Source: Squalus acanthias (Eukaryota). From it: a stretch of 64,000 bases of DNA. The position numbers were made by a program, and so were the translations under genes. Below are positions 1-64,000 of the stretch, in pieces. Each line of letters opens with the position of its first letter. Position 1 is the stretch's first letter. The notes under the pieces were generated by a model, which made no database searches, was not told the origin of the DNA, and saw only the letters and a list, made by a program, of their open reading frames with translations. The DNA lies in contig CM059431.1 in assembly GCA_030390025.1 (NCBI GenBank), positions 118,236,001 to 118,300,000 of the forward strand, in the 5' to 3' direction.

Positions 1-1736
1 ACACCGCCCACACCATCCCTGCCCAGGTAGACAAAATTCCAGTCATAAATTCAGCACAAGATTATTGTAATATTCAGTGCTGCATTCTATTCTTATTCAC
101 TGCATCATTTCCACCATGACCTATTAAATATGAAGCTTTGCTATAGGAGAGTGCTGTGTCAATTGCACTATAAGACCAAAATAAAAAGTTCCCCTTAATG
201 CAATATGCATATTGACATCATAGTATCACTCATATGAAGCCACCCTTTGACTTACACCACAAGTCAACTATCTCCTGTCCCACTAGGCATATTCATGCAG
301 GTAAATTGGTTTTAAGACGATATATCTACTGAGCCCTTGCCCATGGCAAGGTACCTGGACCATGTGAGTCTTCAATTGAAACACTGCCAGTAATTTCACT
401 TCTGCTAAAATCAATGGATAGAATTTTACATTCCATGCTTGCAGCAGGCCAGGTTTCCCACTATGAGTAAAGATTCAGAGATTCTACCCTAATATGTATA
501 CAGCTGGGTGAAAAACATGACAGACACTAGATATTCTCATTACTTCAAAACGCAATATGGCGCTGCGCATGCATAGACTTGTACGTGCCTCAGATGCTGC
601 AGTGTGTTTGCGCAGTGCCATACAATGGAGGATCAATGTGTAGAATGGCATTCCATTCCTTCTGCCTGCCTTCAAAGCAAAAAAAATTAACTGGCCAACT
701 AGAGTGAGGCAGCTTTGTTCAGTGCACATTACAAATACCAGTGAGCAAGCTGAAAATAATCTATGAATAAGTCTAGGAGCAATGCTGGATATTGAACAGA
801 CTAGTTTGAGTAAACATCTGTGTTTTTCTGCTGTTTGCTATGTTTTGATGTGCTTATGTTTCACAGCAACAACAGAAAAAAAATACTAAATTGTATTGTT
901 TAAAGAGAACTTTCAAAAGAAAAAAAGCTTATTTTTTTCTCCCCAGTTTTCACCCATCATCTCCTGAAGATGGTAAGCCATCATGGAGTATATTGTGTGG
1001 GTGCCAGAAACTGAGACAGTGGACACTGAATATTGATAGAGGTACATCCAATTCTGGTGTTGGCACACGTGCAGTTTCCAAATGAGGGTCACTGAACAGT
1101 GATTACGAGCAGCCACTATAGCTGATATTTCCTTTCACTTGGTCGCACAATTCCTTATGAAAGAGATATGGCAACATTAATGTTAATAAACTATTCAAAT
1201 TACCAAAACTCAACACAGTTTTATTACTGGATATAATTGATTATTTAGACTTTTGTTTTACCAGTACCTTAAAACCACCACTTTTAGCATCATTGCAAGC
1301 ATGATTTGTATTGTCAGTCCTATTGATTGGATGGACTTATTGGAAATAAACCATGCTCATCTTTGATATCATTCCTGTTAAGCAAAATCATTCAGTGCTC
1401 ACTGGACATCAACTAATCTTCATATTAACCACATGCAGTATTAACTGCATTTAAAAACAAATGTCAAGAGGTCATTATGGTATTCTAGAACAATTCACTT
1501 GGACATTGGTTACAAATATTTGGAGGCGAGGGTGTGATTTCACCAGTTTCTTGAATTACGTGCAATAAACAATGAAGCTGGAAGGGGTAAGGGTCTGACA
1601 GCCTGATACGCAGTGGTGTATAACATGTAACCTTTTATTAGATCAAAATAAGCATATACAGATATAATTAAACAAGTTTCTAAACCCTCTTGGGTTTTTT
1701 TGGAATCTGAGTTGGTTTTATGTGCGTAAAGAACAA

Positions 1737-2348
1737 GGGGAAAAATTTGGTTGATTTGCGCCTCCCGTTAGTGCCGTGCGCAGCGCCCTACTGCGATCTT
1801 CGGTAGCGCCCCCTGACTTACCGCCGGACGCTATGTCTGACGGGGTCAGGGGGCCTACCTGCGGCCGGGACGGCGTGAATTAAAGGGAAGATGCCGGGCG
1901 GCCATTTTTGTTGCTGGCTGCCTGCCAGCACATGCCCCCGTTGCCGTCCCTGGCCTTCTGAGCAGCACCCCCGCGGAGTGCCGGCTGCGCTCCGTGAGCC
2001 CAGCACTTCTCTTGAGTGCTGGGCTCTTTTGCCGGCACTCCGGTCCCTGGTGGCCCAGCTGGGCCCTAGGTCGCGCTGCGCTAGGCCCTGCACCTTTAAG
2101 AAGGGGAGGACGGCCTGCAGTACTGTGGCGCGACGTGCCACAGCGTGTGGTGCTGCGGCATGTAGCACCATGATATTCACTCGCAGCACCCCAAGAGGGA
2201 GGTAGGGCGCTTCCAGTAGCACCCCGCTTCCCTCTTGGGGCGCTACCGCTGAATTTTGGGTGTGGGGGTGCTAACTTTTTTGGGGTACTAAAAGTAGCGC
2301 CCCGGCGAAGTTAGCGTCCCAAATGGGGCGTGACCCAATTTTTCCCCC
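1737..2348 (-). mobile_element. Non-autonomous Harbinger MITE related to element H2
   Basis: Ends GGGGAAAAATTT / AATTTTTCCCCC, flanked by CAA on both sides. Subterminal sequences match the two ends of H2 (52429-57020) in reverse orientation. Confidence 0.8.
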
Positions 2349-2498
2349 CAAATGTAATAAAGCATGTTCAAACAAAGAAATTAATGTTTTGGTGGTGCAG
2401 TCAAAGGAACCTTTATTAACAAAATATATAAGGGCATCGAGGTGGATTACAATATATATGTAGGTGGAAGTACGGAGAAGGCTTCCTGCCCAGACTTT

Positions 2499-4314
2499 GG
2501 GCTAAATTTTGCCGGCGCTGAGATGGCAGGTTTGGAGGCGGGTCCACTGTCAAAATCACAAAGATTGACAGCAGGCCTGTATCCCGCTGTAAACCCTCCT
2601 CCTTGTCAGTTTCCCAAGTGTCGGGTCTATCATCCCTGAACAGATCCGACACCAAGCGGAGAGTCAGCCAATTTAGATAGTTTAAAGCTTATTAAAAGGT
2701 AGTTAAGAACCATTTTCCCATGTACTTACCATTTTACCAGGTTTTCAATGAGGTTCTCAGAGAGCGGCAATCACGTCAGGTAAGTGTGTCGGGTTCTCAA
2801 TGACTGTGGATTGCTGTGAATAGGTGAAAGCTGCAAATGTGGTCTGAAACCTATCATTTCAGAGCTGTTCACTTCCCAATCTTAGAAGCTGGAGCATTAA
2901 TGATTTGGACCCATTTTTGTGCTTTATGCAGTTTGAAGTGTTTGGAGTAATCTCTCTATCCACTGTCACCTCCTTGGAACAACCTATCTCAACACTGACA
3001 GATCGCTTCTGTCATCTCAACTTCACCTGCCGTCTATTCCATCAGCATCGGTGCCCTTGAAAAAATCTCACCTTGGTCCTCAGAATCCCAAAACAATCAG
3101 TGTCAACACCAGCATCACCAGGCACACCAGCAACACCAACATCCACACCATCCTTCTCTGCAATCAACTGATGTTGCACAGGACACAGGGCATCATCACC
3201 CATGCACATTGCTGCCTGGGATGCCAGTGATGGTCTCACCATGTCCAGATTTGCCTCACTAAACACTGAACACCCTGGCTGTCACAAGATGCACCAGGTT
3301 GGCACCACCCCACACCAGCACCATAATACATCCCTACAATGTCCAAGCCATTCCTTTCATACTCATCACCATTGGTTGTGGGGGGGTGGGGGGGGGGATG
3401 TTGGGGGGTACCGTTATGTCTCACCATTCACTGGAATTCACTAAGACACTTTCAAAGGTGCACACAAATCTGTCCAAGAAGGCAAAGTGGTGACAATAAT
3501 GATTTCAATGCTTGACAACACATTAATAGAAAGTTTACATGAACATTGGCTAAAACATCCAAGTGCCTACCCTTGTGTGTTGTTAGTTGGTATGATTGGA
3601 CTTGAATGAGGGTGAGTGTGAGGGGTGGCTAGTGAGATGGGGAAGTGATAATGTAGATAGAGAGGGATGGGTGGAGGTGCAAGGTAAGTTGGTGTGAGTA
3701 AGGATGTGCAGGAGTAGGGTAGGGAAGGCAGAGTGATGGGGATGTGATGAGTGGCACAGGAGGATAAGGTTGAGTGTGGCTTTGCAGTAACATTTCGTGA
3801 TCTACTGTAATCATTGAAATGTTTGCGTCACTGCAGCCTGGTCCTGCTGACGACATCCCTGCTTGTGCCCTCCTGTGCAATGTGCAACCAGGCTGCGTTG
3901 GTGTCCTGGGGGATGTCTCTTCTGCCCATTGGAAGGAAAGAGTACCTCCCTGCATGCTGTGACTCCCTCCATAAGCATATGGTGGGAGTCATGGGAGAGC
4001 CTGGGTGCATCCATGCACCTTTGTGCAGTGCTTTTCAGGGTTTGCAGCACCTCAATGCTGCAGAACACTGACAGCACAACTGTCAAAATAAATGTGGACA
4101 TGGCCCCTTTAAGGAAACTGGCTGATGATGGGTCATCAGATGACATCATCAGACCCATTTCCTTTTAATTGGCCAGGAACCTCGCAGGGTGGGCTTAACA
4201 AGCCCAATCAGGGCAAAATCACTTGGTGGAGGCAGGATGAAGGCAGGTGCGGAGTTTGCGACCGCTGTCTGCTGTGGCCACACCGGATTCGCCACGGCTA
4301 GCAAAATCACTGCC
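2499..4314. mobile_element. Degenerate Harbinger-family element (Myb/SANT remnant on minus strand), copy 1
   Basis: Ends GGGCTAAATTTTGC / GCAAAATCACTGCC followed by TTA. Minus strand ~3820-4030 reads APRLSHDS..MLMEGVTA.REVLFP..TNAAWLHIAQE..SRDVV.RTRLQ across a frameshift. Colinear with 6762-8752 and 60017-61729. Confidence 0.75.
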
Positions 4315-5416
4315 TTAGAGTGCATTCAGAGATATAGCATGGCACTGTGAATAATATGGAATTATAAATACAGCACAAGGTATGTAATACTGGGCTAAAG
4401 AGGACAATTCTCATGTTGTGCTGCAGCACTGTGTTTACTTTTATGTAGCCCTGGGACAGAAGCTGATTAAGGGATGGGGAGATAAATGGGAAGCAAGGTG
4501 GCAGTTGTATTATGATAAGACCGTCATGTTCAAGGATAAGTGATTAGTTGAGATTTGAGTTGCGATTTTGAGGGACAAGTCTTTTCATATGTATACGCAG
4601 TGTTTCTGTCTTTAAAATGGAACCCTGTCATTTTTTCCCCATTTATTCACATAAGGAGGTCAAATGTCTAAATATGAAGGACCTGCAAATCTAAGAAAAA
4701 TACCATAACATAACACAAATATATTAAAAATAGTATTCTACCGTGGTCTATGACCAGGGATGCTTTTAAGAGACCTGATAGCTTTTTCATGCAGTGGAAC
4801 ATGACCTCTTTAAATGAGATGTGTATCACCAGTACTGACAGCTTTAATTGCTTCATTACATACTTTTATTCACCACTATCAAAATATGTGAATTGCTGAA
4901 TGTTATTAACTCTTTGAAGAATGGAATAGCATTTCAAGACCAAATTTAATAGCAGCATGAATATAACTTGATTTGTGAGGAGAAATACAATGAAGTTATT
5001 CATTCCCTTACTGTACTTTTTGATTGAATATCCCATGATATAAAATGTTTCTAATATCTCCCCAGTACTCCAGTGTCCCTGGAACGTGCACCAAACGCAA
5101 TGATATCCAAGTGTGCTTCACTCCAGCCTTGCCCATGCTACACTGCAAGAGCCACAGAGAGGTGTGAGAGATTGGTTCAGATCCACCCTCTGATTTTCCC
5201 TCCTTCCGTATGATTCAAAGTCTAGCCACTGCAATCAGGAAGTCCGAGATATGCTCTACCACTGCTGCACATACCCCTTTGTACTTTATTACATTCTGAA
5301 TTTAAAAATGATCCTTTCTGCTCTTTTGAGGATTGATCAATTTTATCCAATTAATAGCTGAGTGTTATGGACCAGGAATATCTCAGATTCGATCCAGGGT
5401 CCGTGCCGAATTAGCT

Positions 5417-6253
5417 AATCATAGAATTTTACAGCACAGAAGGACACCATTCGGCCCATCTTGCCGTACCAGCTCTTTAAAAGAGCTATCCAATTTGTTC
5501 CACTCCCTGGCTCTTTTCCCATAGTCCTGAAATTGTTTCTTTTTCAAGCCTATATCCAATTCTCTTTTGAAAGTTACTATTGAATCTGCTTCCACTGCCC
5601 TTTCAGATAATGCATTCCAAATCATAACAAATTGCTGCATTAAAAAAAAATGCTCATCTCCCATTTGGTTCTATTGCTAATAATCTTAAATCTGTATCTT
5701 TTAGTTACTGACCTTCCTGCCAGTGGAAACAGTTTCTCCTTATTTACGCTATCAAAACCCCTCATAATTTTGAACACCTCTATGAAATCGCCCCTTAACT
5801 TTAGCTGCTCTAAGAAGTACAATCCCAGCTTAAGAACATAAGAATTAGGAGCAGGAGTAGGCCATAAAGCCCCTCGAGCCTGCTCCGCCATTCAATAAGA
5901 TCATGGCTGATCTTCCACCTCAACTCCACCTTCCTGCCCTAGCCCCATATCTCTTGATTCCCTTAGTGCCTAAAACAATCTATCGCTCTCATGCTTGAAT
6001 ATACTCATCAACTGAGCCTCCACAGCTCTATGGAATAGAGAATTCCAAAGATTCACAACCCTCTGAGTGAATAAATGTCTTCTTATCTCAGGCTTAAATG
6101 GCCGACTCCTTATCCTGAGACTGTGACCCCTGGTTCTAGACTCTCCAGCCAAGGGAAACAGCCTCTCAGCATTCTCTAGTCTCTCCACCTAACTGAAGTC
6201 CCTCATCCATGCTATCATTCTTTTAAATCTCCTCTTCATCCTCTTCAAGGCCT
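5417..6253 (-). mobile_element. CR1-type LINE 3' fragments (a second 3' end nested at ~5831-6170)
   Basis: Minus-strand ORFs LRGDFIEVFKIMRGFD and LFTQRVVNLWNSL resemble the CR1 ORF2 C-terminus. The AAGAACATAAGAA tail repeat is present. Confidence 0.85.
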
Positions 6254-6761
6254 TATCTTTGCTGGGTTAGCAGCAGGGGTGCTATCGTTGGCCTTAGGAA
6301 AAACCACCCTCAATCACTTTACAGTCACCATTATTAAAAATGAATGTGGATGTTAGGTGAATTCAGGATGAAGTTTGTCTGTGATGCTCCACCATAATCA
6401 AATAGCCTGTGGACATTCATTGTCAGGTTTCAGGCTAGCTGGACAAGGGATCAGTGGGTGCCTGTGCCTGTGGAGCTATACCCCAGCAAGGACTCAATGT
6501 TGTGGGGGGGGAATGGAAGAAAATTCATGGAGAAAATTATTGAGGAAAATTAAGAATCTGAACTAAAATTGGGTGGTTGAGGTAATGGGGGTAATTGTGA
6601 GCTAACTCGCCCGGTGAGAGACTGATGGAATCGAATCGTTCACCGGTTTTACACCACCTCAGGTTTTACTTTCCATTGAAATCAGGTTCCGGAATATACT
6701 GTGCCTGATGTGCATGAATGACAAGTTGAAACTTAAATTTGTACATTTGAAGAAGAAATAT

Positions 6762-8752
6762 GGGCTGGAATTTTCTGGGGGGTCAGCGGACGGGATTGGT
6801 GGTGGGTCGGGTGGACAATTTGATTTTTTTGACAGCAGGTTGGGACCCTGCTGTCAAGTCGTCGCAACACGCCTTTCCCAATGGTGTGTGTGTGTGATCT
6901 CCAATCCGACCCAACCCGCAGAGGCGGGCGTCCCAATTAAACCAATTATTGGGTTGTTGACAGACACTTAATAATGCTTTTAACCTTACGGTTTAACTTT
7001 AACTGCTCACCCACGGTAGTCCACGCAGCTCGGGGACCACGTCTGTGAACCTGAGGCAGGAGTTGAATTGCCATTGCTCCAGCTGATTACTTGACAGCTT
7101 CAAATGTACAGTAAAAGCTCCCACCTGACAGATCATCACTTTCCTCAGCCACAAGCTGTTTCTCAGTCCATTTCCAGTGCAGAATCTGCAGGTTTTCCAC
7201 TTTCCACTCTCCATCCACTTTCACCTCATTGGAAGAACTCTCACCATTGACTGAATGATTTTGTCATCTCTACTTCACTTGCTATCTATTCCATCAACAT
7301 GGGTGCCCTTTATACTCTCTCACCTCGGTGCTTAGAATCCAACCACAATGAGCCCAACACAAGCAGCACCAGGCACACCAGCAGCACCAACAACAACACC
7401 AAGCTTCTCCGCAATCACCTGATGCTGCACAGGACACAGAGCATCAGCACCCGAGCACATTGCTGCCTGGGACACCACGGATAGCCTCACCATGGCCACA
7501 TTTACTTCACTTGACACTGTACACTCTGGCTGCCACATGATGCGCCAGGTTGGCACCACCCCACACCAACATCCTAAAGCATCCCTACAATGCCCAAGCC
7601 ATTCCTTTCACACTCACCACCATTGCGGGGGGTACCGTTATGTCTCACCATTCACTGCAACTCACTAAGCCACTTCCAAAGGTGCATACAGATCTGTTCA
7701 AGAAGTGTTGAAAATAAAGATTTGAATGATTGGCATCACATTAACAGAAACTTCACATGAACATTGGCGATAACATCCAAGTGGCTACCCTTGTGTGTTG
7801 CCAGTTGGTATGATTGCACTAGGATGAGGGTGAGTGTGAGCGGTGGCTAGTGAGATGGGGAAGTGATCATTTAGATAGAGAGGGATGGGTGGAGGTGCAA
7901 GGTAAGTTGGTGTGAGTAACGATGTGCAGGAGTAGTTTAGGGAAGGCAGAATGATGGGGATGTGATGAGAGGCACAGCAGGATGAAAGTGAATGTGGCTT
8001 TGTACTGACCGTTCATGATCTAATGAGATAACTGAAAGGTTTGTGCCACTGCAGTCTGGTCCTCCTGACAACATCCCTGCTTGTGCCCTCCTGTGCAATG
8101 TGCAACCAGGCTGCGTTGGTGCCCTGGGGAGGTGTCTTCCATCCATGGATAGGGAAGAGGACCTCCCTGCGTGCTGTGACTCCCTCCATAAGCATATGGA
8201 GGGAGTCATTGGAGAGCCTGGGTGCAGCCGTGCACCTCTGTGCAGTGATTGTCAGTGTTTGCAGCACCTCAATGCTGTAGAACACTGACAGCACAAACGT
8301 CAAAAGAAATTTGGCCATGGCCCCTGACGTAAGAAAACTACTCGGCACTTGGTCTAAGCGTTAAACAAAGCTTTAATCAACTGTTTTTCAACATGGAGAT
8401 CTAGTTGTGTCCTTCACTAGTTCCTGTTGAGGAATGTCCTGAGCAAGCTGGGCCCATGCCCGAGTATTTATACTCTCCCTGGACAGCGCCACCAGCAGTC
8501 CACCCAGTATTACTTCATACATGAATGACAAGATTCATGTCAGCCCCTTTGAGGAAATCGGCTGATGACCCGTCATGAATGACGTCACCAGACCCGCTTC
8601 CTCTAATTGGGCTGGGAAATGTGCTGGGCGGGCTTAACAAGCCCTATCAACGTAAGTTCATTTTAGGCAGCGGGATGGAGCCAGCAGCGGGACCGCGACC
8701 CGCCACCGACATCGCCCGTACCGGACCCGCCGAAGTGAGCAAAATCCCGGCC
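6762..8752. mobile_element. Degenerate Harbinger-family element, copy 2
   Basis: Ends GGGCTGGAATTTT / AAAATCCCGGCC. Myb/SANT remnant in ORF 8013-8348 (-): APRLSNDSLHMLMEGVTARREVLFP. Colinear with copy 1. Confidence 0.75.
8325..8542 (-). mobile_element. 218-bp solo LTR of an unrelated LTR retrotransposon
   Basis: TGAC...GTCA termini with a 5-bp TSD GCCCC (8320-8324 / 8543-8547). Absent at the equivalent site in copy 1. TATAAATA then ATTAAA on the minus strand. Confidence 0.75.
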
Positions 8753-9272
8753 GTGGAATGGGTTTGATGCTTTCCTTGGGTTCCGATTGTTTATGCTGAT
8801 TTATGCCCATTTTAAGTTTGGGCATATTCTAATCAGATTGGGAGGACACTTGGGCATAACTTGATATCAGCAAAATGGGAAATCCAGGTTGTGCCCAAGG
8901 AGGAAATTTCAGGCTTTATTATTTAATACCACTACTACTCGCCTTCCTAAAAAACTTGTATGTACCTTTTAACTATACATGTACTCTGAGTGCTATCCTC
9001 CCAATATAACTTTGAGCCATTCCATATGCACATCATAGATTCAAGTCCCCCTTTAGGGCCACTTGTTATTTCTTATTAAAATAGAGTTTTTTGTCACTCT
9101 TTCTGTTACAGTGAAGTAGTTTTAAGGAACACTGCTCATAATTTGAAACTGATTTATTACTTACAGTGACTCGACCATTTTCAGAGCCCCAGAGTTGCGG
9201 TGATGGCTCTGCTTTCCGATAATGATCTTTGAATATCTCTTTTGCTGCAAATCTGAGAGTGAGAGAGCTGTT

Positions 9273-9923
9273 GGATGCGAAATTGGGATTGTTAGCACCC
9301 ATTTTTTCGGCGCTACGAGTGCCCTTAGAGATGCAAAATGTTGTCCACTGCATGCACGCAAACTTGTAGAACGAATCGCGCCAGGTGCCATATTGGTGAA
9401 AGCGTTAGCACGCGCAGTGAACGCCCGCCATAAGTATGCAGATCAGGCATATCATGACATTAATCCGCATATGTCTGGATGGACTCCTGGGCCCATTACA
9501 GGATACAGGACATCTCTCCTACTTTCCATCTCCTCCACCAATGCCTTCAGTGCAGAGTCCAAAAACCTTGGAGCCTGTTCTTCCCATGTTGTGCCATTTC
9601 TCACTGCTTCCCAGGTCTGATTCACTTCCTGCACAACTCCCAGCACCTGCTCCAGCCACAATGCACCTCCCCTTTAAGAGGCACAGGCTAGCTTTAAGCA
9701 GGGCTGGCGAGCTTTAACTGGTGCTAGCAAGTTACGATATTGGCCCCTTGCTGACGTGTCCAGCCAATGAACAGTGCGGTCAGCCCTGGCTGGATGCTGA
9801 AATCATTCAAATGAGCAGGCAGCACGAAGTTGGCATGCTGCCTGAATTTCAATCAACGGGCGCGTGTTAATCATGCATCGCGATCCCCGTGCCTGTTTTC
9901 AGGGGCTATTTAATTTAGCTCTC
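9273..9923 (-). mobile_element. Internally deleted Harbinger derivative with Myb/SANT N-terminal fragment
   Basis: Left end GGATGCGAAATTGG resembles the H1 terminus. The minus strand encodes APRFLDSALKALVEEMESRRDVLYP. Confidence 0.65.
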
Positions 9924-12900
9924 ATTCTATTTTATCAGGTGACATTGAATCGCTCCCCTCACACCAGGGAAGTGAGAAAGAAAGGAGTGACTCACAGTTG
10001 TTTTTAATTCAAAATGATCTCAACAACCCACCTACTAAATGAACAATATATATTTGGGTAGGTGTAAGAACTTTTAGTTGACCTGAAACAAATCAGTTGT
10101 CATACTTACTTTTGCAACATAAGGAAGCTGTAATGAAAAATCTCAGTGTATTTTTTTTCTGTTAAGGCTAGTTCTCCCATGGTCCTGAGACTAATTAACT
10201 GCAAGATATCCACTTTTACAGAATTCACATATACTCTCTCTTATTCTGCAGCCAGAACAGCTTTCATGCTATGATGATACAATTGCTTGGTGTTGCATCA
10301 CCATTCATTTCCCAGAATTATGACATGGTGCATTCATTCTGTCACAGTTGTCATTTCCTAGATGATTTGAGACAGATGACAGCTTGCAGCTCTGGCTATT
10401 AGATGAGTACATACTGCTTTGGCAGGATTAATATCTTTCCTCATGACTAGATAAAGCAATTTTACTAAAATAATTTTGGGGGGGATTAAAACCCTGGGTT
10501 GTGTTGAATCTATTGCTTCATCTACAGATTAGAAGACAAATGAGGAGAACTATATCTTACTTTGAAGGGGAACGGCAGTGTAGTGGTAATGTCACTGGGC
10601 TAGTAATCCAGTTAGACCTCGACTAATGATCCAGAAATGTGAGTTCAAATCCCACCACGGCAGCTGGGGAATTTAAATTCAGTTAATTAAATTATTAAAT
10701 AAATCTGGAATAAAAAAGCTAGTATCAGTAATGAAACTATTGAATAGTCGTAAAAACCCATCCGTTTCACTAATGTCCTTTAGGGAAGGAAATCTGCTGG
10801 CCTATATGTGACACCAGACCCAGACCCTCAGCAACGTGGTTGACTCTTAACTGCCCTCTGAAATGGCCCAGCAAGTCACTCAGTTATAACTAACCGCTAC
10901 GAAAAAGAATGAAACCGGACGGACCACTCGACACTGGCTATGGACACGGCAACGGCACACCTAGCCCAGTCGACCCTGCAAAGTCCTCATCACCAACATC
11001 TGGGGACTTGTGCCAAAATTGGGAGAGCTGTCCCACAGACTAATCAAGCAACAGCCTGACAGAATCATACATTTCAGCCAATGTCCTCCATCACCATCCC
11101 TGGGCGGCCCAGTGGTATACAGTTGGGAAGGAGTGGCCCTGTGAGTCCTCAACATTGAATCTGGACCCCATGAAGTCTCATGGCTTCAGGTCAAGCATGG
11201 GCAAGGAAATCTCCTGCTGATTACCACCTACTGCACTCCCTCAGCTGATGAATCAGTACTCCTCCATGTTGAACACCACTTGGATAGAAGCACTGAAACA
11301 AGGGGCACAGAATGTACTGTGGGTGGGGGACTTCAATATCCATCACTAAGAGTGGCTCGGTAGCACTTCAGCTGGCCGAGTCCTGAAGGACATAACTGCA
11401 GGTCTGGGCCTGTGAGAGAAACAACACGAGGGAAAAACCTACTTGACCTCATCCTCACCAATCTACCTGTTGCAGATGCATCTGTCCATGACAGTGTTGG
11501 TAGCAGTGACCACTGCACAGTCATTGCGGAGACGAAGTCCCGTCATCACACTGAGGTCACTCTCCATCGTGTTATGTGGCACTACCACCGTGCTAAATGG
11601 GATAGATTCAGAAACTGGCATCTGTGAGGTGCTGTGGGCCATCAGCAGCAGCAGAATTGTATTCCACTACCATCTGTAACCTCATGACCTGACATATCCC
11701 TCACTCTACCATTACCATCAAGGCAGGGGACCAACCCTGGTTCAACAAGGAGTGTGGAAGAGCATGGCAGGAGCAGCACCAGGCATACCTAAAAATGAGG
11801 TGTCAGCCCGGGGAAGCTGCAACACAGGACTACATGCATGCTAAAAAGCAGAAGCAGCATGCTATAGACAGGGCTAAGCGATCCCACAATCAACAGATCA
11901 GTCCGCCACGTCCAGTCGTGAATGGTAGTGGACCATTAAACAACTAACGGGAGGAGGAGGCTCCATGAATATCCCCATCCTCAATGATGGTGGAGCCCAG
12001 CACGTGAGTGGAAAAGACAAGGCTGAAGCGTTTCCAACCACCTTCAGCCAGAAGTGCCAAGTGGATGATCCATATCGGCTTACTCCTGAGGTCCCCCTCC
12101 ATCACAGAAGCTAGTCTTCAGCCAATTCGATTCACTCCACATGATATCAAGAAACGGCTGAGCGCACTGGATACAGCAAAGGCTATGGGCCCTGACAACA
12201 TCCCGGCTATCGTGCAGAAAACTTGTGCTCCAGAACTAGCTGCGCCTCTAGCCAAGCTGTTCCATTACAGCCACAACACTAGCATCTATCCGACAAGGTG
12301 GAAAACTGCCCAGGTATGTCCTGTCCACAAAAAGCAGGACAAATCCAACCTGGCCAATTACCGCCACATCAGTCTACTCTCAATCATCAGCAAAGTGATG
12401 GAAGGTGTCATCGACAGTGCTATCAAGCGGCACTTACTCACCAATAACCTGCTCACGGATGCCCAGTTTGGGTTCCGCCAAGACCACTCAGCTCCCAAAC
12501 TCATTACAGCATTGGTCCAAACATGGACAAAGGAGCTGAATTCCAGAGGTGAGGTGAGCGTGACTGCTCTTGACATCAAGGCATCATTTGACCAAGTGTG
12601 GCATCAAGGACCTCTAGTAAAACTTAAGTCAATGGGAATCGGGGGGAAAACGTTCCACTGGCTGGAGTCATACCTAGCAAAAAGGAAGATGGTTGTGGTG
12701 GTTGAAGGTCAATCATCACAGCCCCCGTGTAATGGAATAAGCCATATTCCAAGAAATACATCATCGTATGAACAGATTTTGATAATATTAATACATGACA
12801 TACTGAGTTTAAAAGTCTGGAAAGCCTCGGCGACACAGGCTGCAAACACAAAACAGGCTTCTGAGATAAGGTGAAGTGTTAACAAAAGCTGTAAAACACC

Positions 12901-12942
12901 ACAAGCTTTGAAATGGGAGATGGTTGTAAACACAAAAACAAT

Positions 12943-14565
12943 TGTAAAGTTTCGCAATTATCGCGATTCGAAATAACATAATAGAAGCAGATTCGTTTGA
13001 TCAGTTTTATTAAACAAAATGCTGTCCTGATAATAAAGGACACAGAAGCCTGTAAAATGGCCACCGAGCATCGTGGCAGAAGCTTCCAGAATTACAGTGG
13101 GCAGACAAGATGGCGTCGAATATACATTTTAGTATAAGATTGGATCATACTCGGTAAACACTGATAAAGACAGGATGCAACCTGTTTGCATTTGGAACAA
13201 TAGCAAAGATATAAGTGCTGGAATCGTTTTCCCATGAACAAGTAAGGATCATTGTACTGGGCAATCGAAGGCCCATCCAGACACATCAATACACAAATAC
13301 CCCCCGGCTCTACAATGAGAGAGACGTTGACGGGTGATTAAGCAAGTATTCGGGGGCCCCCAAAACCAGTCAGGGAGACGATTCATACACATCCTGGCTG
13401 GGTCAACAATGGGGAAAACATTAACGGGTAGTTGGCCAGTTTCAGGTGCTACCGAAACCCGTTAAAGAGAAGAATCGCCCCATGCTGGAAGTTTTGAGCG
13501 CCAATATTACACAAAGGACAAACATTAAGATTTGAGCGGGAGATAAGGGAACACAGCACTATAACTATAGTGAACAAATGTCCATTGGTCTCTTTTTGAC
13601 TCGCTCGATCGCTGGCTGAAGCTCTTCCTTAGGGCAGGACTTTGTTGACTTTTTGACTCTTAGCCGTACTGGTCGGTTATTCGAATGTTGGGTGGAGCTC
13701 AATCGGAACGAGCCGCCCCGACAAGGGCAAGTAACAGGGTGCACCATCCCGAGTGTCAGTAAACGGTGTCTGGACCCGGAGGCCCGAAGAGACGAGATGA
13801 GACGAGAAGAAGAGGAGAAGAATCCACGTGCCGCCACGGTCAGTAAACCCCGACCGCGCCCGAAAATATAAATAAAGAACTTTTCATTGAAGTCTACCGA
13901 CAACCGGTGTCGAGCACAGGAAGACTCTTCTTTGAATTATACAAATGTTTCCGAGTTCTGTCGAGTTCTTCATGACAACAGGGAGCCTGGCCTGCTTGTC
14001 GCAGCAGCGAAAATAAAACAAGTGGGGTACAGAGACCCTTCCAAACACGTGACAGTCAGGCGCTGCAGCGAAACGAGCCGAGTGCCTCACTTTAAAATTC
14101 TCCGAAGTAACACGAGTGGTGAGCATGTTTTACGATCCTACAAATCTAGACATAGTGTAGGTATTGTTAAGGGAGGGTGGTTATTAAGGCTAAGAGATTA
14201 TGTGTTTCCCTTTTTACGATGTGCCGTGCGTTCTTCATTTCCATAGACCAAGCTTTATGAATGTATGTATACTTGTACTCTCGTTAATTTGCACCTATGA
14301 CATGTACTTCATGATCTTGGACGCTATGCAATAAAGATTTCCATTTCGTACTATTCAACCGGGTCCATTTGAGTTTTCTCTGCATTACTGCTCCCTGCAC
14401 CTAAGTCCAGTGTTAGAACCGTAAGGGCGAGTGGGTCGAACCACTCACAGGTGCTTATTGCAAAAGGGCTGGCCGGAGACCAGAGCAAGCAATAGTATTA
14501 GGCAACGAAGGCCGAACCTCGCACCAGCACCGTCTCTGAGAGACACGGTTCCCGAAACCCTTAAA
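12943..14565 (+). repeat. 5' LTR of provirus A
   Basis: Starts TGTAAAG and is repeated at 18971-20447. AATAAA at 14330. Followed by GAAAA and the PBS. Confidence 0.92.
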
Positions 14566-14569
14566 GAAA

Positions 14570-16393
14570 ATGGTGACCGCGGCAGGACATTGGCAGCAGG
14601 AGAGTATTGTTTTAGACCCTGGTTTGAATAGGCGAAATGTGATGGATGACAGGGTAGCCGACTATGTGTTTGGGAAGGTTAACTTAACCAAAAGGTGGAT
14701 AAGTGACCTACTGATGGATAAGCGTCCGCTAGACGCCGCCATCAAATGGACAGACAGTAAAGAGCATAAGAAGTCGGTAGAGAAAGCGGTCTGGCTGATG
14801 TGCTACAAGAAGCAAGTCCAACTTTCGGACCAGGTCATTGTGGCACAGGCAGCTCAGATCAGGGAATTGGAAGTAGAGATGGAGGAAAAGATCACGGGAG
14901 GACAAAAACTCATTGCATCATTGAATGCGTTACATCAGGAACGCCAAATAGTAGCCAACCACCATGAGGCTAAAATTGATTACTTAGAATGTCAGGTCAC
15001 GGAAGCGAAATTAAACGAGGGTAGGATTAGAGAACGGTGTGCCCGCCTAGCTAACCAGATAAAAGCCCAGGAAGAAAGCTTGAAGGGAGTTAGGGCGGCA
15101 TATAAGATGGCCCTCGAGGATAGGCATGAGGGAGCCGACCACAGTGTTTGCCAGAAGGAGATAGGGAACCTAAGAGAGGCCCTGAATAAGGCAAACGGCT
15201 TGGTGTGCCTCATCAGCCCGTCAGCAAACCAGCCACAGGTGGGTAGGGAATTCCCAAAATCCCTACCAGACAAAGCAGAGGAAGTATTTGCCACTGTGCC
15301 CTCCACGCCACCCAGCTATTCGGCAACCTGGGTAAGGGAGGAAGTGGTGGAAATAGAGAAGGAGGTTCCCGAGGTAGGACAACCCCCGGAGGGAGAGTCA
15401 AGACCGGGACCAATGTGTCCGCTCCGAGGTCACAAGAGAGGCCCGAATGCAGCCAATGGTGAAGATGGGGATGTCCTGAACCAACTTGTATTGCCCCACA
15501 GCTCACACCAGCTGAGAGCAATGATTAGCCATGTACGGAAGCTGTCCGAGTCAGACGACCCTTCCGTACATTTTAGAGAAGTAGAACAGACCGCAGCGAT
15601 TAATGGCTGCGACGACGAGGAAAAGACCAAAATGTTGCTGTTCTCTTTAGATAGCTTGATCCTTCAGTGTCTCTCAGACGAGAGCAAGAAGGGAAATAAA
15701 ACCTATGAGGAGTTACGGGACGAGGTCCTAGAAGTGTTAGGGGCGGATGACGAAGGTCCGTTCGTCAGATTGAGTCAAACCATACAGATGGAGGGAGAAC
15801 CCCCGAAGGTTTTCGCCGACAGGCTGTGGCCAGTATACCAGCATAGCTGCCCAGGTGCGCCAGCGCGCGTCTTTCTGAACGGCGCCGGGAAAGCTCATTG
15901 GCTCAGGTGTTTAGTAGCCAACAGCTTGCCAGCCGTCAGGGAGCAGGCCAAAGCGTGGTTTGATCCCACTAACCCCGCCACAACAGAGGAGTCTGTCCTA
16001 AATCGACTCACCATAAGGTATCAGAACACTAGGAGCACGGGAGCGCGTCCCCTTAAGGGAAAGGTGCATGAGGCAAGGCCCGCAGCCCCGGCTCAGAAAG
16101 AGTGGCATCAGGAGGGAAATCGCGCCCCACAAACCAGTGGTGTTTGTTACGGGTGCGGGAAGACAGGTCACTGGCGTAAAAACTGCAGGAATCCCTGGAA
16201 GGACCCCAGGGACAAAGCTCGCGCAGCCCGAACCCAAGCGCCTGTCTCTGAGAAAGGAGCCGGTGTGCCTATCCATCCCGATGCGATAGAATCAATGTTG
16301 GGAGCCATGCGGTCCCTTATGATTTCGCAAGGGAGGGTGGCAGTCGCTACCGGCCCCACAGATGCCACAACCCCGTCCACCGGTACCCAATGA
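14570..16393 (+). CDS. gag: Gag polyprotein (607 aa), provirus A
   Basis: Open ORF with N-terminal coiled coil, PPSY motif, capsid-like region and CYGCGKTGHWRKNC zinc knuckle. Confidence 0.92.
   Translation: MVTAAGHWQQESIVLDPGLNRRNVMDDRVADYVFGKVNLTKRWISDLLMDKRPLDAAIKWTDSKEHKKSVEKAVWLMCYKKQVQLSDQVIVAQAAQIRELEVEMEEKITGGQKLIASLNALHQERQIVANHHEAKIDYLECQVTEAKLNEGRIRERCARLANQIKAQEESLKGVRAAYKMALEDRHEGADHSVCQKEIGNLREALNKANGLVCLISPSANQPQVGREFPKSLPDKAEEVFATVPSTPPSYSATWVREEVVEIEKEVPEVGQPPEGESRPGPMCPLRGHKRGPNAANGEDGDVLNQLVLPHSSHQLRAMISHVRKLSESDDPSVHFREVEQTAAINGCDDEEKTKMLLFSLDSLILQCLSDESKKGNKTYEELRDEVLEVLGADDEGPFVRLSQTIQMEGEPPKVFADRLWPVYQHSCPGAPARVFLNGAGKAHWLRCLVANSLPAVREQAKAWFDPTNPATTEESVLNRLTIRYQNTRSTGARPLKGKVHEARPAAPAQKEWHQEGNRAPQTSGVCYGCGKTGHWRKNCRNPWKDPRDKARAARTQAPVSEKGAGVPIHPDAIESMLGAMRSLMISQGRVAVATGPTDATTPSTGTQ
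14571..14588 (+). promoter_or_regulatory. Primer binding site, tRNA-Arg(TCG)-like (provirus A)
   Basis: TGGTGACCGCGGCAGGAC just after the LTR. One mismatch to the complement of the vertebrate tRNA-Arg(TCG) 3' end as I recall it (GTCCTGCCGCGGTCGCCA). Confidence 0.8.
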
Positions 16394-18970
16394 CTAGAGC
16401 CCGCGCAGCCCGTCTACCTGTGTCCGCTCAGCTATGATGCGTGGAAAAGACCCCTGGTGGAGATGGAGGTAGAGAAGCAGAAGGGTAGTTATTTGTTGGA
16501 CACGGGAGCTTCATGCACCGTGATTCATACGGATAGCCCCTTTGACTCACCACTGTCTACCAAGGTCCCATTCACATTAGCGGGGTTCACGGGAAAAGAG
16601 CAGGCTGGCGCATTCTCCATTCCGCTCTCCATTCATTTAGGAGCACTCCACACCACATGGAAGTGCATACTGATGAAATGGCAAGAGGGGGGTGGCAGAG
16701 GTATCCTCGGATCGGATCTCCTATCGGAACACGGGATCCTCGTGGACCTTAGGAATCACTGTCTCTGGGGAGCCAAGGGTGGAAAAGGCAAGGTAGTTGT
16801 AATCCCGGGGAAGGAAGGTAAAGGGGCCCTGTGTACCATGAAGCCAACCGGAGGTTACGACGTCGGGCTTATGGTCGCGGATGTCCCAACGGACATGCAA
16901 ACGTATGTGTCAGATAATATGCACGCGTTTGCAACCCACAAGCACGATTGTGGGAGGGTTACCGGGTTTGAGGTCAGCATAGACGGGGACCCCATGACCC
17001 GGCCCCAAAAGCAGTATAACTTCCCCAAAGAAGCAGAACCCGACATGGAGACAGCAATGTCCTCATTGGTGCAGCAGGGCGTGTTGAGGCCGATAGCCAC
17101 ACACGTGAACTCCCCATTATGGCCGGTAAGGAAGCCGGATAATTCGTAGAGGGCCACGGTGGACTACAGAGTCCTTAACAGTAACATTCCCGCCTGCGCG
17201 CCCACAGTAGCAGCAGTTGCTGACCTAATAGGGAGTTTCCCAGCATCCACGACCACATTCACGGTGCTGGATATCTCGAACGGTTTTTGGTCCATCCCGC
17301 TGCGGCGAGAGGACCAGTACAAGTTTGCCTTTACTTTTAAAGGACAACAGTACACATGGAACTGTTTGCCACAGGGTTTCCACAACAGCCCCAGTATTTT
17401 CCATCAGTGTATGGCAGGAAGTTTAAAGGAGTTTAGTCAGCCCAATCAGATAGTGCAGTACGTGGATGATTTGCTCCTGTTCACGGACTCAAGGGAGGAG
17501 CATGGACCACTGCTAGCCGAGTTATTGGAGCTGCTAGCGAGAAAGGGTTTTAAAGTGAACCCTAAGAAAGCACGTATCGGTCAGCAGGAAGTAAAATTCC
17601 TGGGTCTGACCATTCGCGCTGGGGAAAGAGCCATAGATAAGGCTAGGAGGGAGTCGGTGCAGGAGTTACCGATTCCCAACACCATAACGGGTGTGAGGTC
17701 CTTTCTGGGACTGACCGGTTACTGTAGAGACTTCATCGAGGACTATGCGGCCACAGCAGCTCCGCTGCTCCGACTCCTCTATAAGGGAGTGGAGTGGTCT
17801 TGGGACGAGGGTTGTCAGGCAGCATTCGAGAAGTTAAAAGGGGATCTGCAGACCGTGCCAGCTTTAGGGGCCATAGATGGGGGGAAGGAGTTTTTCCTGG
17901 AGGTAGCTGCCAGCGGAGACAGCTTGAGCGCTGTGCTGCTCCAAGAGCGTCACGGCAAGCTGAGGCCGGTTGTCTATTCGTCCAGGGTGTTAACGGATGT
18001 GGAGAGGAGTTTTTCCAACTGCGAAAGGCATCTCTTAGCCACGCATTGGGCTGTGAAAAGATCAGCGATCTTCACAGGGCTCTCTCCCATCACTCTCCTC
18101 ACCCATCACACACCAACTTAGATGCTTCTAGATGGGAGGATTAAGGATGGGACCGTAAGCAGCGCTCGTATTGCGTGCTGGACCCTTCTCCTTTCCCAGA
18201 TGGATCTTAGAGTTAAAGGTCTTTGCGAGCCCAAGCTCGCGGCCAACTTGGTATACGCCGGAACAGCCCACTAGTGTTCGGTGGAAGGGGTGTGGGAGGT
18301 CAACATAGGTTTGCGGGCCGGGATACATCCCACAGGTCGCGAGATTTATGTTGATGGTTCCAGCACAGTGTCCGCTGGTGAACAACTCACAGGGTGTGGA
18401 GTTTATGACCCTGCGGCAAACCTTGTCCTGGCAATTAAACTCCCCAGCACCATGAGCGCACAGCAGGCTGAGCTGTCTGCGGTGGCGTACGTCGTTACCC
18501 ACCCAGAAATCTTCCCAACCCCATACACGATTTGTTCGGACAGTATGTTTACGTGCAATTCGTGTACGGAATACCTGGCCATTTGGTCCCGCCGTGGCTA
18601 CACCTCCGCGGACGGGCGACCTTTAACGGTGAAGCCCTTGCTGGAAAAGATCCTAGCAGCAGTAGGGGAGGAAGGGGAGATTTTCTTCCATAAGGTGAAG
18701 GCTCACTCCTCCACAGAGCCCCGCGGGGAGGGCAACCAGCAGGCGGATGCGCTAGCCAGGGACGGTGCCCGTAACGGCATTTTCTGGGACCCCTATGGAC
18801 CCGGACCAGTGGCAGCGATCCAAGGCAGGGAAGGGAATCCCGGGAACACCAGGATAGCACTGCCCCTAGACCTTAAGACCATCCAGAGCCAGGATCCCGC
18901 CCTAAAAGCAGTTCTCAGAACGATTACTGAGGGCAAGCAGGTAGAGGGCCCGTACAGTACGGCAACCCTC
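16394..18970 (+). pseudogene. pol: pro-pol: protease, RT, degenerate RNase H (tether), RNase H; three nonsense codons; truncated before the integrase core
   Basis: Same frame as gag. Motifs LLDTGAS, LDISNGF, LPQGFHNSP, YVDD, and IYVDGSS/AQQAEL/SDS/KVKAH/GNQQADALA. TAG at 17147, 18119 and 18272. Confidence 0.92.
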
Positions 18971-20447
18971 TCCAGAATTACAGTGGGCAGACAAGATGGC
19001 GTCGAATATACATTTTAGTATAAGATTGGATCATACTCGGTAAACACTGATAAAGACAGGATGCAACCTGTTTGCATTTGGAACAATAGCAAAGATATAA
19101 GTGCTGGAATCGTTTTCCCATGCACAAGTAAGGATCATTGTACTGGGCAATCGAAGGCCCATCCAGACACATCAATACACAAATAACACCTGGCTCTACA
19201 ATGAGAGAGACATTGACGGGTGATTAAGCAAGCATTCGGGGGCCCCCAAAACCAGTCAGGGAGACGATTCGTACACATCCTGGCTGGGTCAACAATGGGG
19301 AAAACATTAACGGGTAGTTGGCCAGTTTCAGGTGCTACCGAAACCCGTTAAACAGAAGAATCGCCCCATGCTGGGAGTTTTGAGCGCCAAATATTACACA
19401 AAGGACAAACATTAAGATTTGAGCGGGAGATAAGGGAACACAGCACTATAACTATAGTGAACAAATGTCCATCGCTCTCTTATTCCCTTGACTCGCTCGA
19501 TCGCTGGCTGAAGCTCTTCCTTAGGGCTGGACTTTGTTGACTTTTTGACTCTTAGCCATACTGGTCGGTTATTCGAATGTTGGGTGGAGCTCAATCGGAA
19601 CGAGCTGCCCCGACAAGAGCAAGTAACAGGGTGCACCATCCCGAGTATCGGTAAATGGTGTCTGGACCCGGAGGCCCGAAGAGACGAGACGAGATGAGAG
19701 GAAGAGGAGAAGAATCCACGTGCCGCCGCGGTCAGTAAACCCCGACCGCGCCCCAAAATATAAATAAAGAACTTTTCATTGAAGTCTACCGACAACCGGT
19801 GTCGAGCACAGGAAGACTCTTCTTTGAATTTTACAAACGTTTCCGAGTTCTGTCGAGTTCTTCATGACAACAGGGAGCCTGGCCTGCTTGTCGCAGCAGC
19901 GAAAATAAAACAAGTGGGGTACAGAGACCCTTCCAAACACGTGACAGTCAGGCGCTGCAGCGAAACGAGCCGAGTGCCTCACTTTAAAATTCTCCGAAGT
20001 AACACGAGTGGTGAGCATGTTTTACGATCCTACAAATCTAGACATAGTGTAGGTATTGTTAAGGGAGGGTGGTTATTAAGGCTAAGAGATTATGTGTTCC
20101 CCTTTTTACGATGTGCCGTGCGTTCTTCATTTCCATAGACCAAGCTTTATGAATGTATGTATACTTGTACTATCGTTAATTTGCGCCTATGACATGTACT
20201 TCATGATCTTGGATGCTATGCAATAAAGATTTCCATTTCATACTATTCAACCGGGTCTATTTGAGTTTTCTCTGCATTACTGCTAAGTCCAGTGTTAGAA
20301 CCGTAAGGGCGAGTGGGTCGAACCACTCACAGGTGCTTATTGCAAAAGGGCTGGCCGGAGACCAGAGCAAGCAATAGTATTAGGCAACGAAGGCCTAACC
20401 TCGCACCAGCACCGTCTCTGAGCGACACGGTTCCCGAAACCCTTTCA
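18971..20447 (+). repeat. 3' LTR of provirus A, lacking its first ~142 bp
   Basis: Matches the 5' LTR from 13085 onward. Ends CCCTTTCA followed by the TSD. Confidence 0.92.
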
Positions 20448-22329
20448 CAATGCCCCTATTGAAGCAAACCATTGGTGCTTCCAGAAGGTCTGGAGTTTGG
20501 GAGAAACACAATGGAATGACCCAAGTAAAGTGTTATAAGCTAACACTCAGGGAAACAGAAACTTAGAAAATTAAACAACCATATGCCTTCATAAAGTAAC
20601 ATCAAATAAGACAGGAAACACGATTAAATATAAAACCAACTAAGATGGCTAGTAAAACAAGTAAACACCCTAAGAGAAGTGGTTTTGATTTACATATTGT
20701 AAAATGTACTTACAGAAGACTTTGAAAATATAATATCAATAGATGACACCAAGCAATCACATTGTTTATGTGTTAAACTTGGAACACAACGGAGACAGGA
20801 GTCTGTGTTTGTAACCAGTTAAGGTGGTTTTAGGATTCAATAGAAAGACTTCCTAAGAATAGCATCAAATAGATAAATCGATAATAACCATAAAAATGAT
20901 AAGTTTTTGAAACACCTAAAGGTAGAGACAGAGTTCTAAAAGTAGGCAGCTGAAATGACAGTAAGAAACAAAAATAATTCAATAAAGGATCACCAGAGAT
21001 AATTTGCTTACATCAGCAGAAAACTTCAAAGAATATACCACTAAAAGAAGGTATAAAAATAAGAGCTTTTCAGATAGAGAGTCAGAAGTCACTGGAAGGG
21101 CAAACGTTTCTCAACTTCACAGGCACGCTCTGTAAGTCTTTAACTCTGAGTCTCGGGTAATCAAGGTATTTGATTTTGGTGGATATTCTGGATTAAGAAA
21201 TAAGTAGAAGTGTGTAAATGTAATGAAGTTAAGATTTGAGAATAAGGATCTCTGATAAGAAATGTAAGCTATTTGTATTTTGAGCTGTTAAAGTTGCGAT
21301 TGCCATACCAGCTCTTAACTAAATGTCGGTTCTTTAATAAATCTATATATTTTTAAAATTATCTCAGAGTATTTTTGTATCAACTCGCGAACTCAATTTC
21401 TGTATACTCTTTTGTAAGGAGTAGCAGAATTCTGGGGGATTTTCCGGACCCTCATAATATCCGGAAGGTTACAGTCTAGTTAAACTTGTTAAAAGTGCTA
21501 TCCGGAGGATGGTAACATCTTCAGGCCGTTCCTTTCCTTTAGGGAGAGATAGTCTGAACCTTTAGACCCAATTAAGCATCTCTAGGATTCGGCTACTGCT
21601 AACTTTAGTTGAAGGTGAATGTCTGGGGAATACGCCTGATCTGGGGTAGCCCGAAAAGGGCTAGGACTTGTAATTATCCCTTCACCCGGACATCGTGGAA
21701 GGAGTTCCTCAGGGCAGTGTCTTAGGCCCAACCATCTTCAGCTGTTTCATCAATGACCTTCCCTCCAACATAAGGTCAGAAATGGGGATGTTCGCTGATG
21801 ACTGCACAGTGTTCAGTGCCATTCACAACTCCTCAGATAATGAAGCAGTTCATGCCCGCATGCAACAAGACTCCCACAGTGCTTGATTGGCACCCCATCC
21901 ACCACCTTAGAAGTTTATCACCGATCTTTCATCATCGCTGGGTCAAAATCCTGGAACTCCCTCCCTATCAGCACTGTGGGAGTACCTTCACCACACGGCC
22001 TGCAGTGGTTCAAGAAGGAGGCGCACCACCTTCTCGAGGGCAATTAGGGATGGGCAATAAATGCTGGCCTTGCCAGCAACGCCCATATCCCATAAACAAA
22101 TTTAAAAAAAACTTAATCTCTTACAGGTAAGCATTACAAGTTACTTGAAGTACTTGCATTCTGAAGATGATTTTTCCATTGTCATAATAGACTGACTGGT
22201 CTTGGAAGGTAAGCCAATTTTGTGTGGCATGTTGGGCATTGGAAATATTGTCATCTACTCTAGGAATGTAAACTGGATTTGGTGCTGCCAAGTGCCCGTT
22301 GTTGCTGTGTAAATTAGGCAGCAAATAGG

Positions 22330-23100
22330 ATCTTGTTACACAGCAGAAAAGTTTGGAAATTGAAGGAGTACATGCAGTATAACAGACATGTCCACAACCT
22401 GTGTGTCAACCTGGTTTTCAGTAGGTGACTGCATTATGCAGCTAGGTCATTCTAAAATGACTAGAGATACGATGGCCTTGCCAGATCTGTGTGGCAAGGT
22501 TTTTGATTCTAAATTTCATTTTGAAGGTGTGCCCCCCTGATGCAGGGTATGCATGAGGTGCAAAGAACATGCTGTAAGGTTTGTGAGGAATTAGCATGGC
22601 TAAGGAATACATGTGCAACAGGCAACACTTTGCAGCAAATACTCTTTTGGTTATCCACAAGATGTGGGGCACTTTATCCTTGCCAATTCCTTAAGTGTTC
22701 TGGTTTCTCCTTCATGTGCTTCCTGGTCTTGTAGGTAGTGTGTACAGAATTGATCCTGCTTTCCTCATGCTGCCAGGAATAGTACTCTGATGCCTTCTGA
22801 GGAGGGTGTCCTGAGGTGCCAAATTGAACAACCCTCCGGACTCCCCCTTCATGCAACTGCATGTCCGTTTGGCCATCCATCAAACAAAGGGTTGTGTGTT
22901 GTACCATTCCTTCACTTCACCACAGAATCGTTTTAGTACCTCTGTATTGGGCATCCTTTCACTTTACTTATACCAGAAAGATCTTCTCCTCCCACCCCGG
23001 CCTTGGCCAATGAATCTGCAATTCATTTTGAAGCTTGATAAAGGCTGAAATAAATATTTGTCCCCATGCGCAGTCACTAGTCTTTAAGTGTGCTCATTCC
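22330..23100 (-). pseudogene. Possible highly decayed Harbinger transposase remnant
   Basis: Only scattered fragments (PGS.HE.RI-like, CCLLH-like) across several frames. Confidence 0.35.
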
Positions 23101-23772
23101 TTTAATTTGGACTTGCTGGCCAGAATTCTTGCTCACCTCATTGGGCTTGCTCCCTGTACAAGGACAAACTGTATTGGCACAACAATGTTAACTGTACTGA
23201 TAGCAGACTTTTAGCTCCAGTGTGGTAACTTACTGAACTATCCAGTCCCCAAGTTTCCTGCCATAGACAGAAAAAAAGATTGCGATGCAAGCAAAAATTA
23301 TTCTGATTTATAATTTAAAAGATGCAGGTTAAAAGTTTTGACCTTGATAGAAATGTTAACCCATTTTGCCCAGAAACAAACTCACTCCAATGTAAGGAAA
23401 TAGTTATCTCCTCATTTGTTGTTACCCAATGCTGATGACTTGCGTCACATCTTCTGGATTTTGACATTTCTATTTTTCCGCAAATAGAATTAGCGAATGT
23501 TACTTCACGGAAAGACACCATTTTGCTTATCACACACGTGTTGGTTCCTTGGGAGAGCTATCCATTTAGTTCCATTCCCATGCTTTTTCCAGATACCCTT
23601 TTATTTTTTTTCAAATACTTATCCACTTCCCTTTTAAAAGCTGTCATGAATTCTGCTCCCATCATTTTTTTTGGAAGGGACATTCCATGTCCTATTGCTT
23701 TGCTTAATAAATTTCTCTTAAGCTCTCTACTTATTCTTTCTTACCCTTCCTTCTTCGTCTTTTAAAAACATT

Positions 23773-23918
23773 GGCCTAGAAATTCGTCTCGGGCAGTGGC
23801 GCAATACATGCGGTATTGGATCGACTGCAATGGAACTAAATATCAGGCGGTGCGTATAACGGGCGGCCGATCCGATACCGCCCGTTTTGCGCTATCGCCC
23901 AAGGCGAATTTCCAGGCC
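23773..23918. mobile_element. 146-bp palindromic Harbinger/Tourist-like MITE
   Basis: TIRs GGCCTAGAAATTCG / CGAATTTCCAGGCC with 3-bp TSD ATT on both sides. Confidence 0.85.
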
Positions 23919-25459
23919 ATTGTTTCCTAGTTGGGAATAGTTTGTTGGGCACTGGTTGTTCTCCAGTATCTTTTCAAAATAGCCGTTCTTCATGTGTGAG
24001 GCTTGAAAATGACTGTGGATTGGTTATTTGACCCTGGAGGGCATCGCAGCCAAGCCAATCTTGTCATGACATGCTATTTCCAGCAGGAATGACCAGATAA
24101 GGATCAGGACCAGCTAATTTCACCCCTCTCTAGCCCAAGTGTGCGAGGCCAGGTGTAGTGTCTTTAGCACCATTCCAGCTGATAACAGCTAACTCAGCAC
24201 CGATCTTTGGTCGCACTGAGACCTTCTGAGTTTGTATGGCTCAGTTCTTTACTGGCTAAGCCATCTGTGCCCTTACTCTGAGTTTAAATGAGTGTTTACT
24301 TTTGGTCAATTTGTCCTTATAATTTCATTTAATATCCAGGTACCTCCTCTTCTGCTTCTCCCAGGCTTTCATAACAGTAGTATTTAAAGCAGGCATCACC
24401 ACTTACAATGCAACACTTATCTCTTTTGTCTGAGGCGTCACTAGTAGGTTCTGCAGACATTCATTCAGTCAGCGACCAGAGCAGGACAATCAGTAAGCAG
24501 AGCAGAGCTATGAAGAGTAAAATTTTAAAGAGATTTATCCATGTGCCACTAAGTAGTGTTTCCCTTTATTTTAGTTTGCTTGCATGTTTGTTCCAAGTAA
24601 AGAGTATTTTTTTTACATCAGCACTGAAGCACAGTACAGAACAGTAACACTACTCTTGGTTATGACTAGAAGACTCAGACTTCTATGTGCAAACACTGGA
24701 GTAGAGGCCAAGGGCATCAGGACAAATAAATCTTATAAGAACTTTTTAGTGATTTTAACGCATACCTAACGTGAGGACGGTGTCTCAATTAATGTGAGTG
24801 CTGTAAGGAAGTTGTAACAATGGCTCATGCTTTCCCACATGAGTTTAACAGGGTGGTATATCTTTAATACCACTGATTCAACAAAGCAATTAAGCCAATT
24901 ACTGAAGGATAAATCAATTAATTAATTTTAGCCAGTCAACAGTTATTGAAATGCAAGTAGCTGGACTTTCAGTCACACTCAGCCCAGGTCTTAATTTAAC
25001 ATTGGTCACTGGGAAAAGAATCCATTTTTTATTATCACACTCAGTTACAGGAATGGAAATAGATAATCTTGCTGTACTGGTGCAATAATTTAAGGCGGCA
25101 GTTACACGACCACTTTCACTCTGATGTGTAGTGGCTTTGTCTGTGGATCAATGTGAACGTGGCAGCATAACATAAAGTCAAGTCTAAGCCTGACCCTGGA
25201 AGGCACTAAACATAAAATAACTTCAACAGAGTGATAAGCTGAATTTAAAAAGTGCTCAGTGGTCTACTGGATCTCCTGGGCACTTTATAAACTTACTGCA
25301 GTTTTTTCAGTGTTCTGAGAAAGCGACCATCCTGCCCACTCTCTTAACATTAAAGAATAACTATCGGAAAAATAGATTTCCGTGCATGTATGTTTACATG
25401 TTTACTAAAAGCTTATATATTAGCTAACTCCACCTTCTTAATTTGCAATGCATATATTA

Positions 25460-26056
25460 TTATAAGAGCAGGGAGGTTATGATGGAGCTGTACAAAACGC
25501 TAGTTAGGCCACAGCTGGAATACTGTGTGCAGTTCTGGTCGCCACACTATAGGAAGGATGTGATTGGATTGGAGAGGGTGCAGAGGAGATTCACCAGGAT
25601 GTTATCTGGGCTGGAGCAATTCAGCTATGAAGAGAGACTGGACAGGCTGGGGTTGTTTTCCTTAGAGCAGAGAAGGCTGAGGGGGGACCAGATTGAGGTG
25701 TACAAAATTATGAGGGGCATAGATAGGGTAGATAGAGGGGAACTTTTCCCCTTGGTGGAGGGGTCAATAACCAAGGGGCGTAGTTCCAAGGTAAGGGGCA
25801 GGAGGTTTAGAGGGGATTTGAGGAAAAACTTTTTCACCCAGAGGGTGGTTGGAATCTGGAACTCACTGCCTGAAAAGGTGGTAGAGGCAGGAACCCTCAC
25901 AACATTCAAGAAGCATTTAGATGAGCACTTGAAACATAGCATACAAGGCTATGGACCAAGTGCTGGAAAATGGGATTAGAATAGACAGGGCTTGATGGCC
26001 GGCGCGGTGACGATGGGCCGAAGGGCCTCTTTCTGTGCTGAAAACTCTATGATTCT
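25460..26056 (+). mobile_element. CR1-type LINE 3' fragment
   Basis: ORF 25443-25979 (LYKTLVRPQLEYCVQFWSP...FFTQRVVGIWNSLP) followed by a 3' UTR ending CTCTATGATTCTA. Confidence 0.92.
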
Positions 26057-26057
26057 A

Positions 26058-26690
26058 GGGCAGAATTTTCATTGACCCGTGGAGGTGGGTTTAGAGGCGT
26101 GCGGGGGGTTAAAATTACGAAAACTGGTGGGCGGGCACAAGCCCGCCTCCACGCAATTTTCATTAAATTGTGTCTGCTGGTCCCGACTCCGTCCCGCCTC
26201 GAAGAGGCGGGATAGGCTGTTAAGGCCCTTAACAAGCACTAAATTGCCTCTATAATACCATTTTGAAAGGCCTTTGTGATTTTAACCCTTTTTTTACGTG
26301 AAGCACGCCTGTTCTGAACCACGAATGTGAAACCTGGCGGGAGCACATTTGGATAGCTGACTATCAGCTGCAGGTTCACTATTACAATGGAGTGGTGATA
26401 AAATATCTGGGAGCAGACTTAGGGCTGCTGCTGCTCATTTTGCCTCCAGGTCCTCTCACAGCAAAGGCCAGGCAGTCTTTGCAGACCTTGAAGGCAGCAG
26501 CAATGATGACATCATCAGAGGCGACTTTTAGACTGAAAACATAAATTGGGTCATGGGTTCCCACATGCTGGAACTCAATTGCCCAATTAGGTGAAAATCG
26601 CATCAATCTCCCACATCCAATTGCAGTCGGGTGGATAACACGAAAAGTGGATAACACGACCCAGCCCGCCCCAGTATCAAAATCCAGCCC
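26058..26690. mobile_element. Non-autonomous Harbinger-like MITE
   Basis: Ends GGGCAGAATTTT / AAAATCCAGCCC, flanked by CTA / TAA. Confidence 0.65.
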
Positions 26691-26817
26691 TAAGACTCTA
26701 TATAACTGCACCTGAAGACAAAGATTTGCCTTTATGCTCCAATGGTAACTATGTTATCAACGTAACAAATTCCGAAGTGCTTTACTACATTACAACAGTG
26801 ACTACACTTCAAATACC

Positions 26818-26818
<1 letters not shown>

Positions 26819-26867
<49 letters not shown>
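26819..26867. repeat. (TTTC)n microsatellite
   Basis: Direct reading of the sequence. Confidence 0.9.
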
Positions 26868-27011
26868 GTCAATGCGAGCAACATACTGGATTTAATATAA
26901 GTTAAAAATAATGGTAATGGAGAAAAAATCTCCAGGACCTGAAGGTTTCCACCCAAGGGTATTAAAGGAAATAGGTGAGGAAATTACAGACACATTAGTC
27001 ATAGAGTCATA

Positions 27012-27725
27012 GGGGGAGAAATTCAGTATCGCCCCATTTGGGGCGCAATTATCGGCCGGGCGCAAAGATTAGCACCTGGCACAAATTATCGCCTCCGACT
27101 GCAAACTTGACTTTTATCGCCCCTGGAGGTGATTGGGGCGCTAAATCAGGCGCTTTACACCTGTCTTAAGGCGCAAAGGCCGAGGAACGAGGCGCTACCT
27201 CAGAGTGCTGGCGAAGCTCATGTGATGTCAGTCAGCAATGGAACACACACACAATGGCGCCGGCCAGTTCTTAAAGGGGAGGGTTGATCTTGCTTTCCAT
27301 CCACATCCTGCTGCCTTGAATCGGCCTGGAGAGACCTGTACATCAAATCTGCAGGAAAGATCAATGGAGAGGCCCAGGGAAAGAGCTCAGAGTGCAGCCC
27401 CCATAGTCTCTTCAAAATCGATACAAGGAAGAGCAAATCAAAATGAACCTGCAAAGTATTGCTCAGTACCCAAAACTTCTTCACACAGCGTTGAATCTCT
27501 CGAGAAGTCTCTCTCTCTCTCTCAGACTGCGTGGTTCAAAAATGTCACCTACAATAAAAGGCAGGTAGCAGTCGCCTTTAAATAGCGCTCCCCCAGTCCC
27601 TTCCTGACTGCAAAACGCTTCCCTCAACCTGTCATTGCTAGCGGCAAGCGGTAAGGCAGGGGGCACCACTCAATATCCACTCCCCGGCACTATCGGGGCA
27701 TTGCGCACTCGACTGACATCATCAA
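27012..27725 (+). mobile_element. Internally deleted, 3'-truncated derivative of Harbinger H2
   Basis: Starts GGGGGAGAAATTC and follows the H2 left end to the Myb start (MERPRERA), then jumps to H2 right-arm sequence. Confidence 0.75.
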
Positions 27726-27810
27726 CTGACGAAGGAGCAGTGCTCCGAAAGCTTGTGATTTCAAATAAAGCTGTTGGACTATAACCTGGTGTTGTGCGAC
27801 TTCTCACATC
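27726..27810 (+). ncRNA. Minimal hammerhead ribozyme motif, probably a Penelope-like element terminal fragment
   Basis: CTGACGA - A GGAGC AGT GCTCC - GAAA GCTT, followed by AATAAA. Confidence 0.6.
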
Positions 27811-28360
27811 AGTTGTACAGAGAATTGGTCAGACCCCATCTGGAATACTGTTTACAGTTTTGAGCACCGAACCTCAGGACAGATGTATTAGCCTTGGTAG
27901 GGGCACAGCGCAGATTCACCAGAATAATACCAGGGTTTAAAGGGTTAAATTATGAGGACAGGTTGCATAATCTTGGCTTGCAGTCCCTTGAGTTTAGAAG
28001 CCGGAGGGGATGATCCAATTGAGGTATTTAAAATGCTAAATGGATTCAAAAGGGTAGATACAGAGAAAGTATCTTCTCTAGTGGGTAAGTCCAGAACAAG
28101 AGGCCATAATCTTAAAGTTAGAGTCAGGCTAATTAGGAGTGACAGCAGGATACACTTTTTCACACAAAGTACAAAACATAGTGGAAATCTGGAACTCTGT
28201 CCCCATAAACACTGTGGATGCTGGGTCAGTTGAAATTTTCAATACTGAGATCGATAGATTTTTGTTGGATAAGGATATCAAAGATTATGGAACAAAGGTC
28301 CAGATCAATCATGATCTAACTGACTCAAGGGGCTAAATATCCTACTCCTGTTCCCATGCT
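27811..28360 (+). mobile_element. Degenerate CR1-type LINE 3' fragment
   Basis: Translates to IEVFKMLNGF..TRGHNLK..FFTQ and WNSVP, followed by a CR1-like 3' UTR. Confidence 0.8.
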
Positions 28361-28410
28361 GCTAGAAATATATGCTGAGGGAATTTTATTGGGAAGTCAC
28401 CCCATAAATC

Positions 28411-30122
28411 TGTAAGGGTTTCTCTGAACCTGTGAGATTTGTGTGGCTCTGTGCAGCCTGGATGCTAGTGCGGGTTTAGGCCTTGTTGCCTGTTCTGGTC
28501 TCCAGCCAGTCTGGGAGCACTAGACACTTGTGAGTGGTTCGACCCACTCGCCCTTACGGTTCTGACACTGGACTTAGATGCGAGAGCAGTAATGGAGAGA
28601 AAACTCAGGTAGACCCGGTTGAATGGTATGAAATGGAAAATCTTTATTGCATATTATTCAAGATTGCGAAATACATGTCATAAGCACAGATTAATGACAG
28701 TACAATCTTACACGCAGTTATGTAACTAATTTCAGGGAAACGAGGAACGAACGACACATCGTAAATGGGGGCACACATTACAGTTATCCTTAAAACTTAA
28801 ACCCTCCCCTATCAATACCTGCTCTAAGCTAGATTTGTAGGATCGAGACTCATGCTCACCACTCGTGATAACTCGGAGAATTCCGAAAACTCTGATCGGA
28901 TGTTTTTCACCGCAGCACCTGATCACCCATGTGTTGGTCAGGGGTCTCTGTACCCCACTTGTTTACTCGTTTCTGCTCCGGCTAGCAGGCTGGACCGTCT
29001 GCTGTCATGAAGATCTGTGTTGTCCTCGGAGTTCCGACTCTACTCAAAAAAAAGTCTTCCTGTGCCCTTGCACTGATGCGATAAAATTCGAAGAATAGTC
29101 TTCCTGCCAGTTCTGTAAAATTCAAAGAAGGTCTTCCTGGGCAAGAAAAGTGTCTATTCGACCTACAGGTGCGGTCGGAGCTTACTGACCGTGGCGATAC
29201 GTATGGTCTTCTTCTCTTCTCATCTCATCTCATCTCATCTCATCTCATCTCATCTCGGGCCTTCGGTTCCAACACCGTTTACCGACTTCTCGGGATGGTG
29301 CGCCCGTTTCAAGGCTTCACAGCCCGGTTCCACACAGATCTTCGCGGCAAGCCACGAGGCAGATCCTGGCGGATCGTAAAGTTCAACAGTCTTTCAAGCT
29401 GCAAGAGGCAGAGACACGAGGCAAGCGGCAAGAGGCAGGAGAATAAGAGCACAAGAGCAGCCACGAGGATAAGAGCCAAACGAATAAGAGAAAGATGGAC
29501 GGTTGGAGCTTGCAGTTATAGTGCAAAACTCTTCCTTTTCCCGCCCAACCTTAATGTCTTTTCTTTTGTTAGGGTTTTGGCGCTCAAATTTCTTGTATAG
29601 GGTGATCTCCGTTTTAATGGGTTTCGGGGATACTCGTAACTGTCTGAGTACCTGTTAATATTTCTCCCATTGTGTAATCGGTCGGTATTCTCCCTGGAGG
29701 GGTTTTGGGGCTTCCAAATGTTTTCTGTAACTACCCGCTAACGGCTCTCTCATCGTAGAGTCGTTGGGATTTTGCATATTAATGTCTTTGGATGGGTTCT
29801 TGATTGCTTGGTACAATAGCCCTTATTCGCACCTGGGAGACCGATTTCAGTATTTATGTGTATACTGCAAACCCATGATGTCTCGTGTATTATCTTAAAT
29901 GTGCTTAGTCTTGATCGATCTTGCACAAATGTTTATTGGAACGCCATCTTGTCTGCTTGTCGAAAAGTCTAGAATGTTCTGCCACGAGGCGTGGCGGCCA
30001 TTTTACAGGCTGCTTGTGTCCACTTTGAAAACCTGACAGCATTCTGCTGAAATAAAGCTGTTTGAACGAAACTATGTGTTTTCTCCTTATTTATAAAATC
30101 GCGATATATTGCGAATTCTACA
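28411..30122 (-). mobile_element. Solo LTR of the B/C provirus family
   Basis: Full-length match to the B/C LTRs with TG...CA ends. TSD AATC / AATT (one mismatch). Confidence 0.92.
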
Positions 30123-31722
30123 AATTGGACAGCATTTGGTAAATTAATCTTCTTATTTTGTAATAATATTTGTTCTTCACCTGAAGCTCCCCAATGTACA
30201 TTTAGCATAGAGAGGACTTGGCTGTGAGGCATTGCATCAGTGCTTGCTGAAATGGCCTCAACGCATTGACACTACATCTTGGTCAATATTGTTCCTCTAT
30301 TATACTCAGTGACCCTTGCATTTCACCAGTTTATGCATCAGCAGAGTCACCATATATTTTGAAAAGGACTCCACCAATGTACAGCATCCTTCATCAAATG
30401 GACTTCAGTGCGAGAGTTATGTCCCTAATATTTTATCAGCTGCCTTTCTTTATAGGGCAATGGAAACGTGAACAAATGTTGGAGACAACATCCATATGTG
30501 TTAAAACCTGCTCCGTGACTCTCAAGGGTATTAAACACCTTCAAATTGAGCTTGAAGGCAAAACAGTGCAGGCAGTCATAACCCATTTAAAAGCCTCTGA
30601 TCAACCATGGAATTGGATGGCCACTGACTTTCAGATTGTGAGAGCAATCCAAAGCAGTTCGAACCAAAGTTTAAGAATGCTGGAGGTTCCTACTAGATAT
30701 ACCACAGATGGTATCGCATGAACGTAATAATTGCTTCGACTACTCAGATGATGTGGAAACTGAATAAATATGTACTGAAATGAAATATCTACAAGCTTTT
30801 TTGCAGGATGGAAAATGAAACGTGAAAATTTAAACAGTGTGAACACTGTGCATGTTAGCAGCACAGTACTGGGCTTAATAGTTAAAACACATGCTGAAAG
30901 CATTGAGTGTAAATAAACTTACAGAGGAACATCTACAGTAAACCTCACCGTACTTCAACTTAATTCAGTAACGCTCCTTGGGGATAATTTTAACTTGTGA
31001 TGATAGTGTAAACTGGTCGGTATCGGAATGGCCACCCGTTATGCACCTTCCCAATGCTCATTCCCCGCCCCCCCCACACTTCCCGTTTACCTGCCCCTCC
31101 CTCTCTGGACTTATCTGCGAGCATCCTAACTGGCTGAAATTCAAAGAGCCCATTCCAGCGAGCTGCCCGATTGGTGACCGCAGCTCGCCGGATTTATTGC
31201 AATAAGGCCTGAGGATGAACTGAGGACGTTTTTCAGGGGCCTCTCTCCTCTCCCCCACGAGTCTAGCATGCCGACCATTTTGCACTATCGCTGCATTATC
31301 GGTGCTGTCAAATCTAGGCACCTTAATTCCAGTTACATTCCATTTTGAAATAACAGATAAGAAATTCATATATTTGATTTTTTGAATTTTATAAAGATAC
31401 ATTTAAAAATTTGGGGAAATATAAATCATTTTCTTTTATAATTAAAAACTGAATGATGAATAACTTACATCATAATTGTAGAATTTAGAGCACAGGAAGA
31501 GGCCAACTGGTTGATCCCGCCTGTGCTAGTGCTGCTACATTGGAGTTCTCTACTCTAATTGCATTTCCCTGCTGTAAAATGGTAGAAGTTATGCCCCTAA
31601 GTTTGTTGTTTTAAAAGATTTAAGGCGCAAAATTTGGTAGCGCCTGTTGGAGCTGCAGCTGCTCATTATCAGCACTGCCGCACTTGAGTGCGAGCTCTCA
31701 GCTACTGAGACAGCTCTGTGCC

Positions 31723-33665
31723 ATGGCTGCTGCAAGGGAGAGGGCTACTCGATTCAACGATGTGGAATTGGAGACATTGGTGGGGGCAGTGGAGAGAAGG
31801 AGGGAATCGCTGTTCCCTTCATTTGGCAGGAGCCCATCGCCACAGATACTCAGGGCCATCTGACGAGAAGTGGACGAGGAGGTGTTGGCCAGCACTGCCA
31901 TACGCCGAACCCTTACACAGTGCCGGAAGAAATTCAACGACCTCAGTCGGGTGGTGAAGGTGAGTACATGCTTGCAGACCTCCTACATACCAGCCTCTGA
32001 ACCTCTGTCTGTGCACACTGTGCAAAGCACCACTTCCCCACCACTCAACCACCAAGCATCTGCATCTTCTCAAACTCACATCCTCATCTCACCCCTTGTC
32101 TACATTCAAAGCTATTCAACCACAGCAGGCATATCTTCCACAGACATAGCTGGCCTGTCACTCACAAAAGTTCCTTTCTTTTGCAGCCCAAAATGGCACA
32201 TAATACGATGGAACAATAGCGGACTGGAGGGGGGAACCTCAACTGCGAGACCTCTCTAACCTTGAGGAGCGACTGCTGAGGCTCATTGGCCCGCAGGTGG
32301 TGGACGCCCTGGCCGGCGGAGACGCCAACCCAGCTGGGGACAACAATGGTATCTTTATCCCCTCTCCTTTTCTCATCCCACTTCCCCGTCAAAGCAGAAG
32401 CATTTATTACTTTCCACCTCCTGATACTGTCTGCCTTCCTTGCTCCATACCTGGCCCCTGCCCTCACCTTAATGCAAGTCTTGTGCCATTTATTCTTTTT
32501 GATAATCTCCCAGCAGATGTGGAGCCTGTACCTGAGCCCCCCCGCCCCACCCAACACACTCAGGAGGGAGAGGAAGAGGAGGAGAAGGAGGAGGAGCCAA
32601 GCACTGCACCACTGCATTTCTCACCCGCAGGCACCAGCTCAGAGACTGGCACTACGCATGCCTTAGAGGTTAGCTTAGCACAGGGGTCTGCACTGGGTGA
32701 TGCACTGGGGTCTAGCGGGCTGCAGCAAGGTCAGGGGGAAAGGGAACCTCGGGAGCCATCTCCCCGGAGGGAGAGTTTGGCCGCAAGTTCTGTTGCACAC
32801 GACTCAGATGAGGACCTCAATGGGGAGGCCTTTAGAAGAATGGTGATGGCCAAGCACACCAAGATGATAGGTGCAATGGCAAGGGTGCCCGAAAGCCTCT
32901 TAGCAGTGGTAAGGAGTGTGGAGGAGTCCGCCTCCAGCATTGCACCGAGCTCTGGGCACACCATGGAGCCTATCATTGCCAGTCTGCAGACGATGGTGGA
33001 CTCCCAGGGAGACCGTGGCGACCCAGACCTCATGACACGTGTCGTGGATGATGTGGCAGCTTCCATTATAACACAGGCGGAAGCAATGCAACAATGCAGA
33101 CAATGGTAGGTGGCATTGAAGCTGAGACTGCTCTCATCCAGTCTCAGCTGCATGCCACGCAACGTCTTGGTGCTGTCATGTAGTCTCAGCTTGATGCCAC
33201 GCGCACTCTGACTGCTGCCATCACCGCTGGGTCCATCTCAGTCCACCGGGGATCTCACGGTGTCCCAGCAGCCCCACAATCTGTGCTGCAGCAGATTGGT
33301 GGGGATGCTGAGGTGCTGCCCCGGGGCAGTGTCAGTGGGTCAGTGGAGCAGGAACCTTCTGTCCTCTCTCAGGATGACAGCATTCTGATCCCACCACTGC
33401 CACTCCGCCCTTGCACTTGTTGCTGCCTGTCATCCAGCCAGCCCAGACTGCCGCCACCCAGCCTGAGATGGTGCAGTCTACAGCCAGGCCTTCCAGGCCC
33501 AGAGCTGGTCGAGGGCGTCCTGCAAGGCCATCTGAAGTCTCTAGCCCTCGCACACAGCAGCCTTCCACCAGCCGTGCTGCAGCCACAGGGGACACACAGC
33601 AGAGGAGCACTAGAATAGTTAAGCCAAAGAGGGGGCTTAAGGAAATGCACAAGGGTGATTCTTAA
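31723..33665 (+). pseudogene. Harbinger Myb/SANT-like DNA-binding protein gene (spliced, disrupted), H1
   Basis: MAAARERATRFNDVELETLVGAVERRRESLFP..QCRKKFNDL. GT donor at 31960, acceptor at 32186, then KMAHN..RTGGG. Stops at 31861 and in exon 2. Confidence 0.8.
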
Positions 33666-33849
33666 ATAATTTTTTTGTTTATTATGCAATCAAACATTAT
33701 AATATAAATTGAAATTGGAAAGCTAAATGTTTACTGTTGTGTTTTGTGTAACTTATGGGGCTTGGTTAGGGAAGGCCATATTGATGTGGTCTTGGGGAAG
33801 TCCAGAGGAACATAGCAGTGGGATGGCATTCAATTGACCTGAGCTGCTA

Positions 33850-34980
33850 TGAGACGTTGCGGACTGCCCTTGCAGAATCCCTATTGACTGGATGCCTCCT
33901 CCGTCGCTGCTGTTGCTGCTGCTGCTGCTCCTCCTTGTCCTCCTCCAGGTTATCCTCCTGCTCTTGCTCCTCCTCCTCCTCCTCTTCCTCCTCATCCTCC
34001 TCATCCTGAGGTGGTGCATCTATGCCTGGTGCCAATGGCTGTGCCTTCATAATAGCGAGGTTGTGCAGCATGCAGCAGACGACAACAAATAAGGAGACCT
34101 GATGAAGAGAGTACTGGAGGACTCCTCCCCATTGGTCAAGGCAACAGAACCGTTGTTTCAGCACTCCTATCGCCTGCTCAATCACGCTCCTGGTGGCGGC
34201 ATGACTATCATTGTAGGAGTGCTGGGCAGGAGTGTTTGGATTGTGTCGGGGAGTCATCAGACAGGTGGAGAGCGGATAGCCCTTGTCACCGAGCAGCCAC
34301 CCGCGAGCCTGATGTGTGGCTGAAAAAGATCTGGTGTAAGATAAAAGCATCGTGGCTACCTCCAGGATATCGGGCATTGACAGTTCGGAATCTCCCTGTG
34401 TGGTCATACACCAAATGAACATCCAGCAAGTGGTAGCCTTTTCGGTTGCAGAGTATCTCCGGATTGTTCTGAGGTGCCCGCAAGGTGATGTGGGTGCTGT
34501 CAATGGCACCCTGCACCATTGGGAAGCCCGCTATCCTGACAAATCCGCATGCACGCTCGTGCTGCTTCTCTCTGGTCATAGGGAAGGAAATGTATCCCCT
34601 TCTCCATCGATACAGTGCATCCGTGACATCTCGGATGGAGCGATGCACGGCATACTGGGAGACGTTGGAGATGACTGCTGTTGCATTTTGGAATGAACCA
34701 TTGGCGTAGAAGTTGAGCGCGATGGTCACCTTCGCTGCCACTGAGAGAGCCGTCGTCACCCTGGTCTGAGGCTCGAGGTCTGGCTGGAGGAGGTGGCAGA
34801 GCTCTGTTACCACCTCCTTGCTGAAGCGCAGCCTTTGCAGACACTGCTCCTCAGTGAAATGGAGGTACGAGAACTGCTGCTGCAATATCCTGGGAGAGTA
34901 AGGTCTCCTGTTGCCAGCCCTGTTAAGCCTTCTCCCTCTGGCCACATGTTGCTGTCTTTCTCCAGGCCTCTCTCCCTGCA
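33850..34980 (-). pseudogene. HARBI1-like DDE transposase (frameshifted), H1
   Basis: Motifs GAIDSTH, YPGGSHDAFIL, LLGDKGY and RSVIEQAIGVLKQRF, spread over two frames. Confidence 0.9.
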
Positions 34981-34981
34981 T

Positions 34982-35089
34982 ATTACATAGGTTTACATAG
35001 GATATACAGCACAGAAACAGTCCATTCGGCCCAACCAGTCCATGCCGGCATTTACGCTCCACATGAGCCTCCTCCTGTCTTTCCTCATG
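34982..35089 (-). mobile_element. CR1-type 3' end inserted in the H1 transposase; continues at 58431-~58515
   Basis: CATAGG-type tail. The sequence is continuous across provirus B via TSD CATG. Confidence 0.75.
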
Positions 35090-35091
35090 AC

Positions 35092-36773
35092 TGTAGAATT
35101 CGCAAAATTATCACGATTTTATAAATAAGAAGGAGACATATAGTTTCGTACAAACAGCTTTATTTCAGCAGAATGCTGTCAGGTTTTCAAAGTGGACACA
35201 AACAGCCTGTAAAATGGCCGCCACGCCTCGTGGCAGAACGTTCTAGACTTTCAATGAGCAGACAAGATGGCGTTCCAATAAACATTTATGCGAGATCGTA
35301 CAAGACTCAGCACATTTGAGATAATTGACAAGACATAATGGGTTTGCATTTTATACATAAATACTGGAATAAGTCTCCCAGGTGCGAATAAGGGCTATTG
35401 TACCGAGCGATCAAGAACCCATCCAAAGACATTAATATGCAAAATCCCCACGACTCTACGATGAGAGAGCCGTTTGCGGGTAGTTACAGAAAACATTTGG
35501 AAGCCCCAAAACCCCTCCAGGGAGAATACTGGCCGGTTACACAATGGGAGAAATATTAACGGGTACTCAGACAGTTACAAGTATCACCGAAACCCATTAA
35601 ACGGAGATCACCCTATACAAGAAGTTTGAGCGCCAAAACCCTGACAAAAGAAAGACATTAAGATTGGGCGGGAAAAGAGGAATTACAGCACTATAACTGT
35701 AAGGTAGAACCGTCCATCTGTCTCTTGCCTCTTGACTCTTGCCTCTTGACTCTTGCCTCTTGACTCTTGCTCTTGCCGCCTGACTCCTTGCCGCTTGCCT
35801 CGTGCCTCTGCCTCTTGCTGTTTGACTTGCTGGAAGACTATTGAACTTTCTGATCCGCCAGGATCAACCTCGTGGCTTGCCGCGAAGATCTGTGAAGAAC
35901 TGGGCTGTGAAGCCTTGAAGTGGGCACACCATCCCGAGAAGTCGGTAAACGGTGTTGGAACCGAAGGCCCGAGATGAGATGAGATGAGATGAGATGAGAT
36001 GAGATGAGATGAGAAGAGAAGAAGACGACAATACGTATCGCCACGGTCAGTAAGCCCCGACCGCGCCTATAAGTCGAATAAACACTTCCTTGCCCAGGAA
36101 GACCATTCTTTGAGTTTTACAAACTGGTGAGGGCACAGGAAGACTATTTTTTTGAGTCGTGTCGGAACTCCGAGGACAACACAGATCTTCATGACAGCAG
36201 ACGGTCCAGCCTGCTAGCCGGAGCAGAGACGAGTAAACAAGTGGGGTACAGAGACCCCTGATCAACACGTGGGTGGTCAGGTGCTGCAGGAAAAACATCC
36301 GAGCAGAGTTTCGGAATTCTCCGAGTTATCACGAGTGGTGAGCATGAGTCTCGATCCTACAAATCTAGTTTAGGACAGGTATTGATAGGGGAGGGTTTGA
36401 GTTTTAAGGATAATTGTAATGTGTGCCCCCTTTTTCGATGTGTCGTGCGCTCCTCGTTTCCCTAAAATTAGTTACATAACTGCGTGTAAGATTGTACTGT
36501 CATTAATCTGTGCTTATGACATGTATTTCGTAATCTTGAATAATATGCAATAAAGAATTTCCATTTTGCACTATTCAACCGGGTCTACCTGAGTTTTCTC
36601 TGCATTATTGCTCTCGCACCTAAGTCCAGTGTCAGAACCATAAGGGCGAGTGGGTCGAACCACTCACAGGTGTCTAGTGTTACCAGGCTGGCTGGAGACC
36701 AGAACAGGCAACAGGGCCTAACCTCGCACTAGCACCCAGGCTAAGCACAGAGCCACAGGTCTCACCCCTTACA
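35092..36773 (+). repeat. 5' LTR of provirus B
   Basis: TGTAG...CTTACA. TATAA at 35692, AATAAA at 36549, with internal (CTCTTGM)n and (GAGAT)n tracts. Confidence 0.93.
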
Positions 36774-36778
36774 GAAAA

Positions 36779-36796
36779 TGGCGACCGCGGCAGGAC
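36779..36796 (+). promoter_or_regulatory. Primer binding site, tRNA-Arg(TCG)-like (provirus B)
   Basis: TGGCGACCGCGGCAGGAC, separated from the LTR end by the 5-nt spacer GAAAA. Confidence 0.85.
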
Positions 36797-36817
36797 ACTG
36801 GCAGCGAAAAAAAAAAT

Positions 36818-38584
36818 GTGTTAGACCCTGGTATGAATGGGCGAAATGTCATGGAAGAGAGAATAGCAGATTATGTGTTTGGAAAAGTGAATTTGACCAA
36901 GAAATGGATAAGTGACCTGCTGGTGGATAAGCGTCCACTAGAGGCAGCCGAGAGGTGGACAGATAGCAAGGAACATAAAAAAACAGTGGAGAAAGCGGTC
37001 TGGCTGATGTGCTATAAAAGACAAGTCCAAATTTCGGACCAGGTCATCTTAGCGCAGGCAGCTCAGATCAAGAGTTTAGAGGTGGAAATGGACGAGAAGG
37101 TCGCGGGGGGGCAGCAGCTCATCGCGACTTTAAATGCGTTGCATCAAGAACGCCAGTTAGTCGCCAACCACCATGAGGCAAAAATAGATTACCTCGAGTG
37201 CCAGGTCACTGAGGCAAAGTTAAATGAGGGCAGATTAAAGGAACGATGTGCCCGCCTAGCTGCCCAAATAAAAGTCCAGGAAGAGAGCTTAACGGGGGTT
37301 AGGGCGGCATATAAGATGGCCCTCGAGGATAAATTTCAGGGGGCCGATCACAGCGTCTGCCAAAAAGAGATAGGGAACCTTAAAGAGGCCCTGAACAAAG
37401 CGCACGGCATGGTGTGCCTTATCAGCCCGTCCGCACATCAGCCGCTAGTAGATGAGGGATTTCAGAAATCCCCACCGAACAAAGCAGAGGAAGTATTAGC
37501 CACTGTGCCCTCCGCGCCACCCAGCTATTCGGCAACCTGGGTGAGGAAGGAAGTGGTAGAAGTAGAGAAAGAGCCCACTGAGGTAGAAGTGAAGCCGGGA
37601 CCGTTGTGTCCGGTCACGGGTATCAAGAGGGGCTCGAACGGAGCAGGTGGGGAAGAGGGGGATCTCCTCAACCAGCTTGTGTTGCCTCACAGCTCACACC
37701 AGCTGAGGGTTATGATAAGTCACGTACGGAAGCTGGCCGAGTCAGACGACCCTTCCGTACATTTCAGGGAAATAGAGCAAACCGCAGCCATTAACGGCTG
37801 CGACGATGGGGAAAAAGCAAAAATGCTGTTATTCTCATTAGACAGCTCGATCCTTCAGTGTCTCTCAGACGAGAGCAAGAGGGGAACTAATACCTATGGG
37901 GAGCTAAGAGATGAGGTCCTAGAAGTGTTGGGAATGGACGATGAAGGTCCGTTCGTTAGATTGGGACGAACAGTGCAGATGGAGGGAGAACCCCCGAAGG
38001 TTTTCGCCGACAGGCTGTGGCCAGTATACCAGCGTAGCTGCCCAGGCGCGCCAGCGCGTCGCCGCATAGACGGCGCCAGTTTAAATCATTGGCTCAGGTG
38101 TATAGTAACCAACAGTTTGCCAGCTGTCAGGGAGCAGGCAAAAGCGTGGTTTGATCCCACTAACCCCGCCACTACAGAAGAGTCGGTCCTAAATCGACTC
38201 ACGGTAGGGTACCGTAATACCAGGAGTACGGGAGCACATCCCCTTAAGGGAAAGGTGCATGAGGCGCGGCCCGCAGCCCCGGCTCAAAAGGAATGGCATC
38301 AGGAGGGTAACCGCGCCCCGCAGGCCAGTAATGCTTGTTACGGGTGTGGGAAGACAGGGCATTGGCGCAAGAACTGCAGGAACCCTTGGAAGGAGTCCAG
38401 GGATAAAAATCCCGCAGTCCGAGCCCAGGCGCCTGTCTCCGATAGGGGAGCTAGTGCACCTATCCATCCCGATGCGATCGAATCAGTGTTGGGAGCCATG
38501 CGCACCCTCATGATTTCGCATGGAAGGGTGGCAGTTGCTACCGGCCCCGCAGATGCCGCAGCCCCGTCCAATAGTACCCATTGA
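36818..38584 (+). CDS. gag: Gag polyprotein, provirus B
   Basis: Colinear homolog of A gag with PSAPPSY and CYGCGKTGHWRKNC. The ATG at 36778 is put out of frame by an A10 run; in-frame ATGs occur downstream. Confidence 0.9.
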   Translation: MLDPGMNGRNVMEERIADYVFGKVNLTKKWISDLLVDKRPLEAAERWTDSKEHKKTVEKAVWLMCYKRQVQISDQVILAQAAQIKSLEVEMDEKVAGGQQLIATLNALHQERQLVANHHEAKIDYLECQVTEAKLNEGRLKERCARLAAQIKVQEESLTGVRAAYKMALEDKFQGADHSVCQKEIGNLKEALNKAHGMVCLISPSAHQPLVDEGFQKSPPNKAEEVLATVPSAPPSYSATWVRKEVVEVEKEPTEVEVKPGPLCPVTGIKRGSNGAGGEEGDLLNQLVLPHSSHQLRVMISHVRKLAESDDPSVHFREIEQTAAINGCDDGEKAKMLLFSLDSSILQCLSDESKRGTNTYGELRDEVLEVLGMDDEGPFVRLGRTVQMEGEPPKVFADRLWPVYQRSCPGAPARRRIDGASLNHWLRCIVTNSLPAVREQAKAWFDPTNPATTEESVLNRLTVGYRNTRSTGAHPLKGKVHEARPAAPAQKEWHQEGNRAPQASNACYGCGKTGHWRKNCRNPWKESRDKNPAVRAQAPVSDRGASAPIHPDAIESVLGAMRTLMISHGRVAVATGPADAAAPSNSTH

Positions 38585-39703
38585 CTAGAGCCCACGCAGC
38601 CTGCCTACCTGTGTCCTTTTAAAAGACACGCACAGGAGGGGGTCTCCGGTAGGGAGGCCAGGTTAGTAGAGCAGGCCTTGCGGGAGGAGAACGCCCGTTT
38701 AATAAGGAAAGTAGACGGGCTAGAAGGACAGCTTAGAGAGCAGGCCCTGCGGGAGGAGAACGCCCGCTTAATGGGAAAGTTAGACGTGCTCATGCTAGAA
38801 GCACAGCTTAGAGAGATAAAGGCAGCCTAGAGGGTAGCCAGAAGCAGGGAGTATGAGGATTTAAATCAGTGCAAACTGTATAAGCCAGGTGCACAAGGGC
38901 CTACCTCAGGGGCCAAACCTGCGAGTGGGGACTCGCAGCCCCAGGTAGGGCCACAGGGCACACAGGCAGGCAAAGCAGCTTGCATCAGGGGAGAGGACAT
39001 CCTAGAAAAATGTAGGATCTTTTATTGGGGTTGGGAGTCAGATGAGGAAGAGTTCGAGGAGCTCGACGAAGATAGTGACACAAGCGAGGAGGAGCTGGAA
39101 TCGGAGGACGAAAGGGTCGCCCCCGATTCAAGTATAGGGGGGACAGGGGCTGCAGATAGAGATCCACAAAGGGTGGAGGCCGAAGCTGCAGGTCACGAAC
39201 GCAGGGGGGCGGAGCTAGGGGAGGCGGAGCCAGCCGCTGTGGTGGGACCACAGGGCGTGGCGATGGAAGCCTCAGAGCCCGAGCCGCCCGGCTTGAACGT
39301 CTTGCCCTCGAGGGAGGTAGGGACTGCGAGTGAAGGGCCGCCTACTGGGCCAAGTAGGGCGGTGACACAAGCTGCAGATCCCGAGTTCAGGGAGGCGGAG
39401 TCAAGGGAGGCAGAGCCAGCGACTGTGGTGGGACCACAGGTCGCCACGGTGGAAGTCTCGGAATCCGGTCCGTCGGTCCTGAAGTTCCTGCCCCCGGTAG
39501 CTCTCCGTAGGTCAAGTCGGACACCCCAGCCCAGGAAGATATGGTCAAGTCCCCAGAGTGTCCCAAGGCGTAGGTTCAAGGCTAAGGCAGCCCAGGGAGA
39601 GCCCAGTCACAGCGCAGCAGCAACAGGCTGCGGCAGATCAAAGGGAGGGGTCAATGCCCTCCCACCGTTGGGAGAAGCCTGCGGCAGCAACCGCAGAATT
39701 TGA
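38585..39703 (+). pseudogene. ORF-X (coiled-coil + acidic/Pro-rich), in frame with gag, one internal TAG at 38828
   Basis: Manual translation from the gag stop is open except for TAG at 38828 (Tyr in C). Homologous to ORF-X of provirus C. Confidence 0.75.
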
Positions 39704-40011
39704 GTAGGCCGCCCTGGGAACGGGCGGCGCTGTACAGTGATAAGTTTAGGATGAGCTTATAAGTTTATAGTTTTAAATCAGGTTATAAGTTTATAGTTTT
39801 AAATCGGGTTAAGTCGGTAGTTTAATTTTGTTTAACAGAAAGAGGTAAAATGATGGGAGTTTTTTTAGAGATAGGAATAGTTAAAGTCTATCCAGCGCAC
39901 ATGTCTTCTTACGTGAGGCGAGGTCAGGGGACCCGCTCACCCTTCACAAAAGCCAGAGACTCTTGGGAGGCTGGCTACCTCATTCTATCTGATCACAGGA
40001 ACCAAGGAAGG

Positions 40012-42342
40012 ATGGAACGAATTCTAGTATTGCTCGCGGCAATCGGATGTGGATTGGCCTATCGAGGCCGCACCAAGGATGTTGTGGTGTTTGGATGCTC
40101 CGGGGACACGGCCCCCATCGCGGTGGATGGGACCGGAAGGCGAGAGGCTGAGGAGACCACCACCTATTTCCACAAGGGAAGGTGGCCAGGATGGCTGGGA
40201 ACAAATTCAACAGAGTATTCCAGTACATCGGGTTTTGCCTACAAGAGACTTCTTCAATGTGCCCCAAAGTAAGGATCATTGCACCCAGAGTCAGCGTCAC
40301 CGTCGGCAAGCGAATTTGTTTGACTTGTAATGGGAATGTCCCATTGAGCCGATGGTGGTGGCTACGAAAGCTGAGCAAAAACATGAGGAACTCTTCGGTC
40401 GAGTGGGAGCGACTGGGTAATAATACCCATCGGACAATTACGGGGACAAACGGACAAGTGAGAGTCTGTTGGGACAAATGGTGGGAACCGGATGAGGGAA
40501 TTTATGTATGTATGTGGGGGTCAAAGTACGTTTGCCCCAAAGGCATCTCCATATTTTTCATCAATCAATGGCAGGATAACGGACAGGGGATGAGGTGGGA
40601 TGCGAGCACCAGGGGGTGCGGAGCCCCATACTCCCCGATCCCGGTAAATGCCACTGAACTCATTACGCGCCCACGCAAAGCCCCGCCCACGATTCCGGTG
40701 GTTCTAGCTAAGGAAGAAGGCTGCCCTAAAACCAGTAAAGGACCTGGGAATGGTTTGGTACTGGTCCCCACAGACCAGATACAATTTCAGGGGGTACATT
40801 ACGCGGTGGCCTCGGTGATTTTAAATCTCACCGAGGTGCGGTTACCAGAGTGGTGCCCCAAAAAGACGGAACAGTTATATCAGGTCCTGTTGACCAAGAT
40901 GTTTAGACAATTTTATGAGTTTGATTTCGCGGAAATTGATAAAACAAGTTTGTACACCGCACCACATGAAGTTTTGGATCAGGTGGGGAGACAAAGAGTG
41001 GGGGGTTGTGAACGACGTGTTCACTGCTTTCAATACAGGTACATCTGTGGTCAACGCTCTAGACAGCGTGGAGCTGCAGACCCAGATTAATGGCTTAAAA
41101 ACGCAATTAAAAAGCATTCTCACAGATGAAAATAAGGTGGTTGGGTTTGGGTTACACGAGGACCAGGCCATGACTCTCCATTTAAAAGAAATAAAAGCCG
41201 AACTAGAGAAACATGCGCGTACGGTAAATGCCCTGATTAGGGAAGATCGGAATGCGTCCGATCAGGCTGCGCAGAATGAGGTGTGCGTGCTTTACGGGGC
41301 GTGGTTACTGGGCGAGGGCCGCAGTAATTTGGAGGATTTAAAACAAGGTTTGGTCCCGTCCTGGATAAGTAACAAACACCTGCAGGCGCTCCACCCTTTT
41401 TAGAACGCATTAAGCCCGTGCCAGCTCAGGCTAGCTTCAGAAGCATACCCAGTCCCCGTGGACTGTGGACGATCAAACCATACTATGCCGGTTTTGAGCG
41501 ACACAACAAAGCCCGCCCCGGTGTATCGGGTAGAGAACATTGATGTCATTCAGGGGGGAGCCCACATTCGCTATGCAGCGGTTCCACCTTACGTCATCCG
41601 CTGGGAGCAAACGATGACAGGTACAGATCTCTCTGGTTGTCGTGGCCGGGGAGCACACATAATACTGTGTCCCCAGCACTTGAATGCCTTTTTAACACCA
41701 CAGTGTGGGTTCAGATCGGCTGGCGCCAAGCCCATGAATTGCACCATGGAGGCAATGGCACAAGATCATGTGCCTCCGCAGGTAGCATACATCGGGGGTG
41801 GACCATATTGTGTTACCACTGCAGCGCAACACTACCAACATGGAAACCGTAGCCGGTGTCCGGTGAGTGACAGCAGTTTCTGTTTCAAACCCAGGGCGGA
41901 AGTTCAAGTAGCACAACAGCGAATTGTCCCAATCCCTGAACCATCCACGGTTCATCTTACCGTAAAAGAGAACTTCACCGACCTGCAGCGATTCGTCACG
42001 CATTTCGGATACCTCATTCCCCCTCTCCCTGAACACCTCACCAAGCTTTTGAAAGCCGTCGCGGTATCGCAAAAACATTTTTACACCCTAGAACAAAAGA
42101 CTGTCGAGATAGGGACAGAAATTCTGGACATAGTAATTCCACCGTGGTGGAATCTGTTCACCAACATTGAAGTGCCTTCCTGGATTAGAATAGCCTCCCA
42201 CATTTTAGTTGTATGCCAAGTGTTTATTGTGATATACTTATTGGTCGTGCATTGTAAGAGAGGCAAACGCCTCACCAAGAACGAAAACACGGGAGAGTGG
42301 CGAGAACGTTACATGCGCGTGCACGATGAAAGCACCGTGTAA
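40012..42342 (+). pseudogene. env: Envelope glycoprotein (signal peptide, Ig-like domain, class I fusion-like subunit, TM), disrupted
   Basis: MERILVLLAAIGCGLA, DEGIYVC, heptad repeat and TM WIRIASHILVVCQVFIVIYLLVV. Frame changes at ~40265 and ~41000, stop at 41401. Confidence 0.85.
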
Positions 42343-42794
42343 ACAGACAAAATGGCGTCACTCCCGTTTTCCACGTGCGCCTCGGAAGTGTTGTAATCGA
42401 TCGTGATTTTTTTCTCAGAAACTGTAATTAAGTTTGGAACTCTACATGTTTAAGAGTTGGTTTTGATTATTTTTGTTTGGTGTTGTTGAATATGATTGTT
42501 TGTTTTTTTTTTGTTGTTTTCTTTTTCCTTGAATAAAAGATATGCATATGCAGGTGGTGCGAGAGGCATCGGCCTGGTTACACCTGGAAGGAAAATACAA
42601 GTGGTATAAGTTAAAGGCAAATGCTGCCTACGGTGTTATAAGAATGTAGTTTTTCCTGGGAAATAAGGACGACACAGAGACCCTAGATAGTTTTAAGTTA
42701 TGGGAATTTTTGGATGTGGAGAATCGAGATAATATTGCTCACCACAATAGTTTTTGATACGATAAGCGGAGTTATTCACATCAACAGGAGGGAC

Positions 42795-43315
42795 TGTAGA
42801 ATTCGCAAAATTATCACGATTTTATAAATATGAAGGAGACATATAGTTTCGTACAAACAGCTTTATTTCAGCAGAATGCTGTCAGGTTTTCAAAGTGGAC
42901 ACAAACAGCCTGTAAAATGGCCGCCACGCCTCGTGGCAGAACGTTCTAGACTTTCAATGAGCAGACAAGATGGCGTTCCAATAAACATTTATGCGAGATC
43001 GTACAAGACTCAGCACATTTGAGATAATTGACAAGACATAATGGGTTTGCATTTTATACATAAATACTGGAATCGGTCTCCCAGGTGCGAATAAGGGCTA
43101 TTGTACCAAGCGATCAAGAACCCATCCAAAGACATTAATATGCAAAATCCCCACAACTCTACGATGAGAGAGCCGTTTGCGGGTAGTTACAGAAAGCATT
43201 TGGAAGCCCCAAAACCCCTCCAGGGAGAATACTGACCGGTTCCACAATGGGAGAAGTATTAACGGGTACTCAGACAGTTACAAGTATCACCGAAACCCAT
43301 TAAACGGAGATCACC
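42795..43315 (+). repeat. 3' LTR of provirus B, first part
   Basis: Matches the sequence from 35092 onward and is cut after GATCACC. Confidence 0.92.
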
Positions 43316-44967
43316 TGTAAGGGTTTTGACACGCCTGTGGCTCTGTGCTTAGCCTGGGTGCTAGTGCGAGGTTAGGCCTTGTTGCCTGTTCTGGTCTCCA
43401 GCCAGCCTGGTAGCACTAGACACCTGAGAGTGGTTCGACCCACTCGCCCTTACGGTTCTGACACTGGACTTAGTTGCGAGAGCAATAATGCAGAGAAAAC
43501 TCAGGTAGACCCGGTTGAATAGTGCGAAATGGAAAATCTTTATTGCATATTATTCAAGATTACGAAATACATGTCATAAGCACAGATTAATGACAGTACA
43601 ATCTTACACGCAGTTATGTAACTAATTTTAGGGAAACGAGGAGCGCACGACACATCGTAAAAGGGGGCACACATTACAATTATCCTTAAAACTTAAACCC
43701 TCCCCTATCAATACCTGCCCTAAACTAGATTTGCAGGATCGAGACTCATGCTCACCACTCGTGATAACTCAGAGAATTCCGAAACTCTGCTCGGATGTTT
43801 TTACCGCAGCGCCTGACCACCCACGTGTTGATCAGGGGTCTCTGTACCCCACTTGTTTACTCGTTTCTGCTCCGGCTAGCAGGTTGGACCGTCTGCTGTC
43901 ATGAAGATCTGTGTTGTCCTCGGAGTTCCGACACGACTCGAAAAATAGTCTTCCTGTGCCCTCGTCCCGATGCGATAAAACCCGAAGAATGGTCTTCCTG
44001 TGCCCTCACGCCAGTTTGTAAAACTCAAAGAATAGTCTTCCTGGGCAAGGAAAGTGTTTATTCGACCTACAGGCGCGGTCGGGGCTTACTGACCGTGGCG
44101 ATACGTATGGTCGTCTTCTTCTCTTCTCATCTCATCTCATCTCGGGCCTTCGGTTCCAACACCGTTTACCGACTTCTCGGGATGGTGTGCCCGTTTCAAG
44201 GCTTCACAGCCCAGTTCCACACAGATCTTCGCGGCAAGCCACGAGGTTGATCCTGGCGGATCAGAAAGTTCAAAAGTCTTCTAGCAAGTCGAGCAGCAAG
44301 AGGCAGAGACAGCAGTCAAGAGTCAAGAGCAAGAGAAAGATGGACGGTTGTACCTTACAGTTATAGTGCTGTAATTCCTCTTTTCCCGCCCAATCTTAAT
44401 GTCTTTTCTTTTGTCAGAGTTTTGGCGCTCAAACTTCTTGTATAGGGTGATCTCCGTTTAATGGGTTTCGGTGATATTTGTAACTGCCTGAGTACCCGTT
44501 AATACTTCTCCCATTGTGTAACCGGCCAGTATTCTCCCTGGAGGGGTTTTGGGGCTTCCAAATGTTTCTGTAACTACCCGCAAACGGCTCTCTCATCGTA
44601 GAGTCGTGGGGATTTTGCATATTAATGTCTTTGGATGGGTTCTTGATCGCTTGGTACAATAGCCCTTATTCGCACCTGGGAGACCGATTCCAGTATTTAT
44701 GTGTAAAATGCAAACCCATTATGTCTTGTGATTTATCTCAAATGTGCTGAGTCTTGTCCGATCTCGCACAAATGTTTATTGGAACGCCATCTTGTCTGCT
44801 TATCGAAAAGTCCAGAATGTTCTGCCACGAGGTGTGGTGGCCATTTTACAGGCTGCTTGTGTCCACTTTGAAAACCTGACAGCATTCTGCTGAAATAAAG
44901 CTGTTTGTACGAAACTATATGTCTCCTCCTTATTATATAAAATCGCGATAATATTGCGAATTCTACA
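43316..44967 (-). repeat. 3' LTR of provirus C
   Basis: Complete LTR, preceded on the minus strand by CAGGAGGGAC as in B. Confidence 0.93.
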
Positions 44968-45418
44968 GTCCCTCCTGTTGATGCGAATAACTCCGCTTAT
45001 CGTATCAAAAATATTGTGGTGAGCAATATTATCTCGATTCTCCACATCCAGAAAATCCCCATAACTTAAAACTATCTACGGTCTCTGTGTCGTCCTTATT
45101 TCCCAGGAAAAATTACATTCCTATAACACCGCAGGCAGCATTAGCCTTTAACTTACACCACTTGTTTTTCCTTCCAGGTGCAACCAGGCTGATGCCTCTC
45201 GCACCACCTGTATATGCATATTTTTTATTCAAGGGAAAAAAGAAAACAAAAACAAAACCAAACAATCATATTCAACAACAACACCATCACCAAAATAATC
45301 AAAACCAACTCTTAAACAAAGAGTTCCAAACTTAATTACAGTTTCTGAGAAAAATCACGATCGATTACAACACTTCCAAGGCGCACGTGGCAAATGGGAG
45401 TGACGCCATTTTGTCTGG

Positions 45419-47769
45419 TTACACGGTGCTTTCATCGTGCACGCGCACGTAACGTTCTCGCCACTCTCCCATGTTTTCGTTCTTGGTGAGGCGTTTGCCT
45501 CTCTTACAATGCACGACCAATAAGTATATCACAATAAACACTTGGCATACTACTAAAATGTGGGAGGCTATCCTAATCCAGGAAGGCACTTCAATGTTGG
45601 TGAACAGATTCCACCACGGTGGAATTACTATGTCCAGAATTTCTGTCCCTATCTCGACAGTCTTTTGTTCTAGGGTGTAAAAATGTTTTTGCGATACCGC
45701 GACGGCTTTCAAAAGCTTGGTGAGGTGTTCAGGGAGAGGGGGAATGAGGTATCCGAAATGCGCGACGAATCGCTGCAGGTCGGTGAAGTTCTCTTTTACG
45801 GTAAGATGAACCGTGGATGGTTCAGGGATTGGGACAATTCGCTGTTGTGCTACTTGAACTTCCGCCCTGGGTTTGAAACAGAAACTGCTGTCACTCACCG
45901 GACACCGGCTACGGTTTCCATGTTGGTAGTGTTGCGCTGCAGTGGTAACACAATATGTTCCACCCCCGATGTATGCTACCTGCGGAGGCACATGATCTTG
46001 TGCCATTGCCTCCATGGTGCAATTCATGGGCTTGGCGCCAGCCGTTCTGAACCCGCACTGTGGTGTTAAAAAGGCATTCAAGTGCTGGGGACACAGTATT
46101 ATGTGTGCTCCCCGGCCACGACAACCAGAGAGATCTGTACCTGTCATCGTTTGCTCCCAGCGGATGACGTAAGGTGGAACCGCTGCATAGCGAATGTGGG
46201 CTCCCCCCTGAATGACACCAATGTTCTCTACCCGATACACCGGGGCGGGCTTTGTTGTGTCGCTCAAAACCGGCATACGTAATACTATACCCATGATAGT
46301 ATGGTTTGATCGTCCACAGTCCACGGGGACTGGGTATGCTTCTGAAGCTAGCCTGAGCTGGCACGGGCTTAATGTGTTCTGAAAAGGGTGGAGCGCCTGC
46401 AGGTGTTTGTTACTTATCCAGGACGGGACCAAACCTTGTTTTAAATCCTCCAAATTACTGCGGCCCTCGCCCAGTAACCACGCCCCGTAAAGCACGCACA
46501 CCTCATTCTGCGCAGCCTGATCGGACGCATTCCGATCTTCCCTAATCAGGGCATTTACCGTACGCGCGTGTTTCTCCAGCTCAGCTATTATTTCTTTTAA
46601 ATGGAGAGTCATGGCCTGGTCCTCATGTAACCCAGACCCAACCACCTTATTTTCATCTGTGAGAATGCTTTTTAATTGCGTTTTTAAGCCATTAATCTGG
46701 GTCTGCAGCTCCACGCTGTCTAGAGCGTTGACCACAGATGTACCTGTGTTGAAAGCAGTGAACACGTCGTTCACAACACCCCTTCTTTGCCTCCCCACCT
46801 GATCCAAAACTTCATGTGGTGCGGTGTACAAACTTGTTTTATCAATTTCCGCGAAATCGAACTCATAAAATTGTCTGAACATCTTGGTCAACAGGACCTG
46901 ATATAACTATTCCGTCTTTTTGGGGCACCACTCTGGTAACCGCACCTCGGTGAGATTTAAAATCACCGAGGCCACCGCGTAATGTACCCCCTGAAATAGT
47001 ATCTGGTCTGTGGGGACCAGTACCAAACCATTCCCGGGTCCCTTACTGGTTTTAGGGCACCCTTCTTCCTTAGCTAGAACCACCGGAATCGTGGGCGGGG
47101 CTTTGCATGGGCGCGTAATGAGTTCAGTGGCATTTACCGGGATCGGGGAGTATGGGGCTCCGCACCCCCTGGTGCTCGCATCCCACCTCATCCCCTGTCC
47201 GTTATCCTGCCATTGATTGATGAAAAATATGGAGATGCCTTTGGGGCAAACGTACTTTGACCCCCACATGCATACATAAATTCCCTCATCCGGTTCCCAC
47301 CATTTGTCCCAACAGACTCTCACTTGTCCGTTTGTCCCCGTAATTGTCCGATGGGTATTATTACCCAGTCGCTCCCACTCGACCGAAGAGTTCCTCATGT
47401 TTTTGCTCAGCTTTTGTAGCCACCACCATCGGCTCAATGGGACATTCCCATTACAAGTCAAACAAATCCGTTTGCTGACGGTGACGCTGACTCTGGGTGC
47501 GATGATCCTTACTTTGGGGCACATTAAAGAAGTCTCTTGTAGGCAAAACCCGATGTACTGGAATACTCTGTTGAATTCGTTCCCAGCCATCCTGGCCACC
47601 TTCCCTTGTGGAAATAGGTGGTGGTCTCCTCAGCCTCTCGCCTTCCGGTCCCATCCACCGCGATGGGGGCCGTGTCCCCGGAGCATCCAAACACCACGAC
47701 ATCCTTGGTGTGGCCTCGATAGGCCAATCCACATCCGATTGCCGCGAGCAATACTAGAATTCGTTCCAT
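45419..47769 (-). pseudogene. env: Envelope glycoprotein of provirus C; C-terminal 490 aa (furin site to tail) open
   Basis: RQRR/GVVNDVFTAFNTGTSVV, heptad repeat, Cys-rich ectodomain and TM. Stops at 47524 and 46907, frame change at ~47512. Confidence 0.88.
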
Positions 47770-48066
47770 CCTTCCTTGGTTCCTGTGATCAGATAGAATG
47801 AGGTAGCCAGCCTCGCAAGAGTCTCTGGCTTTTGTGAAGGGTGAGCGGGTCCCCTGACCTCGCCTCACGTAAGAAGACATGTGCGCTGGATAGACTTTAA
47901 CTAATCCTATCTCTAAAAACTCCCATAATTTTACCTCTTTCTGTTAAACAAAATTAAACTACCGACTTAAACCGATTTAAACTATAACCTTATAACCTCA
48001 TCTAAAACTATAAACTTATTCTTAACCTTAAACTGTACAGTGCCGCCCGTTCCCAGGGCGGCCTAC

Positions 48067-49212
48067 TTAAATCCTGAGAAGGCTGCCACGAGCTTTTCCC
48101 GACGGTGTGAGGGCATTGACCCCTCCCTTTGATCTGCCGCAGCCTGTCGCTGCTGCGCTGGGACTGGGCTCTCCCTGGGCTGCCTTAGCCTTGAGCCTTC
48201 GCCTTGGGACACTCTGGGGACTTGACCATATCTTCCTGGGCTGGGTTATCCGACTTGACCTACGGAGAGCTACCGGGGGCAGGAACTCCAGGACCGACGG
48301 ACCGGGTTCCGAGACTTCCACCGTGGCGACCTGTGGTCCCACCACAGTCGCTGTATCCGCCTCCCCTAACTCCGCCTCCCTGAACTCGGGATCTGCAGCT
48401 TGTGGCACCGCCCTACTTGGCCCAGTAGGCGGCCCTTCACTCGCAGTCCCTACCTCCCTCGAGGGCAAGACGTTCAAGGCGGGCGGCTCGGGCTCTGAGG
48501 CTTTCATCGCCACGCCCTGTGGTCCCACCACAGCGGCTGGCTCCGCCTCCCCTAGCACCTCCCCCCTGCGTTCGGGACCTGCAGCTTCAGCCTCCACCCT
48601 GTGTGGATCTCTATCTGCAGCCCCTGTCTCCCCTGTACCTGAATCGGGGGCGACCCTTTCGTCCTCCGATTCCAGCTCCTCCTCGCTTGTGTCACTATCT
48701 TCGTTGAGCTCCTCGAACTCTTCCTCATCTGACTCCCAACCCCAATAAAATATCTCACATTTTTCTAGGATGACCTCTCCCCTGATGCAAGCTGCTTTGC
48801 CTGCCTGTGTGCCCTGTGGCCCTACCCGGGGCTGCGAGTCCCCACTCGCAGGTTTGGCCCCTCCCCTAAGACAGGCCACCGCCCCTGCTTGTTTCTGTGA
48901 GATCTCACTTGCTGGAGGCTGCAGATTTCTATCCTGTTTTAAATCCTCATACTCCCTGCTCCTGGCTACCCTGTAGGCTGCCTTTATCTCTCTAAGCTGC
49001 CCTTCTAGCACGTCTATTTTTCCCATTAAACGGGCGTTCTCCTCCCGCAAGGCCTGCTCTCTAAGCTGCCCTTCTAGCCTATCTACTTTCCCCATTAAGC
49101 GGGCGTTCTCCTCCCGCAGGGCCTGCTCTTTTAACCTGGCCTCCTTACAGGAGACCCCCTCCTGTGCGTGTCTTTTAAAAGGACACAGGTAGGCGGGCTG
49201 CGCGGGCCCTAG
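48067..49212 (-). CDS. ORF-X, 381 codons, fully open and in frame with gag after TGA-CTAG
   Basis: 39 open codons link the gag stop to ORF 48067-49095. Contains repeated QALREENARLMGK units, an acidic tract and duplicated VVGPQ repeats. Confidence 0.8.
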   Translation of the reverse strand, partial: LGPAQPAYLCPFKRHAQEGVSCKEARLKEQALREENARLMGKVDRLEGQLREQALREENARLMGKIDVLEGQLREIKAAYRVARSREYEDLKQDRNLQPPASEISQKQAGAVACLRGGAKPASGDSQPRVGPQGTQAGKAACIRGEVILEKCEIFYWGWESDEEEFEELNEDSDTSEEELESEDERVAPDSGTGETGAADRDPHRVEAEAAGPERRGEVLGEAEPAAVVGPQGVAMKASEPEPPALNVLPSREVGTASEGPPTGPSRAVPQAADPEFREAELGEADTATVVGPQVATVEVSEPGPSVLEFLPPVALRRSSRITQPRKIWSSPQSVPRRRLKAKAAQGEPSPSAAATGCGRSKGGVNALTPSGKARGSLLRI

Positions 49213-51018
49213 TCATTGGGTACCGGCGGACGGGGCTGTGGCATCTGCGGGGCCGGTAGCAACCGCCACCCTTCCATGCGCACTCATGAGGGTGCGCATG
49301 GCTCCCAACACTGATTCGATCGCGTCGGGATGGATGGGTGCACTAGCTCCCCTATCAGAGACAGGCGCCTGGGCTCGGACTGCAGGATTTTTATCCCTGG
49401 AATCCTTCCAAGGGTTCCTGCAGTTCCTGCGCCAGTGCCCTGTCTTCCCATACCCGTAACAAGCATTGCTGGCCTGCGGAGCGCGGTTACCCTCCTGATG
49501 CCACTCCTTTTGAGCCGGGGCTGCGGGTCGTACCTCATGCACCTTTCCCTTAAGGGGACATGCTCCCATACCCCTGGTATTACAGTACCCTACCGTGAGT
49601 CGATTTAGGACCGACTCCTCTGTAGTGGCGGGGTCAGTGGGATCAAACCATGCTTTTGCCTGCTCCCTGATGGCTGGCAAACTGTTGGCTACTATATACC
49701 TGAGCCAATGAGTTAGACCGGCGCCGTCCAAATCGGCGCGCTCTGGCGCACCTGGGCAGCTACGCTGGTATACTGGCCACAGCCTGTCGGCGAAAACCTT
49801 CGGGGGTTCTCCCTCCATCTGCACTGTTTGTCCCAGTCTAACGAACGGACCTTCATCGTCCATTCCCAACACTTCTAGGACCTCATCTCTTAGCTCCCCA
49901 TAGGTATTAGTTTCCCTCTTGCTCTCGTCTGAGAGACACTGAAGGATCGAGCTGTCTCGTGAGAATAACAGCATTTTTGCCTTTTCTCCATCGTCGCAGC
50001 CGTTAATGGCTGCGGTTTGCTCTACTTCCCTGAAATGTACGGAAGGGTCGTCTGACTCGGCCAGCTTCCGTACGTGACTGATCATAACCCTCAGCTGGTG
50101 TGAGCTGTGAGGCAACACAAGCTGGTTGAGGAGATCCCCCTCTGCCCCATCTATTCCGTTCGGGCCCCTTTTGATATCCGTGACCGGACACAACGGTCCC
50201 GGCTTCACTTCTACCTCAGTGGGCTCTTTCTTTACTTCTACCACTTCCTCCCTCACCCAGGTTGCTGAATAGCTGGGTGGCGCGGAGGGCATAGTGGCTA
50301 ATACTTCCTCCGCTTTGTTCGGTGGGGATTTCTGAAATCCCTCATCCACTAGCGGCTGGTCTGCTGACGGACTGATAAGGCACACCATGCCGTGCGCTTT
50401 GTTCAAGGCCTTTTTAAGGTTCTCTATCTCTTTTTGGCAGACGCTGTGATCGGCCCCCTGAAATTTATCCTCGAGGGCCATCTTATATGCCGCCCTAACC
50501 CCCGTTAAGCTCTCTTCCTGGGCTTTTATTTGGGCAGCTAGGCGGGCACATCGTTCCTTTAATCTACCCTCACTTAACTTTCCCTCAGTGACCTGGCACT
50601 CGAGGTAATCTATTTTTGCTTCATGGTGGTTGGCGACTAACTGGCGTTCTTGATGCAATGCATTTAAAGTCGTGATGAGCTGCTGCCCCCCCGCGACCTT
50701 CTTGTCCATTTCCACCTCTAAACTCTTGATCTGAGCTGCCTGCGCTAAGATGACCTGGTCCGAAATTTGGACTTGTCTTTTATAGCACATCAGCCAGACC
50801 GCTTTCTCCACTGCCTTTTTATGTTCCTTGCTATCTGTCCACCTCTCGGCTGCCTCTAGTGGACGCTTATCCACCAGCAGGTCACTTATCCATTTCTTGG
50901 TCAAATTCACCTTTCTAAACACATAATCTGCTATTCTCTCTTCCATTACATTTCGCCCATTCATACCAGGGTGTAACACATTATTCTCTCGCTGCCAATG
51001 TCCTGCCGCGGTCGCCAT
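49213..51018 (-). CDS. gag: Gag polyprotein (601 aa), provirus C
   Basis: Open ORF homologous to A and B gag. The zinc knuckle has a C>Y change (CYGYGKTGHWRRNC). Confidence 0.92.
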   Translation of the reverse strand: MATAAGHWQRENNVLHPGMNGRNVMEERIADYVFRKVNLTKKWISDLLVDKRPLEAAERWTDSKEHKKAVEKAVWLMCYKRQVQISDQVILAQAAQIKSLEVEMDKKVAGGQQLITTLNALHQERQLVANHHEAKIDYLECQVTEGKLSEGRLKERCARLAAQIKAQEESLTGVRAAYKMALEDKFQGADHSVCQKEIENLKKALNKAHGMVCLISPSADQPLVDEGFQKSPPNKAEEVLATMPSAPPSYSATWVREEVVEVKKEPTEVEVKPGPLCPVTDIKRGPNGIDGAEGDLLNQLVLPHSSHQLRVMISHVRKLAESDDPSVHFREVEQTAAINGCDDGEKAKMLLFSRDSSILQCLSDESKRETNTYGELRDEVLEVLGMDDEGPFVRLGQTVQMEGEPPKVFADRLWPVYQRSCPGAPERADLDGAGLTHWLRYIVANSLPAIREQAKAWFDPTDPATTEESVLNRLTVGYCNTRGMGACPLKGKVHEVRPAAPAQKEWHQEGNRAPQASNACYGYGKTGHWRRNCRNPWKDSRDKNPAVRAQAPVSDRGASAPIHPDAIESVLGAMRTLMSAHGRVAVATGPADATAPSAGTQ

Positions 51019-52788
51019 TTTCTATAAGGGTTTTGACACGCCTGTGGCTCTGTGCTTAGCCTGGGTGCTAGTGCGAGGTTAGGCCTTGTTGCCTGTTCTG
51101 GTCTCCAGCCAGCCTGGTAGCACTAGACACCTGTGAGTGGTTCGACCCACTCGCCCTTACGGTTCTGACACTGGACTTAGATGCGAGAGCAATAATGCAG
51201 AGAAAACTCAGGTAGACCCGGTTGAATAGTGCGAAATGGAAAATCTTTATTGCATATTATTCAAGATTACAAAATACATGTCATAAGCACAGATTAATGA
51301 CAGTACAATCTTACACGCAGTTGTGTAACTAATTTTAGGGAAACGAGGAGCGCACAACACATCGTAAAAGGGGGCACACATTACAATTATCCTTAAAACT
51401 TAAATCCTCCCCTATCAATACCTGTCCTAAACTAGATTTGTAGGATCGAGACTCTTCCTCACCACTCGTGATAACTCAGAGAATTCCGAAACTCTGCTCG
51501 GATGTTTTTACCGCAGCACCTGACTATCCACGTGTTGATCAGGGGTCTCTGTACCCCACTTGTTTACTCGTTTCTGCTCCGGCTAGCAGGTTGGACCGTC
51601 TGCTGTCATGAAGATCTGTGTTGTCCTCGGAGTTCCGACACGACTCGAAAAATAGTCTTCCTGTGCCCTCGCCCCGATGCGATAAAACTCGAAGAATGGT
51701 CTTCCTGTGCCCTCACGCCAGTTTGTAAAACTCAAAGAATAGTCTTCCTGGGCAAGGAAAGTGTTTATTCGACCTACAGGCGCGGTCGGGGCTTACTGAC
51801 CGTGGCGATACGTATGGTCGTCTTCTTCTCTTCTCATCTCATCTCATCTCGGGCCTTCGGTTCCAACACCGTTTACCGACTTCTCGGGATGGTGTGCCCG
51901 TTTCAAGGCTTCACAGCCCAGTTCCACACAGATCTTCGCGGCAAGCCACAAGGTTGATCCTGGCGGATCAGAAAGTTCTAAAGTCTTCTAGCAAGTCGAG
52001 CAGCAAGAGGCAGAGACAGCAGTCAAGAGTCAAGAGCAAGAGAAAGATGGACGGTTGTACCTTACAGTTATAGTGCTGTAATTCCTCTTTTCCCGCCCAA
52101 TCTTAATGTCTTTTCTTTTGTCAGAGTTTTGGCGCTCAAACTTCTTGTATAGGGTGATCTCCGTTTTAATGGGTTTCGGTGATACTTGTAACTGCCTGAG
52201 TACCCGTTAATACTTCTCCCATTGTGTAACCGGCCAGTATTCTCCCTGGAGGGGTTTTGGGGCTTCCAAATGTTTCTGTAACTACCCGCAAACGGCTCTC
52301 TCATCGTAGAGTCGTGGGGATTTTGCATATTAATGTCTTTGGATGGGTTCTTGATCGCTCGGTACAATAGCCCTTATTCGCACCTGGGAGACCGATTCCA
52401 GTATTTATGTGTAAAATGCAAACCCATTGGGGTAGAAATTAGGTCGCGCCCCATTTGGGGCGCAAATATCGTCCGGACGCAAATATTAGCGCCTGGCGCT
52501 AATTATCGGCACTGACAGGAAACTTCACTTTTACCGCCCCGGGAGGTGAGTGGAGCGCTAAAGTAGGCGCTGCACACCTCTCTGAAGGCGCAAAGGCCAA
52601 GGAGTGAGGCGCTAACTCAGCGCACGAGCGCAGCGCAGCTGCTGCCAGTTAGCGAGGGAACACAGACACAATGGCGCTGGACACTTCTTAAAGCGGGGGG
52701 GGGGGCCACTTGCTCCCCAGCCACACCCTGCTCATTGCAGCCTTGAATCTCAGCCTGGAGAGACCTGTAATCCATTTTGCTGCCAAGC

Positions 52789-54667
52789 ATGGAGAGGGTG
52801 AGAGAACGCGCTCATCGCTTCACCGAGCGGGCCTTGGATGCTCTGGTTGACGCAGTGGAGCGCAGACGTTGCATGCTGTTCCCGGAGAGTGGCAGGAGGC
52901 CTTTGCCACGCGATTTCAGAAGAGTGTGGAGGGAGGTGGCTCAGAGCGTCTCCTCCAGGAGCATGGTGCCCAGGACCCATGTTCAATGCCGCAAAAAGTT
53001 CAACGACCTCACTCGGGTCGTATGGGTGAGTGGCTTTTTCTCAATACCTCTCCATCCCTCCATCTCAACCTCACTCTATGGCCAGAGGGTCTTAAAACCC
53101 CAATGCACAACACTCATCCAACACCTATGGCCCTTTCATCAAACACACACACACACATTCCACACTTTGCATACAGTAAGGGCTATTCACCTATGGGAGG
53201 CACATCAGGCAAGACCATGGCTGCATACAGTAAGGGCTATTCACCTATGGGAGGCACATCAGGCAAGACCATGGCTGCATACAGTATGGGCTATTCACCT
53301 ATGGGAGGCACATCAGGCAAGACCATGGCTGTATATTTACTCAGATGCTGTCCTTTTTCTTGCAGGCTGAGCTGGCTCATAATCGGAGACAGCAGCAACG
53401 GACGGATGGAGGGCGGCTTCAGCTGCAACCCCTCAGCGATCTGGAGGAGCGCGTCCACAGGATTGTGGCAAGCCGGGTGATCGGTCCCGTCGCCACTGGA
53501 GATGCCGACCCCGTTGTGGACAGCAATGGTAAGGTCATCACCTTTTTGTCCTCTGTCCTTCCACTTGTCCTTCACAATACCAGCCTTTGACACTTTCAAT
53601 CCAACTTGCTAACTCACTGCACTTATTCCTCCCTTACTGCCACCCTGTCCTCACGCTAAAGCCACTCTTGTACCTCCCTGCTTTCAGATGGTGATTCACC
53701 AGCTGAGGAGACGGGCCCTGAAGCTGCCACTGGGAGTGATGCTGCAGCTGAGGAGGAAGAGGAAGCCGGAGCATCAGTGCCACCCTCTCCCGAGGAAGCC
53801 CATGCCCACACTGGGAACACGCCTTCCCCGGAGGGGAGCAGGGGGGAAGGGGCTGATGATGGTGAAGCTCCAGGACCCAGCGGGCTGCAGCAACGCCATG
53901 GGGGGGGTAGGGAAGAACGGGGGCCTTCTCCCCAGAGGGAGAGTATGCCAGACACTCCTACTGCAATGGACGCAGAGGAGGAGCGGCTGATTGCAGAAAT
54001 GAACACCCAGGCGGTGGGCATGCACACTGAGCTCATGGGTGCAGTGGGAAGGGTGCCCGATTGCATTGAGTCACTGGCAAGGAGTGTGGAGCACTTCGCT
54101 GTAGCACAGGCGGATGCCACACTAACGCTTAGTGCTGCAATTCAGTCAATGGCTGCCGTGATCCCACCTCTGACTGCTCTCATACAGACTCAGATGGAGG
54201 CCACGCGAGCACAGACTGCTGCCAACCTCGATGGTTCGTGCACATGTCCCCGGGGCTGTCACCGCGCCGCAGCAGGCCAGCAATCTGTTCTCCGGCAAAT
54301 TGCTCCGGATGCTGAAGTGCTGCCCCGTGGGAGTGCCAGTGTGTCGGGCGAGCAGGGAGTTGCTGGCCTCTCTCACGATGACAGCATTCCTGCTGCCAAC
54401 ACTGTCACTTCTCCACTGCACTTGCCACCGCCTGTAGGACAGACTGCTGCCGCCCATGCAGAGTTGGTGCAGTCTGCAGCCGGGCCCTCCAGGCCCAGAA
54501 GTGGTCGAGGCCGTCCTTCAGGGGCATCTGCAGTGTCAGGGTCTGACGAGCAGCAGCCTTCCACCAGCCATGCTGCAGCCACTGAGGTCCCATTACGGAG
54601 GAGCAGTAGGGTTAGAAGGGGGGAAGTGCGCAAGGGAAGGAGATCACCCTCGAAAGGCAAAAAGTAG
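52789..54667 (+). CDS. Myb/SANT-like DNA-binding protein of H2; predicted exons 52789-53025, 53366-53528, 53688-54667 (~459 aa)
   Basis: MERVRERAHRFTERALDALVDAVERRR..WREVA..QCRKKFNDL. GT-AG introns with compatible phases give an uninterrupted frame. Confidence 0.82.
53169..53330. repeat. 54-bp tandem repeat, 3 copies, in intron 1 of the H2 Myb gene
   Basis: GCATACAGTAAGGGCTATTCACCTATGGGAGGCACATCAGGCAAGACCATGGCT repeated head to tail. Confidence 0.9.
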
Positions 54668-54680
54668 GAGGTGTGCCAAA

Positions 54681-55047
54681 ATAAGAACATAAGAACATAA
54701 GAAATAGGAGCAGGAGTAGGCCAATCGGCCCCTCGAGCCTGCTCCGCCATTCAATAAGATCATGGCTGATCTGATCCTAACCGCCAATCTACTATCTATC
54801 ACAGAACCATCTCCTGCATCTAACAGAATTGCACACACGAAATAGGAGCAGAATCAGGCTACACAGTCCCTGGGCCCGCTCCACTACCCACAGGGCCATG
54901 ACCGATCCGAACCTAGACTCATGTCCAAATTCCTGCCCGCTCCCCGTAACCCTTAATGCCCTTTACTTCTAGGAAACTGTCTATTTCTGTTTTAAATTTA
55001 ATTAATGTTGTAGCTTCTACAGCTTTTTGTGGCAGCATATTCCATGG
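54681..55047 (-). mobile_element. CR1-type LINE 3' end inserted between the two H2 genes
   Basis: (ATAAGAAC)n tail and the AGGAGCAGGAGTAGGCC 3' UTR, as at 5831 and 59870. Confidence 0.85.
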
Positions 55048-55342
55048 ACCTACCATGGAATATGCTGGTCATTTTTTTATTAAAGGCCGAGGTTCATGGT
55101 CCAACTTTTGTTTAGTGTTTTGGACATTATCTCCAGGTTGTGAGAACCAGTTATGTTATTGACTGTTTTTTTGTGTTTATTTCTATGAGTTTGTCATGAG
55201 GAATTGACACACACAGAGTTTGTAAAATAAATAAGTTTCTGTATTCAAAATATACATGGCTGGTGGTTGGAATTATTGGTGCCTTGGCCGGCTTAGGGGT
55301 TGCGTGCTGGGTTGATTAGTGTTTGTAGCAATGGCAGGGGCC

Positions 55343-56431
55343 CTAGAAGCGGCTTGCTATTAGTCGTTGACGGACGGCCCTTGCAGTTTGACCATTGTGG
55401 GCTGCCCTCCTGCCTTGGTGCTGCTGATGATCATCGTCCTCGTCCTGTTCCTCCTCTTCCTCCTCCTCCTGTGGTGGTGCTACAAGGCCTGGTGGCATTG
55501 GCTGGGTCCTGAGGATTGCCATGTTGTGCAACATGCAGCACACGACTACGAAGTTCGAAACTTGCTCAGGCGAGTACTGCAGGGCTCCTCTGGAATGGTC
55601 CAGACAGCAGAACCGTTGTTTCAGCATGCCGATTGTGCGCTCAATAATGTTCCTGGTTGCTTGATGGCTTTCATTGTACCGCAGCTCAGCAGGGGTGTTT
55701 GGCGTACGGAGCGGTGTCATCAGCCAGGTGCTCAATGCGTACCCCTTGTCCCCCAGAAGCCAACCAACTGGCTGATGCGGTGCCTCGAAAACTTCTGCCA
55801 CAGTAGTCTGGCGCAGGATGAAAGCATCGTGGCAGCTGCCCGGATAGTGGGCATTGACAGCGAGTATCACCTGTCTGTGGTCACAGACCAACTGCACATT
55901 CAAGGAATGGAACCCCTTTCTGTTCCTGAATTCCTCTGCATTCTCTCGCGGAGCACGCAAAGCCACATGCGTGCAGTCAATGGCGCCCTGCACCATGGGG
56001 AAGCCCGCTACCCTCGCAAAGCCCAGAGCACGGTCCCGCTGCTTGTCTGGGGTCATAGGGAAAGAGATGAAGTCTCGTCTCCTTCTGAAGAGGGCATTGG
56101 TGACCTGCCGGATGCAGCGATGCACCGCAAACTGGGAGATATTGGCGAGGTCCCCAACAGCAGCTTGGAATGAGCCAGTGGCGTAGAAGTTCAAAGCCAC
56201 TGTGACCTTCACTGCCACCGACAGAGACGTCCTGGACCTCAGCTGAGGCTGCAGATCTGGCTGCAGCAGGTGGCAGAGCTCAGTGACCACCTCCTTGCTG
56301 AATCGCAGCCTTCGCAAACACAGCTCCTCGGACATATGGATGTAGGAGAGCTGTTCACGATATACCCTGGGAGGGTAAGCTCTCCTGTACATGCGCCTGA
56401 TGGCCCTCCTCCGTCTGGCCATCATTGCCAC
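55343..56431 (-). CDS. HARBI1-like DDE transposase of H2 (362 aa)
   Basis: GAIDCTH / LLGDKGY / RNIIERTIGMLKQRF carry the full D-D-E triad. An upstream in-frame ATG (56503) is cut off by one TAG (56465-56467). Confidence 0.93.
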   Translation of the reverse strand: MAMMARRRRAIRRMYRRAYPPRVYREQLSYIHMSEELCLRRLRFSKEVVTELCHLLQPDLQPQLRSRTSLSVAVKVTVALNFYATGSFQAAVGDLANISQFAVHRCIRQVTNALFRRRRDFISFPMTPDKQRDRALGFARVAGFPMVQGAIDCTHVALRAPRENAEEFRNRKGFHSLNVQLVCDHRQVILAVNAHYPGSCHDAFILRQTTVAEVFEAPHQPVGWLLGDKGYALSTWLMTPLRTPNTPAELRYNESHQATRNIIERTIGMLKQRFCCLDHSRGALQYSPEQVSNFVVVCCMLHNMAILRTQPMPPGLVAPPQEEEEEEEQDEDDDHQQHQGRRAAHNGQTARAVRQRLIASRF

Positions 56432-57274
56432 TCTCTGTCTGCGTCTCAGTATCCTCCGATTCAGCTAGAGCAGGACGACGCCCCCAATCATTGCAGCCCC
56501 CATATTCTCTTTGCCAGAAAAGTAATGAGGTACAGCAACTAAAGTAGCAACAAAGTTAGGATGAACTAGGCAAAACTACCTCACAAAGCGTTGAGTCAAT
56601 GTAGAAGTCTCTCTCTCTCTCTCTCCGAATCTCTCTCTCTCTCTCAGAACGAGTGGTGCATAAATGTCGACCACAGAAAAAGAAAGACAGGAAGAGGCCC
56701 CCTTTAAATAGCGCCCCCCCCCAGCCCCACACCGATTGATAACGTTCCAGTCTTCCGGTCGTTGGAAGCGCCAGGCGGTAAGGCAGGGGGCGCCACTCAA
56801 TTTCCGCTCCGGGGCGCCCCAAGGGCGTTGCACCATGGAATGACGTCACAATCTGCGCGCGCAGGTGGTCGCAGCGGTAAGTTTTAGCGCCGCCGCACAA
56901 TCTCAAGTTAAGTTCTCGAGCGGCGCAAACAGCGCTGCGCCCGGGCGTTAGCGGCTTAACGCCCCATTAGCGCCCTCTTAAGGCGCTAACGGGAGGCGCA
57001 ACCAAGTGAATTTTTACCCCATTATGTCTTGTGAATTATCTCAAATGTGCTGAGTCTTGTCCGATCTCGCACAAATGTTTATTGGAACGCCATCTTGTCT
57101 GCTTATCGAAAAGTCTAGAATGTTCTGCCACGAGGCGTGGCGGCCATTTTACAGGCTGCTTGTGTCCACTTTGAAAACCTGACAGCATTCTGCTGAAATA
57201 AAGCTGTTTGTACGAAACTATATGTCTCCTCCTTATTATATAAAATTGCGATAATATTGCGAATTCTACACACC

Positions 57275-58430
57275 CTATACAAGAAGTTTGATTGCCAAAA
57301 CCCTGACAAAAGAAAGACATTAAGATTGGGTGGGAAAAGAGGAATTACAGCACTATAACTGTAAGGTACAACCGTCCATCTGTCTCTTGCCTCTTGACTC
57401 TTGCCTCTTGACTCTTGCCTCTTGACTCTTGCTCTTGCCACCTGACTCCTTGCCGCTTGCCTCGTGCCTCTGCCTCTTTCTGTTTGACTTGCTGGAAGAC
57501 TATTGAACTTTCTGATCCGCTAGGATCAACCTCGTGGCTTGCCGCGAAGATCTGTGAAGAACTGGGCTGTGAAGCCTTGAAGCGGGCACACCATCCCGAG
57601 AAGTCGGTAAACGGTGTTGGAACCGAAGGCCCGAGATGAGATGAGATGAGATGAGATGAGATGAGATGAGAAGAGAAGAAGACGACAATACGTATCGCCA
57701 CGGCCAGTAAGCCCCGACCGCGCCTGTAAGTCGAATAAACACTTCCTTGCCCAGGAAGACCATTCTTTGAGTTTTACAAACTGGTGAGGGCACAGGAAGA
57801 CTATTTTTTTGAGTCGTGTCGGAACTCCGAGGACAACACAGATCTTCATGACAGCAGACGGTCCAGCCTGCTAGCCGGAGCAGAGACGAGTAAACAAGTG
57901 GGGTGCAGAGACCCCTGATCAACACGTGGGTGGTCAGGTGCTGCAGGAAAAACATCCGAGCAGAGTTTCGGAATTCTCCGAGTTATCACGAGTGGCGAGC
58001 ATGAGTCTCGATCCTACAAATCTAGTTTAGGACAGGTATTGATAGGGGAGGGTTTGAGTTTTAAGGATAATTGTAATGTGTGCCCCCTTTTTTGATGTGT
58101 CGTGCGCTCCTCGTTTCCCTAAAATTAGTTACACAACTGCGTGTAAGATTGTACTGTCATTAATCTGTGCTTATGACATGTATTTCGTAATCTTGAATAA
58201 TATGCAATAAAGATTTTCCATTTTGCACTATTCAACCGGGTCTACCTGAGTTTTCTCTGCATTATTGCTCTCGCACCTAAGTCCAGTGTCAGAACCGTAA
58301 GGGCGAGTGGGTAGAACCACTCACAGGTGTCTAGTGTTACCAGGCTGGCTGGAGACCAGAACAGGCAACAGGGCCTAACCTCGCACTAGCACCCAGGCTA
58401 AGCACAGAGCCACAGTTCTCACCCCTTACA
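57275..58430 (+). repeat. 3' LTR of provirus B, second part
   Basis: Continues the LTR exactly after the CACC duplication. Shares B-specific repeat tracts and the U5 end. Confidence 0.92.
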
Positions 58431-59867
58431 CATGTAAGTCTATCAGCATAGCCTTCTTTTAACCCTCTCCCTCATGTGCTTATCTATATTCCATCTATGT
58501 ACAATACTTCACCTTTAATATCTCCAGGCTTTTTTCCCTGCAGTGCTCTGCTCCAAAGAAGCCTCCAACGTTCACGGCGGAGCAGGTAGTCGACTGTCAA
58601 CAGAGCCCCCGTTAAAGTGTATAAATTGTTTTCACAAATATTCACTGAGCTAAACACAGCAATTGTTAACACTCACGACAGCCCTTGGAGCTAAAATTGC
58701 AGCGATATGTTCAGCAGCTTGTCTGACAATGTCTCAGCAGTGTTATGGCCGACAAAAAAGTTTCCCCAAGATGGCGCCTTTAAACAGCGCGCGTGGAGCC
58801 GACTCCCGACTGCAACTCGACAGCTGGTGCTGTCGTTGTTAGCGGCGGGCGGTAAGTGAGGGGGCGCGGCCAAATTTTGCATCCGGGGCGCTAACAGGGC
58901 GCTGTGCACAGCGATGACATCATCATCACTGGGTGCGGCCGAGCGGGGCGGTACCTACAGGAGCAGGGAGCTAACTGTTAGCGCCTCCGCAAAAACCCGG
59001 CCCAATTTAGCTCGGGTAGCTAATTTCACTGCGCCCGGGCGAGAACCCATTTACACCCCATTAGCGCCCCATGGAGGCGCTGAAGGCAGGCGCAAAGCAG
59101 CCGAATTTCGCACCCTAAAACTGCATCTTTAGAAAAAAGTTTAATCTGTGCATCTTCTCAAGATGGTTAGTCAATATTTGCCAGTTCAGAAGGAAATAAT
59201 GAGAGAGTCTAAACATATTTTATGAAGATGCAAGCTTGACTGAAGCATCCCAGTGAAAAATATCAAATTGATGTAATTTGCTAACAAAACATGTGCATTT
59301 TCCTCAGGGATAATTATTTTCAGTGAGATTGTGGTTCTTAATTAATACTAATTACATCCAAGGAAGTCAGGTCAGTGGCTTTGATTATGGCCAGTATGTT
59401 TAATTTATTAATTGAAATTTGTAGTTGTGAAATATGGACCAGTAGTCAACAACATTGACAGTTTTCCATGTGGCTGAGATGACAACAGAAACCAGCCAAA
59501 CTGGGAAAGCTTGTGTAGTTAAATTGGAACATTAGAGAGCATTTTAAATGTTGCAAAACCTAGGTGAAAAGCTATGGCCCCATAGTGCAGGAGGCCAGCA
59601 AGGCTAAAAAGTGTAGAAGAGAAGACAAGATAAATGAGGACGTCATGATTAGGCTATACCAAGTTTGAGTTTTAACAGTCTGAAATTTGTAGGACAAAAG
59701 GCAGACCAAGAAGGTGAAATCCCTTCTGTGCTGATCATTTTAGCAAAACCTTTTGCAGAAGTGCAAATACTGCTTTACCCTAATTTCAATTTCTCAGTCA
59801 AGTCATTGAAAGGTGAAATTGTAACTCTCAAGGGAGGTGAGGCATCCGACAGTTTCAAGATCCTAGA

Positions 59868-60003
59868 AAAGAACATAAGAACATAAGAAATAGGAGCAGG
59901 AGTAGGCCATTCAGCCCTTCTAGCCTGCTCCGCCATTCAATAAGATCATGGCTGATCTTCTACCTCAACTCCACCTTCCCGCACAATCCCCATATCCCTT
60001 GAT
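59868..60003 (-). mobile_element. Short CR1-type 3' end
   Basis: AAGAACATAAGAACATAAGAAATAGGAGCAGGAG tail. Confidence 0.8.
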
Positions 60004-60016
60004 ACCCAACAACTTA

Positions 60017-61729
60017 GGCCACGATTTTACGAACATTGGCGGGTCCAAGGTGGGTGATGTCGGTGGCGGGTCCCAACCCTGCTGCTGGTTCCATCCTGGC
60101 CTCCGACATGACTTTCCGATGATTGGAATTGTTAAGCCTGCCCAGCAGGTTTCCCGGCCAATTGAAGAAAGCAGGTCTGATGACGCCATTTATGACGCGT
60201 CATCAGCCGGTTTCCTTAAAAGGACCATGCCCAAATTTAGTTTGACATTTGTGCTGCCAGTGTTCAACAGCATTGAGGTGCTGCAAACACTGACAAGCAC
60301 TGCACAGAGATGGAGGGCTGCACCCAGGTTCTCCCATGACTCCCTCCATATGCATGGGCAGAAGAGACCTCCCCAGGACACCAACGCAGCCTGGTTGCAC
60401 ATTGCAGAGGAGGACACAAGCAGGGATGTTGTCAGGAGGACCAGGCTGCAGTAGCGCAAACCTTTCAATGATCTCAGTAGATCACAAAACGTTACTGCAA
60501 AGACAAACTCAACCTCAATCTGCTGTGCCACTCATCACATCCGCATCACTCTGCCTTCCCTACCCTACTCCTGCACATCGTTACTCACACCAACTTACCT
60601 TGCACCTCCACCTATCCCTCTCTATCTACATTATCACATCCCCATCTCACTAACTAACCCCACACTCACCCTCATCCTAGTGCAATCATACTAACTAACA
60701 ACACACAAGGGTAGGCACTTGGCTGTTATCGTCAATGATCATGTGAAGTTTCTGTTAATGTGCTGCCAAACATTCAAATCTTTATTTTCAACACTTCTTG
60801 AACAGATTTGTGTGCACCTTTGGAAGTGGCTCAGTGAGTTGCAGTGAATGGTGAGACATAACGGTACCCCTGCAATGGTCATGCGTGTGTAGGGATGCTT
60901 TATGTTGTTGGTGTGGGGTGGTGCCAACCTGGCGTGTCATGTGACAGCCAAGGTGTGCAGCGTCAAGTGAAGTAAATGTGGCCATGGTGAGGCCATCCCT
61001 GGCCGGGTGGGCAGCAATGTGGTCGGGTGCTGATGCCCTGTGTCCTGTGCAGCATCAGGTGATTGCAGAGAAGGTTGGTGTTGTTTTGGTGCTGCTGGTG
61101 TGCCTGGTGCTTCTGGTGCGCCTAGTGATGCTGGTGTTTGGGCTGATTGTGGTGGGATTCTGAGGACCAAGGTGAGAGAGTTTCAAGGACACCCATGCTG
61201 ATGGAATAGATGGCAGGTGAAGTAGAGATGATAGAAGTAATCTGTCAATGGTGGGAGAGGTAATGAGGTCAGACTGGATGGAGACTTGTGTAAAGACTTG
61301 CAGCATTCTGAATCTGTAGTGGAAATGCAGTTTAGAGAAGCTAGTGGTTAAGGGAACATATCTCAATCAGCTGGGAGCTTTGACTTGACATTTGAAGCTG
61401 TCAACTCATCAGCTGATTCAATGGCCACTGACCTCCCGCCTCAGCTTCACAGATGAGGTCCAGGCACAGCGGGAAACTGGTGGGCGAACTGTCAAATTCA
61501 AAAGGCTGGGAAAAGGCCATTGATAAGTGGCTGTAAACAAGCCACTAATGATTTTAATTGCCTCCCCCGCTGCTGCCTGTCCGTTCTGCTCAGCGCTGAC
61601 AGACCCGACATTGGGAAAGTCCCGTGTGCGCGTTTTGATAGTGGGTTCCCAACCCGCTGCCAATCATTTAAAATTTAACAGCTGACCCGCCACCCATCCC
61701 ATTCACTGAGTGCCAGCAAAATTCCGGTC
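60017..61729. mobile_element. Degenerate Harbinger-family element, copy 3 (inverted relative to copies 1-2)
   Basis: Ends GGCCACGATTTT / AAAATTCCGGTC with TSD TTA on both sides. Myb remnant AAPRFSHDSLHM..TNAAWLHIAEE. Confidence 0.82.
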
Positions 61730-62679
61730 TTAGTGTGGGAGGTGGTAAAATGAGTCTTTAGTTTTTACAGTGAGGATGTAAGCAGGAAGAACATGAAGGA
61801 CAGCAGCTTTGGTGTTTAGGAAGGACAAAAGAAGAAACTTCAGAAGAGCAATGATTAAGTCGAGTACAACAAGAAATGTTGGGGCTACAATTTGTCTTTG
61901 GTGGTATCACAAAATGGGCGATAGTGAGACGGCAGCTCAGTTTACACCCCGCCACTCAAGTCAATCGAAAAGAAAGCCTGGTGAGGTGTAAAACGGGCTG
62001 TCAATTATTTATCGCTGGAGGACCAATTTCACCTCATTGTTGTGAAATTCCTGCTTTCTTTAGATCTAGCAAAGAAGTTTATAAAAGCTGCTGGAATTTA
62101 TGCTGAAAATGGCAACAGACTATTCAACCATATTTAGCACTGACCATTTCTAGTTTTCTTAAAATGGATCAACAAACTTTTGCAAAAATCGAGGTAAAAA
62201 ACATTTTGTTGCCTGTTCAGGCATTGGTAGGCCAGGCTTGTGATATTTGTATTCAATTATACACCCTTTGAGGCTTGTCAAAAAGTGAAAATTTAATACC
62301 GGGTTAAATGGCCAACAACAACAACAACTTGTATTTATATCGTGCCTTTAACATAGTAAAACGTCCCAAGGAGTAATATAAGACAAAAAAATATTGACAC
62401 TATCAAAGGGCAATTTTTGAAGTATTTCATGGAGAGGAAAAGGACAGATCTGTTACAAATTCACATCTGCTGTAAATGCCTTCTCAGTTTCAGTGTTGAC
62501 AGTCACTCTCATAAGCGGTCTAAGTGTCTTACTTTTATGGGCGTTGTCTCACACTACCCTATATCTGCACACAAAATATTATAACCCAGGAATGCAATGA
62601 TAGAATCCCCTTGAGATCTCAACTGAATATTTGTGTCTTTCACAAGAATCCTTTTTCAATCTCTCCAAAGACAGACTGA

Positions 62680-63500
62680 GCAAACACTTGACGAGGCATG
62701 GTCTGATAGGAAACAATAGGCTGCTTTATTTTACACTGAAGTGAACGTACAGAACAGTCATTATGACTAGACTCACTTCATTCAACAAGCACAATTTTCG
62801 CGTAATGAGGCAAAATAAAGAACATGCGATGCACCCCCACCTCAGTGGGTCATCTTAATTGACTTAAACAAGATGGCTTATAACTATTCTACAGCATTTC
62901 TAAGTTCTTTACCTCAGTAAAAGCCCTTGCAGCTTTCCCTTTAACAAATCTGACTGTGTGCTATTAGTGAGTTGCCCACAATGAATGCATCATGATAGAC
63001 ACCCACTTGCTGCGCATATACATGCAAAATGTACAGCCAGCCATTGCAAACCATCTGAACATTGAGGGAATGGTAGACTTTTCTGTTCCTGTGGCTTTCT
63101 TAGTTCAGAAGGGGAGCCTTTAATGCAATGTACGTTCCATCGATCTTCCGCAGCACTCTGGGTAAGCCACCAATCCTGTAAAAACTTAATGCCCTCTGCC
63201 TTTGCTATATGGAAAAGGGCATCAGTTACCTGTCAAATGCAAGTCCTCACTGTCCCTTGACTAATCCTGCACAGGTCCCTCGTGGATGCCTGGAAGGATA
63301 GAGACCCATAAAAGTTGAAGTCCATGGTGACCATTAGTTCTACAGTCAAGGCTTTGCTGCAAGTAGATCAGGGTTTTAAGTCATCATGGAGCAAGCTGTA
63401 GAATTGGCCGATGGTTTCCTTTGTAAAGCTTAGCCATCACACAGTCAGTTCCTCAGACATCTCCTATAATGTCAATCAAGGCCTATACACTCTTTGAGCC
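62680..63500 (-). pseudogene. Old decayed Harbinger transposase remnant
   Basis: The minus strand gives LSFTKETI..LLHDDLKP..ALTVELMVTMDFNFY..FQAST.DLCRISQ fragments resembling the H1/H2 transposase N-terminus. Confidence 0.5.
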
Positions 63501-64000
63501 GGGTACTTGCATATGGGGTGCTGTCTCCTCTGGTGGTGCTTCACTCTCCGATCTCTTGTCTCTGGTTCTTTTCCTCCTGTTTGTCTTCTTCCATTATAAT
63601 AGCAGGCAGGAGTAGAGCCAGAAAAAGAGTCATTTTTATTTCTCAAAAGGAATGGGAAATGGCTGTCTGTATTAACAGGATAAGAAATGCTTCAACCCTT
63701 CATGGAGCAGCTGATTTGCACCTGCTTCAGGTGCCTGAAAACCTGGTCATAATTAGAAGAGAGCCTCTTCTTAATTGTAACTTAAAAGGACGGGAGTTCA
63801 GGATTGGGGCAAATTCTGAAAGCCTTGGAAAAGGTCAGAAAGCATCTGAACTAATTAGCAGCCTTTGCCAATATTGAACAGGAAGGAAACTAAAAAAGTG
63901 ATGGGTAAAAATGAAGGGAAAGGGAGCCAAAGTACAGACATGAAACTGCAGGCAAGTTATGGAGCGGTCCAGGCATATGGTAGCTGAAGGTATTCCTGCA

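Follow-up and report, generated by a model that had tools for sequence, protein, structure and literature searches.

How did the endogenous retroviruses of this locus make their enzymes, when gag closes on a TGA and the protease frame simply carries on behind it? Three proviruses (A, B and C) lie in the window, that is the whole 64-kb stretch of Squalus acanthias DNA that was analysed, and they are members of one endogenous retrovirus family (Table 1). Retroviral readthrough is taught as a matter of a UAG and a pseudoknot, and LDHB is a gene read through at UGA-CUAG. We consider, with a probability of roughly 0.8, that the TGA is the programmed gag-pol readthrough junction of a cartilaginous-fish-type endogenous retrovirus family, which would most likely have made its enzymes by occasional readthrough at UGA-CUAG.

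Table 1. Coordinates of the proviruses, their frames and their gag stops in the window
Feature	Positions	Strand	Remarks
Gag stop TGA with CTAG context, provirus A	16391..16397	+	
Gag stop TGA with CTAG context, provirus B	38582..38588	+	
Gag stop TGA with CTAG context, provirus C	49209..49215	-	
Provirus A, pol-bearing	12943..20447	+	4-bp target duplication CAAT; LTRs 97.8% identical
A gag	14570..16393	+	single CCHC zinc knuckle
A pol, gag frame	16394..19018	+	protease, RT, tether-like RNase H, second RNase H; no integrase
Post-stop stretch of 32 nt	16394..16425	+	94% between A and B/C; B/C pol-deletion joint directly after
Provirus B, pol-less (gag, X, env)	35092..58430	+	LTRs 98.3-98.5% identical
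B gag frame, stop to stop	36722..38584	+	
B ORF X, gag frame	38585..39703	+	TAG at 38828 (codon 82)
Provirus C, pol-less (gag, X, env)	43316..57270	-	4-bp duplication CACC; nested inside B 3' LTR
C gag frame, stop to stop	49213..51021	-	
C ORF X	48067..49212	-	381 open codons
C env, broken	45419..47943	-	B copy at about 39826-42342

TGACTAG occurs at the end of gag once in each provirus, and the codons read CAA TGA CTA GAG in A, CAT TGA CTA GAG in B and CAA TGA CTA GGG in C. In every copy the TGA closes a stop-to-stop frame of 602–620 codons that includes a gag zinc knuckle, and over the ~1.1 kb 3' of it the same frame holds one stop in A, one in B and none in C, against 16–22 in each of the other frames. 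The first-pass annotation had reported that TGA-CTAG ends gag in all three proviruses with the frame open beyond, and its sites, codons and frames were found again; it had also implied three separate witnesses, which does not hold, since B and C are ~94% identical and the independent lineages are therefore only two (A and B/C). For two lineages, the chance of retaining both the TGA and the CTA codon, estimated from gag synonymous divergence, is ~0.37–0.41, so that the triple match alone is weak, and the 7-mer shows no enrichment across the window (7 occurrences against 6.8 expected). Between A and B/C, gag shows a dN/dS of 0.15–0.17 at a dS of 0.67 (purifying selection), indicating that the stop persisted while the family replicated. 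None of six disabling stops checked is a TGA and none is followed by a C. The frame, the position, the domain layout and the conservation of the stop position are direct observations.

The copies themselves are damaged. Provirus A lost its integrase and anything beyond to an internal deletion, its 3' LTR is cut at about 18971 and its pol is interrupted by TAG at 17147, 18119 and 18272; the first ATG of its gag overlaps the primer-binding site (14571–14588). The 3' LTR of B is in two parts (42795–43315 and 57271–58430), split by the insertion of C, and the 5' LTR of C is split in turn by a 4.6-kb Harbinger-type insert. Judged by their sequences, all three copies are dead, and a full Gag-Pol would be beyond any copy in the window. 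The env, compared by sequence with a view to the paramyxovirus F-like Env of lokiretroviruses, gave no Pfam match at E 0.05, and none among PDB sequences either. No tRNA genes were found in the window.

Where the protease starts bears directly on the question. The first in-frame ATG after the stop of A is codon 24 (+70, strong context) and the catalytic Asp is codon 36, and protease homology begins at codon 16–17 after the stop (Pfam RVP; HIV-1 protease residue 5); the RVP score falls from 28.8 to 19.8 bits when the protease is started at the codon-24 ATG. As read from the sequence, the coding region continues in frame, with the protease beginning upstream of any in-frame ATG. This corrects annotation, in which the start assigned to pol in these elements is an internal methionine and the protease is truncated as a result.

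In the proposed mechanism, most ribosomes would stop at the UGA and release Gag, and a few percent would insert an amino acid there, the following CUAG making termination inefficient, and would continue in frame through protease, RT, RNase H and integrase. The signal would probably be mainly local context and not a gammaretrovirus-type pseudoknot, and B/C would represent a pol-less lineage to which the junction was handed down. Selenocysteine insertion at the UGA has no support. Readthrough, its rate and its independence of structure are what we infer here. In human cells, UGA-CUA by itself allowed 1.5% readthrough, and 12 nucleotides of downstream sequence were enough for full activity (PMC4132726).

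The RT of the family groups on the retrovirus side with a support of 100/99, at an apparently basal position adjoining coelacanth and frog elements and without a supported join to snakehead retrovirus (SnRV) in the two trees computed, a quick one with 59 rows and a careful one with 28 rows. The 59 rows, out of 182, were hits above ~33% identity (near-duplicates and partial rows dropped) plus sampled gypsy outgroups; among five Loki-type rows, four were assigned by RT motifs matching the alignments of PMC7947760 and one, P0185, by its place in the first tree. A lokiretrovirus identity was the first reading of the family and was ruled out by these trees: a shared clade with lokiretroviruses is rejected (AU p 0.0007), and the family stays outside theirs in both cases. 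Wider scans added little: a metagenome scan with the RT gave two short unrelated matches, and viral-contig scans found one locus (SnRV) when the RT was used, 12 retroviral loci when the alignment was used and no locus with gag, while at locus L006 the gag-pol junction was not found by pattern search. None of the at least 20 sequencing runs listed was recorded as RNA, which has no bearing on expression. As for gag, four of five relatives end at the same position (48–61% identity), compared as proteins, in which the stop codon and its context are not visible; these are three of the four skate proteins (one aligned at 61%) and one Logan protein (48%), and the fifth relative is a short broken copy.

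Although lokiretroviruses form a separate clade, their junctions resemble that of the window family. Eight were read in the supplement of PMC7947760; seven show TGA CTA with pol in the same frame, and the eighth has CGA CTA, which we liken to the UGA/CGA swap known in alphaviruses (PMC13517186). The AG after the CTA falls at +4 or +5 (two phases) and the CTA itself is constant; against the parallel, nine other lokiretrovirus consensuses are annotated as fused gag-pol. The main text of PMC7947760 does not mention the TGA-CTA junction and does not address how lokiretroviruses make Pol. Additionally, the 10–25 best-ranked full-text matches, in a search that covered neither subscription papers nor Repbase, included none on UGA-CUA in a retrovirus or on a lokiretrovirus together with readthrough, and a review of August 2026 (PMC13517186) has no UGA-CUA among its UGA cases from fish and frogs and never names lokiretroviruses.

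Other explanations of the stop have to be weighed against programmed readthrough at UGA-CUAG. Readthrough might be real and yet need a downstream RNA structure, CUAG being incidental or secondary, a reading that we hold to be unlikely but worth serious attention. In some alphaviruses RNA structures raise the readthrough at UGACUA (PMC13517186), and a weak hairpin of 6 bp lies between +10 and +30 in A and B, where the sole difference between the two keeps the pairing (G-U to A-U), together with a longer stem possible in A at about +20 to +80. However, folding of the 3' region, a check that the first-pass annotation had proposed, was run on the three copies and showed nothing significant immediately 3' of the stop (z-scores of -0.4 to -2.2 across A, B and C); C favours another fold, and B and C retain just 32 nt of downstream sequence. 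The strongest local folds are not common to the copies: those of C (z -4.5 to -6.0) lie some 120 to 140 nt before the stop, and that of A (z -5.1) lies at about +80. No gammaretrovirus-type signal (UAG-G plus pseudoknot) is seen, as the stop is UGA-C and no significant fold follows it in a program without pseudoknot modelling.

It is improbable that Pol came from a separate spliced mRNA in the style of foamy viruses, or from a splice that removed the stop, which would leave TGACTAG as a plain stop or as a piece of a splice signal. AG dinucleotides do occur at +4, +6, +15 and +38 after the stop of A, the last preceded by a pyrimidine-rich run, the in-frame ATG at +70 has its strong context, and a coelacanth gene model, with Gln at the 36-codon position, has gag and pol fused without a stop. 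Nevertheless, a start at the +70 ATG would remove the first strand of the protease, the first ATGs beyond the AG at +38 do not share the pol frame, the lokiretroviral CTA is constant while its next AG shifts phase, and foamy virus pol sits in another frame (PMC8278194). That the stop is a disabling mutation common by descent, from an active ancestor with fused gag-pol, appears very improbable: further stops are scattered through the copies, and fused forms exist among distant relatives (the coelacanth model and Loki-Pfl), but gag was under purifying selection across the split of A from B/C and the skate and Logan gags end at the same point. When long proteins covering both gag and protease were sought, the two matches obtained were on the protease side only, a weak indication. 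The stop at 17147 is private to A in four of four read runs, and mapped reads gave no difference at 16391–16397 among the 40 of 286 differences listed, a weak result as too wide a stretch was used. Gag-Pol by UGA suppression, as first annotated, accounts best for the family, with the protease beginning before any ATG, the stop position kept and a comparable stop in SnRV, while the support drawn from three copies is weaker than was implied.

A further matter is what the junction does in the pol-less lineage. ORF X starts with 11 protease codons left at the pol-deletion joint, 32 nt after the stop, and in C it encodes a tandem coiled-coil repeat, acidic and proline-rich repeats and a basic tail; a ribosome that passed the stop in C would have 381 open codons ahead of it. 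An integrase-tail origin of X was not confirmed, BLAST against all fetched proteins giving only a weak match to gag 146–188 (37%, E 0.07). Gag-X is most likely a by-product of the junction that B/C inherited. We are doubtful that it is a selected, functional fusion protein, even with X free of stops over 381 codons in C and a single one in B against 16–22 in the other frames, and with the joint at 16425 recurring, in the same register across the 24–30 nt shown, in contigs from two further organisms. Between B and C the dN/dS of X is 0.80, indistinguishable from 1 (Fisher p 0.44), versus 0.38 for gag (p 3e-5), the contrast between gag and X reaching only p 0.06; additionally, X of B carries its stop at codon 82, and no domain match was obtained beyond the weak coiled coil. 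The earlier proposal was that Gag-X is made by UGA suppression in B and C; as a functional product Gag-X is not supported (dN/dS 0.8, the stop in B and the deletion joint).

Structure-free UGA-CUA(G) readthrough may even be a general, overlooked Gag-Pol route in the deepest retroviral lineages (the window family and the teleost lokiretroviruses), by convergence or common ancestry; the UAG of gammaretroviruses, driven by a pseudoknot, would then have been refined later, and the pol-less lineage may have kept the signal for a coat-linked Gag-X; we regard this as speculative and rather unlikely. If reporters confirm readthrough, type II readthrough gains a retroviral member and the way in which many lokiretroviruses make Pol is explained. 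The gain is moderate because the mechanism class is already well known: the trick is familiar in retroviruses, and the signal is better known from alphaviruses and vertebrate genes.

Among known systems, SnRV, whose endogenous kin are clade Huo (PMC6001957) and lineage I of elephant-shark ERVs (PMC4422223), likewise keeps gag and pol in the same frame, separated by one stop, a TAG that lies 32 codons ahead of the protease Asp (36 in the window family), and has one zinc knuckle and an LPQG-type RT (43% identical across the RT core); unlike the window family its stop is UAG-GGC, and the Gag and Env of the family have no significant BLAST similarity to those of SnRV. Lokiretroviruses share the TGA CTA junction and a dual RNase H (tether plus RNase H), the latter not diagnostic since it is common to all retroviruses, and differ in a PFG-type RT and a long protease insert. 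MoMLV, a gammaretrovirus, also makes a minor Gag-Pol through stop suppression, with a UAG-GG stop that lies 27 codons ahead of the Asp and is joined by an H-type pseudoknot, whereas the window family has 36 codons and no such signal. An in-frame UGA between gag and pol is likewise found in fish and frog retroviruses and presumed to be suppressed, as in SSSV (UGAAGA), ZFERV (UGACGA) and RMEV (UGAAGU) (PMC13517186) and the frog XtERV-S (TGA; PMC8278194). None of the three hexamers is UGACUA, and the novelty of the UGA stop that the first-pass annotation had pointed out is limited to its CUA(G) context, UGA gag stops having been described before. Type II readthrough, in Sindbis, o'nyong-nyong and chikungunya viruses and in the human genes OPRL1, OPRK1, MAPK10, AQP4 and MDH1, the last two also cited in the first-pass annotation and confirmed in print (PMC4132726), has the identical 7-nt context and is experimentally leaky; it is not retroviral, and in alphaviruses a long stem-loop raises the rate, none being evident in the window family.

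The gag frames of proviruses A, B and C (602–620 codons) are closed by TGACTAG, a real feature whose surrounding codons are those that the first-pass annotation had claimed. The open frame that follows is the gag frame in each provirus, as had also been proposed: over about 1.1 kb past the gag stop it carries one further stop in A, one in B and none in C, compared with 16–22 stops in each of the other frames. The heptamer occurs in the window about as often as expected (7 against 6.8) and CTA makes up 13% (37/284) of the leucine codons of these ORFs. Programmed UGA readthrough is most likely the function of this stop (probability about 0.8), probably driven by its local context.

Coordinates of the proviruses, their gag stops and neighboring elements (window positions)
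Feature	Position	Strand	Remark
Provirus A	12943-20447		target duplication CAAT
Provirus B	35092-58430		pol-less: gag, X, env
Provirus C	57270-43316	-	pol-less: gag, X, env; nested in B's 3' LTR
Gag stop TGACTAG, A	16391-16397	+	
Gag stop TGACTAG, B	38582-38588	+	
Gag stop TGACTAG, C	49209-49215	-	
Solo LTR, B/C type	28442-30122	-	
Harbinger-type element in C's 5' LTR	52429-57017		4.6 kb; DDE_Tnp_4
Second Harbinger-type element	32204-35107		degraded
LINE RT fragment	12008-12874		insertion site of provirus A

In A, a single frame runs from gag through protease, RT and a tether-like RNase H to a second RNase H, with three further TAG stops, and the integrase was lost in a deletion extending into the 3' LTR; a full Gag-Pol is beyond the capacity of every copy in the window. 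The disabling in-frame stops checked in A, B and C are all TAG (6/6; 17147, 18119, 18272, 38828, 41401 and 46909). LTR pairs are 97.8–98.6% identical. The LTRs are very long, about 1.6–1.7 kb (12943-14565, 35092-36773, 28442-30122), and the first ATG of gag comes 4 nt past the LTR end and overlaps the primer-binding site (14566-14588, 36774-36796, 51000-51022), so the leader after U5 is almost absent. The primer-binding site is presumably complementary to a tRNA-Arg 3' end. Nesting reaches three levels at 35092-58430. The target duplication of B is apparently CATG, with an extra AC ahead of the 5' LTR (35086-35091, 58431-58434); the same AC follows the purine tract preceding the 3' LTR, and the extra AC is possibly an untrimmed end at integration.

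The case for crossing the stop comes from the start of the protease. Counting codons after the gag stop of A, the first in-frame ATG comes at 24 and the Asp of the active site at 36, whereas the match to the Pfam retroviral protease model begins at codon 17 and the HIV-1 protease alignment at codon 16, which corresponds to HIV-1 residue 5 and thus places the mature protease N-terminus near codon 12. Since protease homology begins before the first in-frame ATG, translation must enter from upstream. A splice could, much less probably, supply pol instead of readthrough, and against it stand this upstream onset and the ATGs at +41 and +44, both out of frame. Additionally, a gag search gave two proteins and a cluster look-up three further skate members; judged from protein sequences, four of the five end at the same point as the window gags, and the fifth is a broken copy (334 aa). 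Skate relatives of gag, at 59–61%, point to a cartilaginous fish as the host. On the protease onset and the shared end point, UGA suppression, claimed earlier for both Gag-Pol (A) and Gag-X (B, C), is retained as most likely for Gag-Pol. A weak search for long proteins spanning gag and protease gave two matches, on the protease side only, and a coelacanth gene model with fused gag-pol has Gln at the 36-codon position.

Chance retention of the context has also to be weighed. A has diverged from B and C, which share about 94% identity, so the stop context is seen in no more than two independent lineages. Gag of A against B/C gives dS 0.67 and dN/dS 0.15–0.17, which indicates replication of the family under selection after the split; given how often two-fold sites and leucine codons are kept in gag, survival of both TGA and CTA by chance in two lineages has a probability of 0.37–0.41. 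Contigs from four runs (four organisms) were aligned to 15800–17200: none of the 40 differences listed (of 286) falls within 16391–16397, whereas essentially every aligned contig departs from A at its 17147 stop. Diverged contigs in three runs begin to align at 16383–16386, just upstream of the stop, which suggests that they retain it. Contigs in two runs depart from A at 16425 into X-like sequence, so more than one species carries the pol-less form.

Folding of 60–150 nt past the stop, the check suggested by the first-pass annotation, gave z of -0.4 to -2.2 and, in A and B, a weak hairpin of 6 bp between +10 and +30, absent from C's best fold; it revealed no conserved downstream stimulator. 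In human cells, according to one study, UGA-CUA by itself yields 1.5% readthrough and full readthrough of four genes needs only 12 downstream bases (PMC4132726); B and C retain 32 bases after the stop.

X, the ORF past the gag stop in B and C, comprises 11 protease codons, a tandem coiled-coil repeat weakly resembling gag 146–188 (37%, E 0.07) and low-complexity repeats. Between B and C its dN/dS is 0.80 (p 0.44 against neutrality) versus 0.38 for gag (p 3e-5; contrast p 0.06), and codon 82 of B's X is a stop. The open X frame is a sign of coding ancestry, not of present function, and the readthrough fusion Gag-X is a weak candidate for a product of B and C.

In RT trees (quick, 59 rows; careful, 28 rows) the window RT falls on the retrovirus side (support 100/99), outside the clade of five Loki-type RTs in both, and is not joined to snakehead retrovirus (SnRV) with support. 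Lokiretrovirus identity was rejected (p-AU 0.0007 when the RT is forced into that clade, whose labels were assigned here, four by motifs matching the alignments of PMC7947760 and one by first-tree position). Of the tree rows, a Logan protein (91%) comes closest to the window RT, with coelacanth and frog elements at about 51%. Four 'NYNRIN-like' frog/coelacanth proteins (P0003, P0004, P0005, P0008) are full retroviral Pols with RT about 51% identical, three of them annotated from a Met 3 residues upstream of the protease Asp.

Junction DNA was read by eye for 8 of the 24 lokiretrovirus consensuses in the supplement of PMC7947760, where the names Cne and Sau were assigned by position. The junction reads TGA CTA G in Ofa, Cne, Pyo and Sau, and TGA CTA A in Bsp, Dcl and Lro; in all seven the frame runs on into pol or into the conserved motif with which pol opens. 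In Pfl, which is annotated as fused, the junction position reads CGA CTA A. Nine of the other 16 are annotated as fused, Tfu has X-L-S at the junction (protein text only) and Ape begins downstream of it. Word searches found none of 'readthrough', 'frameshift' and 'stop codon' in the main text of PMC7947760, whose figures or supplement may yet mention the feature, or in PMC9040795. At a guess from protein text, U-rich slippery sites might lie in the junction regions of Loki-Xla, Xtr and Npa, which read FFR or FLG.

Suppression of the gag stop is the assumed route in SnRV, in gamma- and epsilonretroviruses and in Ovex1 (PMC2717909), and readthrough as a mechanism class is expected for this retrovirus branch; the new and easily tested elements are the CUA(G) context and the fact that it recurs in lokiretroviruses. 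In excerpts of PMC13517186, UGACUA is confined to alphaviruses, a dicistrovirus and cellular genes, and CGA variants are noted in alphaviruses; among the papers listed by full-text literature searches, none dealt with a retroviral UGA-CUA. A UGA gag stop, as in the window family, is listed for SSSV, ZFERV and RMEV in those excerpts and given for XtERV-S in PMC8278194. SnRV (identified by match to a labelled RT in the PMC7947760 supplement) likewise has an in-frame stop in a comparable position, TAG GGC 32 codons ahead of the protease Asp, against TGA CTAG at 36 in the window family.

Follow-up and report, generated by a model that had tools for sequence, protein, structure and literature searches.

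Deleted forms make up the majority of HERV-H copies in the human genome, and the chicken element EAV-HP is present in few copies. In HERV-H, six fragments in gag, pol and env are described as commonly deleted (PMC3253121), and the sharing of the same internal deletions among copies of one ERV family indicates that the defective form was amplified with proteins made elsewhere. EAV-HP is an LTR provirus found at several loci which, in the account drawn on here, lacks the whole of pol and also parts of gag and env. Internally deleted KoRV genomes (recKoRV, KoRV-D and KoRV-E) have been described at multiple loci and are proposed to have spread as defective viruses with KoRV-A or KoRV-B as helper, the env of KoRV-D/E being described as intact (PMC5696478). 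Complementation in trans, the general mechanism invoked in the present work, is defined as a mode of ERV proliferation in PMC8922424, according to which functional gag, pol and env are all dispensable for elements of this kind.

The pol-less proviruses examined here, from the shark Squalus acanthias, represent a genuine deletion derivative that depends on helpers, of the same kind as deleted HERV-H, EAV-HP and the deleted KoRV forms, and copies of the family likewise share one internal deletion. In deleted HERV-H, almost the entire env and portions of gag are gone, whereas the shark form loses pol only; unlike EAV-HP, it keeps both gag and env whole and reaches about 1,100 copies. The defective KoRV genomes are described as few and very recent, with the D/E forms known as putative somatic integrations only, whereas the shark form is a large germline family in which the two LTRs of a provirus differ by 1.5-1.6%. 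In contrast to the elements defined in PMC8922424, its gag and env look constrained. Amplification in trans is a known mode of spread that is found here on a large scale. We consider it highly probable that the two proviruses described below, B and C, are members of a single-origin, non-autonomous pol-deletion ERV subfamily that spread by means of sibling Pol. The subfamily, of around a thousand copies, belongs to a cartilaginous-fish-type ERV, lost pol in one deletion and kept gag and env; its enzymes must come from full-length siblings.

The window that was analysed is a stretch of 64,000 nt on the forward strand of Squalus acanthias GCA_030390025.1, CM059431.1 (118,236,001-118,300,000). Self-alignment resolved provirus B (35092-58430, plus strand) and provirus C (57270-43316, minus strand), the latter inserted in the 3' LTR of B with its own 4-bp duplication and interrupted in its 5' LTR by a 4.6 kb Harbinger transposon. 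The bounds given in the preliminary description (35092-52428) truncate both elements. The 5' LTR of B (TGTAG...CTTACA, 1682 bp; 35092..36773, plus) differs by 1.63% (K2P) from the two pieces of its 3' LTR, the first of which (42795..43315, plus) ends in CACC, the target of C, and the second (57271..58430, plus) begins with the repeated CACC. The 3' LTR of C (43316..44967, minus) differs by 1.53% (K2P) from its 5' LTR, found in two pieces at 57021..57270 and 51023..52428 (both minus). The PIF/Harbinger DNA transposon between these pieces (52429..57020) has GGGGTA... terminal inverted repeats and a 3-bp ATT duplication, and carries a DDE_Tnp_4 transposase ORF (55343-56425, minus) and a Myb-like ORF (52789-53370, plus). 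Of the LTRs previously reported as complete, the 3' LTR of B is split by C and the 5' LTR of C by the transposon; the 3' LTR of C is complete. Provirus B is flanked by CATG (35086..35089 and 58431..58434), a duplication that is valid if the additional AC preceding the 5' LTR (35090-35091) is taken as unprocessed viral DNA; these two bases match those that follow the purine tract. With CACC for C and CATG, so counted, for B, the reported 4-bp target duplications were recovered; these different duplications and the position of C within the B LTR establish B and C as separate integrations. The window also contains a solo LTR of a related subfamily (28442..30122, minus), with about 88-92% identity to the B LTR.

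Both proviruses display the ERV hallmarks of paired TG...CA LTRs with a short target-site duplication, a primer-binding site 3' of the 5' LTR and a purine tract 5' of the 3' LTR. The primer-binding site of B (18 nt, 36779..36796, plus) begins five bases past the LTR and is identical in C; it had also been attributed to a third provirus in the window, A, which mismatches it at 1 of the 18 bases, as does a full-length relative elsewhere in the genome (A2). The purine-rich tract and pre-U3 bases of B (42783..42794, plus) are identical in B, C and A2, and the tract together with the U3 start of B and C is nearly identical to that of the full-length relative. As described before, gag is open in both: in B it spans 583 codons (36833..38584, plus) with one CCHC zinc knuckle and a terminal TGA followed by CTAG, and in C (49213..50964, minus) the frame extends open upstream to 51018. 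The Pfam zf-CCHC match in B/C gag (E = 0.0015) lies under the curated cut-off, and the motif is visible in the translation. Of the gag and pol enzymes that characterize an ERV, B and C have gag with its one CCHC and no pol domain; a Pfam domain search and inspection of translations confirmed the absence of PR, RT and IN from the gag-env interval of both. As in a deletion derivative, the enzymes are absent and the cis elements of the autonomous partner are kept.

Peptide comparison upheld the earlier observation that B and C depart from the Pol of A 11 codons past the gag stop (LEPTQPAYLCP in B, LGPAQPAYLCP in C and LEPAQPVYLCP in A). In B these codons, in the gag frame, occupy 38585..38616 (plus), and homology to A stops at 38616. 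An insert of about 240 nt (38617..38856, plus) then takes the place of PR-RT-RH-IN and is followed in frame by the post-integrase C-terminal tail of Pol (38857..39703, plus), the last part of the frame termed ORF-X. In B, ORF-X contains an in-frame TAG at 38828-38830, within the insert and upstream of the Pol tail; in C it is open over 381 codons (48067..49212, minus) in the gag frame. Of the ~375 residues of ORF-X, the last ~265 match, in the same frame, the part of Pol that follows integrase in A2 (blastp, 9e-58), whose Pol ORF of 948 aa includes RNase_H, Integrase_H2C2 and rve, and the dN/dS of ORF-X cannot be told from that of off-frame controls. ORF-X is neither a new nor a separate gene, but comprises 11 Pol codons, the insert and an in-frame Pol tail.

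This junction is widespread. A 30-mer across it gave 1107 genome matches with at most 2 mismatches, while the reversed-pattern control gave 0, and the 40 scored matches, which lie on many contigs, all cover the 601-nt gag/ORF-X junction with 95-100% identity. B and C are accordingly not the sole pol-less copies, as the exact junction recurs about 1,100 times on many chromosomes. The proposed count of full-length against pol-less forms yielded 910 matches for a pol-less 54-mer, whose control gave 0, versus 383 for a 54-mer joining the B-type gag end to pol. Five pol-less copies were checked for target duplications; besides those of B and C, GCTT was seen in another copy, one copy has a 3-bp match alone and the 3' end of one was not captured. 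As in a deletion derivative, many independent insertions carry one deletion junction. The presence of one junction genome-wide points to a single deletion event followed by amplification in trans. The junction count, the target-site duplications, the LTR divergence and the non-neutral shared changes in gag and env together support the proposal that the pol-less genome was replicated in trans. In one ancestral genome, the region for protease, reverse transcriptase, RNase H and integrase would have been deleted downstream of the first 11 pol codons and the insert gained, with the deleted Pol resuming in frame at the last integrase residues. The resulting genome would read gag - TGA - deleted Pol (ORF-X) - env between normal LTRs, primer-binding site and purine tract, with ORF-X presumably expressed by readthrough from Gag and env presumably in use. 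Its RNA would have been packaged and then reverse-transcribed and integrated by the Pol of full-length elements in the same cell, the likeliest helpers being siblings sharing LTR, gag and env; such co-packaging would also explain the recombination described below.

Full-length siblings were found in the genome. In one of them the LTR is 95% identical to the B type, the gag 3' end 97.6% identical to B and the pol 94.7% identical to that of A, and env is of the same type as the pol-less env. Its gag/pol junction is present at 98-100% in all 40 among the matches listed, one being the query itself. The pol search listed 53 match rows, 5 of them short second pieces, and 13 of the 48 long rows hold a stop-free frame of at least 1400 aa with no stop within the match. 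Domains in the full-length relatives are RVT_1, RNase_H, Integrase_H2C2 and rve, and gag and pol share one frame across the TGA. In a comparison of gamma/epsilon-type with spuma-type retroviruses, foamy PR-RT and MLV/XMRV RT gave the RT the same score (E ~1e-52), and PFV integrase gave the IN its best score. The parent family encodes gag, pol and a putative F-like env.

The enzymes had previously been suggested to come from a relative such as provirus A (12943..20447, plus; target duplication CAAT), which belongs to a different LTR/gag family. Provirus A consists of a 5' LTR (12943-14565), gag (14570-16393), PR-RT-RNase H with about 80 further codons to 18973, and a 3' LTR remnant (18974-20447), all on the plus strand. 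It does have pol to the extent of PR, RT and RNase H, whereas integrase domains (in the ~80 residues beyond RNase H) and env are missing as the result of a deletion private to A, which begins at the RNase H/integrase boundary and reaches the 3' LTR; 39 of the 40 copies listed continue past this RNase H/LTR junction, which A alone has. Its family is abundant, with all 40 among the gag/pol junction matches listed at 97-100% and 2168 matches to the pol-type junction 30-mer (A-type and B-type pooled). A-type pol is 94-95% identical to B-type sibling pol, and the one-base difference in the primer-binding site and the conserved purine tract and U3 start would also suit a donor of this family. However, identity between A-type gag and B/C gag is about 81% in total, with 84% in the last 330 nt, and the LTRs align in part only, at about 76%, so co-assembly and packaging should be poorer than with a sibling sharing gag and LTR. 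Provirus A, crippled by its deletion, is a poor helper, and better candidates are the full-length siblings, which combine a B-type LTR and gag with pol and env. We regard provirus A or its family as an unlikely Pol donor.

Selection was evaluated for gag and ORF-X in 31 pol-less copies picked by DNA similarity and for env in 8 confirmed pol-less copies partly picked by protein similarity. For gag, dN/dS is 0.38; among the changes common to at least two copies, 30 are non-synonymous and 46 synonymous, whereas the two wrong frames give 117:27 (p = 7e-10). For env, dN/dS is 0.29, and the corresponding counts are 16:23 in frame and 65:14 off-frame (p = 1.4e-5), values in which the partial selection by protein similarity biases dN downward; the comparison of B with C, free of this bias, gave 19 non-synonymous and 22 synonymous changes (binomial p = 1.9e-5). 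Gag and env are under purifying selection among the pol-less copies, and their frames are open in many of them. The changes common to at least two copies are far from neutral in gag and env. ORF-X cannot be told from its controls: shared changes are 20:13 versus 47:17 off-frame, a difference that is not significant (p = 0.25), and dN/dS of the tail is 0.74-1.05 (1.05 between B and C).

Constraint on gag and env would also be expected of a true satellite retrovirus, that is, an independent pol-less lineage with its own Gag, its own Env and a functional Gag-ORF-X readthrough protein under selection. Several features of the family agree with such a lineage: TGA-CTAG at the gag stop in 30 of 31 copies, a context described in a preprint as readthrough-favouring; an ORF-X free of stops in 98 of 114 match rows and 365-385 codons long; three of four ORF-X indels common to at least two copies in frame; dN/dS of 0.41 in the insert, over few sites; and the excess of pol-less over B-type full-length copies. 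The insert of B reads as a putative heptad-like coiled coil, which in a satellite could represent a gained function such as assembly or helper interference. However, an open ORF-X is also in keeping with a young age, and ORF-X as a whole does not differ significantly from the off-frame controls. The gag and env sequences also mix with those of full-length siblings: full-length env sequences nest among pol-less ones, and the gag 3' end of B shares 97.6% identity with the full-length sibling but 93.0% with C. The gag tree proposed earlier was constructed and conflicts with that of ORF-X, 8 of 12 well-supported gag splits disagreeing with well-supported ORF-X splits, and recombination is frequent. 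Owing to this mixing and recombination, the pol-less genome may not be the source of the selection signal; sibling recombination could account for it, and the standing of the pol-less form as an independent gag/env lineage is doubtful. A true satellite is, in our estimate, unlikely.

Rather than a derivative of Pol, ORF-X might contain transduced host sequence, as in the gag-X fusions of acutely transforming helper-dependent retroviruses. Neither A2 nor the window, apart from B and C themselves, contains a counterpart of the insert, which sits where viral enzymes were lost, as transduced genes do. Nevertheless, the viral Pol tail makes up about 70% of ORF-X, and protein searches with the insert and with ORF-X found no relative (Atlas scores <0.9). 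In the genome, the scored matches were taken up by the ~1,100 ERV copies. The insert is short, contains an internal duplication of about 69 nt and starts with a small palindrome spanning the junction, features that template switching in reverse transcription fits at least as well, and transduction appears quite improbable.

Local duplication or gene conversion of B and C, suggested by their adjacent, inverted placement and by one env frameshift common to both, has practically no likelihood and was rejected, because C lies within the B LTR with its own duplication, the B and C LTRs differ by 4.6% against 1.5-1.6% within each pair, the junction is found genome-wide and the frameshift also occurs in a copy on another chromosome. 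As this frameshift is common to three copies, some env-defective pol-less genomes may have been copied too.

The reported env gene is present in both proviruses and broken in both. In B it is a gene of about 844 codons in four frame pieces (39826..42342, plus) which, relative to the frame of an open copy, has two 1-nt frameshifts, one in-frame stop and one 21-nt in-frame deletion; in C it lies in three pieces (45419..47943, minus) with one 1-nt frameshift and one in-frame stop. A 495-codon piece in C (46906-45419) encodes the SU end, an RQRR site, a fusion-peptide-like stretch, heptad repeats and a membrane anchor. No Pfam family matched env. The best Foldseek matches of its predicted structure (model pLDDT 65, moderate) were metapneumovirus F, foamy-virus Env postfusion (8rm1), PIV5 F, RSV F and Nipah F, with a Foldseek probability of 1.0 and with sequence identity to known fusion proteins of only 9-16% and TM-scores of 0.21-0.35. 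The predicted order of elements is that of paramyxo/pneumovirus F and foamy Env: cleavage site, fusion-peptide-like stretch, long helix, beta-rich domain, second helix and anchor. Matches in a viral library were baculovirus F, chu-like glycoproteins and walleye epsilonretrovirus Env, and relatives of env were found in sharks, a skate and frogs.

Self-alignment of the window, together with the element ends, demonstrated three nested insertions rather than two adjacent proviruses. Provirus B, on the plus strand, consists of a 5' LTR (35092-36773), an internal region (36774-42794) and a 3' LTR in two pieces (42795-43315 and 57271-58430). Provirus C lies on the minus strand between these pieces (57270 to 43316), with repeated CACC on both sides. 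A PIF/Harbinger transposon of 4.6 kb (52429-57020) interrupts the 5' LTR of C, leaving pieces at 57270-57021 and 52428-51023; it contains a DDE_Tnp_4 transposase as well as a Myb-like ORF and displays 12-nt inverted ends and a 3-bp duplication. By the same self-alignment, the interval 35092-52428 assigned to the two proviruses in the preliminary description truncates both of them. B is bordered by CATG on both sides, provided that two extra 5' bases (AC, 35090-35091) are counted as viral; these are the bases found between the purine tract and U3, as if this end had been joined untrimmed. Divergence within LTR pairs is 1.63% for B (27 differences in 1677 sites) and 1.53% for C (25 differences in 1652 sites), as against 4.6% between the LTRs of B and C. 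The nesting, the individual duplications and these divergences confirm that B and C are separate integrations, as had been proposed, and indicate that C is the later one. Derivation of one from the other through local duplication or gene conversion is ruled out by the CACC nesting, the LTR divergences and the presence of the pol-less junction about 1,100 times genome-wide.

In both B and C, gag is open for 583 codons from a common ATG and contains one CCHC box. It ends in TGA, after which the same frame runs on into ORF-X and then env. In provirus A (plus strand), which belongs to another LTR/gag family, the gag frame instead leads on into protease (DTGA), RT (YVDD) and RNase H. Alignment to A verified that both B and C leave the pol sequence 11 codons past the gag stop, and a domain search found no PR, RT or IN domain between their gag and env, in agreement with the preliminary description. 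ORF-X, however, did not prove to be a new gene when compared with A2, a full-length relative from another chromosome. A2 has a 948-codon ORF in which a long acidic tail comes after the RNase_H, Integrase_H2C2 and rve domains. The homology of B and C to A2 picks up again at the extreme end of integrase; B 38864-39275 is 82% identical to the A2 Pol tail and B 39374-42344 is 85.5% identical to the A2 tail/env region. Residues 118-361 of ORF-X match the final ~180 residues of the A2 Pol ORF in frame (blastp E = 9e-58). This in-frame match indicates that ORF-X comprises 11 Pol codons, an insert of ~240 nt and the post-integrase tail, so that, judged from sequence, it is a deleted Pol and mostly a Pol remnant.

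The insert contains an internal ~69-nt duplication. Sensitive blastn and tblastx searches against the window and a full-length copy matched it only to B and C, and no protein relatives were found at near or longer lengths (protein atlas scores all <=0.87). No Pfam family was found for ORF-X or env; a weak Rab11-FIP3 match lay below the cut-off and was rejected as coiled-coil noise. The 5' deletion junction (38604-38640) is located in a small palindrome, the insert start being approximately the reverse complement of the last pol bases, which suggests a strand-switch origin.

Copy numbers were determined in the 3.7-Gb assembly containing the window. A 601-nt query across the B gag/ORF-X junction gave 3590 first-look candidates, and all 40 scored matches ran end to end at 95-100% identity on many contigs. 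A junction 30-mer, allowing up to two mismatches, occurred 1107 times (513 forward and 594 reverse) while the reversed-pattern control gave 0, and the corresponding pol-type 30-mer occurred 2168 times. Some of the pol-type matches directly follow gag genes 95% identical in protein to that of B. One such element, a B-type full-length sibling, possesses a B-type LTR (95% identical) and a pol 94.7% identical to that of A, and at the 3' end of gag this sibling is closer to B (97.6%) than C is (93.0%). The sibling gag/pol junction likewise gave 40 of 40 scored matches at 98-100%, the query itself among them. In a like-for-like comparison with 54-mers, the pol-less form gave 910 occurrences against 383 for B-type gag followed by pol; since patterns were counted exactly with no more than two mismatches, these and the 30-mer counts are lower bounds. 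B and C are evidently not the sole pol-less copies. Recurrent deletion, by which pol would have been lost repeatedly, is rejected because the same non-homologous insert is present in all copies. Pol-less junctions also occur on one strand at a spacing of ~7.7 kb, near 143.66 Mb of one contig and elsewhere. This spacing equals one internal region plus one LTR and suggests tandem arrays with common LTRs.

Provirus A had been put forward as the source of Pol. Its 5' LTR starts at 12943 rather than 13085, with CAAT on both flanks, and its pol ends ~80 codons past RNase H, at the RNase H/integrase boundary, where it joins the 3' LTR at about position 143. A consequently has neither integrase domains nor env. 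The junction (18973/18974) is spanned only by A among 40 scored matches, the other 39 stopping at query positions 323-325. Because the CAAT duplication is retained, the deletion must have followed integration; A is a copy damaged after integration, with a deletion private to it among these matches. Lacking integrase domains, A is the poorer candidate, and the better helper is the sibling with B-type LTR and gag. Between the A-type and B-type families pol is 94-95% identical, exceeding gag (~81%), env (~85%) and the alignable LTR part (~76%), which looks like exchange of a pol module between two ERV families. An RVT_1-bearing ORF lies directly upstream of A.

The cis elements are intact in the pol-less form and common to the siblings. 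A single junction in about 1,100 insertions that have duplications of their own, together with the existence of siblings with open pol, argues for the proposed replication of the pol-less genome in trans. Its RNA would be packaged by Gag from the pol-less genome itself or from siblings and would be copied and integrated by sibling Gag-Pol, possibly with Env from either source. Complementation in trans is presented as a textbook route of ERV proliferation (PMC8922424). The pol-less feature is real and the central inference of the preliminary description holds; the mechanism proposed for it is already known.

Of 31 pol-less copies, 30 have CTAG directly after the TGA gag stop, as do nine of the 11 A-type loci with the motif located. 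UGA CUAG is given as a consensus favouring readthrough (10.1101/2021.04.18.440353, preprint), and this context makes a Gag-ORF-X readthrough fusion a plausible prediction. No convincing RNA structure was detected in the 90 nt after the gag stop (z-scores of 0.11 for A, -0.83 for B and -1.79 for C). Some contigs of four runs of unrecorded library type bridge the pol-less junction, which is not taken as evidence of expression. A loose end at 39909, considered as a spliced leader, had no match within the window.

Open frames were tabulated for the best-scoring copies only. Among these, gag lacked a stop in 55 of the best 75 matches, and 98 of 114 ORF-X match rows were stop-free, the usual frame being 365-385 codons. 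The 495-codon part of env was stop-free in 80 of the best 86 matches, 52 of which lie in a stop-free frame of at least 835 codons. Coordinate cross-matching assigned 21 of the 86 to pol-less and 32 to full-length elements and left 33 without context placement; long open env frames were present in 14, 22 and 16 of these, respectively. Five of eight confirmed pol-less copies possess env as a single frame of 837-844 codons. The Pol search returned 53 rows, five of them short second pieces; 13 of the remaining 48 long rows, again from best-scoring copies, lie in stop-free frames of at least 1400 codons with no stop within the match. The env of B itself is disrupted by two 1-nt frameshifts and one in-frame stop and also carries a 21-nt in-frame deletion; that of C carries one frameshift and one stop. 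One 1-nt env frameshift, near 40240 in B and near 47560 in C, recurs in a copy on another chromosome, and the three carriers come from different gag clades; it could reflect recombination, a hotspot of mutation or the copying of a genome already defective in env.

Selection was evaluated in 31 pol-less copies, namely B, C and 29 loci picked by DNA similarity at the junction. Two-allele codon columns were sorted into changes carried by a single copy and changes shared by at least two; the two incorrect reading frames served as controls. Mean pairwise dN/dS in gag was 0.38 across the 31 copies and 0.38 between B and C. Shared gag changes numbered 30 non-synonymous or stop to 46 synonymous, versus 117:27 off-frame (p = 7e-10), and single-copy changes 71:44 versus 186:50 (p = 0.001). 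In the eight confirmed pol-less copies env gave a dN/dS of 0.29 and shared changes of 16:23 versus 65:14 off-frame (p = 1.4e-5). Between B and C, a comparison without sampling bias, env changes were 19:22 against an expected 77% non-synonymous (p = 1.9e-5). Measured against the A-type relative, env dN/dS was about 0.10. The N-terminal 219 env codons, in which no constraint was seen across the 31 copies, align poorly and were therefore left out of the selection results. ORF-X gave a dN/dS of 0.65 as a whole, 0.41 in its first 95 codons and 0.74 in the tail, the tail reaching 1.05 between B and C; shared changes (20:13 versus 47:17 off-frame, p = 0.25, 31 copies) did not differ significantly from the controls. 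Three of four shared ORF-X indels are multiples of three and no stop is common to two or more of the 31 copies, although both are small numbers. The dN/dS check suggested in the preliminary description thus yields a divided answer: gag and env are constrained in pol-less copies, whereas ORF-X cannot be told apart from its off-frame controls.

Whose selection this represents depends on the history of the copies. The env tree places two copies from full-length elements among the pol-less ones, one of them sister to a pol-less copy (support 0.87), and the context of a third sequence in the tree turned out to be full-length. Of 12 gag splits with support of at least 0.9, eight clash with ORF-X splits of equal support, and not one has an identical counterpart. 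Given a single origin of the deletion, this intermixing and the clashing splits indicate that pol-less genomes have recombined with one another and with full-length siblings, as does the 3' end of B gag. Co-packaging in one particle would yield such recombination, which fits the proposed mechanism. The gag and env constraint could consequently come from the autonomous siblings rather than the pol-less genome.

Loss of env is usually regarded as the prelude to expansion in high-copy ERV families. The shark form, in contrast, lost pol, kept gag and env and reached about 1,100 copies; its scale, this retention and its excess over B-type full-length elements are what stand out. Among known systems, HERV-H is listed with the shared-deletion families (PMC3253121), and EAV-HP is reported to lack pol entirely, along with parts of both gag and env (PMC3554524). 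Koala recKoRV and internally deleted KoRV-D/E, the env of the latter described as intact, have been proposed to spread as helper-assisted defective virus (PMC5696478). Cartilaginous-fish ERVs are the subject of PMC4422223; keyword searching in an open-access library found no paper on a pol-deleted ERV family in this group, which leaves its absence unproven. We consider it unlikely that the pol-less form is a satellite retrovirus that outnumbers its helper, remains infectious through selection acting on the Gag and Env that it encodes, and makes a Gag-coiled-coil-Pol-tail readthrough protein competing for or interfering with helper particles. If true, this would make it a retroviral counterpart of satellite viruses and defective interfering genomes, with about a thousand germline fixations in a vertebrate. 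Were the gag and env constraint to belong to the pol-less genome, it would constitute a natural split-genome retrovirus and a germline record of a deletion mutant parasitising the retrovirus it came from. On the ordinary reading, too, the window leads to a large, apparently young ERV swarm with numerous open frames for gag, pol and env, a clean case for studies of helper/defective genome recombination, and an unnamed, putatively F-like envelope family of sharks, a skate and frogs.

The relatives of this Env are few and unnamed, and none belongs to a Pfam family, apparent fusions aside. For several of them the annotation shows a fusion to a host gene (cadherin-related, Niban-like, F-box), probably a gene-model artefact. 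Env has an RQRR site followed by a hydrophobic stretch, at codon 391 of 844. An AlphaFold model of the 495-codon piece of C env (46906-45419; mean pLDDT 65, pTM 0.36, 31-row alignment) gave its best Foldseek matches to the F proteins of metapneumovirus, PIV5, RSV, measles and Nipah virus and to a postfusion foamy-virus Env structure (E ~1e-6 to 1e-4, TM-scores 0.21-0.35). Against a viral library, the model matched chu/arli-like glycoproteins, baculovirus F and walleye retrovirus Env. RT scored equally against foamy and MLV-type enzymes, IN scored best against PFV integrase, and no genus is assigned.

The flanks of B (33171-35089 and 58832-58904) match one older, ~75%-similar Harbinger with order and orientation conserved, and B landed within this copy. 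The transposon in the 5' LTR of C has a 95%-identical counterpart in the 3' LTR of a full-length ERV from another chromosome; its presence within ERV LTRs indicates that this Harbinger family inserted later than these ERVs. A solo LTR (28442-30122) shares ~88-92% identity with the LTR of B. Part of it (28441-29112) is 97% identical to an LTR fragment adjoining a full-length copy on another chromosome, and it is therefore assigned to a third LTR subfamily. The repeats at 2952-8325, 60017-61461 and 12065-12874 share 80-89% identity between opposite ends of the window.

Follow-up and report, generated by a model that had tools for sequence, protein, structure and literature searches.

A predicted Ig-like domain N-terminal to an F-type fusion core in an endogenous retroviral Env of Squalus acanthias

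Introduction

The window analyzed here is a stretch of 64,000 nucleotides from the Squalus acanthias genome (contig CM059431.1, positions 118,236,001 to 118,300,000), and it contains two copies, B and C, of an endogenous retroviral env gene. The locus raises the question of whether this Env joins an Ig-superfamily domain to a fusion machinery of the F type, as had been predicted from the DNA sequence, and, if it does, where such a domain came from and what it would do for the virus. In the available text of the lokiretrovirus survey (Wang & Han 2020; PMC7947760), the Env of lokiretroviruses is reported to resemble the F proteins of Mononegavirales; 0 of 6 cartilaginous-fish genomes were positive for these viruses, as opposed to 4 of 6 genomes of frogs (Anura).

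Results

The env copies of the window and their provirus family

The env gene comes from a family of endogenous retroviruses present in great abundance in the 3.7 Gb genome. In copy C it lies on the minus strand and runs from the start of the signal peptide at 47769 down to 45419, and its DNA is 98.8% identical (2322/2351) to that of L010, a naturally open copy. At codon ~77 both window copies show the same one-base difference in length (~47539 in C, ~40242 in B), and an in-frame TAG at codon 288 is private to copy C. Copy B has two further length differences, of one base at ~40998 and of 21 bases at ~41484, and its Ig-like part (40266-40535) is unbroken. As a result of the frame change, the TAG and the further indels, the env genes of both window copies are dead; elsewhere in the genome, many copies carry an open version of this gene. 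The residue numbering given below refers to the naturally open copy, which was used in place of a consensus Env built from B and C. The features are as follows.

40012-42342, plus strand: env of copy B, 97.9% identical (2281/2330) to the open copy
45419-47769, minus strand: env of copy C (open copies have 783 codons), with the frame change near 47539 and the TAG at 46909-46907
47713-47769, minus strand: signal peptide MERILVLLAAIGCGLAYRG, residues 1-19; a hydrophobic N-terminus is also present in relatives P0007, P0012 and P0016
47516-47712, minus strand: N-terminal segment, residues 20-85, pLDDT <50 in both models; holds the ~47539 frame change
47246-47515, minus strand: predicted Ig-like beta-sandwich, residues 86-175, with B-strand RICLTC, C-strand RWWWL and F-strand DEGIYVC
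47066-47245, minus strand: Cys-/Pro-rich linker, residues 176-235, with an N-glycosylation sequon
46793-47065, minus strand: F2-equivalent core, residues 236-326, strands and helix of the predicted F-like head; holds the TAG
46781-46792, minus strand: furin-type site RQRR, residues 327-330
46706-46780, minus strand: fusion peptide region beginning GVVNDVFTAFNTGTSVVNALD, residues 331-355, kept in relatives
46439-46705, minus strand: heptad-repeat A (HRA), long central helix, residues 356-444 (model helices 346-375 and 382-444)
45818-46438, minus strand: beta- and Cys-rich head, equivalent to F domains I and II, residues 445-651, pLDDT mostly 80-95
45638-45733, minus strand: heptad-repeat B (HRB) helix, residues 680-711, from the model
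45506-45580, minus strand: TM helix, residues 731-755, from the Kyte-Doolittle peak and model helix 730-765
45419-45505, minus strand: cytoplasmic tail and stop codon, residues 756-783

All of the motifs listed in the original prediction are present, though on the minus strand. Thus PRVSVTVSKRICLTC, the RWWW cluster and DEGIYVC are found in the translation of copy C env, as are the heptad repeats and the TM helix, the latter marked by the single Kyte-Doolittle peak above 1.6 in Env, at residue 734. About 65 residues separate the signal peptide from the Ig-like part, a segment that did not figure in that prediction.

A pol-bearing copy of the provirus matches RVP, RVT_1, RT_RNaseH_2, RNase_H, Integrase_H2C2 and rve, the two RNase H matches representing a tether and a second RNase H, and in at least six places the distance from the RNase H match to the env downstream of it is ~2.4 kb. 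Lokiretroviruses resemble this family in that Pol here has the tether and the second RNase H and in that relatives of its Env are found in frogs. A dual RNase H in a gag-pol-env provirus bounded by LTRs, as seen here, is common to canonical retroviruses, however, and is therefore not discriminating for lokiretroviruses; in comparison with PDB entries, Pol matches Ty3 (5e-71), XMRV/MLV RT (2e-67) and foamy virus PR-RT (2e-61) about equally well. Copies B and C are without PR-RT-RNase H-IN and are therefore members of a pol-deleted subfamily. Between gag and env, both of these copies contain an 'ORFx' that has no Pfam match and no homolog of near length in a word-indexed search. We considered and rejected the idea that it is a captured gene, as it is what remains of the pol frame, its 3' tail, after a deletion of 3.6 kb. 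The provirus carries gag, pol and env only, with no gene for a separate attachment protein.

The C-terminal part of Env resembles F proteins

At 46792-46706 the basic site RQRR (46792-46781) immediately precedes the hydrophobic fusion peptide GVVNDVFTAFNTGTSVV, and at the aligned cleavage place relatives carry basic R/K motifs of their own (RHRR, RKRR, RSKR, VSKR and RKLK). The full-length structural model predicts a three-domain, beta-rich head (DI-DIII) into which the strands of the N-subunit are integrated, together with HRA, HRB and a C-terminal TM helix; across residues 241-300, in the F2-equivalent core, pLDDT is 86-95. The best structural matches of Env are all F-type proteins. With Foldseek and VIA the alignments to F extend from model residue 243-245, which corresponds in most F matches to chain residues 23-38, near the start of mature F, to about residue 651. 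With the F proteins of paramyxoviruses and pneumoviruses (PDB 6apb, 1ztm, 3maw, 2b9b), Env shares the head fold, the furin-type site and fusion peptide, HRA, HRB and the TM helix, at a sequence identity of 7-15%. The N-termini differ, in that the F2 strands of F start just past the signal peptide, whereas Env has ~220 extra N-terminal residues, including the Ig-like domain. Among predicted structures, an F-like core was also matched (E 1.7e-15 to 1e-9) in walleye epsilonretrovirus Env (BFVD Q9WHI8, A4GTG3), baculovirus F and the glycoproteins of arli-, lispi- and chuviruses, proteins whose lengths are far off (~530-1320 residues) and which were compared over the core.

Neither PF00523 (Fusion_gly) nor PF12259 (Baculo_F) matches this Env at E≤10, the C half of Env found 0 matches among PDB sequences with phmmer, and in Pfam the N half from the window had no match and the C half had only DUF6360, at E 0.15. 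A relative, P0036, matches Baculo_F with E 0.0011, which is under the cut-off. Lokiretrovirus Env, in contrast, matched PF00523 at E 2.2e-7 according to the available text of PMC7947760. Like this Env, it has a signal peptide, a basic cleavage site, a fusion peptide, a coiled coil and a TM helix.

These data also bear on the possibility that the gene is simply an ordinary retroviral env of the gamma or beta type. There is no CX6CC in Env, the sole CxxC being the CLTC within the Ig B strand, and none of the best structural matches departs from the F type. A gamma-type Env was rejected for these reasons, in keeping with the original prediction that gamma-type features are absent, and we attach virtually no probability to an ordinary gamma- or beta-type env.

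Evidence for an Ig-like domain in the N-terminal part

The residues that form the Ig signature are C106, W115-117 and D161-E-G-I-Y-V-C167, with C106-C167 as the canonical Cys pair. Two patterns, both of them picked after the sequence had been seen, were used to ask how readily such a signature arises. When the 311-residue N-subunit was shuffled 5000 times, the strict motif C-x7-20-W-x30-75-D-x-G-x-Y-x-C turned up in one shuffle; among 5000 shuffles of the whole protein it turned up in three. For the loose pattern C..W..GxxxC the count was 1257 of 5000 shuffles, and because of this it carries no weight by itself. In comparisons with known families, no Pfam Ig family matched this Env or its relatives at its curated cut-off. 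Ig_3 aligned with residues 85-167 at E 0.16 (12.9 bits, under the cut-off of 30), and at the equivalent place P0016 matched Ig_3 at E 0.0085 (17 bits) and P0032 matched V-set at E 0.045 (14.4 bits).

Profile-profile comparison gave a mixed result. When an alignment of eight family sequences was compared by hhalign with 24 host Ig_3 domains, it reached a probability of 91.7% (E 7.7e-7, 70 columns) in the canonical B/C/F-strand register of Ig, although the env segments had been cut with an Ig-style regular expression, which favors an Ig result. None of 100 column-shuffled alignments reached the score of 37.2 (the best was 20.5), and the reversed alignment scored 9.3. Taken singly, this Env scored 75.3% and P0032 90.3%, as against 4.7% for four shark and ray sequences, 8.8% for two frog sequences and 1.6% for P0013 alone, and the family value is carried in part by P0032. 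In a sliding-window scan of Env by hhalign, values above 9% were obtained only in windows overlapping residues 76-223. A host-Ig HMM applied to single sequences gave this Env E 0.53, with 0.4 for the best reversed decoy, and a profile of the N-part alignment had chance-level matches only (WTAP, a lysozyme) in PDB. The nearest clusters in the ESM Atlas were mostly Ig families, with scores of 0.80-0.81 that serve as a lead only. As a whole, the support that sequence comparison lends to an Ig assignment is moderate.

In the full-length model, residues 86-175 are predicted to form a two-sheet beta-sandwich with Ig topology, and in a structural search with this part the matches formed a plateau, made up of Ig domains, that reached to rank 50, with VIA Z values of at most 8.2. 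When the N-part (231 residues) was modeled by itself in AlphaFold, from a 14-row alignment, the pLDDT was 39.6, and this model was kept out of the fold searches. Being unusable, it leaves the Ig assignment dependent on a moderately confident stretch of a single full-length model. We propose an Ig-like fold at residues 86-175 with moderate confidence.

Several of these results would be expected if the N-terminal region were instead a lineage-specific receptor-binding domain, a generic beta-sandwich or a modeling artefact, its resemblance to Ig being convergent or due to chance. They are the Pfam Ig matches, all of them under threshold, the low pLDDT of the N-part model, the poor showing of three of the five hhalign sub-alignments, the HMM value that does not surpass its best decoy and the VIA Z scores. 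Such an explanation is harder to reconcile with the agreement of independent methods on one stretch of 90 residues and on one strand register, with the rarity of the strict motif in shuffles of the N-subunit and with structural matches that form a plateau of Ig domains, and we consider it unlikely, albeit the most serious competitor. An Ig-like beta-sandwich N-terminal to an F-like class I fusogen, as originally predicted, is thus supported by the predicted structure and by the structural matches: an Ig sandwich is predicted and the C-terminal part matches F proteins.

Relatives of Env and the origin of the Ig-like module

Beyond Squalus, the N-terminal pattern recurs in relatives of this Env, at 18-26% overall identity, that come from other sharks, from a skate and from three species of frog. 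The loose Ig pattern was present in 8 of 11 relatives tested; P0011 (Mustelus asterias) is without the pattern and P0032 without the Cys pair. The homolog from Chiloscyllium punctatum, P0013, is named 'Ig-like domain-containing protein' in UniRef. An exhaustive phmmer search of 1.84 billion representatives found 48 proteins at E≤0.001, and the six that matched over the N-part all carry an env-like N-part, which in one gene model is fused to zinc fingers. No host Ig donor was among the 48, in a library of a size in which weak similarity to a host protein would miss significance. A word-indexed search with the family alignment recovered only 11 proteins and no new distant relatives.

Domains of the Ig superfamily that bear this signature are typically found in animal genes, and their acquisition by viruses is known. 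It is conceivable that this particular virus lineage captured the Ig module of a host gene relatively recently; the original prediction, in which the module may be a captured host domain, called for a search for the closest host Ig domain. That search identified none, since not one of the 48 phmmer proteins is a host Ig protein matched through the module. Moreover, the module occupies the same place in the Env of several sharks, of the skate and of the three frog species, and between this genome and the skate its conservation is close to that of the F2 core (65 of 90 identical residues in the Ig part, 67 of 91 in the F2 core and 60 of 69 in the fusion peptide and HRA). A recent capture is accordingly very improbable. 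The presence of the N-terminal pattern in distant Env relatives argues for an old family feature, and, together with the lack of a host Ig match, it implies that any capture was ancient, with a donor that is untraceable here.

Discussion

A proposed role for the Ig-like module

We consider it likely that this Env is a class I fusogen with the fold of paramyxovirus and pneumovirus F, carrying an N-terminal extension of ~220 residues that is centered on one Ig-like sandwich (residues 86-175), and that this sandwich is a receptor-binding or triggering element. In such a scheme the Env precursor would trimerize and then be cut at RQRR, while the F2-like strands would hold the N-subunit locked in the head. 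The Ig-like module would remain outside, where it could bind a receptor or act as the trigger, a role that in paramyxoviruses belongs to a separate attachment protein. Upon triggering, HRA would extend, the fusion peptide would insert and HRB would zip into a six-helix bundle. The F of paramyxoviruses pairs with its attachment protein, whereas the provirus described here encodes none, and the Ig-like domain at the front end of Env probably binds the host cell.

Viral Ig-like proteins are known to serve in immune evasion or mimicry. A real Ig-like module might serve this purpose, or cell adhesion, instead of receptor binding and the triggering of fusion. Such a role seems improbable, as the module is situated within the fusogen's own N-subunit in a provirus that has no attachment protein gene, and as the F scaffold takes up receptor-binding modules. 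According to the available text of a study of foamy virus Env (Fernandez et al. 2024, PMC11468914), the F fold is a minimal scaffold that accepts such modules at its N-terminus or between its subunits. The original prediction had named receptor binding and immune mimicry side by side, and of these two we infer that receptor binding would be the role of the module.

Foamy virus Env itself, gp130 (PDB 8rm0/8rm1; PMC11468914), also has an F-like fold. Its receptor-binding domain is described in the same text as a previously unidentified fold, formed by a nested, continuous stretch with linkers to domain III on either side. The module reported here, in contrast, is Ig-like and precedes the F2-like core, and the long leader peptide of foamy Env is absent. 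The coronavirus spike resembles Env in having receptor-binding modules N-terminal to an F-related fusion core (available text of PMC11468914); it differs in the nature of these modules and in being a far larger protein. Torovirus and coronavirus S proteins were among the matches to predicted structures.

Implications

A literature search found no published description of an Ig-like domain combined with an F-type retroviral Env, and the word 'immunoglobulin' is absent from the available text of the lokiretrovirus paper (PMC7947760). We regard as evenly balanced the broader proposition that a retrovirus lineage of sharks, rays and frogs uses a true Ig-superfamily domain as a receptor-binding module before an F-type core, which would be the first to be described in a retroviral Env and would place lokiretrovirus-like viruses in cartilaginous fishes, in a lineage that appears young and highly abundant here and has kept many env frames open. 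The host gene map is unchanged by these results, the two window copies being dead insertions. For the virus family, the results suggest that F-type (loki-like) retroviruses have a wider range of hosts than has been published. The conserved Ig-like module provides a concrete candidate for the receptor-binding part of an F-like retroviral Env. If this assignment is true, it would represent a third way to arm a minimal F scaffold, beside the inserted receptor-binding domain of foamy viruses and the N-terminal domains of coronaviruses, and a case of modular evolution that links retroviral, mononegaviral and baculoviral fusogens.

Proviral organization and copy number

Comparison of the window with itself revealed a three-level nest of insertions, the parts of which are listed here together with the env genes.

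Features of the nested proviruses
35089-58430, + strand: provirus B, from window self-comparison
57270→43315, - strand: provirus C, within the 3' LTR of B
52429-57017: 4.6 kb DDE_Tnp_4 (Harbinger/PIF-like) transposon, within the 5' LTR of C
55343-56464, - strand: transposase ORF of the DDE_Tnp_4 element
36722-40150 (B) and 51021-47770 (C): gag-to-env stretch in the pol-deleted layout, present also at L013+L010, loci elsewhere in the genome
38831-39703, + strand (B) and 49212-48067, - strand (C): Pol C-terminal tail
40012-42342, + strand: env of B, with a frame change common to C and two more length differences
47769-45419, - strand: env of C
46792-46781, - strand: furin-type site RQRR in the env translation of C

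The LTR halves of C are 98.5% alike over 1407 bases and those of B are 98.0-98.3% alike. Neither copy has protease, RT, RNase H or integrase; measured against the pol-bearing copy at locus L020, they have lost 3.6 kb, and gag is fused to the final ~280 pol-frame codons. The occurrence of this layout in a third copy (L013+L010) suggests an amplified pol-less subfamily that retains gag and env. This 3.7 Gb genome contains the ERV family in great abundance. A search with the N-terminal part of env returned 7684 first-look candidates, 150 of which were scored and showed 91-100% identity, most of them (this is not an exact tally) in open frames of ~780-860 codons. At six or more sites, env and RNase H matches share a strand, with env ~2.4 kb downstream, indicating gag-pol-env proviruses.

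Past the SH3-like domain of integrase, the C-terminal tail of Pol continues for ~280-380 residues as a coiled-coil and then an acidic Pro-rich stretch, for which there was no Pfam match and no homolog in a word-indexed search. Two 1.48 kb repeats, 96.7% alike, enclose gag, PR, RT, tether and RNase H in a further copy, A (13085-20444, + strand), which is without integrase or env; its gag has 80% nucleotide identity to that of B. Because an extra RT fragment (12008-12874) adjoins it just upstream, copy A may belong to a related subfamily, as a tandem or recombined provirus.

The env gene

The env gene of copy C is read downward on the minus strand from 47769 and opens with the signal peptide MERILVLLAAIGCGLAYRG. 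There is a frame change at ~47539; the frame resumes at 47629/47590 up to a TAG at 46909-46907, beyond which it is unchanged down to the stop at 45421-45419. After the frameshift the product comprises 723 residues (TAG as X) and contains PRVSVTVSKRICLTC, RWWW, DEGIYVC, GVVNDVFTAFNTGTSVV and one hydrophobic anchor. All the env motifs named in the original prediction, RQRR included, were recovered on this strand, and a motif search of the translation confirmed that CX6CC is absent. As the reference for numbering and folding we used the open env at locus L010, a natural sequence that is neither a consensus nor repaired, with 783 codons from the signal-peptide Met. Copy C has 98.8% DNA identity to it, and 691 of 706 residues are identical past the frame change.

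An F-type fusogen in the C-terminal part

The AlphaFold model of this natural Env was built from a 41-row alignment and has a mean pLDDT of 62.9, with values mostly of 80-95 at residues 241-300 and 431-640. A Foldseek search of the PDB yielded 248 matches with E<=0.001; all the matches listed are paramyxo- or pneumovirus F, with postfusion RSV F (1.3e-11) and hPIV3 F at the top, in agreement with the F-protein-like fusogen that had been proposed downstream of the Ig part. Model residues 243-245 align with approximately residues 23-38 of most F chains, so that everything before residue ~240 is an N-terminal addition with respect to F. At the sequence level, neither PF00523 nor Baculo_F in Pfam matched this Env, and the best match of the family profile among PDB sequences was foamy virus gp130 (E 0.033). 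Among predicted viral structures, the best matches were arthropod mononegavirus glycoproteins, walleye epsilonretrovirus Env, baculovirus F, paramyxovirus F0 and feline foamy virus gp130. The walleye models in BFVD, Q9WHI8 and A4GTG3, match at E 1.7e-12 and 1.9e-10, and from this similarity between models F-type cores may occur in a third retroviral group besides the foamy and loki-type ones.

A probable Ig-like domain in the N-terminal part

In the full-length model, residues 91-170 form six strands, with pLDDT values of 51-83 in 10-residue blocks, six of eight being at least 66; folded alone, the N-terminal part reached a pLDDT of 39.6. To rank 50, the structural matches of the Ig-like part were by title antibody or TCR variable domains or I-set domains (basigin/CD147, embigin, titin, Dscam, NCAM2, CD79b, BARF1), except for one titin FnIII entry and four complexes in which the chain was unclear from the title. 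Pfam Ig_3 on residues 85-167 gave E 0.16, and the equivalent region of two relatives gave Ig_3 at 0.0085 and V-set at 0.045, all below the cut-offs. When the N-subunit was shuffled 5000 times, the strict Ig motif arose once.

We also set an alignment of 24 Ig_3 domains of the host genome against one of eight sequences covering the Env region. With Env segments cut by an Ig-style regex, the loose form of which is met in a quarter of shuffles, hhalign gave a probability of 91.7% (E 7.7e-7) over 70 columns in the canonical register. Across 100 column shuffles the highest score was 20.5, against 37.2 for the real alignment; the reversed alignment scored 9.3, and sliding 98-residue windows of Env exceeded 9% only when they overlapped residues 76-223. 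Sub-alignments fell to 4.7% (four sharks/rays), 8.8% (two frogs) and 1.6% (P0013, from Chiloscyllium punctatum); as single sequences, P0032, a relative without the Cys pair, gave 90.3% and this Env 75.3%. A host-Ig HMM run on single sequences gave E 0.53 for this Env and 0.4 for the best reversed decoy. The predicted order, an Ig-like part before an F-like fusogen, is upheld. We regard an Ig-like fold as likely, and lean with less assurance towards true Ig-superfamily homology.

Relatives and age of the module

When 1.84 billion representatives were searched exhaustively with phmmer, 48 proteins matched at E<=0.001. Relatives with a named source come from a skate (Rhinoraja longicauda), sharks (Pristiophorus japonicus, Mustelus asterias, Chiloscyllium punctatum, Scyliorhinus torazame) and frogs (Pelodytes ibericus, Mantella aurantiaca, Xenopus tropicalis). 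Full-length distant relatives have 18-26% identity, and their phmmer alignments start at query residue ~161-177, past the Ig-like part. In some public shark gene models (P0004, P0010, P0012, P0036), pieces of this env are joined to host genes of Niban-1-like, cadherin, ZFP2-like zinc finger and F-box type, likely as annotation artefacts from ERV insertions.

The module pattern, G-x-x-[IV]-x-[IVL]-x-C ... W ... [DE/S]-x-G-x-x-x-C, is found in shark, ray and frog relatives at a constant position, just ahead of the conserved CP...GP..GL that opens the F2-like core. Of 11 relatives examined with a loose regex, 8 matched, the exceptions being P0030 (truncated), P0032 and P0011. The UniRef title of P0013 is 'Ig-like domain-containing protein'. 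Between this genome and the skate, 65 of 90 residues are identical in the Ig part, which is thus about as conserved as the F2 core (67 of 91) and less so than the fusion peptide plus HRA (60 of 69). Since the pattern recurs at the same place in these groups, the module is an old family feature that was sometimes replaced. Full-length P0011, from Mustelus asterias, has the conserved F2-like core and F1 with a different Cys-rich N-terminal part that is without the Ig pattern, which suggests that the N-terminal module may be swappable. Read as a recent event, the capture from the host that was originally suggested is wrong or unproven: the module is shared by shark, ray and frog relatives, and the 48 hits included no host donor.

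Classification

Pol of the L020 copy comprises PR, RT, an RNase-H-like tether, RNase H and integrase. In the window (16393/16394) as in L020 (5063/5064), gag and pol share one frame with a single stop between them, which is the read-through expression layout of gamma- and epsilonretroviruses. In comparison with solved structures, Pol resembles the Ty3, XMRV/MLV and foamy virus enzymes to about the same degree. These features would fit a deep-branching, lokiretrovirus-like position, as a statement of similarity and not of phylogeny.

Lokiretroviruses are described as having F-like Envs with similarity to PF00523 (PMC7947760), whereas the present Env has no such match, and the accessible text of that paper does not mention immunoglobulin. 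Its supplement, as available, records positive results for 4 of 6 frog genomes and for none of 6 from cartilaginous fishes. C. punctatum and S. torazame were among the genomes screened, and relatives of the present Env are annotated in both (P0013 and P0009) despite that result. In the accessible portions of the literature on lokiretroviruses, ERV envelopes with an Ig-like domain, foamy and F-like Env, and cartilaginous-fish ERVs (including PMC7947760, PMC9040795, an errantivirus preprint, PMC11468914, PMC13709493, PMC10072453, PMC8922424 and PMC12440569), we came across no account of a retroviral Env of the F type that bears an Ig-like module.

A proposed mechanism of entry

As a whole, Env probably acts in the following way. 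The precursor would be cleaved at RQRR, with the F2-like strands holding the N-subunit within the head, and the exposed Ig-like module would bind a cell-surface partner. HRA, the fusion peptide and HRB would then work as in other class I fusogens. This scheme agrees with a paper on foamy virus Env that views the F fold as a minimal scaffold taking receptor-binding modules N-terminally or between subunits (PMC11468914). One protein would thereby supply what paramyxoviruses divide between the attachment protein and F.

Follow-up and report, generated by a model that had tools for sequence, protein, structure and literature searches.

A pol-less endogenous retrovirus family of Squalus acanthias with an open frame behind gag that appears to combine the two ends of pol with a Gag coiled-coil fragment of another lineage

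What stands behind gag in a provirus from which pol seems to have disappeared, and is the replacement of any use to the element? The question is raised by a window of 64,000 nucleotides from Squalus acanthias (the whole stretch of DNA that was analysed), in which three related proviruses are found, A and B on the plus strand and C on the minus strand. Both B and C have the layout LTR-gag-X-env-LTR, where X is, in C, an open reading frame of 381 codons from stop to stop, located directly behind the gag stop (ORF-X, 48067-49212, minus strand; Table 1). The two LTRs of C differ by 1.4% mismatches, the 5' part of its 5' LTR being truncated by another insertion at 52429, and its env is disrupted by a 1-nt deletion near 47540 and by a stop at 46907-46909. 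The 3' LTR of B is cut at about 43315, at the end of the 3' LTR of C (43290-43340), so that C appears to have been inserted into the LTR of B in the opposite orientation. In element A (12951-20444) the 3' LTR lies directly behind RNase H, integrase and env being gone. The gag start codon of C is found 4 nt past the LTR end, within a primer-binding-site-like stretch (51001-51021).

Table 1. Features of elements A, B and C, in positions of the window
Feature	Position	Strand	Remarks
Element A, pol-bearing relative	14540..18973	+	gag, protease, RT, tether, RNase H; integrase and env lost
ORF-X of copy B	38585..39703	+	other junction type; stop at 38828-38830
3' LTR of C	43315..44970	-	paired with 5' LTR
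env of C	45419..47769	-	signal peptide, furin-type site, F-like features
ORF-X part 4, Pol C-terminal tail past the integrase SH3-like domain	48067..48861	-	in frame with integrase elsewhere
Basic motif in tail (RSSR..QP core)	48223..48264	-	invariant in 10 continuous aligned diverged rows
ORF-X part 3, 26-codon segment	48862..48939	-	probably diverged remnant of donor capsid start
ORF-X part 2, coiled-coil helix assigned to a sister Gag lineage (captured)	48940..49176	-	Gag identities, tree, omega
Tandem unit, 23 codons x2, in part 2	49060-49128 and 48991-49059	-	sequence
ORF-X part 1, protease/pol start, 12 codons	49177..49212	-	matches pol start of L029-L031 and L056
gag of C	49213..51018	-	open; ends TGA then CTAG (readthrough-type context)
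Own Gag coiled-coil stretch of C, homologous to insert	50476..50562	-	12/29 identical
5' LTR of C	51022..52428	-	98.5% identical to 43315-44720

From its composition, ORF-X is best described as a hollowed-out pol and not as an accessory gene. Residues 1-12 of X are the protease start, and residues 118-381 can be aligned to Pol's C-terminal tail. This tail runs in frame from integrase in the pol-bearing copy L029 and is likewise in frame with integrase in L055, L057 and L058; the stretch of pol that starts with codon 13 and ends with integrase has given way to a gag fragment, itself shortened by an internal deletion. Overall, ORF-X is made up of a 12-codon protease piece, a captured gag piece of about 80-105 codons and an integrase C-terminal tail of 264 codons, two thirds of the frame being pol sequence. 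Given these tail and protease matches, and the pol-bearing members with the same tail, X is a hollowed-out pol for which a close helper family is present. An earlier note on this DNA had proposed that ORF-X stands in place of pol, and this is borne out by the two flanks of the insert, protease start and integrase tail, as well as by gag adjoining X directly in 20 of the 20 fetched copies (17 of them continuing through env). The idea, put forward in the same note, of an accessory ORF lying between pol and env fails, since in the pol-bearing members integrase is in frame with the tail and, among those examined, no copy of the insert was found between tail and env.

Longer forms of X (L047, L048 and L050) retain more of gag, namely the coil, a His-Cys segment and a capsid-start-like piece. 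The last of these precedes the 26-codon segment and, when set against the start of the L054 capsid, gives an ungapped alignment (12/34) with a score of 41, compared with a maximum of 36 among 150 shuffles; the 26-codon segment by itself gave low scores only. In a single-sequence fold model the long form of X is predicted to contain one helix (residues 22-93, pLDDT mostly 80-98). No enzyme domain was detected in X by a Pfam search, and a protein search with X gave nothing at E<=0.001 among 7,998 candidates; with the insert, five matches were obtained in a 50% library, the three inspected being unrelated repetitive coiled coils. The best ESM Atlas match of X (0.83) is a lead only. Contigs of four runs, not recorded as RNA, span the element. 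As for the tail, it is acidic and of low complexity with a basic end, and closes with the stop at 48067-48069. Its basic motif presumably resembles nucleosome-binding motifs, a likeness for which a literature search found no paper. An acidic tail of ~250 residues after integrase (L029:5640-6430 and relatives) seems peculiar to the ORF-X family; the frog relative P0012 ends directly after the SH3-like domain, without an acidic tail.

With regard to the origin of the insert, the earlier note had pointed to a stretch of 29 residues (48964-49050) that aligns without gaps to the element's own Gag, with 12 of 29 positions identical. The alignment is confirmed: its BLOSUM62 score is 53, a value reached by none of 1,500 plain shuffles (maximum 40), none of 1,500 heptad-position shuffles (maximum 47) and none of 1,500 core/non-core shuffles (maximum 43), and the likeness, which exceeds that to shuffled coiled-coil sequences, argues for homology and not for a generic coiled coil. 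The same cannot be said of the claim that ORF-X repeats Gag's own coiled coil. Third codon positions of the insert and of its own gag agree in 11 of 29 cases, near saturation, and a recent self-duplication from gag was rejected, the DNA alignment being no better than codon shuffles. When sister Gag families of the same genome were reached via database Gag relatives, the insert was found identical to them (L034-L040) at 21-24 of 43 positions, against 14-16 of 43 for the own-family Gags; in 65 columns free of gaps, X agrees with L034 at 38 and with its own Gags at 23-24. A tree of 18 rows, which covers a short region and includes P0008 as a long branch, places X with L034 and P0008 (support 94/98, just below the tool's star); X and the own Gags as one clade are rejected (p-AU 0.0005; 0.023 with P0006 added). 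Judging from these alignments and the tree, the insert evidently stems from a sister lineage of Gags resident in this genome and not from the Gag of the element itself.

The insert is 51-58% identical to the sampled sister Gags, whose families are present in many copies. The nearest named Gag relative, 56% identical, is from a skate. A near-identical donor gag was sought with two motif patterns, of which the first gave 362 matches, all 100 listed being of the L040 type, and the second 0 matches; no such donor turned up with these patterns, although a closer one may exist. In L032 and L033, which belong to the P0007-like Gag family, coil segments of variable length are found inside Gag itself, so that the Gag coil would seem to tolerate repeats.

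The copies of ORF-X allow the history of its reading frame to be followed. In a set of 21 copies (19 of 20 fetched as top matches to X, the truncated L013 being left out, together with B and C), 15 have an open frame throughout, three have one early stop and three have private 1-nt deletions; the in-frame stop inside ORF-X of copy B (Table 1) is absent from the earlier note. All multi-base indels in X are multiples of three (10 of 10, or 7 of 7 once the repeat-unit events are removed, with a chance of 5e-4), compared with 3 of 16 gap runs, partly nested, in the non-coding spacer; out-of-frame lengths occur, for comparison, in 9 of 21 gags. Four types of insert-to-tail junction (long, C, B and L028) have been found, all of them in frame and all retaining the helix, which stays while the remaining insert shrinks. 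The tandem repeat, the unit of which measures 23 codons, the differences between B and C (a 6-nt indel and a segment of 15 versus 26 codons) and the frame kept through indels were correctly described in the earlier note; single-unit forms of the insert are found in 3 of the 21 copies. Moreover, a frame of at least 345 codons is open in 108 of 150 scored copies, and the four indels seen in 11 diverged tails, nine of them rows picked for long frames, are all multiples of three. Twelve extra copies were picked for long open frames; the codon analyses exclude three of them, L043 and L051, which have a frameshift close to the start, and L052, which was examined separately.

The gag stop reads TGA-CTAG or TGA-CTGG in all rows aligned, in X copies and pol copies alike, and UGA-CUAG promotes readthrough according to the available text of one study (PMC9661723). 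The arrangement is that of a readthrough Gag-Pol, with an in-frame stop whose context is stimulatory and an open frame behind it. A stem-loop after the gag stop is not convincing (z -0.7 to -2.6, dinucleotide shuffles).

Selection on the product, which had also been inferred in the earlier note, applies to one part of the frame and not to the other. In a codon model the insert has an omega of 0.43 (30 copies, 76 codons; 2dlnL about 22 against an omega of 1) or 0.48 (21 copies; 2dlnL 13.1), and shows purifying selection, while the tail, with an omega of 1.07 (20 copies, 220 codons) or 0.88 against L031, evolves neutrally. The corresponding values are 0.66 for gag (12 of 21 copies), 0.91 for the own Gag coil, where divergence is little, and 0.24 for env (12 of 19 copies; 2dlnL 151), all omegas being pushed towards 1 by post-insertion mutations and assuming one tree where recombination is evident. 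Within the insert, omega is 0.28 for unit 2 and 0.65 for unit 1 (2dlnL 2.1), the latter indistinguishable from neutral. Between the two units, which date from after the capture, there is an excess of synonymous differences, with a ratio of 0.12-0.37 in five of six copies and of 1.23 in one. Singletons in the insert (30 N : 12 S, omega 1.02) and shared variants (19 N : 15 S) differ in the direction that agrees with constraint, not significantly (p 0.58).

The family is abundant. A pattern spanning the protease-insert junction gave 1,468 matches in the 3.7-Gb genome (control 0), corresponding to at least 1,468 copies; with one mismatch allowed, the matches of two further patterns (2,603 and 3,933) coincide in part and give no ratio of X to pol copies. 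LTR pairs differ by 0.3-1.4% in eight elements, so that the amplification must be recent, and exact 4-bp target-site duplications are found in 4 of 7 full copies. Pol-bearing relatives were sampled by fetching three of 40 scored RT-bearing matches, and from 20 matches that have the tail only in common with C; of these, L028 is of the X type and four more were sampled. Three of the four are pol-bearing with integrase in frame with the tail, and L055/L056, L057 and L058 are 97-98% identical to C in the tail and 93-94% at the gag end. The fourth (L059, G000:C4:64104440-64104980) represents a separate deletion, in which the Gag capsid runs in frame into the C-terminal domain of integrase and the tail, the insert being absent; being seen in 1 of 40 scored matches only, it did not spread. 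X copies lack the RT/integrase core, were amplified after its loss and share the genome with a related pol-bearing family, as is characteristic of helper-dependent ERVs, and from this architecture we infer that the family is mobilised in trans by a pol-bearing helper. In addition, env is strongly constrained in this pol-less family (in C and in L009-L028), which suggests a spread by particles that bear Env, the Env being provided in cis. The insert cassette is linked in frame to several Pol tails and is found behind Gags of at least two types, that of C and that of L053 (one gag of the latter type was examined), which are 76% identical; because the dS of the insert between the two backbones (0.07-0.17) is far below that of their gags (0.67), the cassette moved between them by recombination.

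What, then, could the frame be for? The reading that we prefer, in which our confidence and our doubt are about equal, is that Gag-X is a protein made by readthrough and kept by selection, in which the captured helix promotes assembly with proteins of the helper; its translation and its binding are predicted from the letters of the genome. A few percent of the ribosomes would pass the gag stop, as is required for pol in the helper, and the resulting Gag-X would join particles via its Gag part, in the slot normally taken by Gag-Pol. The captured helix would be the selected part, most likely an oligomerising module which binds its own copies or Gag-type helices and helps the Gag and RNA of the element to assemble with the Gag-Pol of the helper; the tail would be a flexible linker kept open, perhaps delivering the basic motif. 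Protease, RT and integrase would come from the helper, Gag and Env from the element itself. Several facts weigh against this reading: the tail, two thirds of X, is neutral, unit 1 alone is not distinguishable from neutral, and the heptad register is lost both at the 23-residue duplication and at the 2-residue insertion. Given these register breaks and the existence of single-unit forms, an exact in-register partner is unlikely. Furthermore, the helix would lie at the C-terminal end of Gag, far from the N-terminal coil in an assembled shell. More speculatively, and in our opinion possible but doubtful, the insert could be a portable cassette for parasitism at the protein level: with a foreign coil behind the readthrough codon, Gag-Pol would become an adaptor devoid of enzymes, so that a pol-less, Env-competent element co-assembles with, or out-competes, helper and sister retroviruses, and this advantage would be the reason why recombination has carried the cassette onto several backbones.

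The main rival to a Gag-X protein, although we regard it as rather unlikely, is an escape from RNA decay: the open frame alone would matter, readthrough clearing the region behind gag and shielding the genomic RNA from nonsense-mediated decay, with the peptide as harmless filler. A tail that has an omega of about 1 and yet an intact frame is what this explanation leads one to expect, and there is a precedent in MoMLV, whose RNA is shielded from decay by readthrough even at low efficiency (PMC7566565 and PMC9661723, in the portions available). It does not account for the omega of 0.43-0.48 in the insert, nor for the helix being kept and duplicated in every amplified junction type; moreover, a plain in-frame deletion would suffice, yet the common form has a foreign gag. 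Alternatively, ORF-X could be an inert passenger, a chance in-frame recombinant of which a few masters were amplified for other reasons, its constraint being inherited from the donor Gag or simulated by gene conversion between the units. The youth of the copies, which have had little time for private damage (LTR mismatches 0.3-1.4% in the 8 elements), the small number of independent events and a sampling that favoured intact copies would all be in keeping with this, but four in-frame junction types, 10 of 10 multi-base indels in frame, a synonymous excess between units that arose after capture and the spread to a second backbone make it improbable.

Truncated Gag is known to interfere with assembly in the copy-number control of Ty1, and the captured helix, possibly freed by the helper protease, could in a similar way bind donor-like Gags and spoil or divert their assembly. 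The helix is indeed nearer to the Gags of other resident families than to its own, and the donor-like families are multicopy; however, with an identity of only 51-58% to those sister Gags that were sampled, it does not follow them closely, and a benefit in cis is not obvious, which makes interference decidedly improbable. Finally, the version of the earlier note, a pre-existing SMC-like accessory ORF that was fused by the pol deletion and repeats the element's own Gag coil, fits the coiled-coil character and the Gag likeness but is almost certainly wrong, as pol-bearing members have no such ORF, the tail is Pol, an own-Gag origin is rejected, Pfam matches of ORF-X are confined to generic coiled-coil families below cut-off with no SMC family among them, and the published lokiretrovirus smc is annotated as a Gag N-terminus, 12 headers in the supplement of that paper reading smc-gag or smc-gag-pol (PMC7947760, as far as available).

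The preferred reading, a selected Gag-X protein, can be set beside systems already described, in each case in the parts of the source that were accessible. ETn/MusD and the deer-mouse mysTR derivatives (PMC10089650) are similar in having no RT or integrase, many young copies, a related pol-bearing family and an internal part replaced by recombination; they are largely without coding capacity, whereas the ORF-X family has conserved gag and env, and its replacement is an in-frame, apparently selected foreign gag. The zebrafish BHIKHARI elements Bik-1 and Bik-2 (bioRxiv 10.1101/2024.03.25.586437) are pol-less, related to lokiretroviruses and have an N-terminal Gag coiled coil, but Bik-2 consists of gag only, without pol or env, and neither a readthrough extension nor a second coil is described in the accessible part of the preprint. 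The Bik-1 Gag coil is required for membrane association (same preprint), and by this likeness the helix of Gag-X might, in a variant of the proposed mechanism, have a membrane role. Gammaretroviral, epsilonretroviral and SnRV-like readthrough Gag-Pols share the in-frame stop between gag and pol, and the Gags of SnRV and Ovex1 also have an N-terminal coiled coil; unlike these Gag-Pols, the readthrough product of the ORF-X family would be without enzyme (PMC2717909, in its accessible sections).

The parent family resembles lokiretroviruses (PMC7947760, in the text available) in a pol with PR-RT-tether-RNase H-IN and perhaps in an Env with F-like features. In these viruses smc is fused in front of gag, whereas ORF-X lies behind gag; ORF-X would be at most a second-hand copy of an analogous N-terminal Gag coil; cartilaginous fishes are absent from the hosts listed there. 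The layout of the parent family, LTR-gag-pol-env-LTR with PR, RT, tether, RNase H and IN, is common to all retroviruses and not diagnostic. For Env, the first ESM Atlas match is Fusion glycoprotein F0 (0.94, 208/256 features), no sequence match was found in Pfam (where PF00523 is the Mononegavirales F) or PDB, and a single-sequence fold reached a pLDDT of only 33. The nearest solved RTs are MLV-type and foamy, and the nearest database Pols, at 41-45%, are from frogs and coelacanth. The parent family may be lokiretrovirus-like. A search in listings of openly accessible papers found no account of the ORF-X family, nor of a pol-less family with an in-frame foreign gag fragment. These comparisons hint at a family that resembles known non-autonomous ERVs and whose apparently new feature is an in-frame gag fragment captured from another family.

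Helper-dependent retroelements are usually taken as decayed RNAs that retain cis signals only. In contrast, we have here a pol-less family of well over a thousand copies, with a strongly constrained Env and a seemingly new readthrough protein derived from a foreign Gag, and the insert hints at an undescribed manner of exploiting complete viruses. If the protein acts, defective retroviruses can evolve an assembly factor of their own, and the length variants would form a natural series for mapping the role of the N-terminal Gag coiled coil in a little-known group of retroviruses. If only the frame matters, the family offers a clean natural test of readthrough as a protection from RNA decay.

Some further features of the window deserve mention. 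An antisense ORF at 48071-48748 was considered as a gene and rejected, as it has no Met and is matched in length in 256 of 1,000 null runs. A LINE RT fragment lies at 12008-12874, and two PIF/Harbinger-type elements, each with a DDE_Tnp_4 transposase and a convergent ORF, are found at 32204-35107 and 53660-56464. Near the 3' end of gag (49253-49332), three neighbouring hairpins are predicted in C with a z of -5.3 (1 of 23 scanned windows); like folds are found in B, L010 and L056, and weaker ones in other families.
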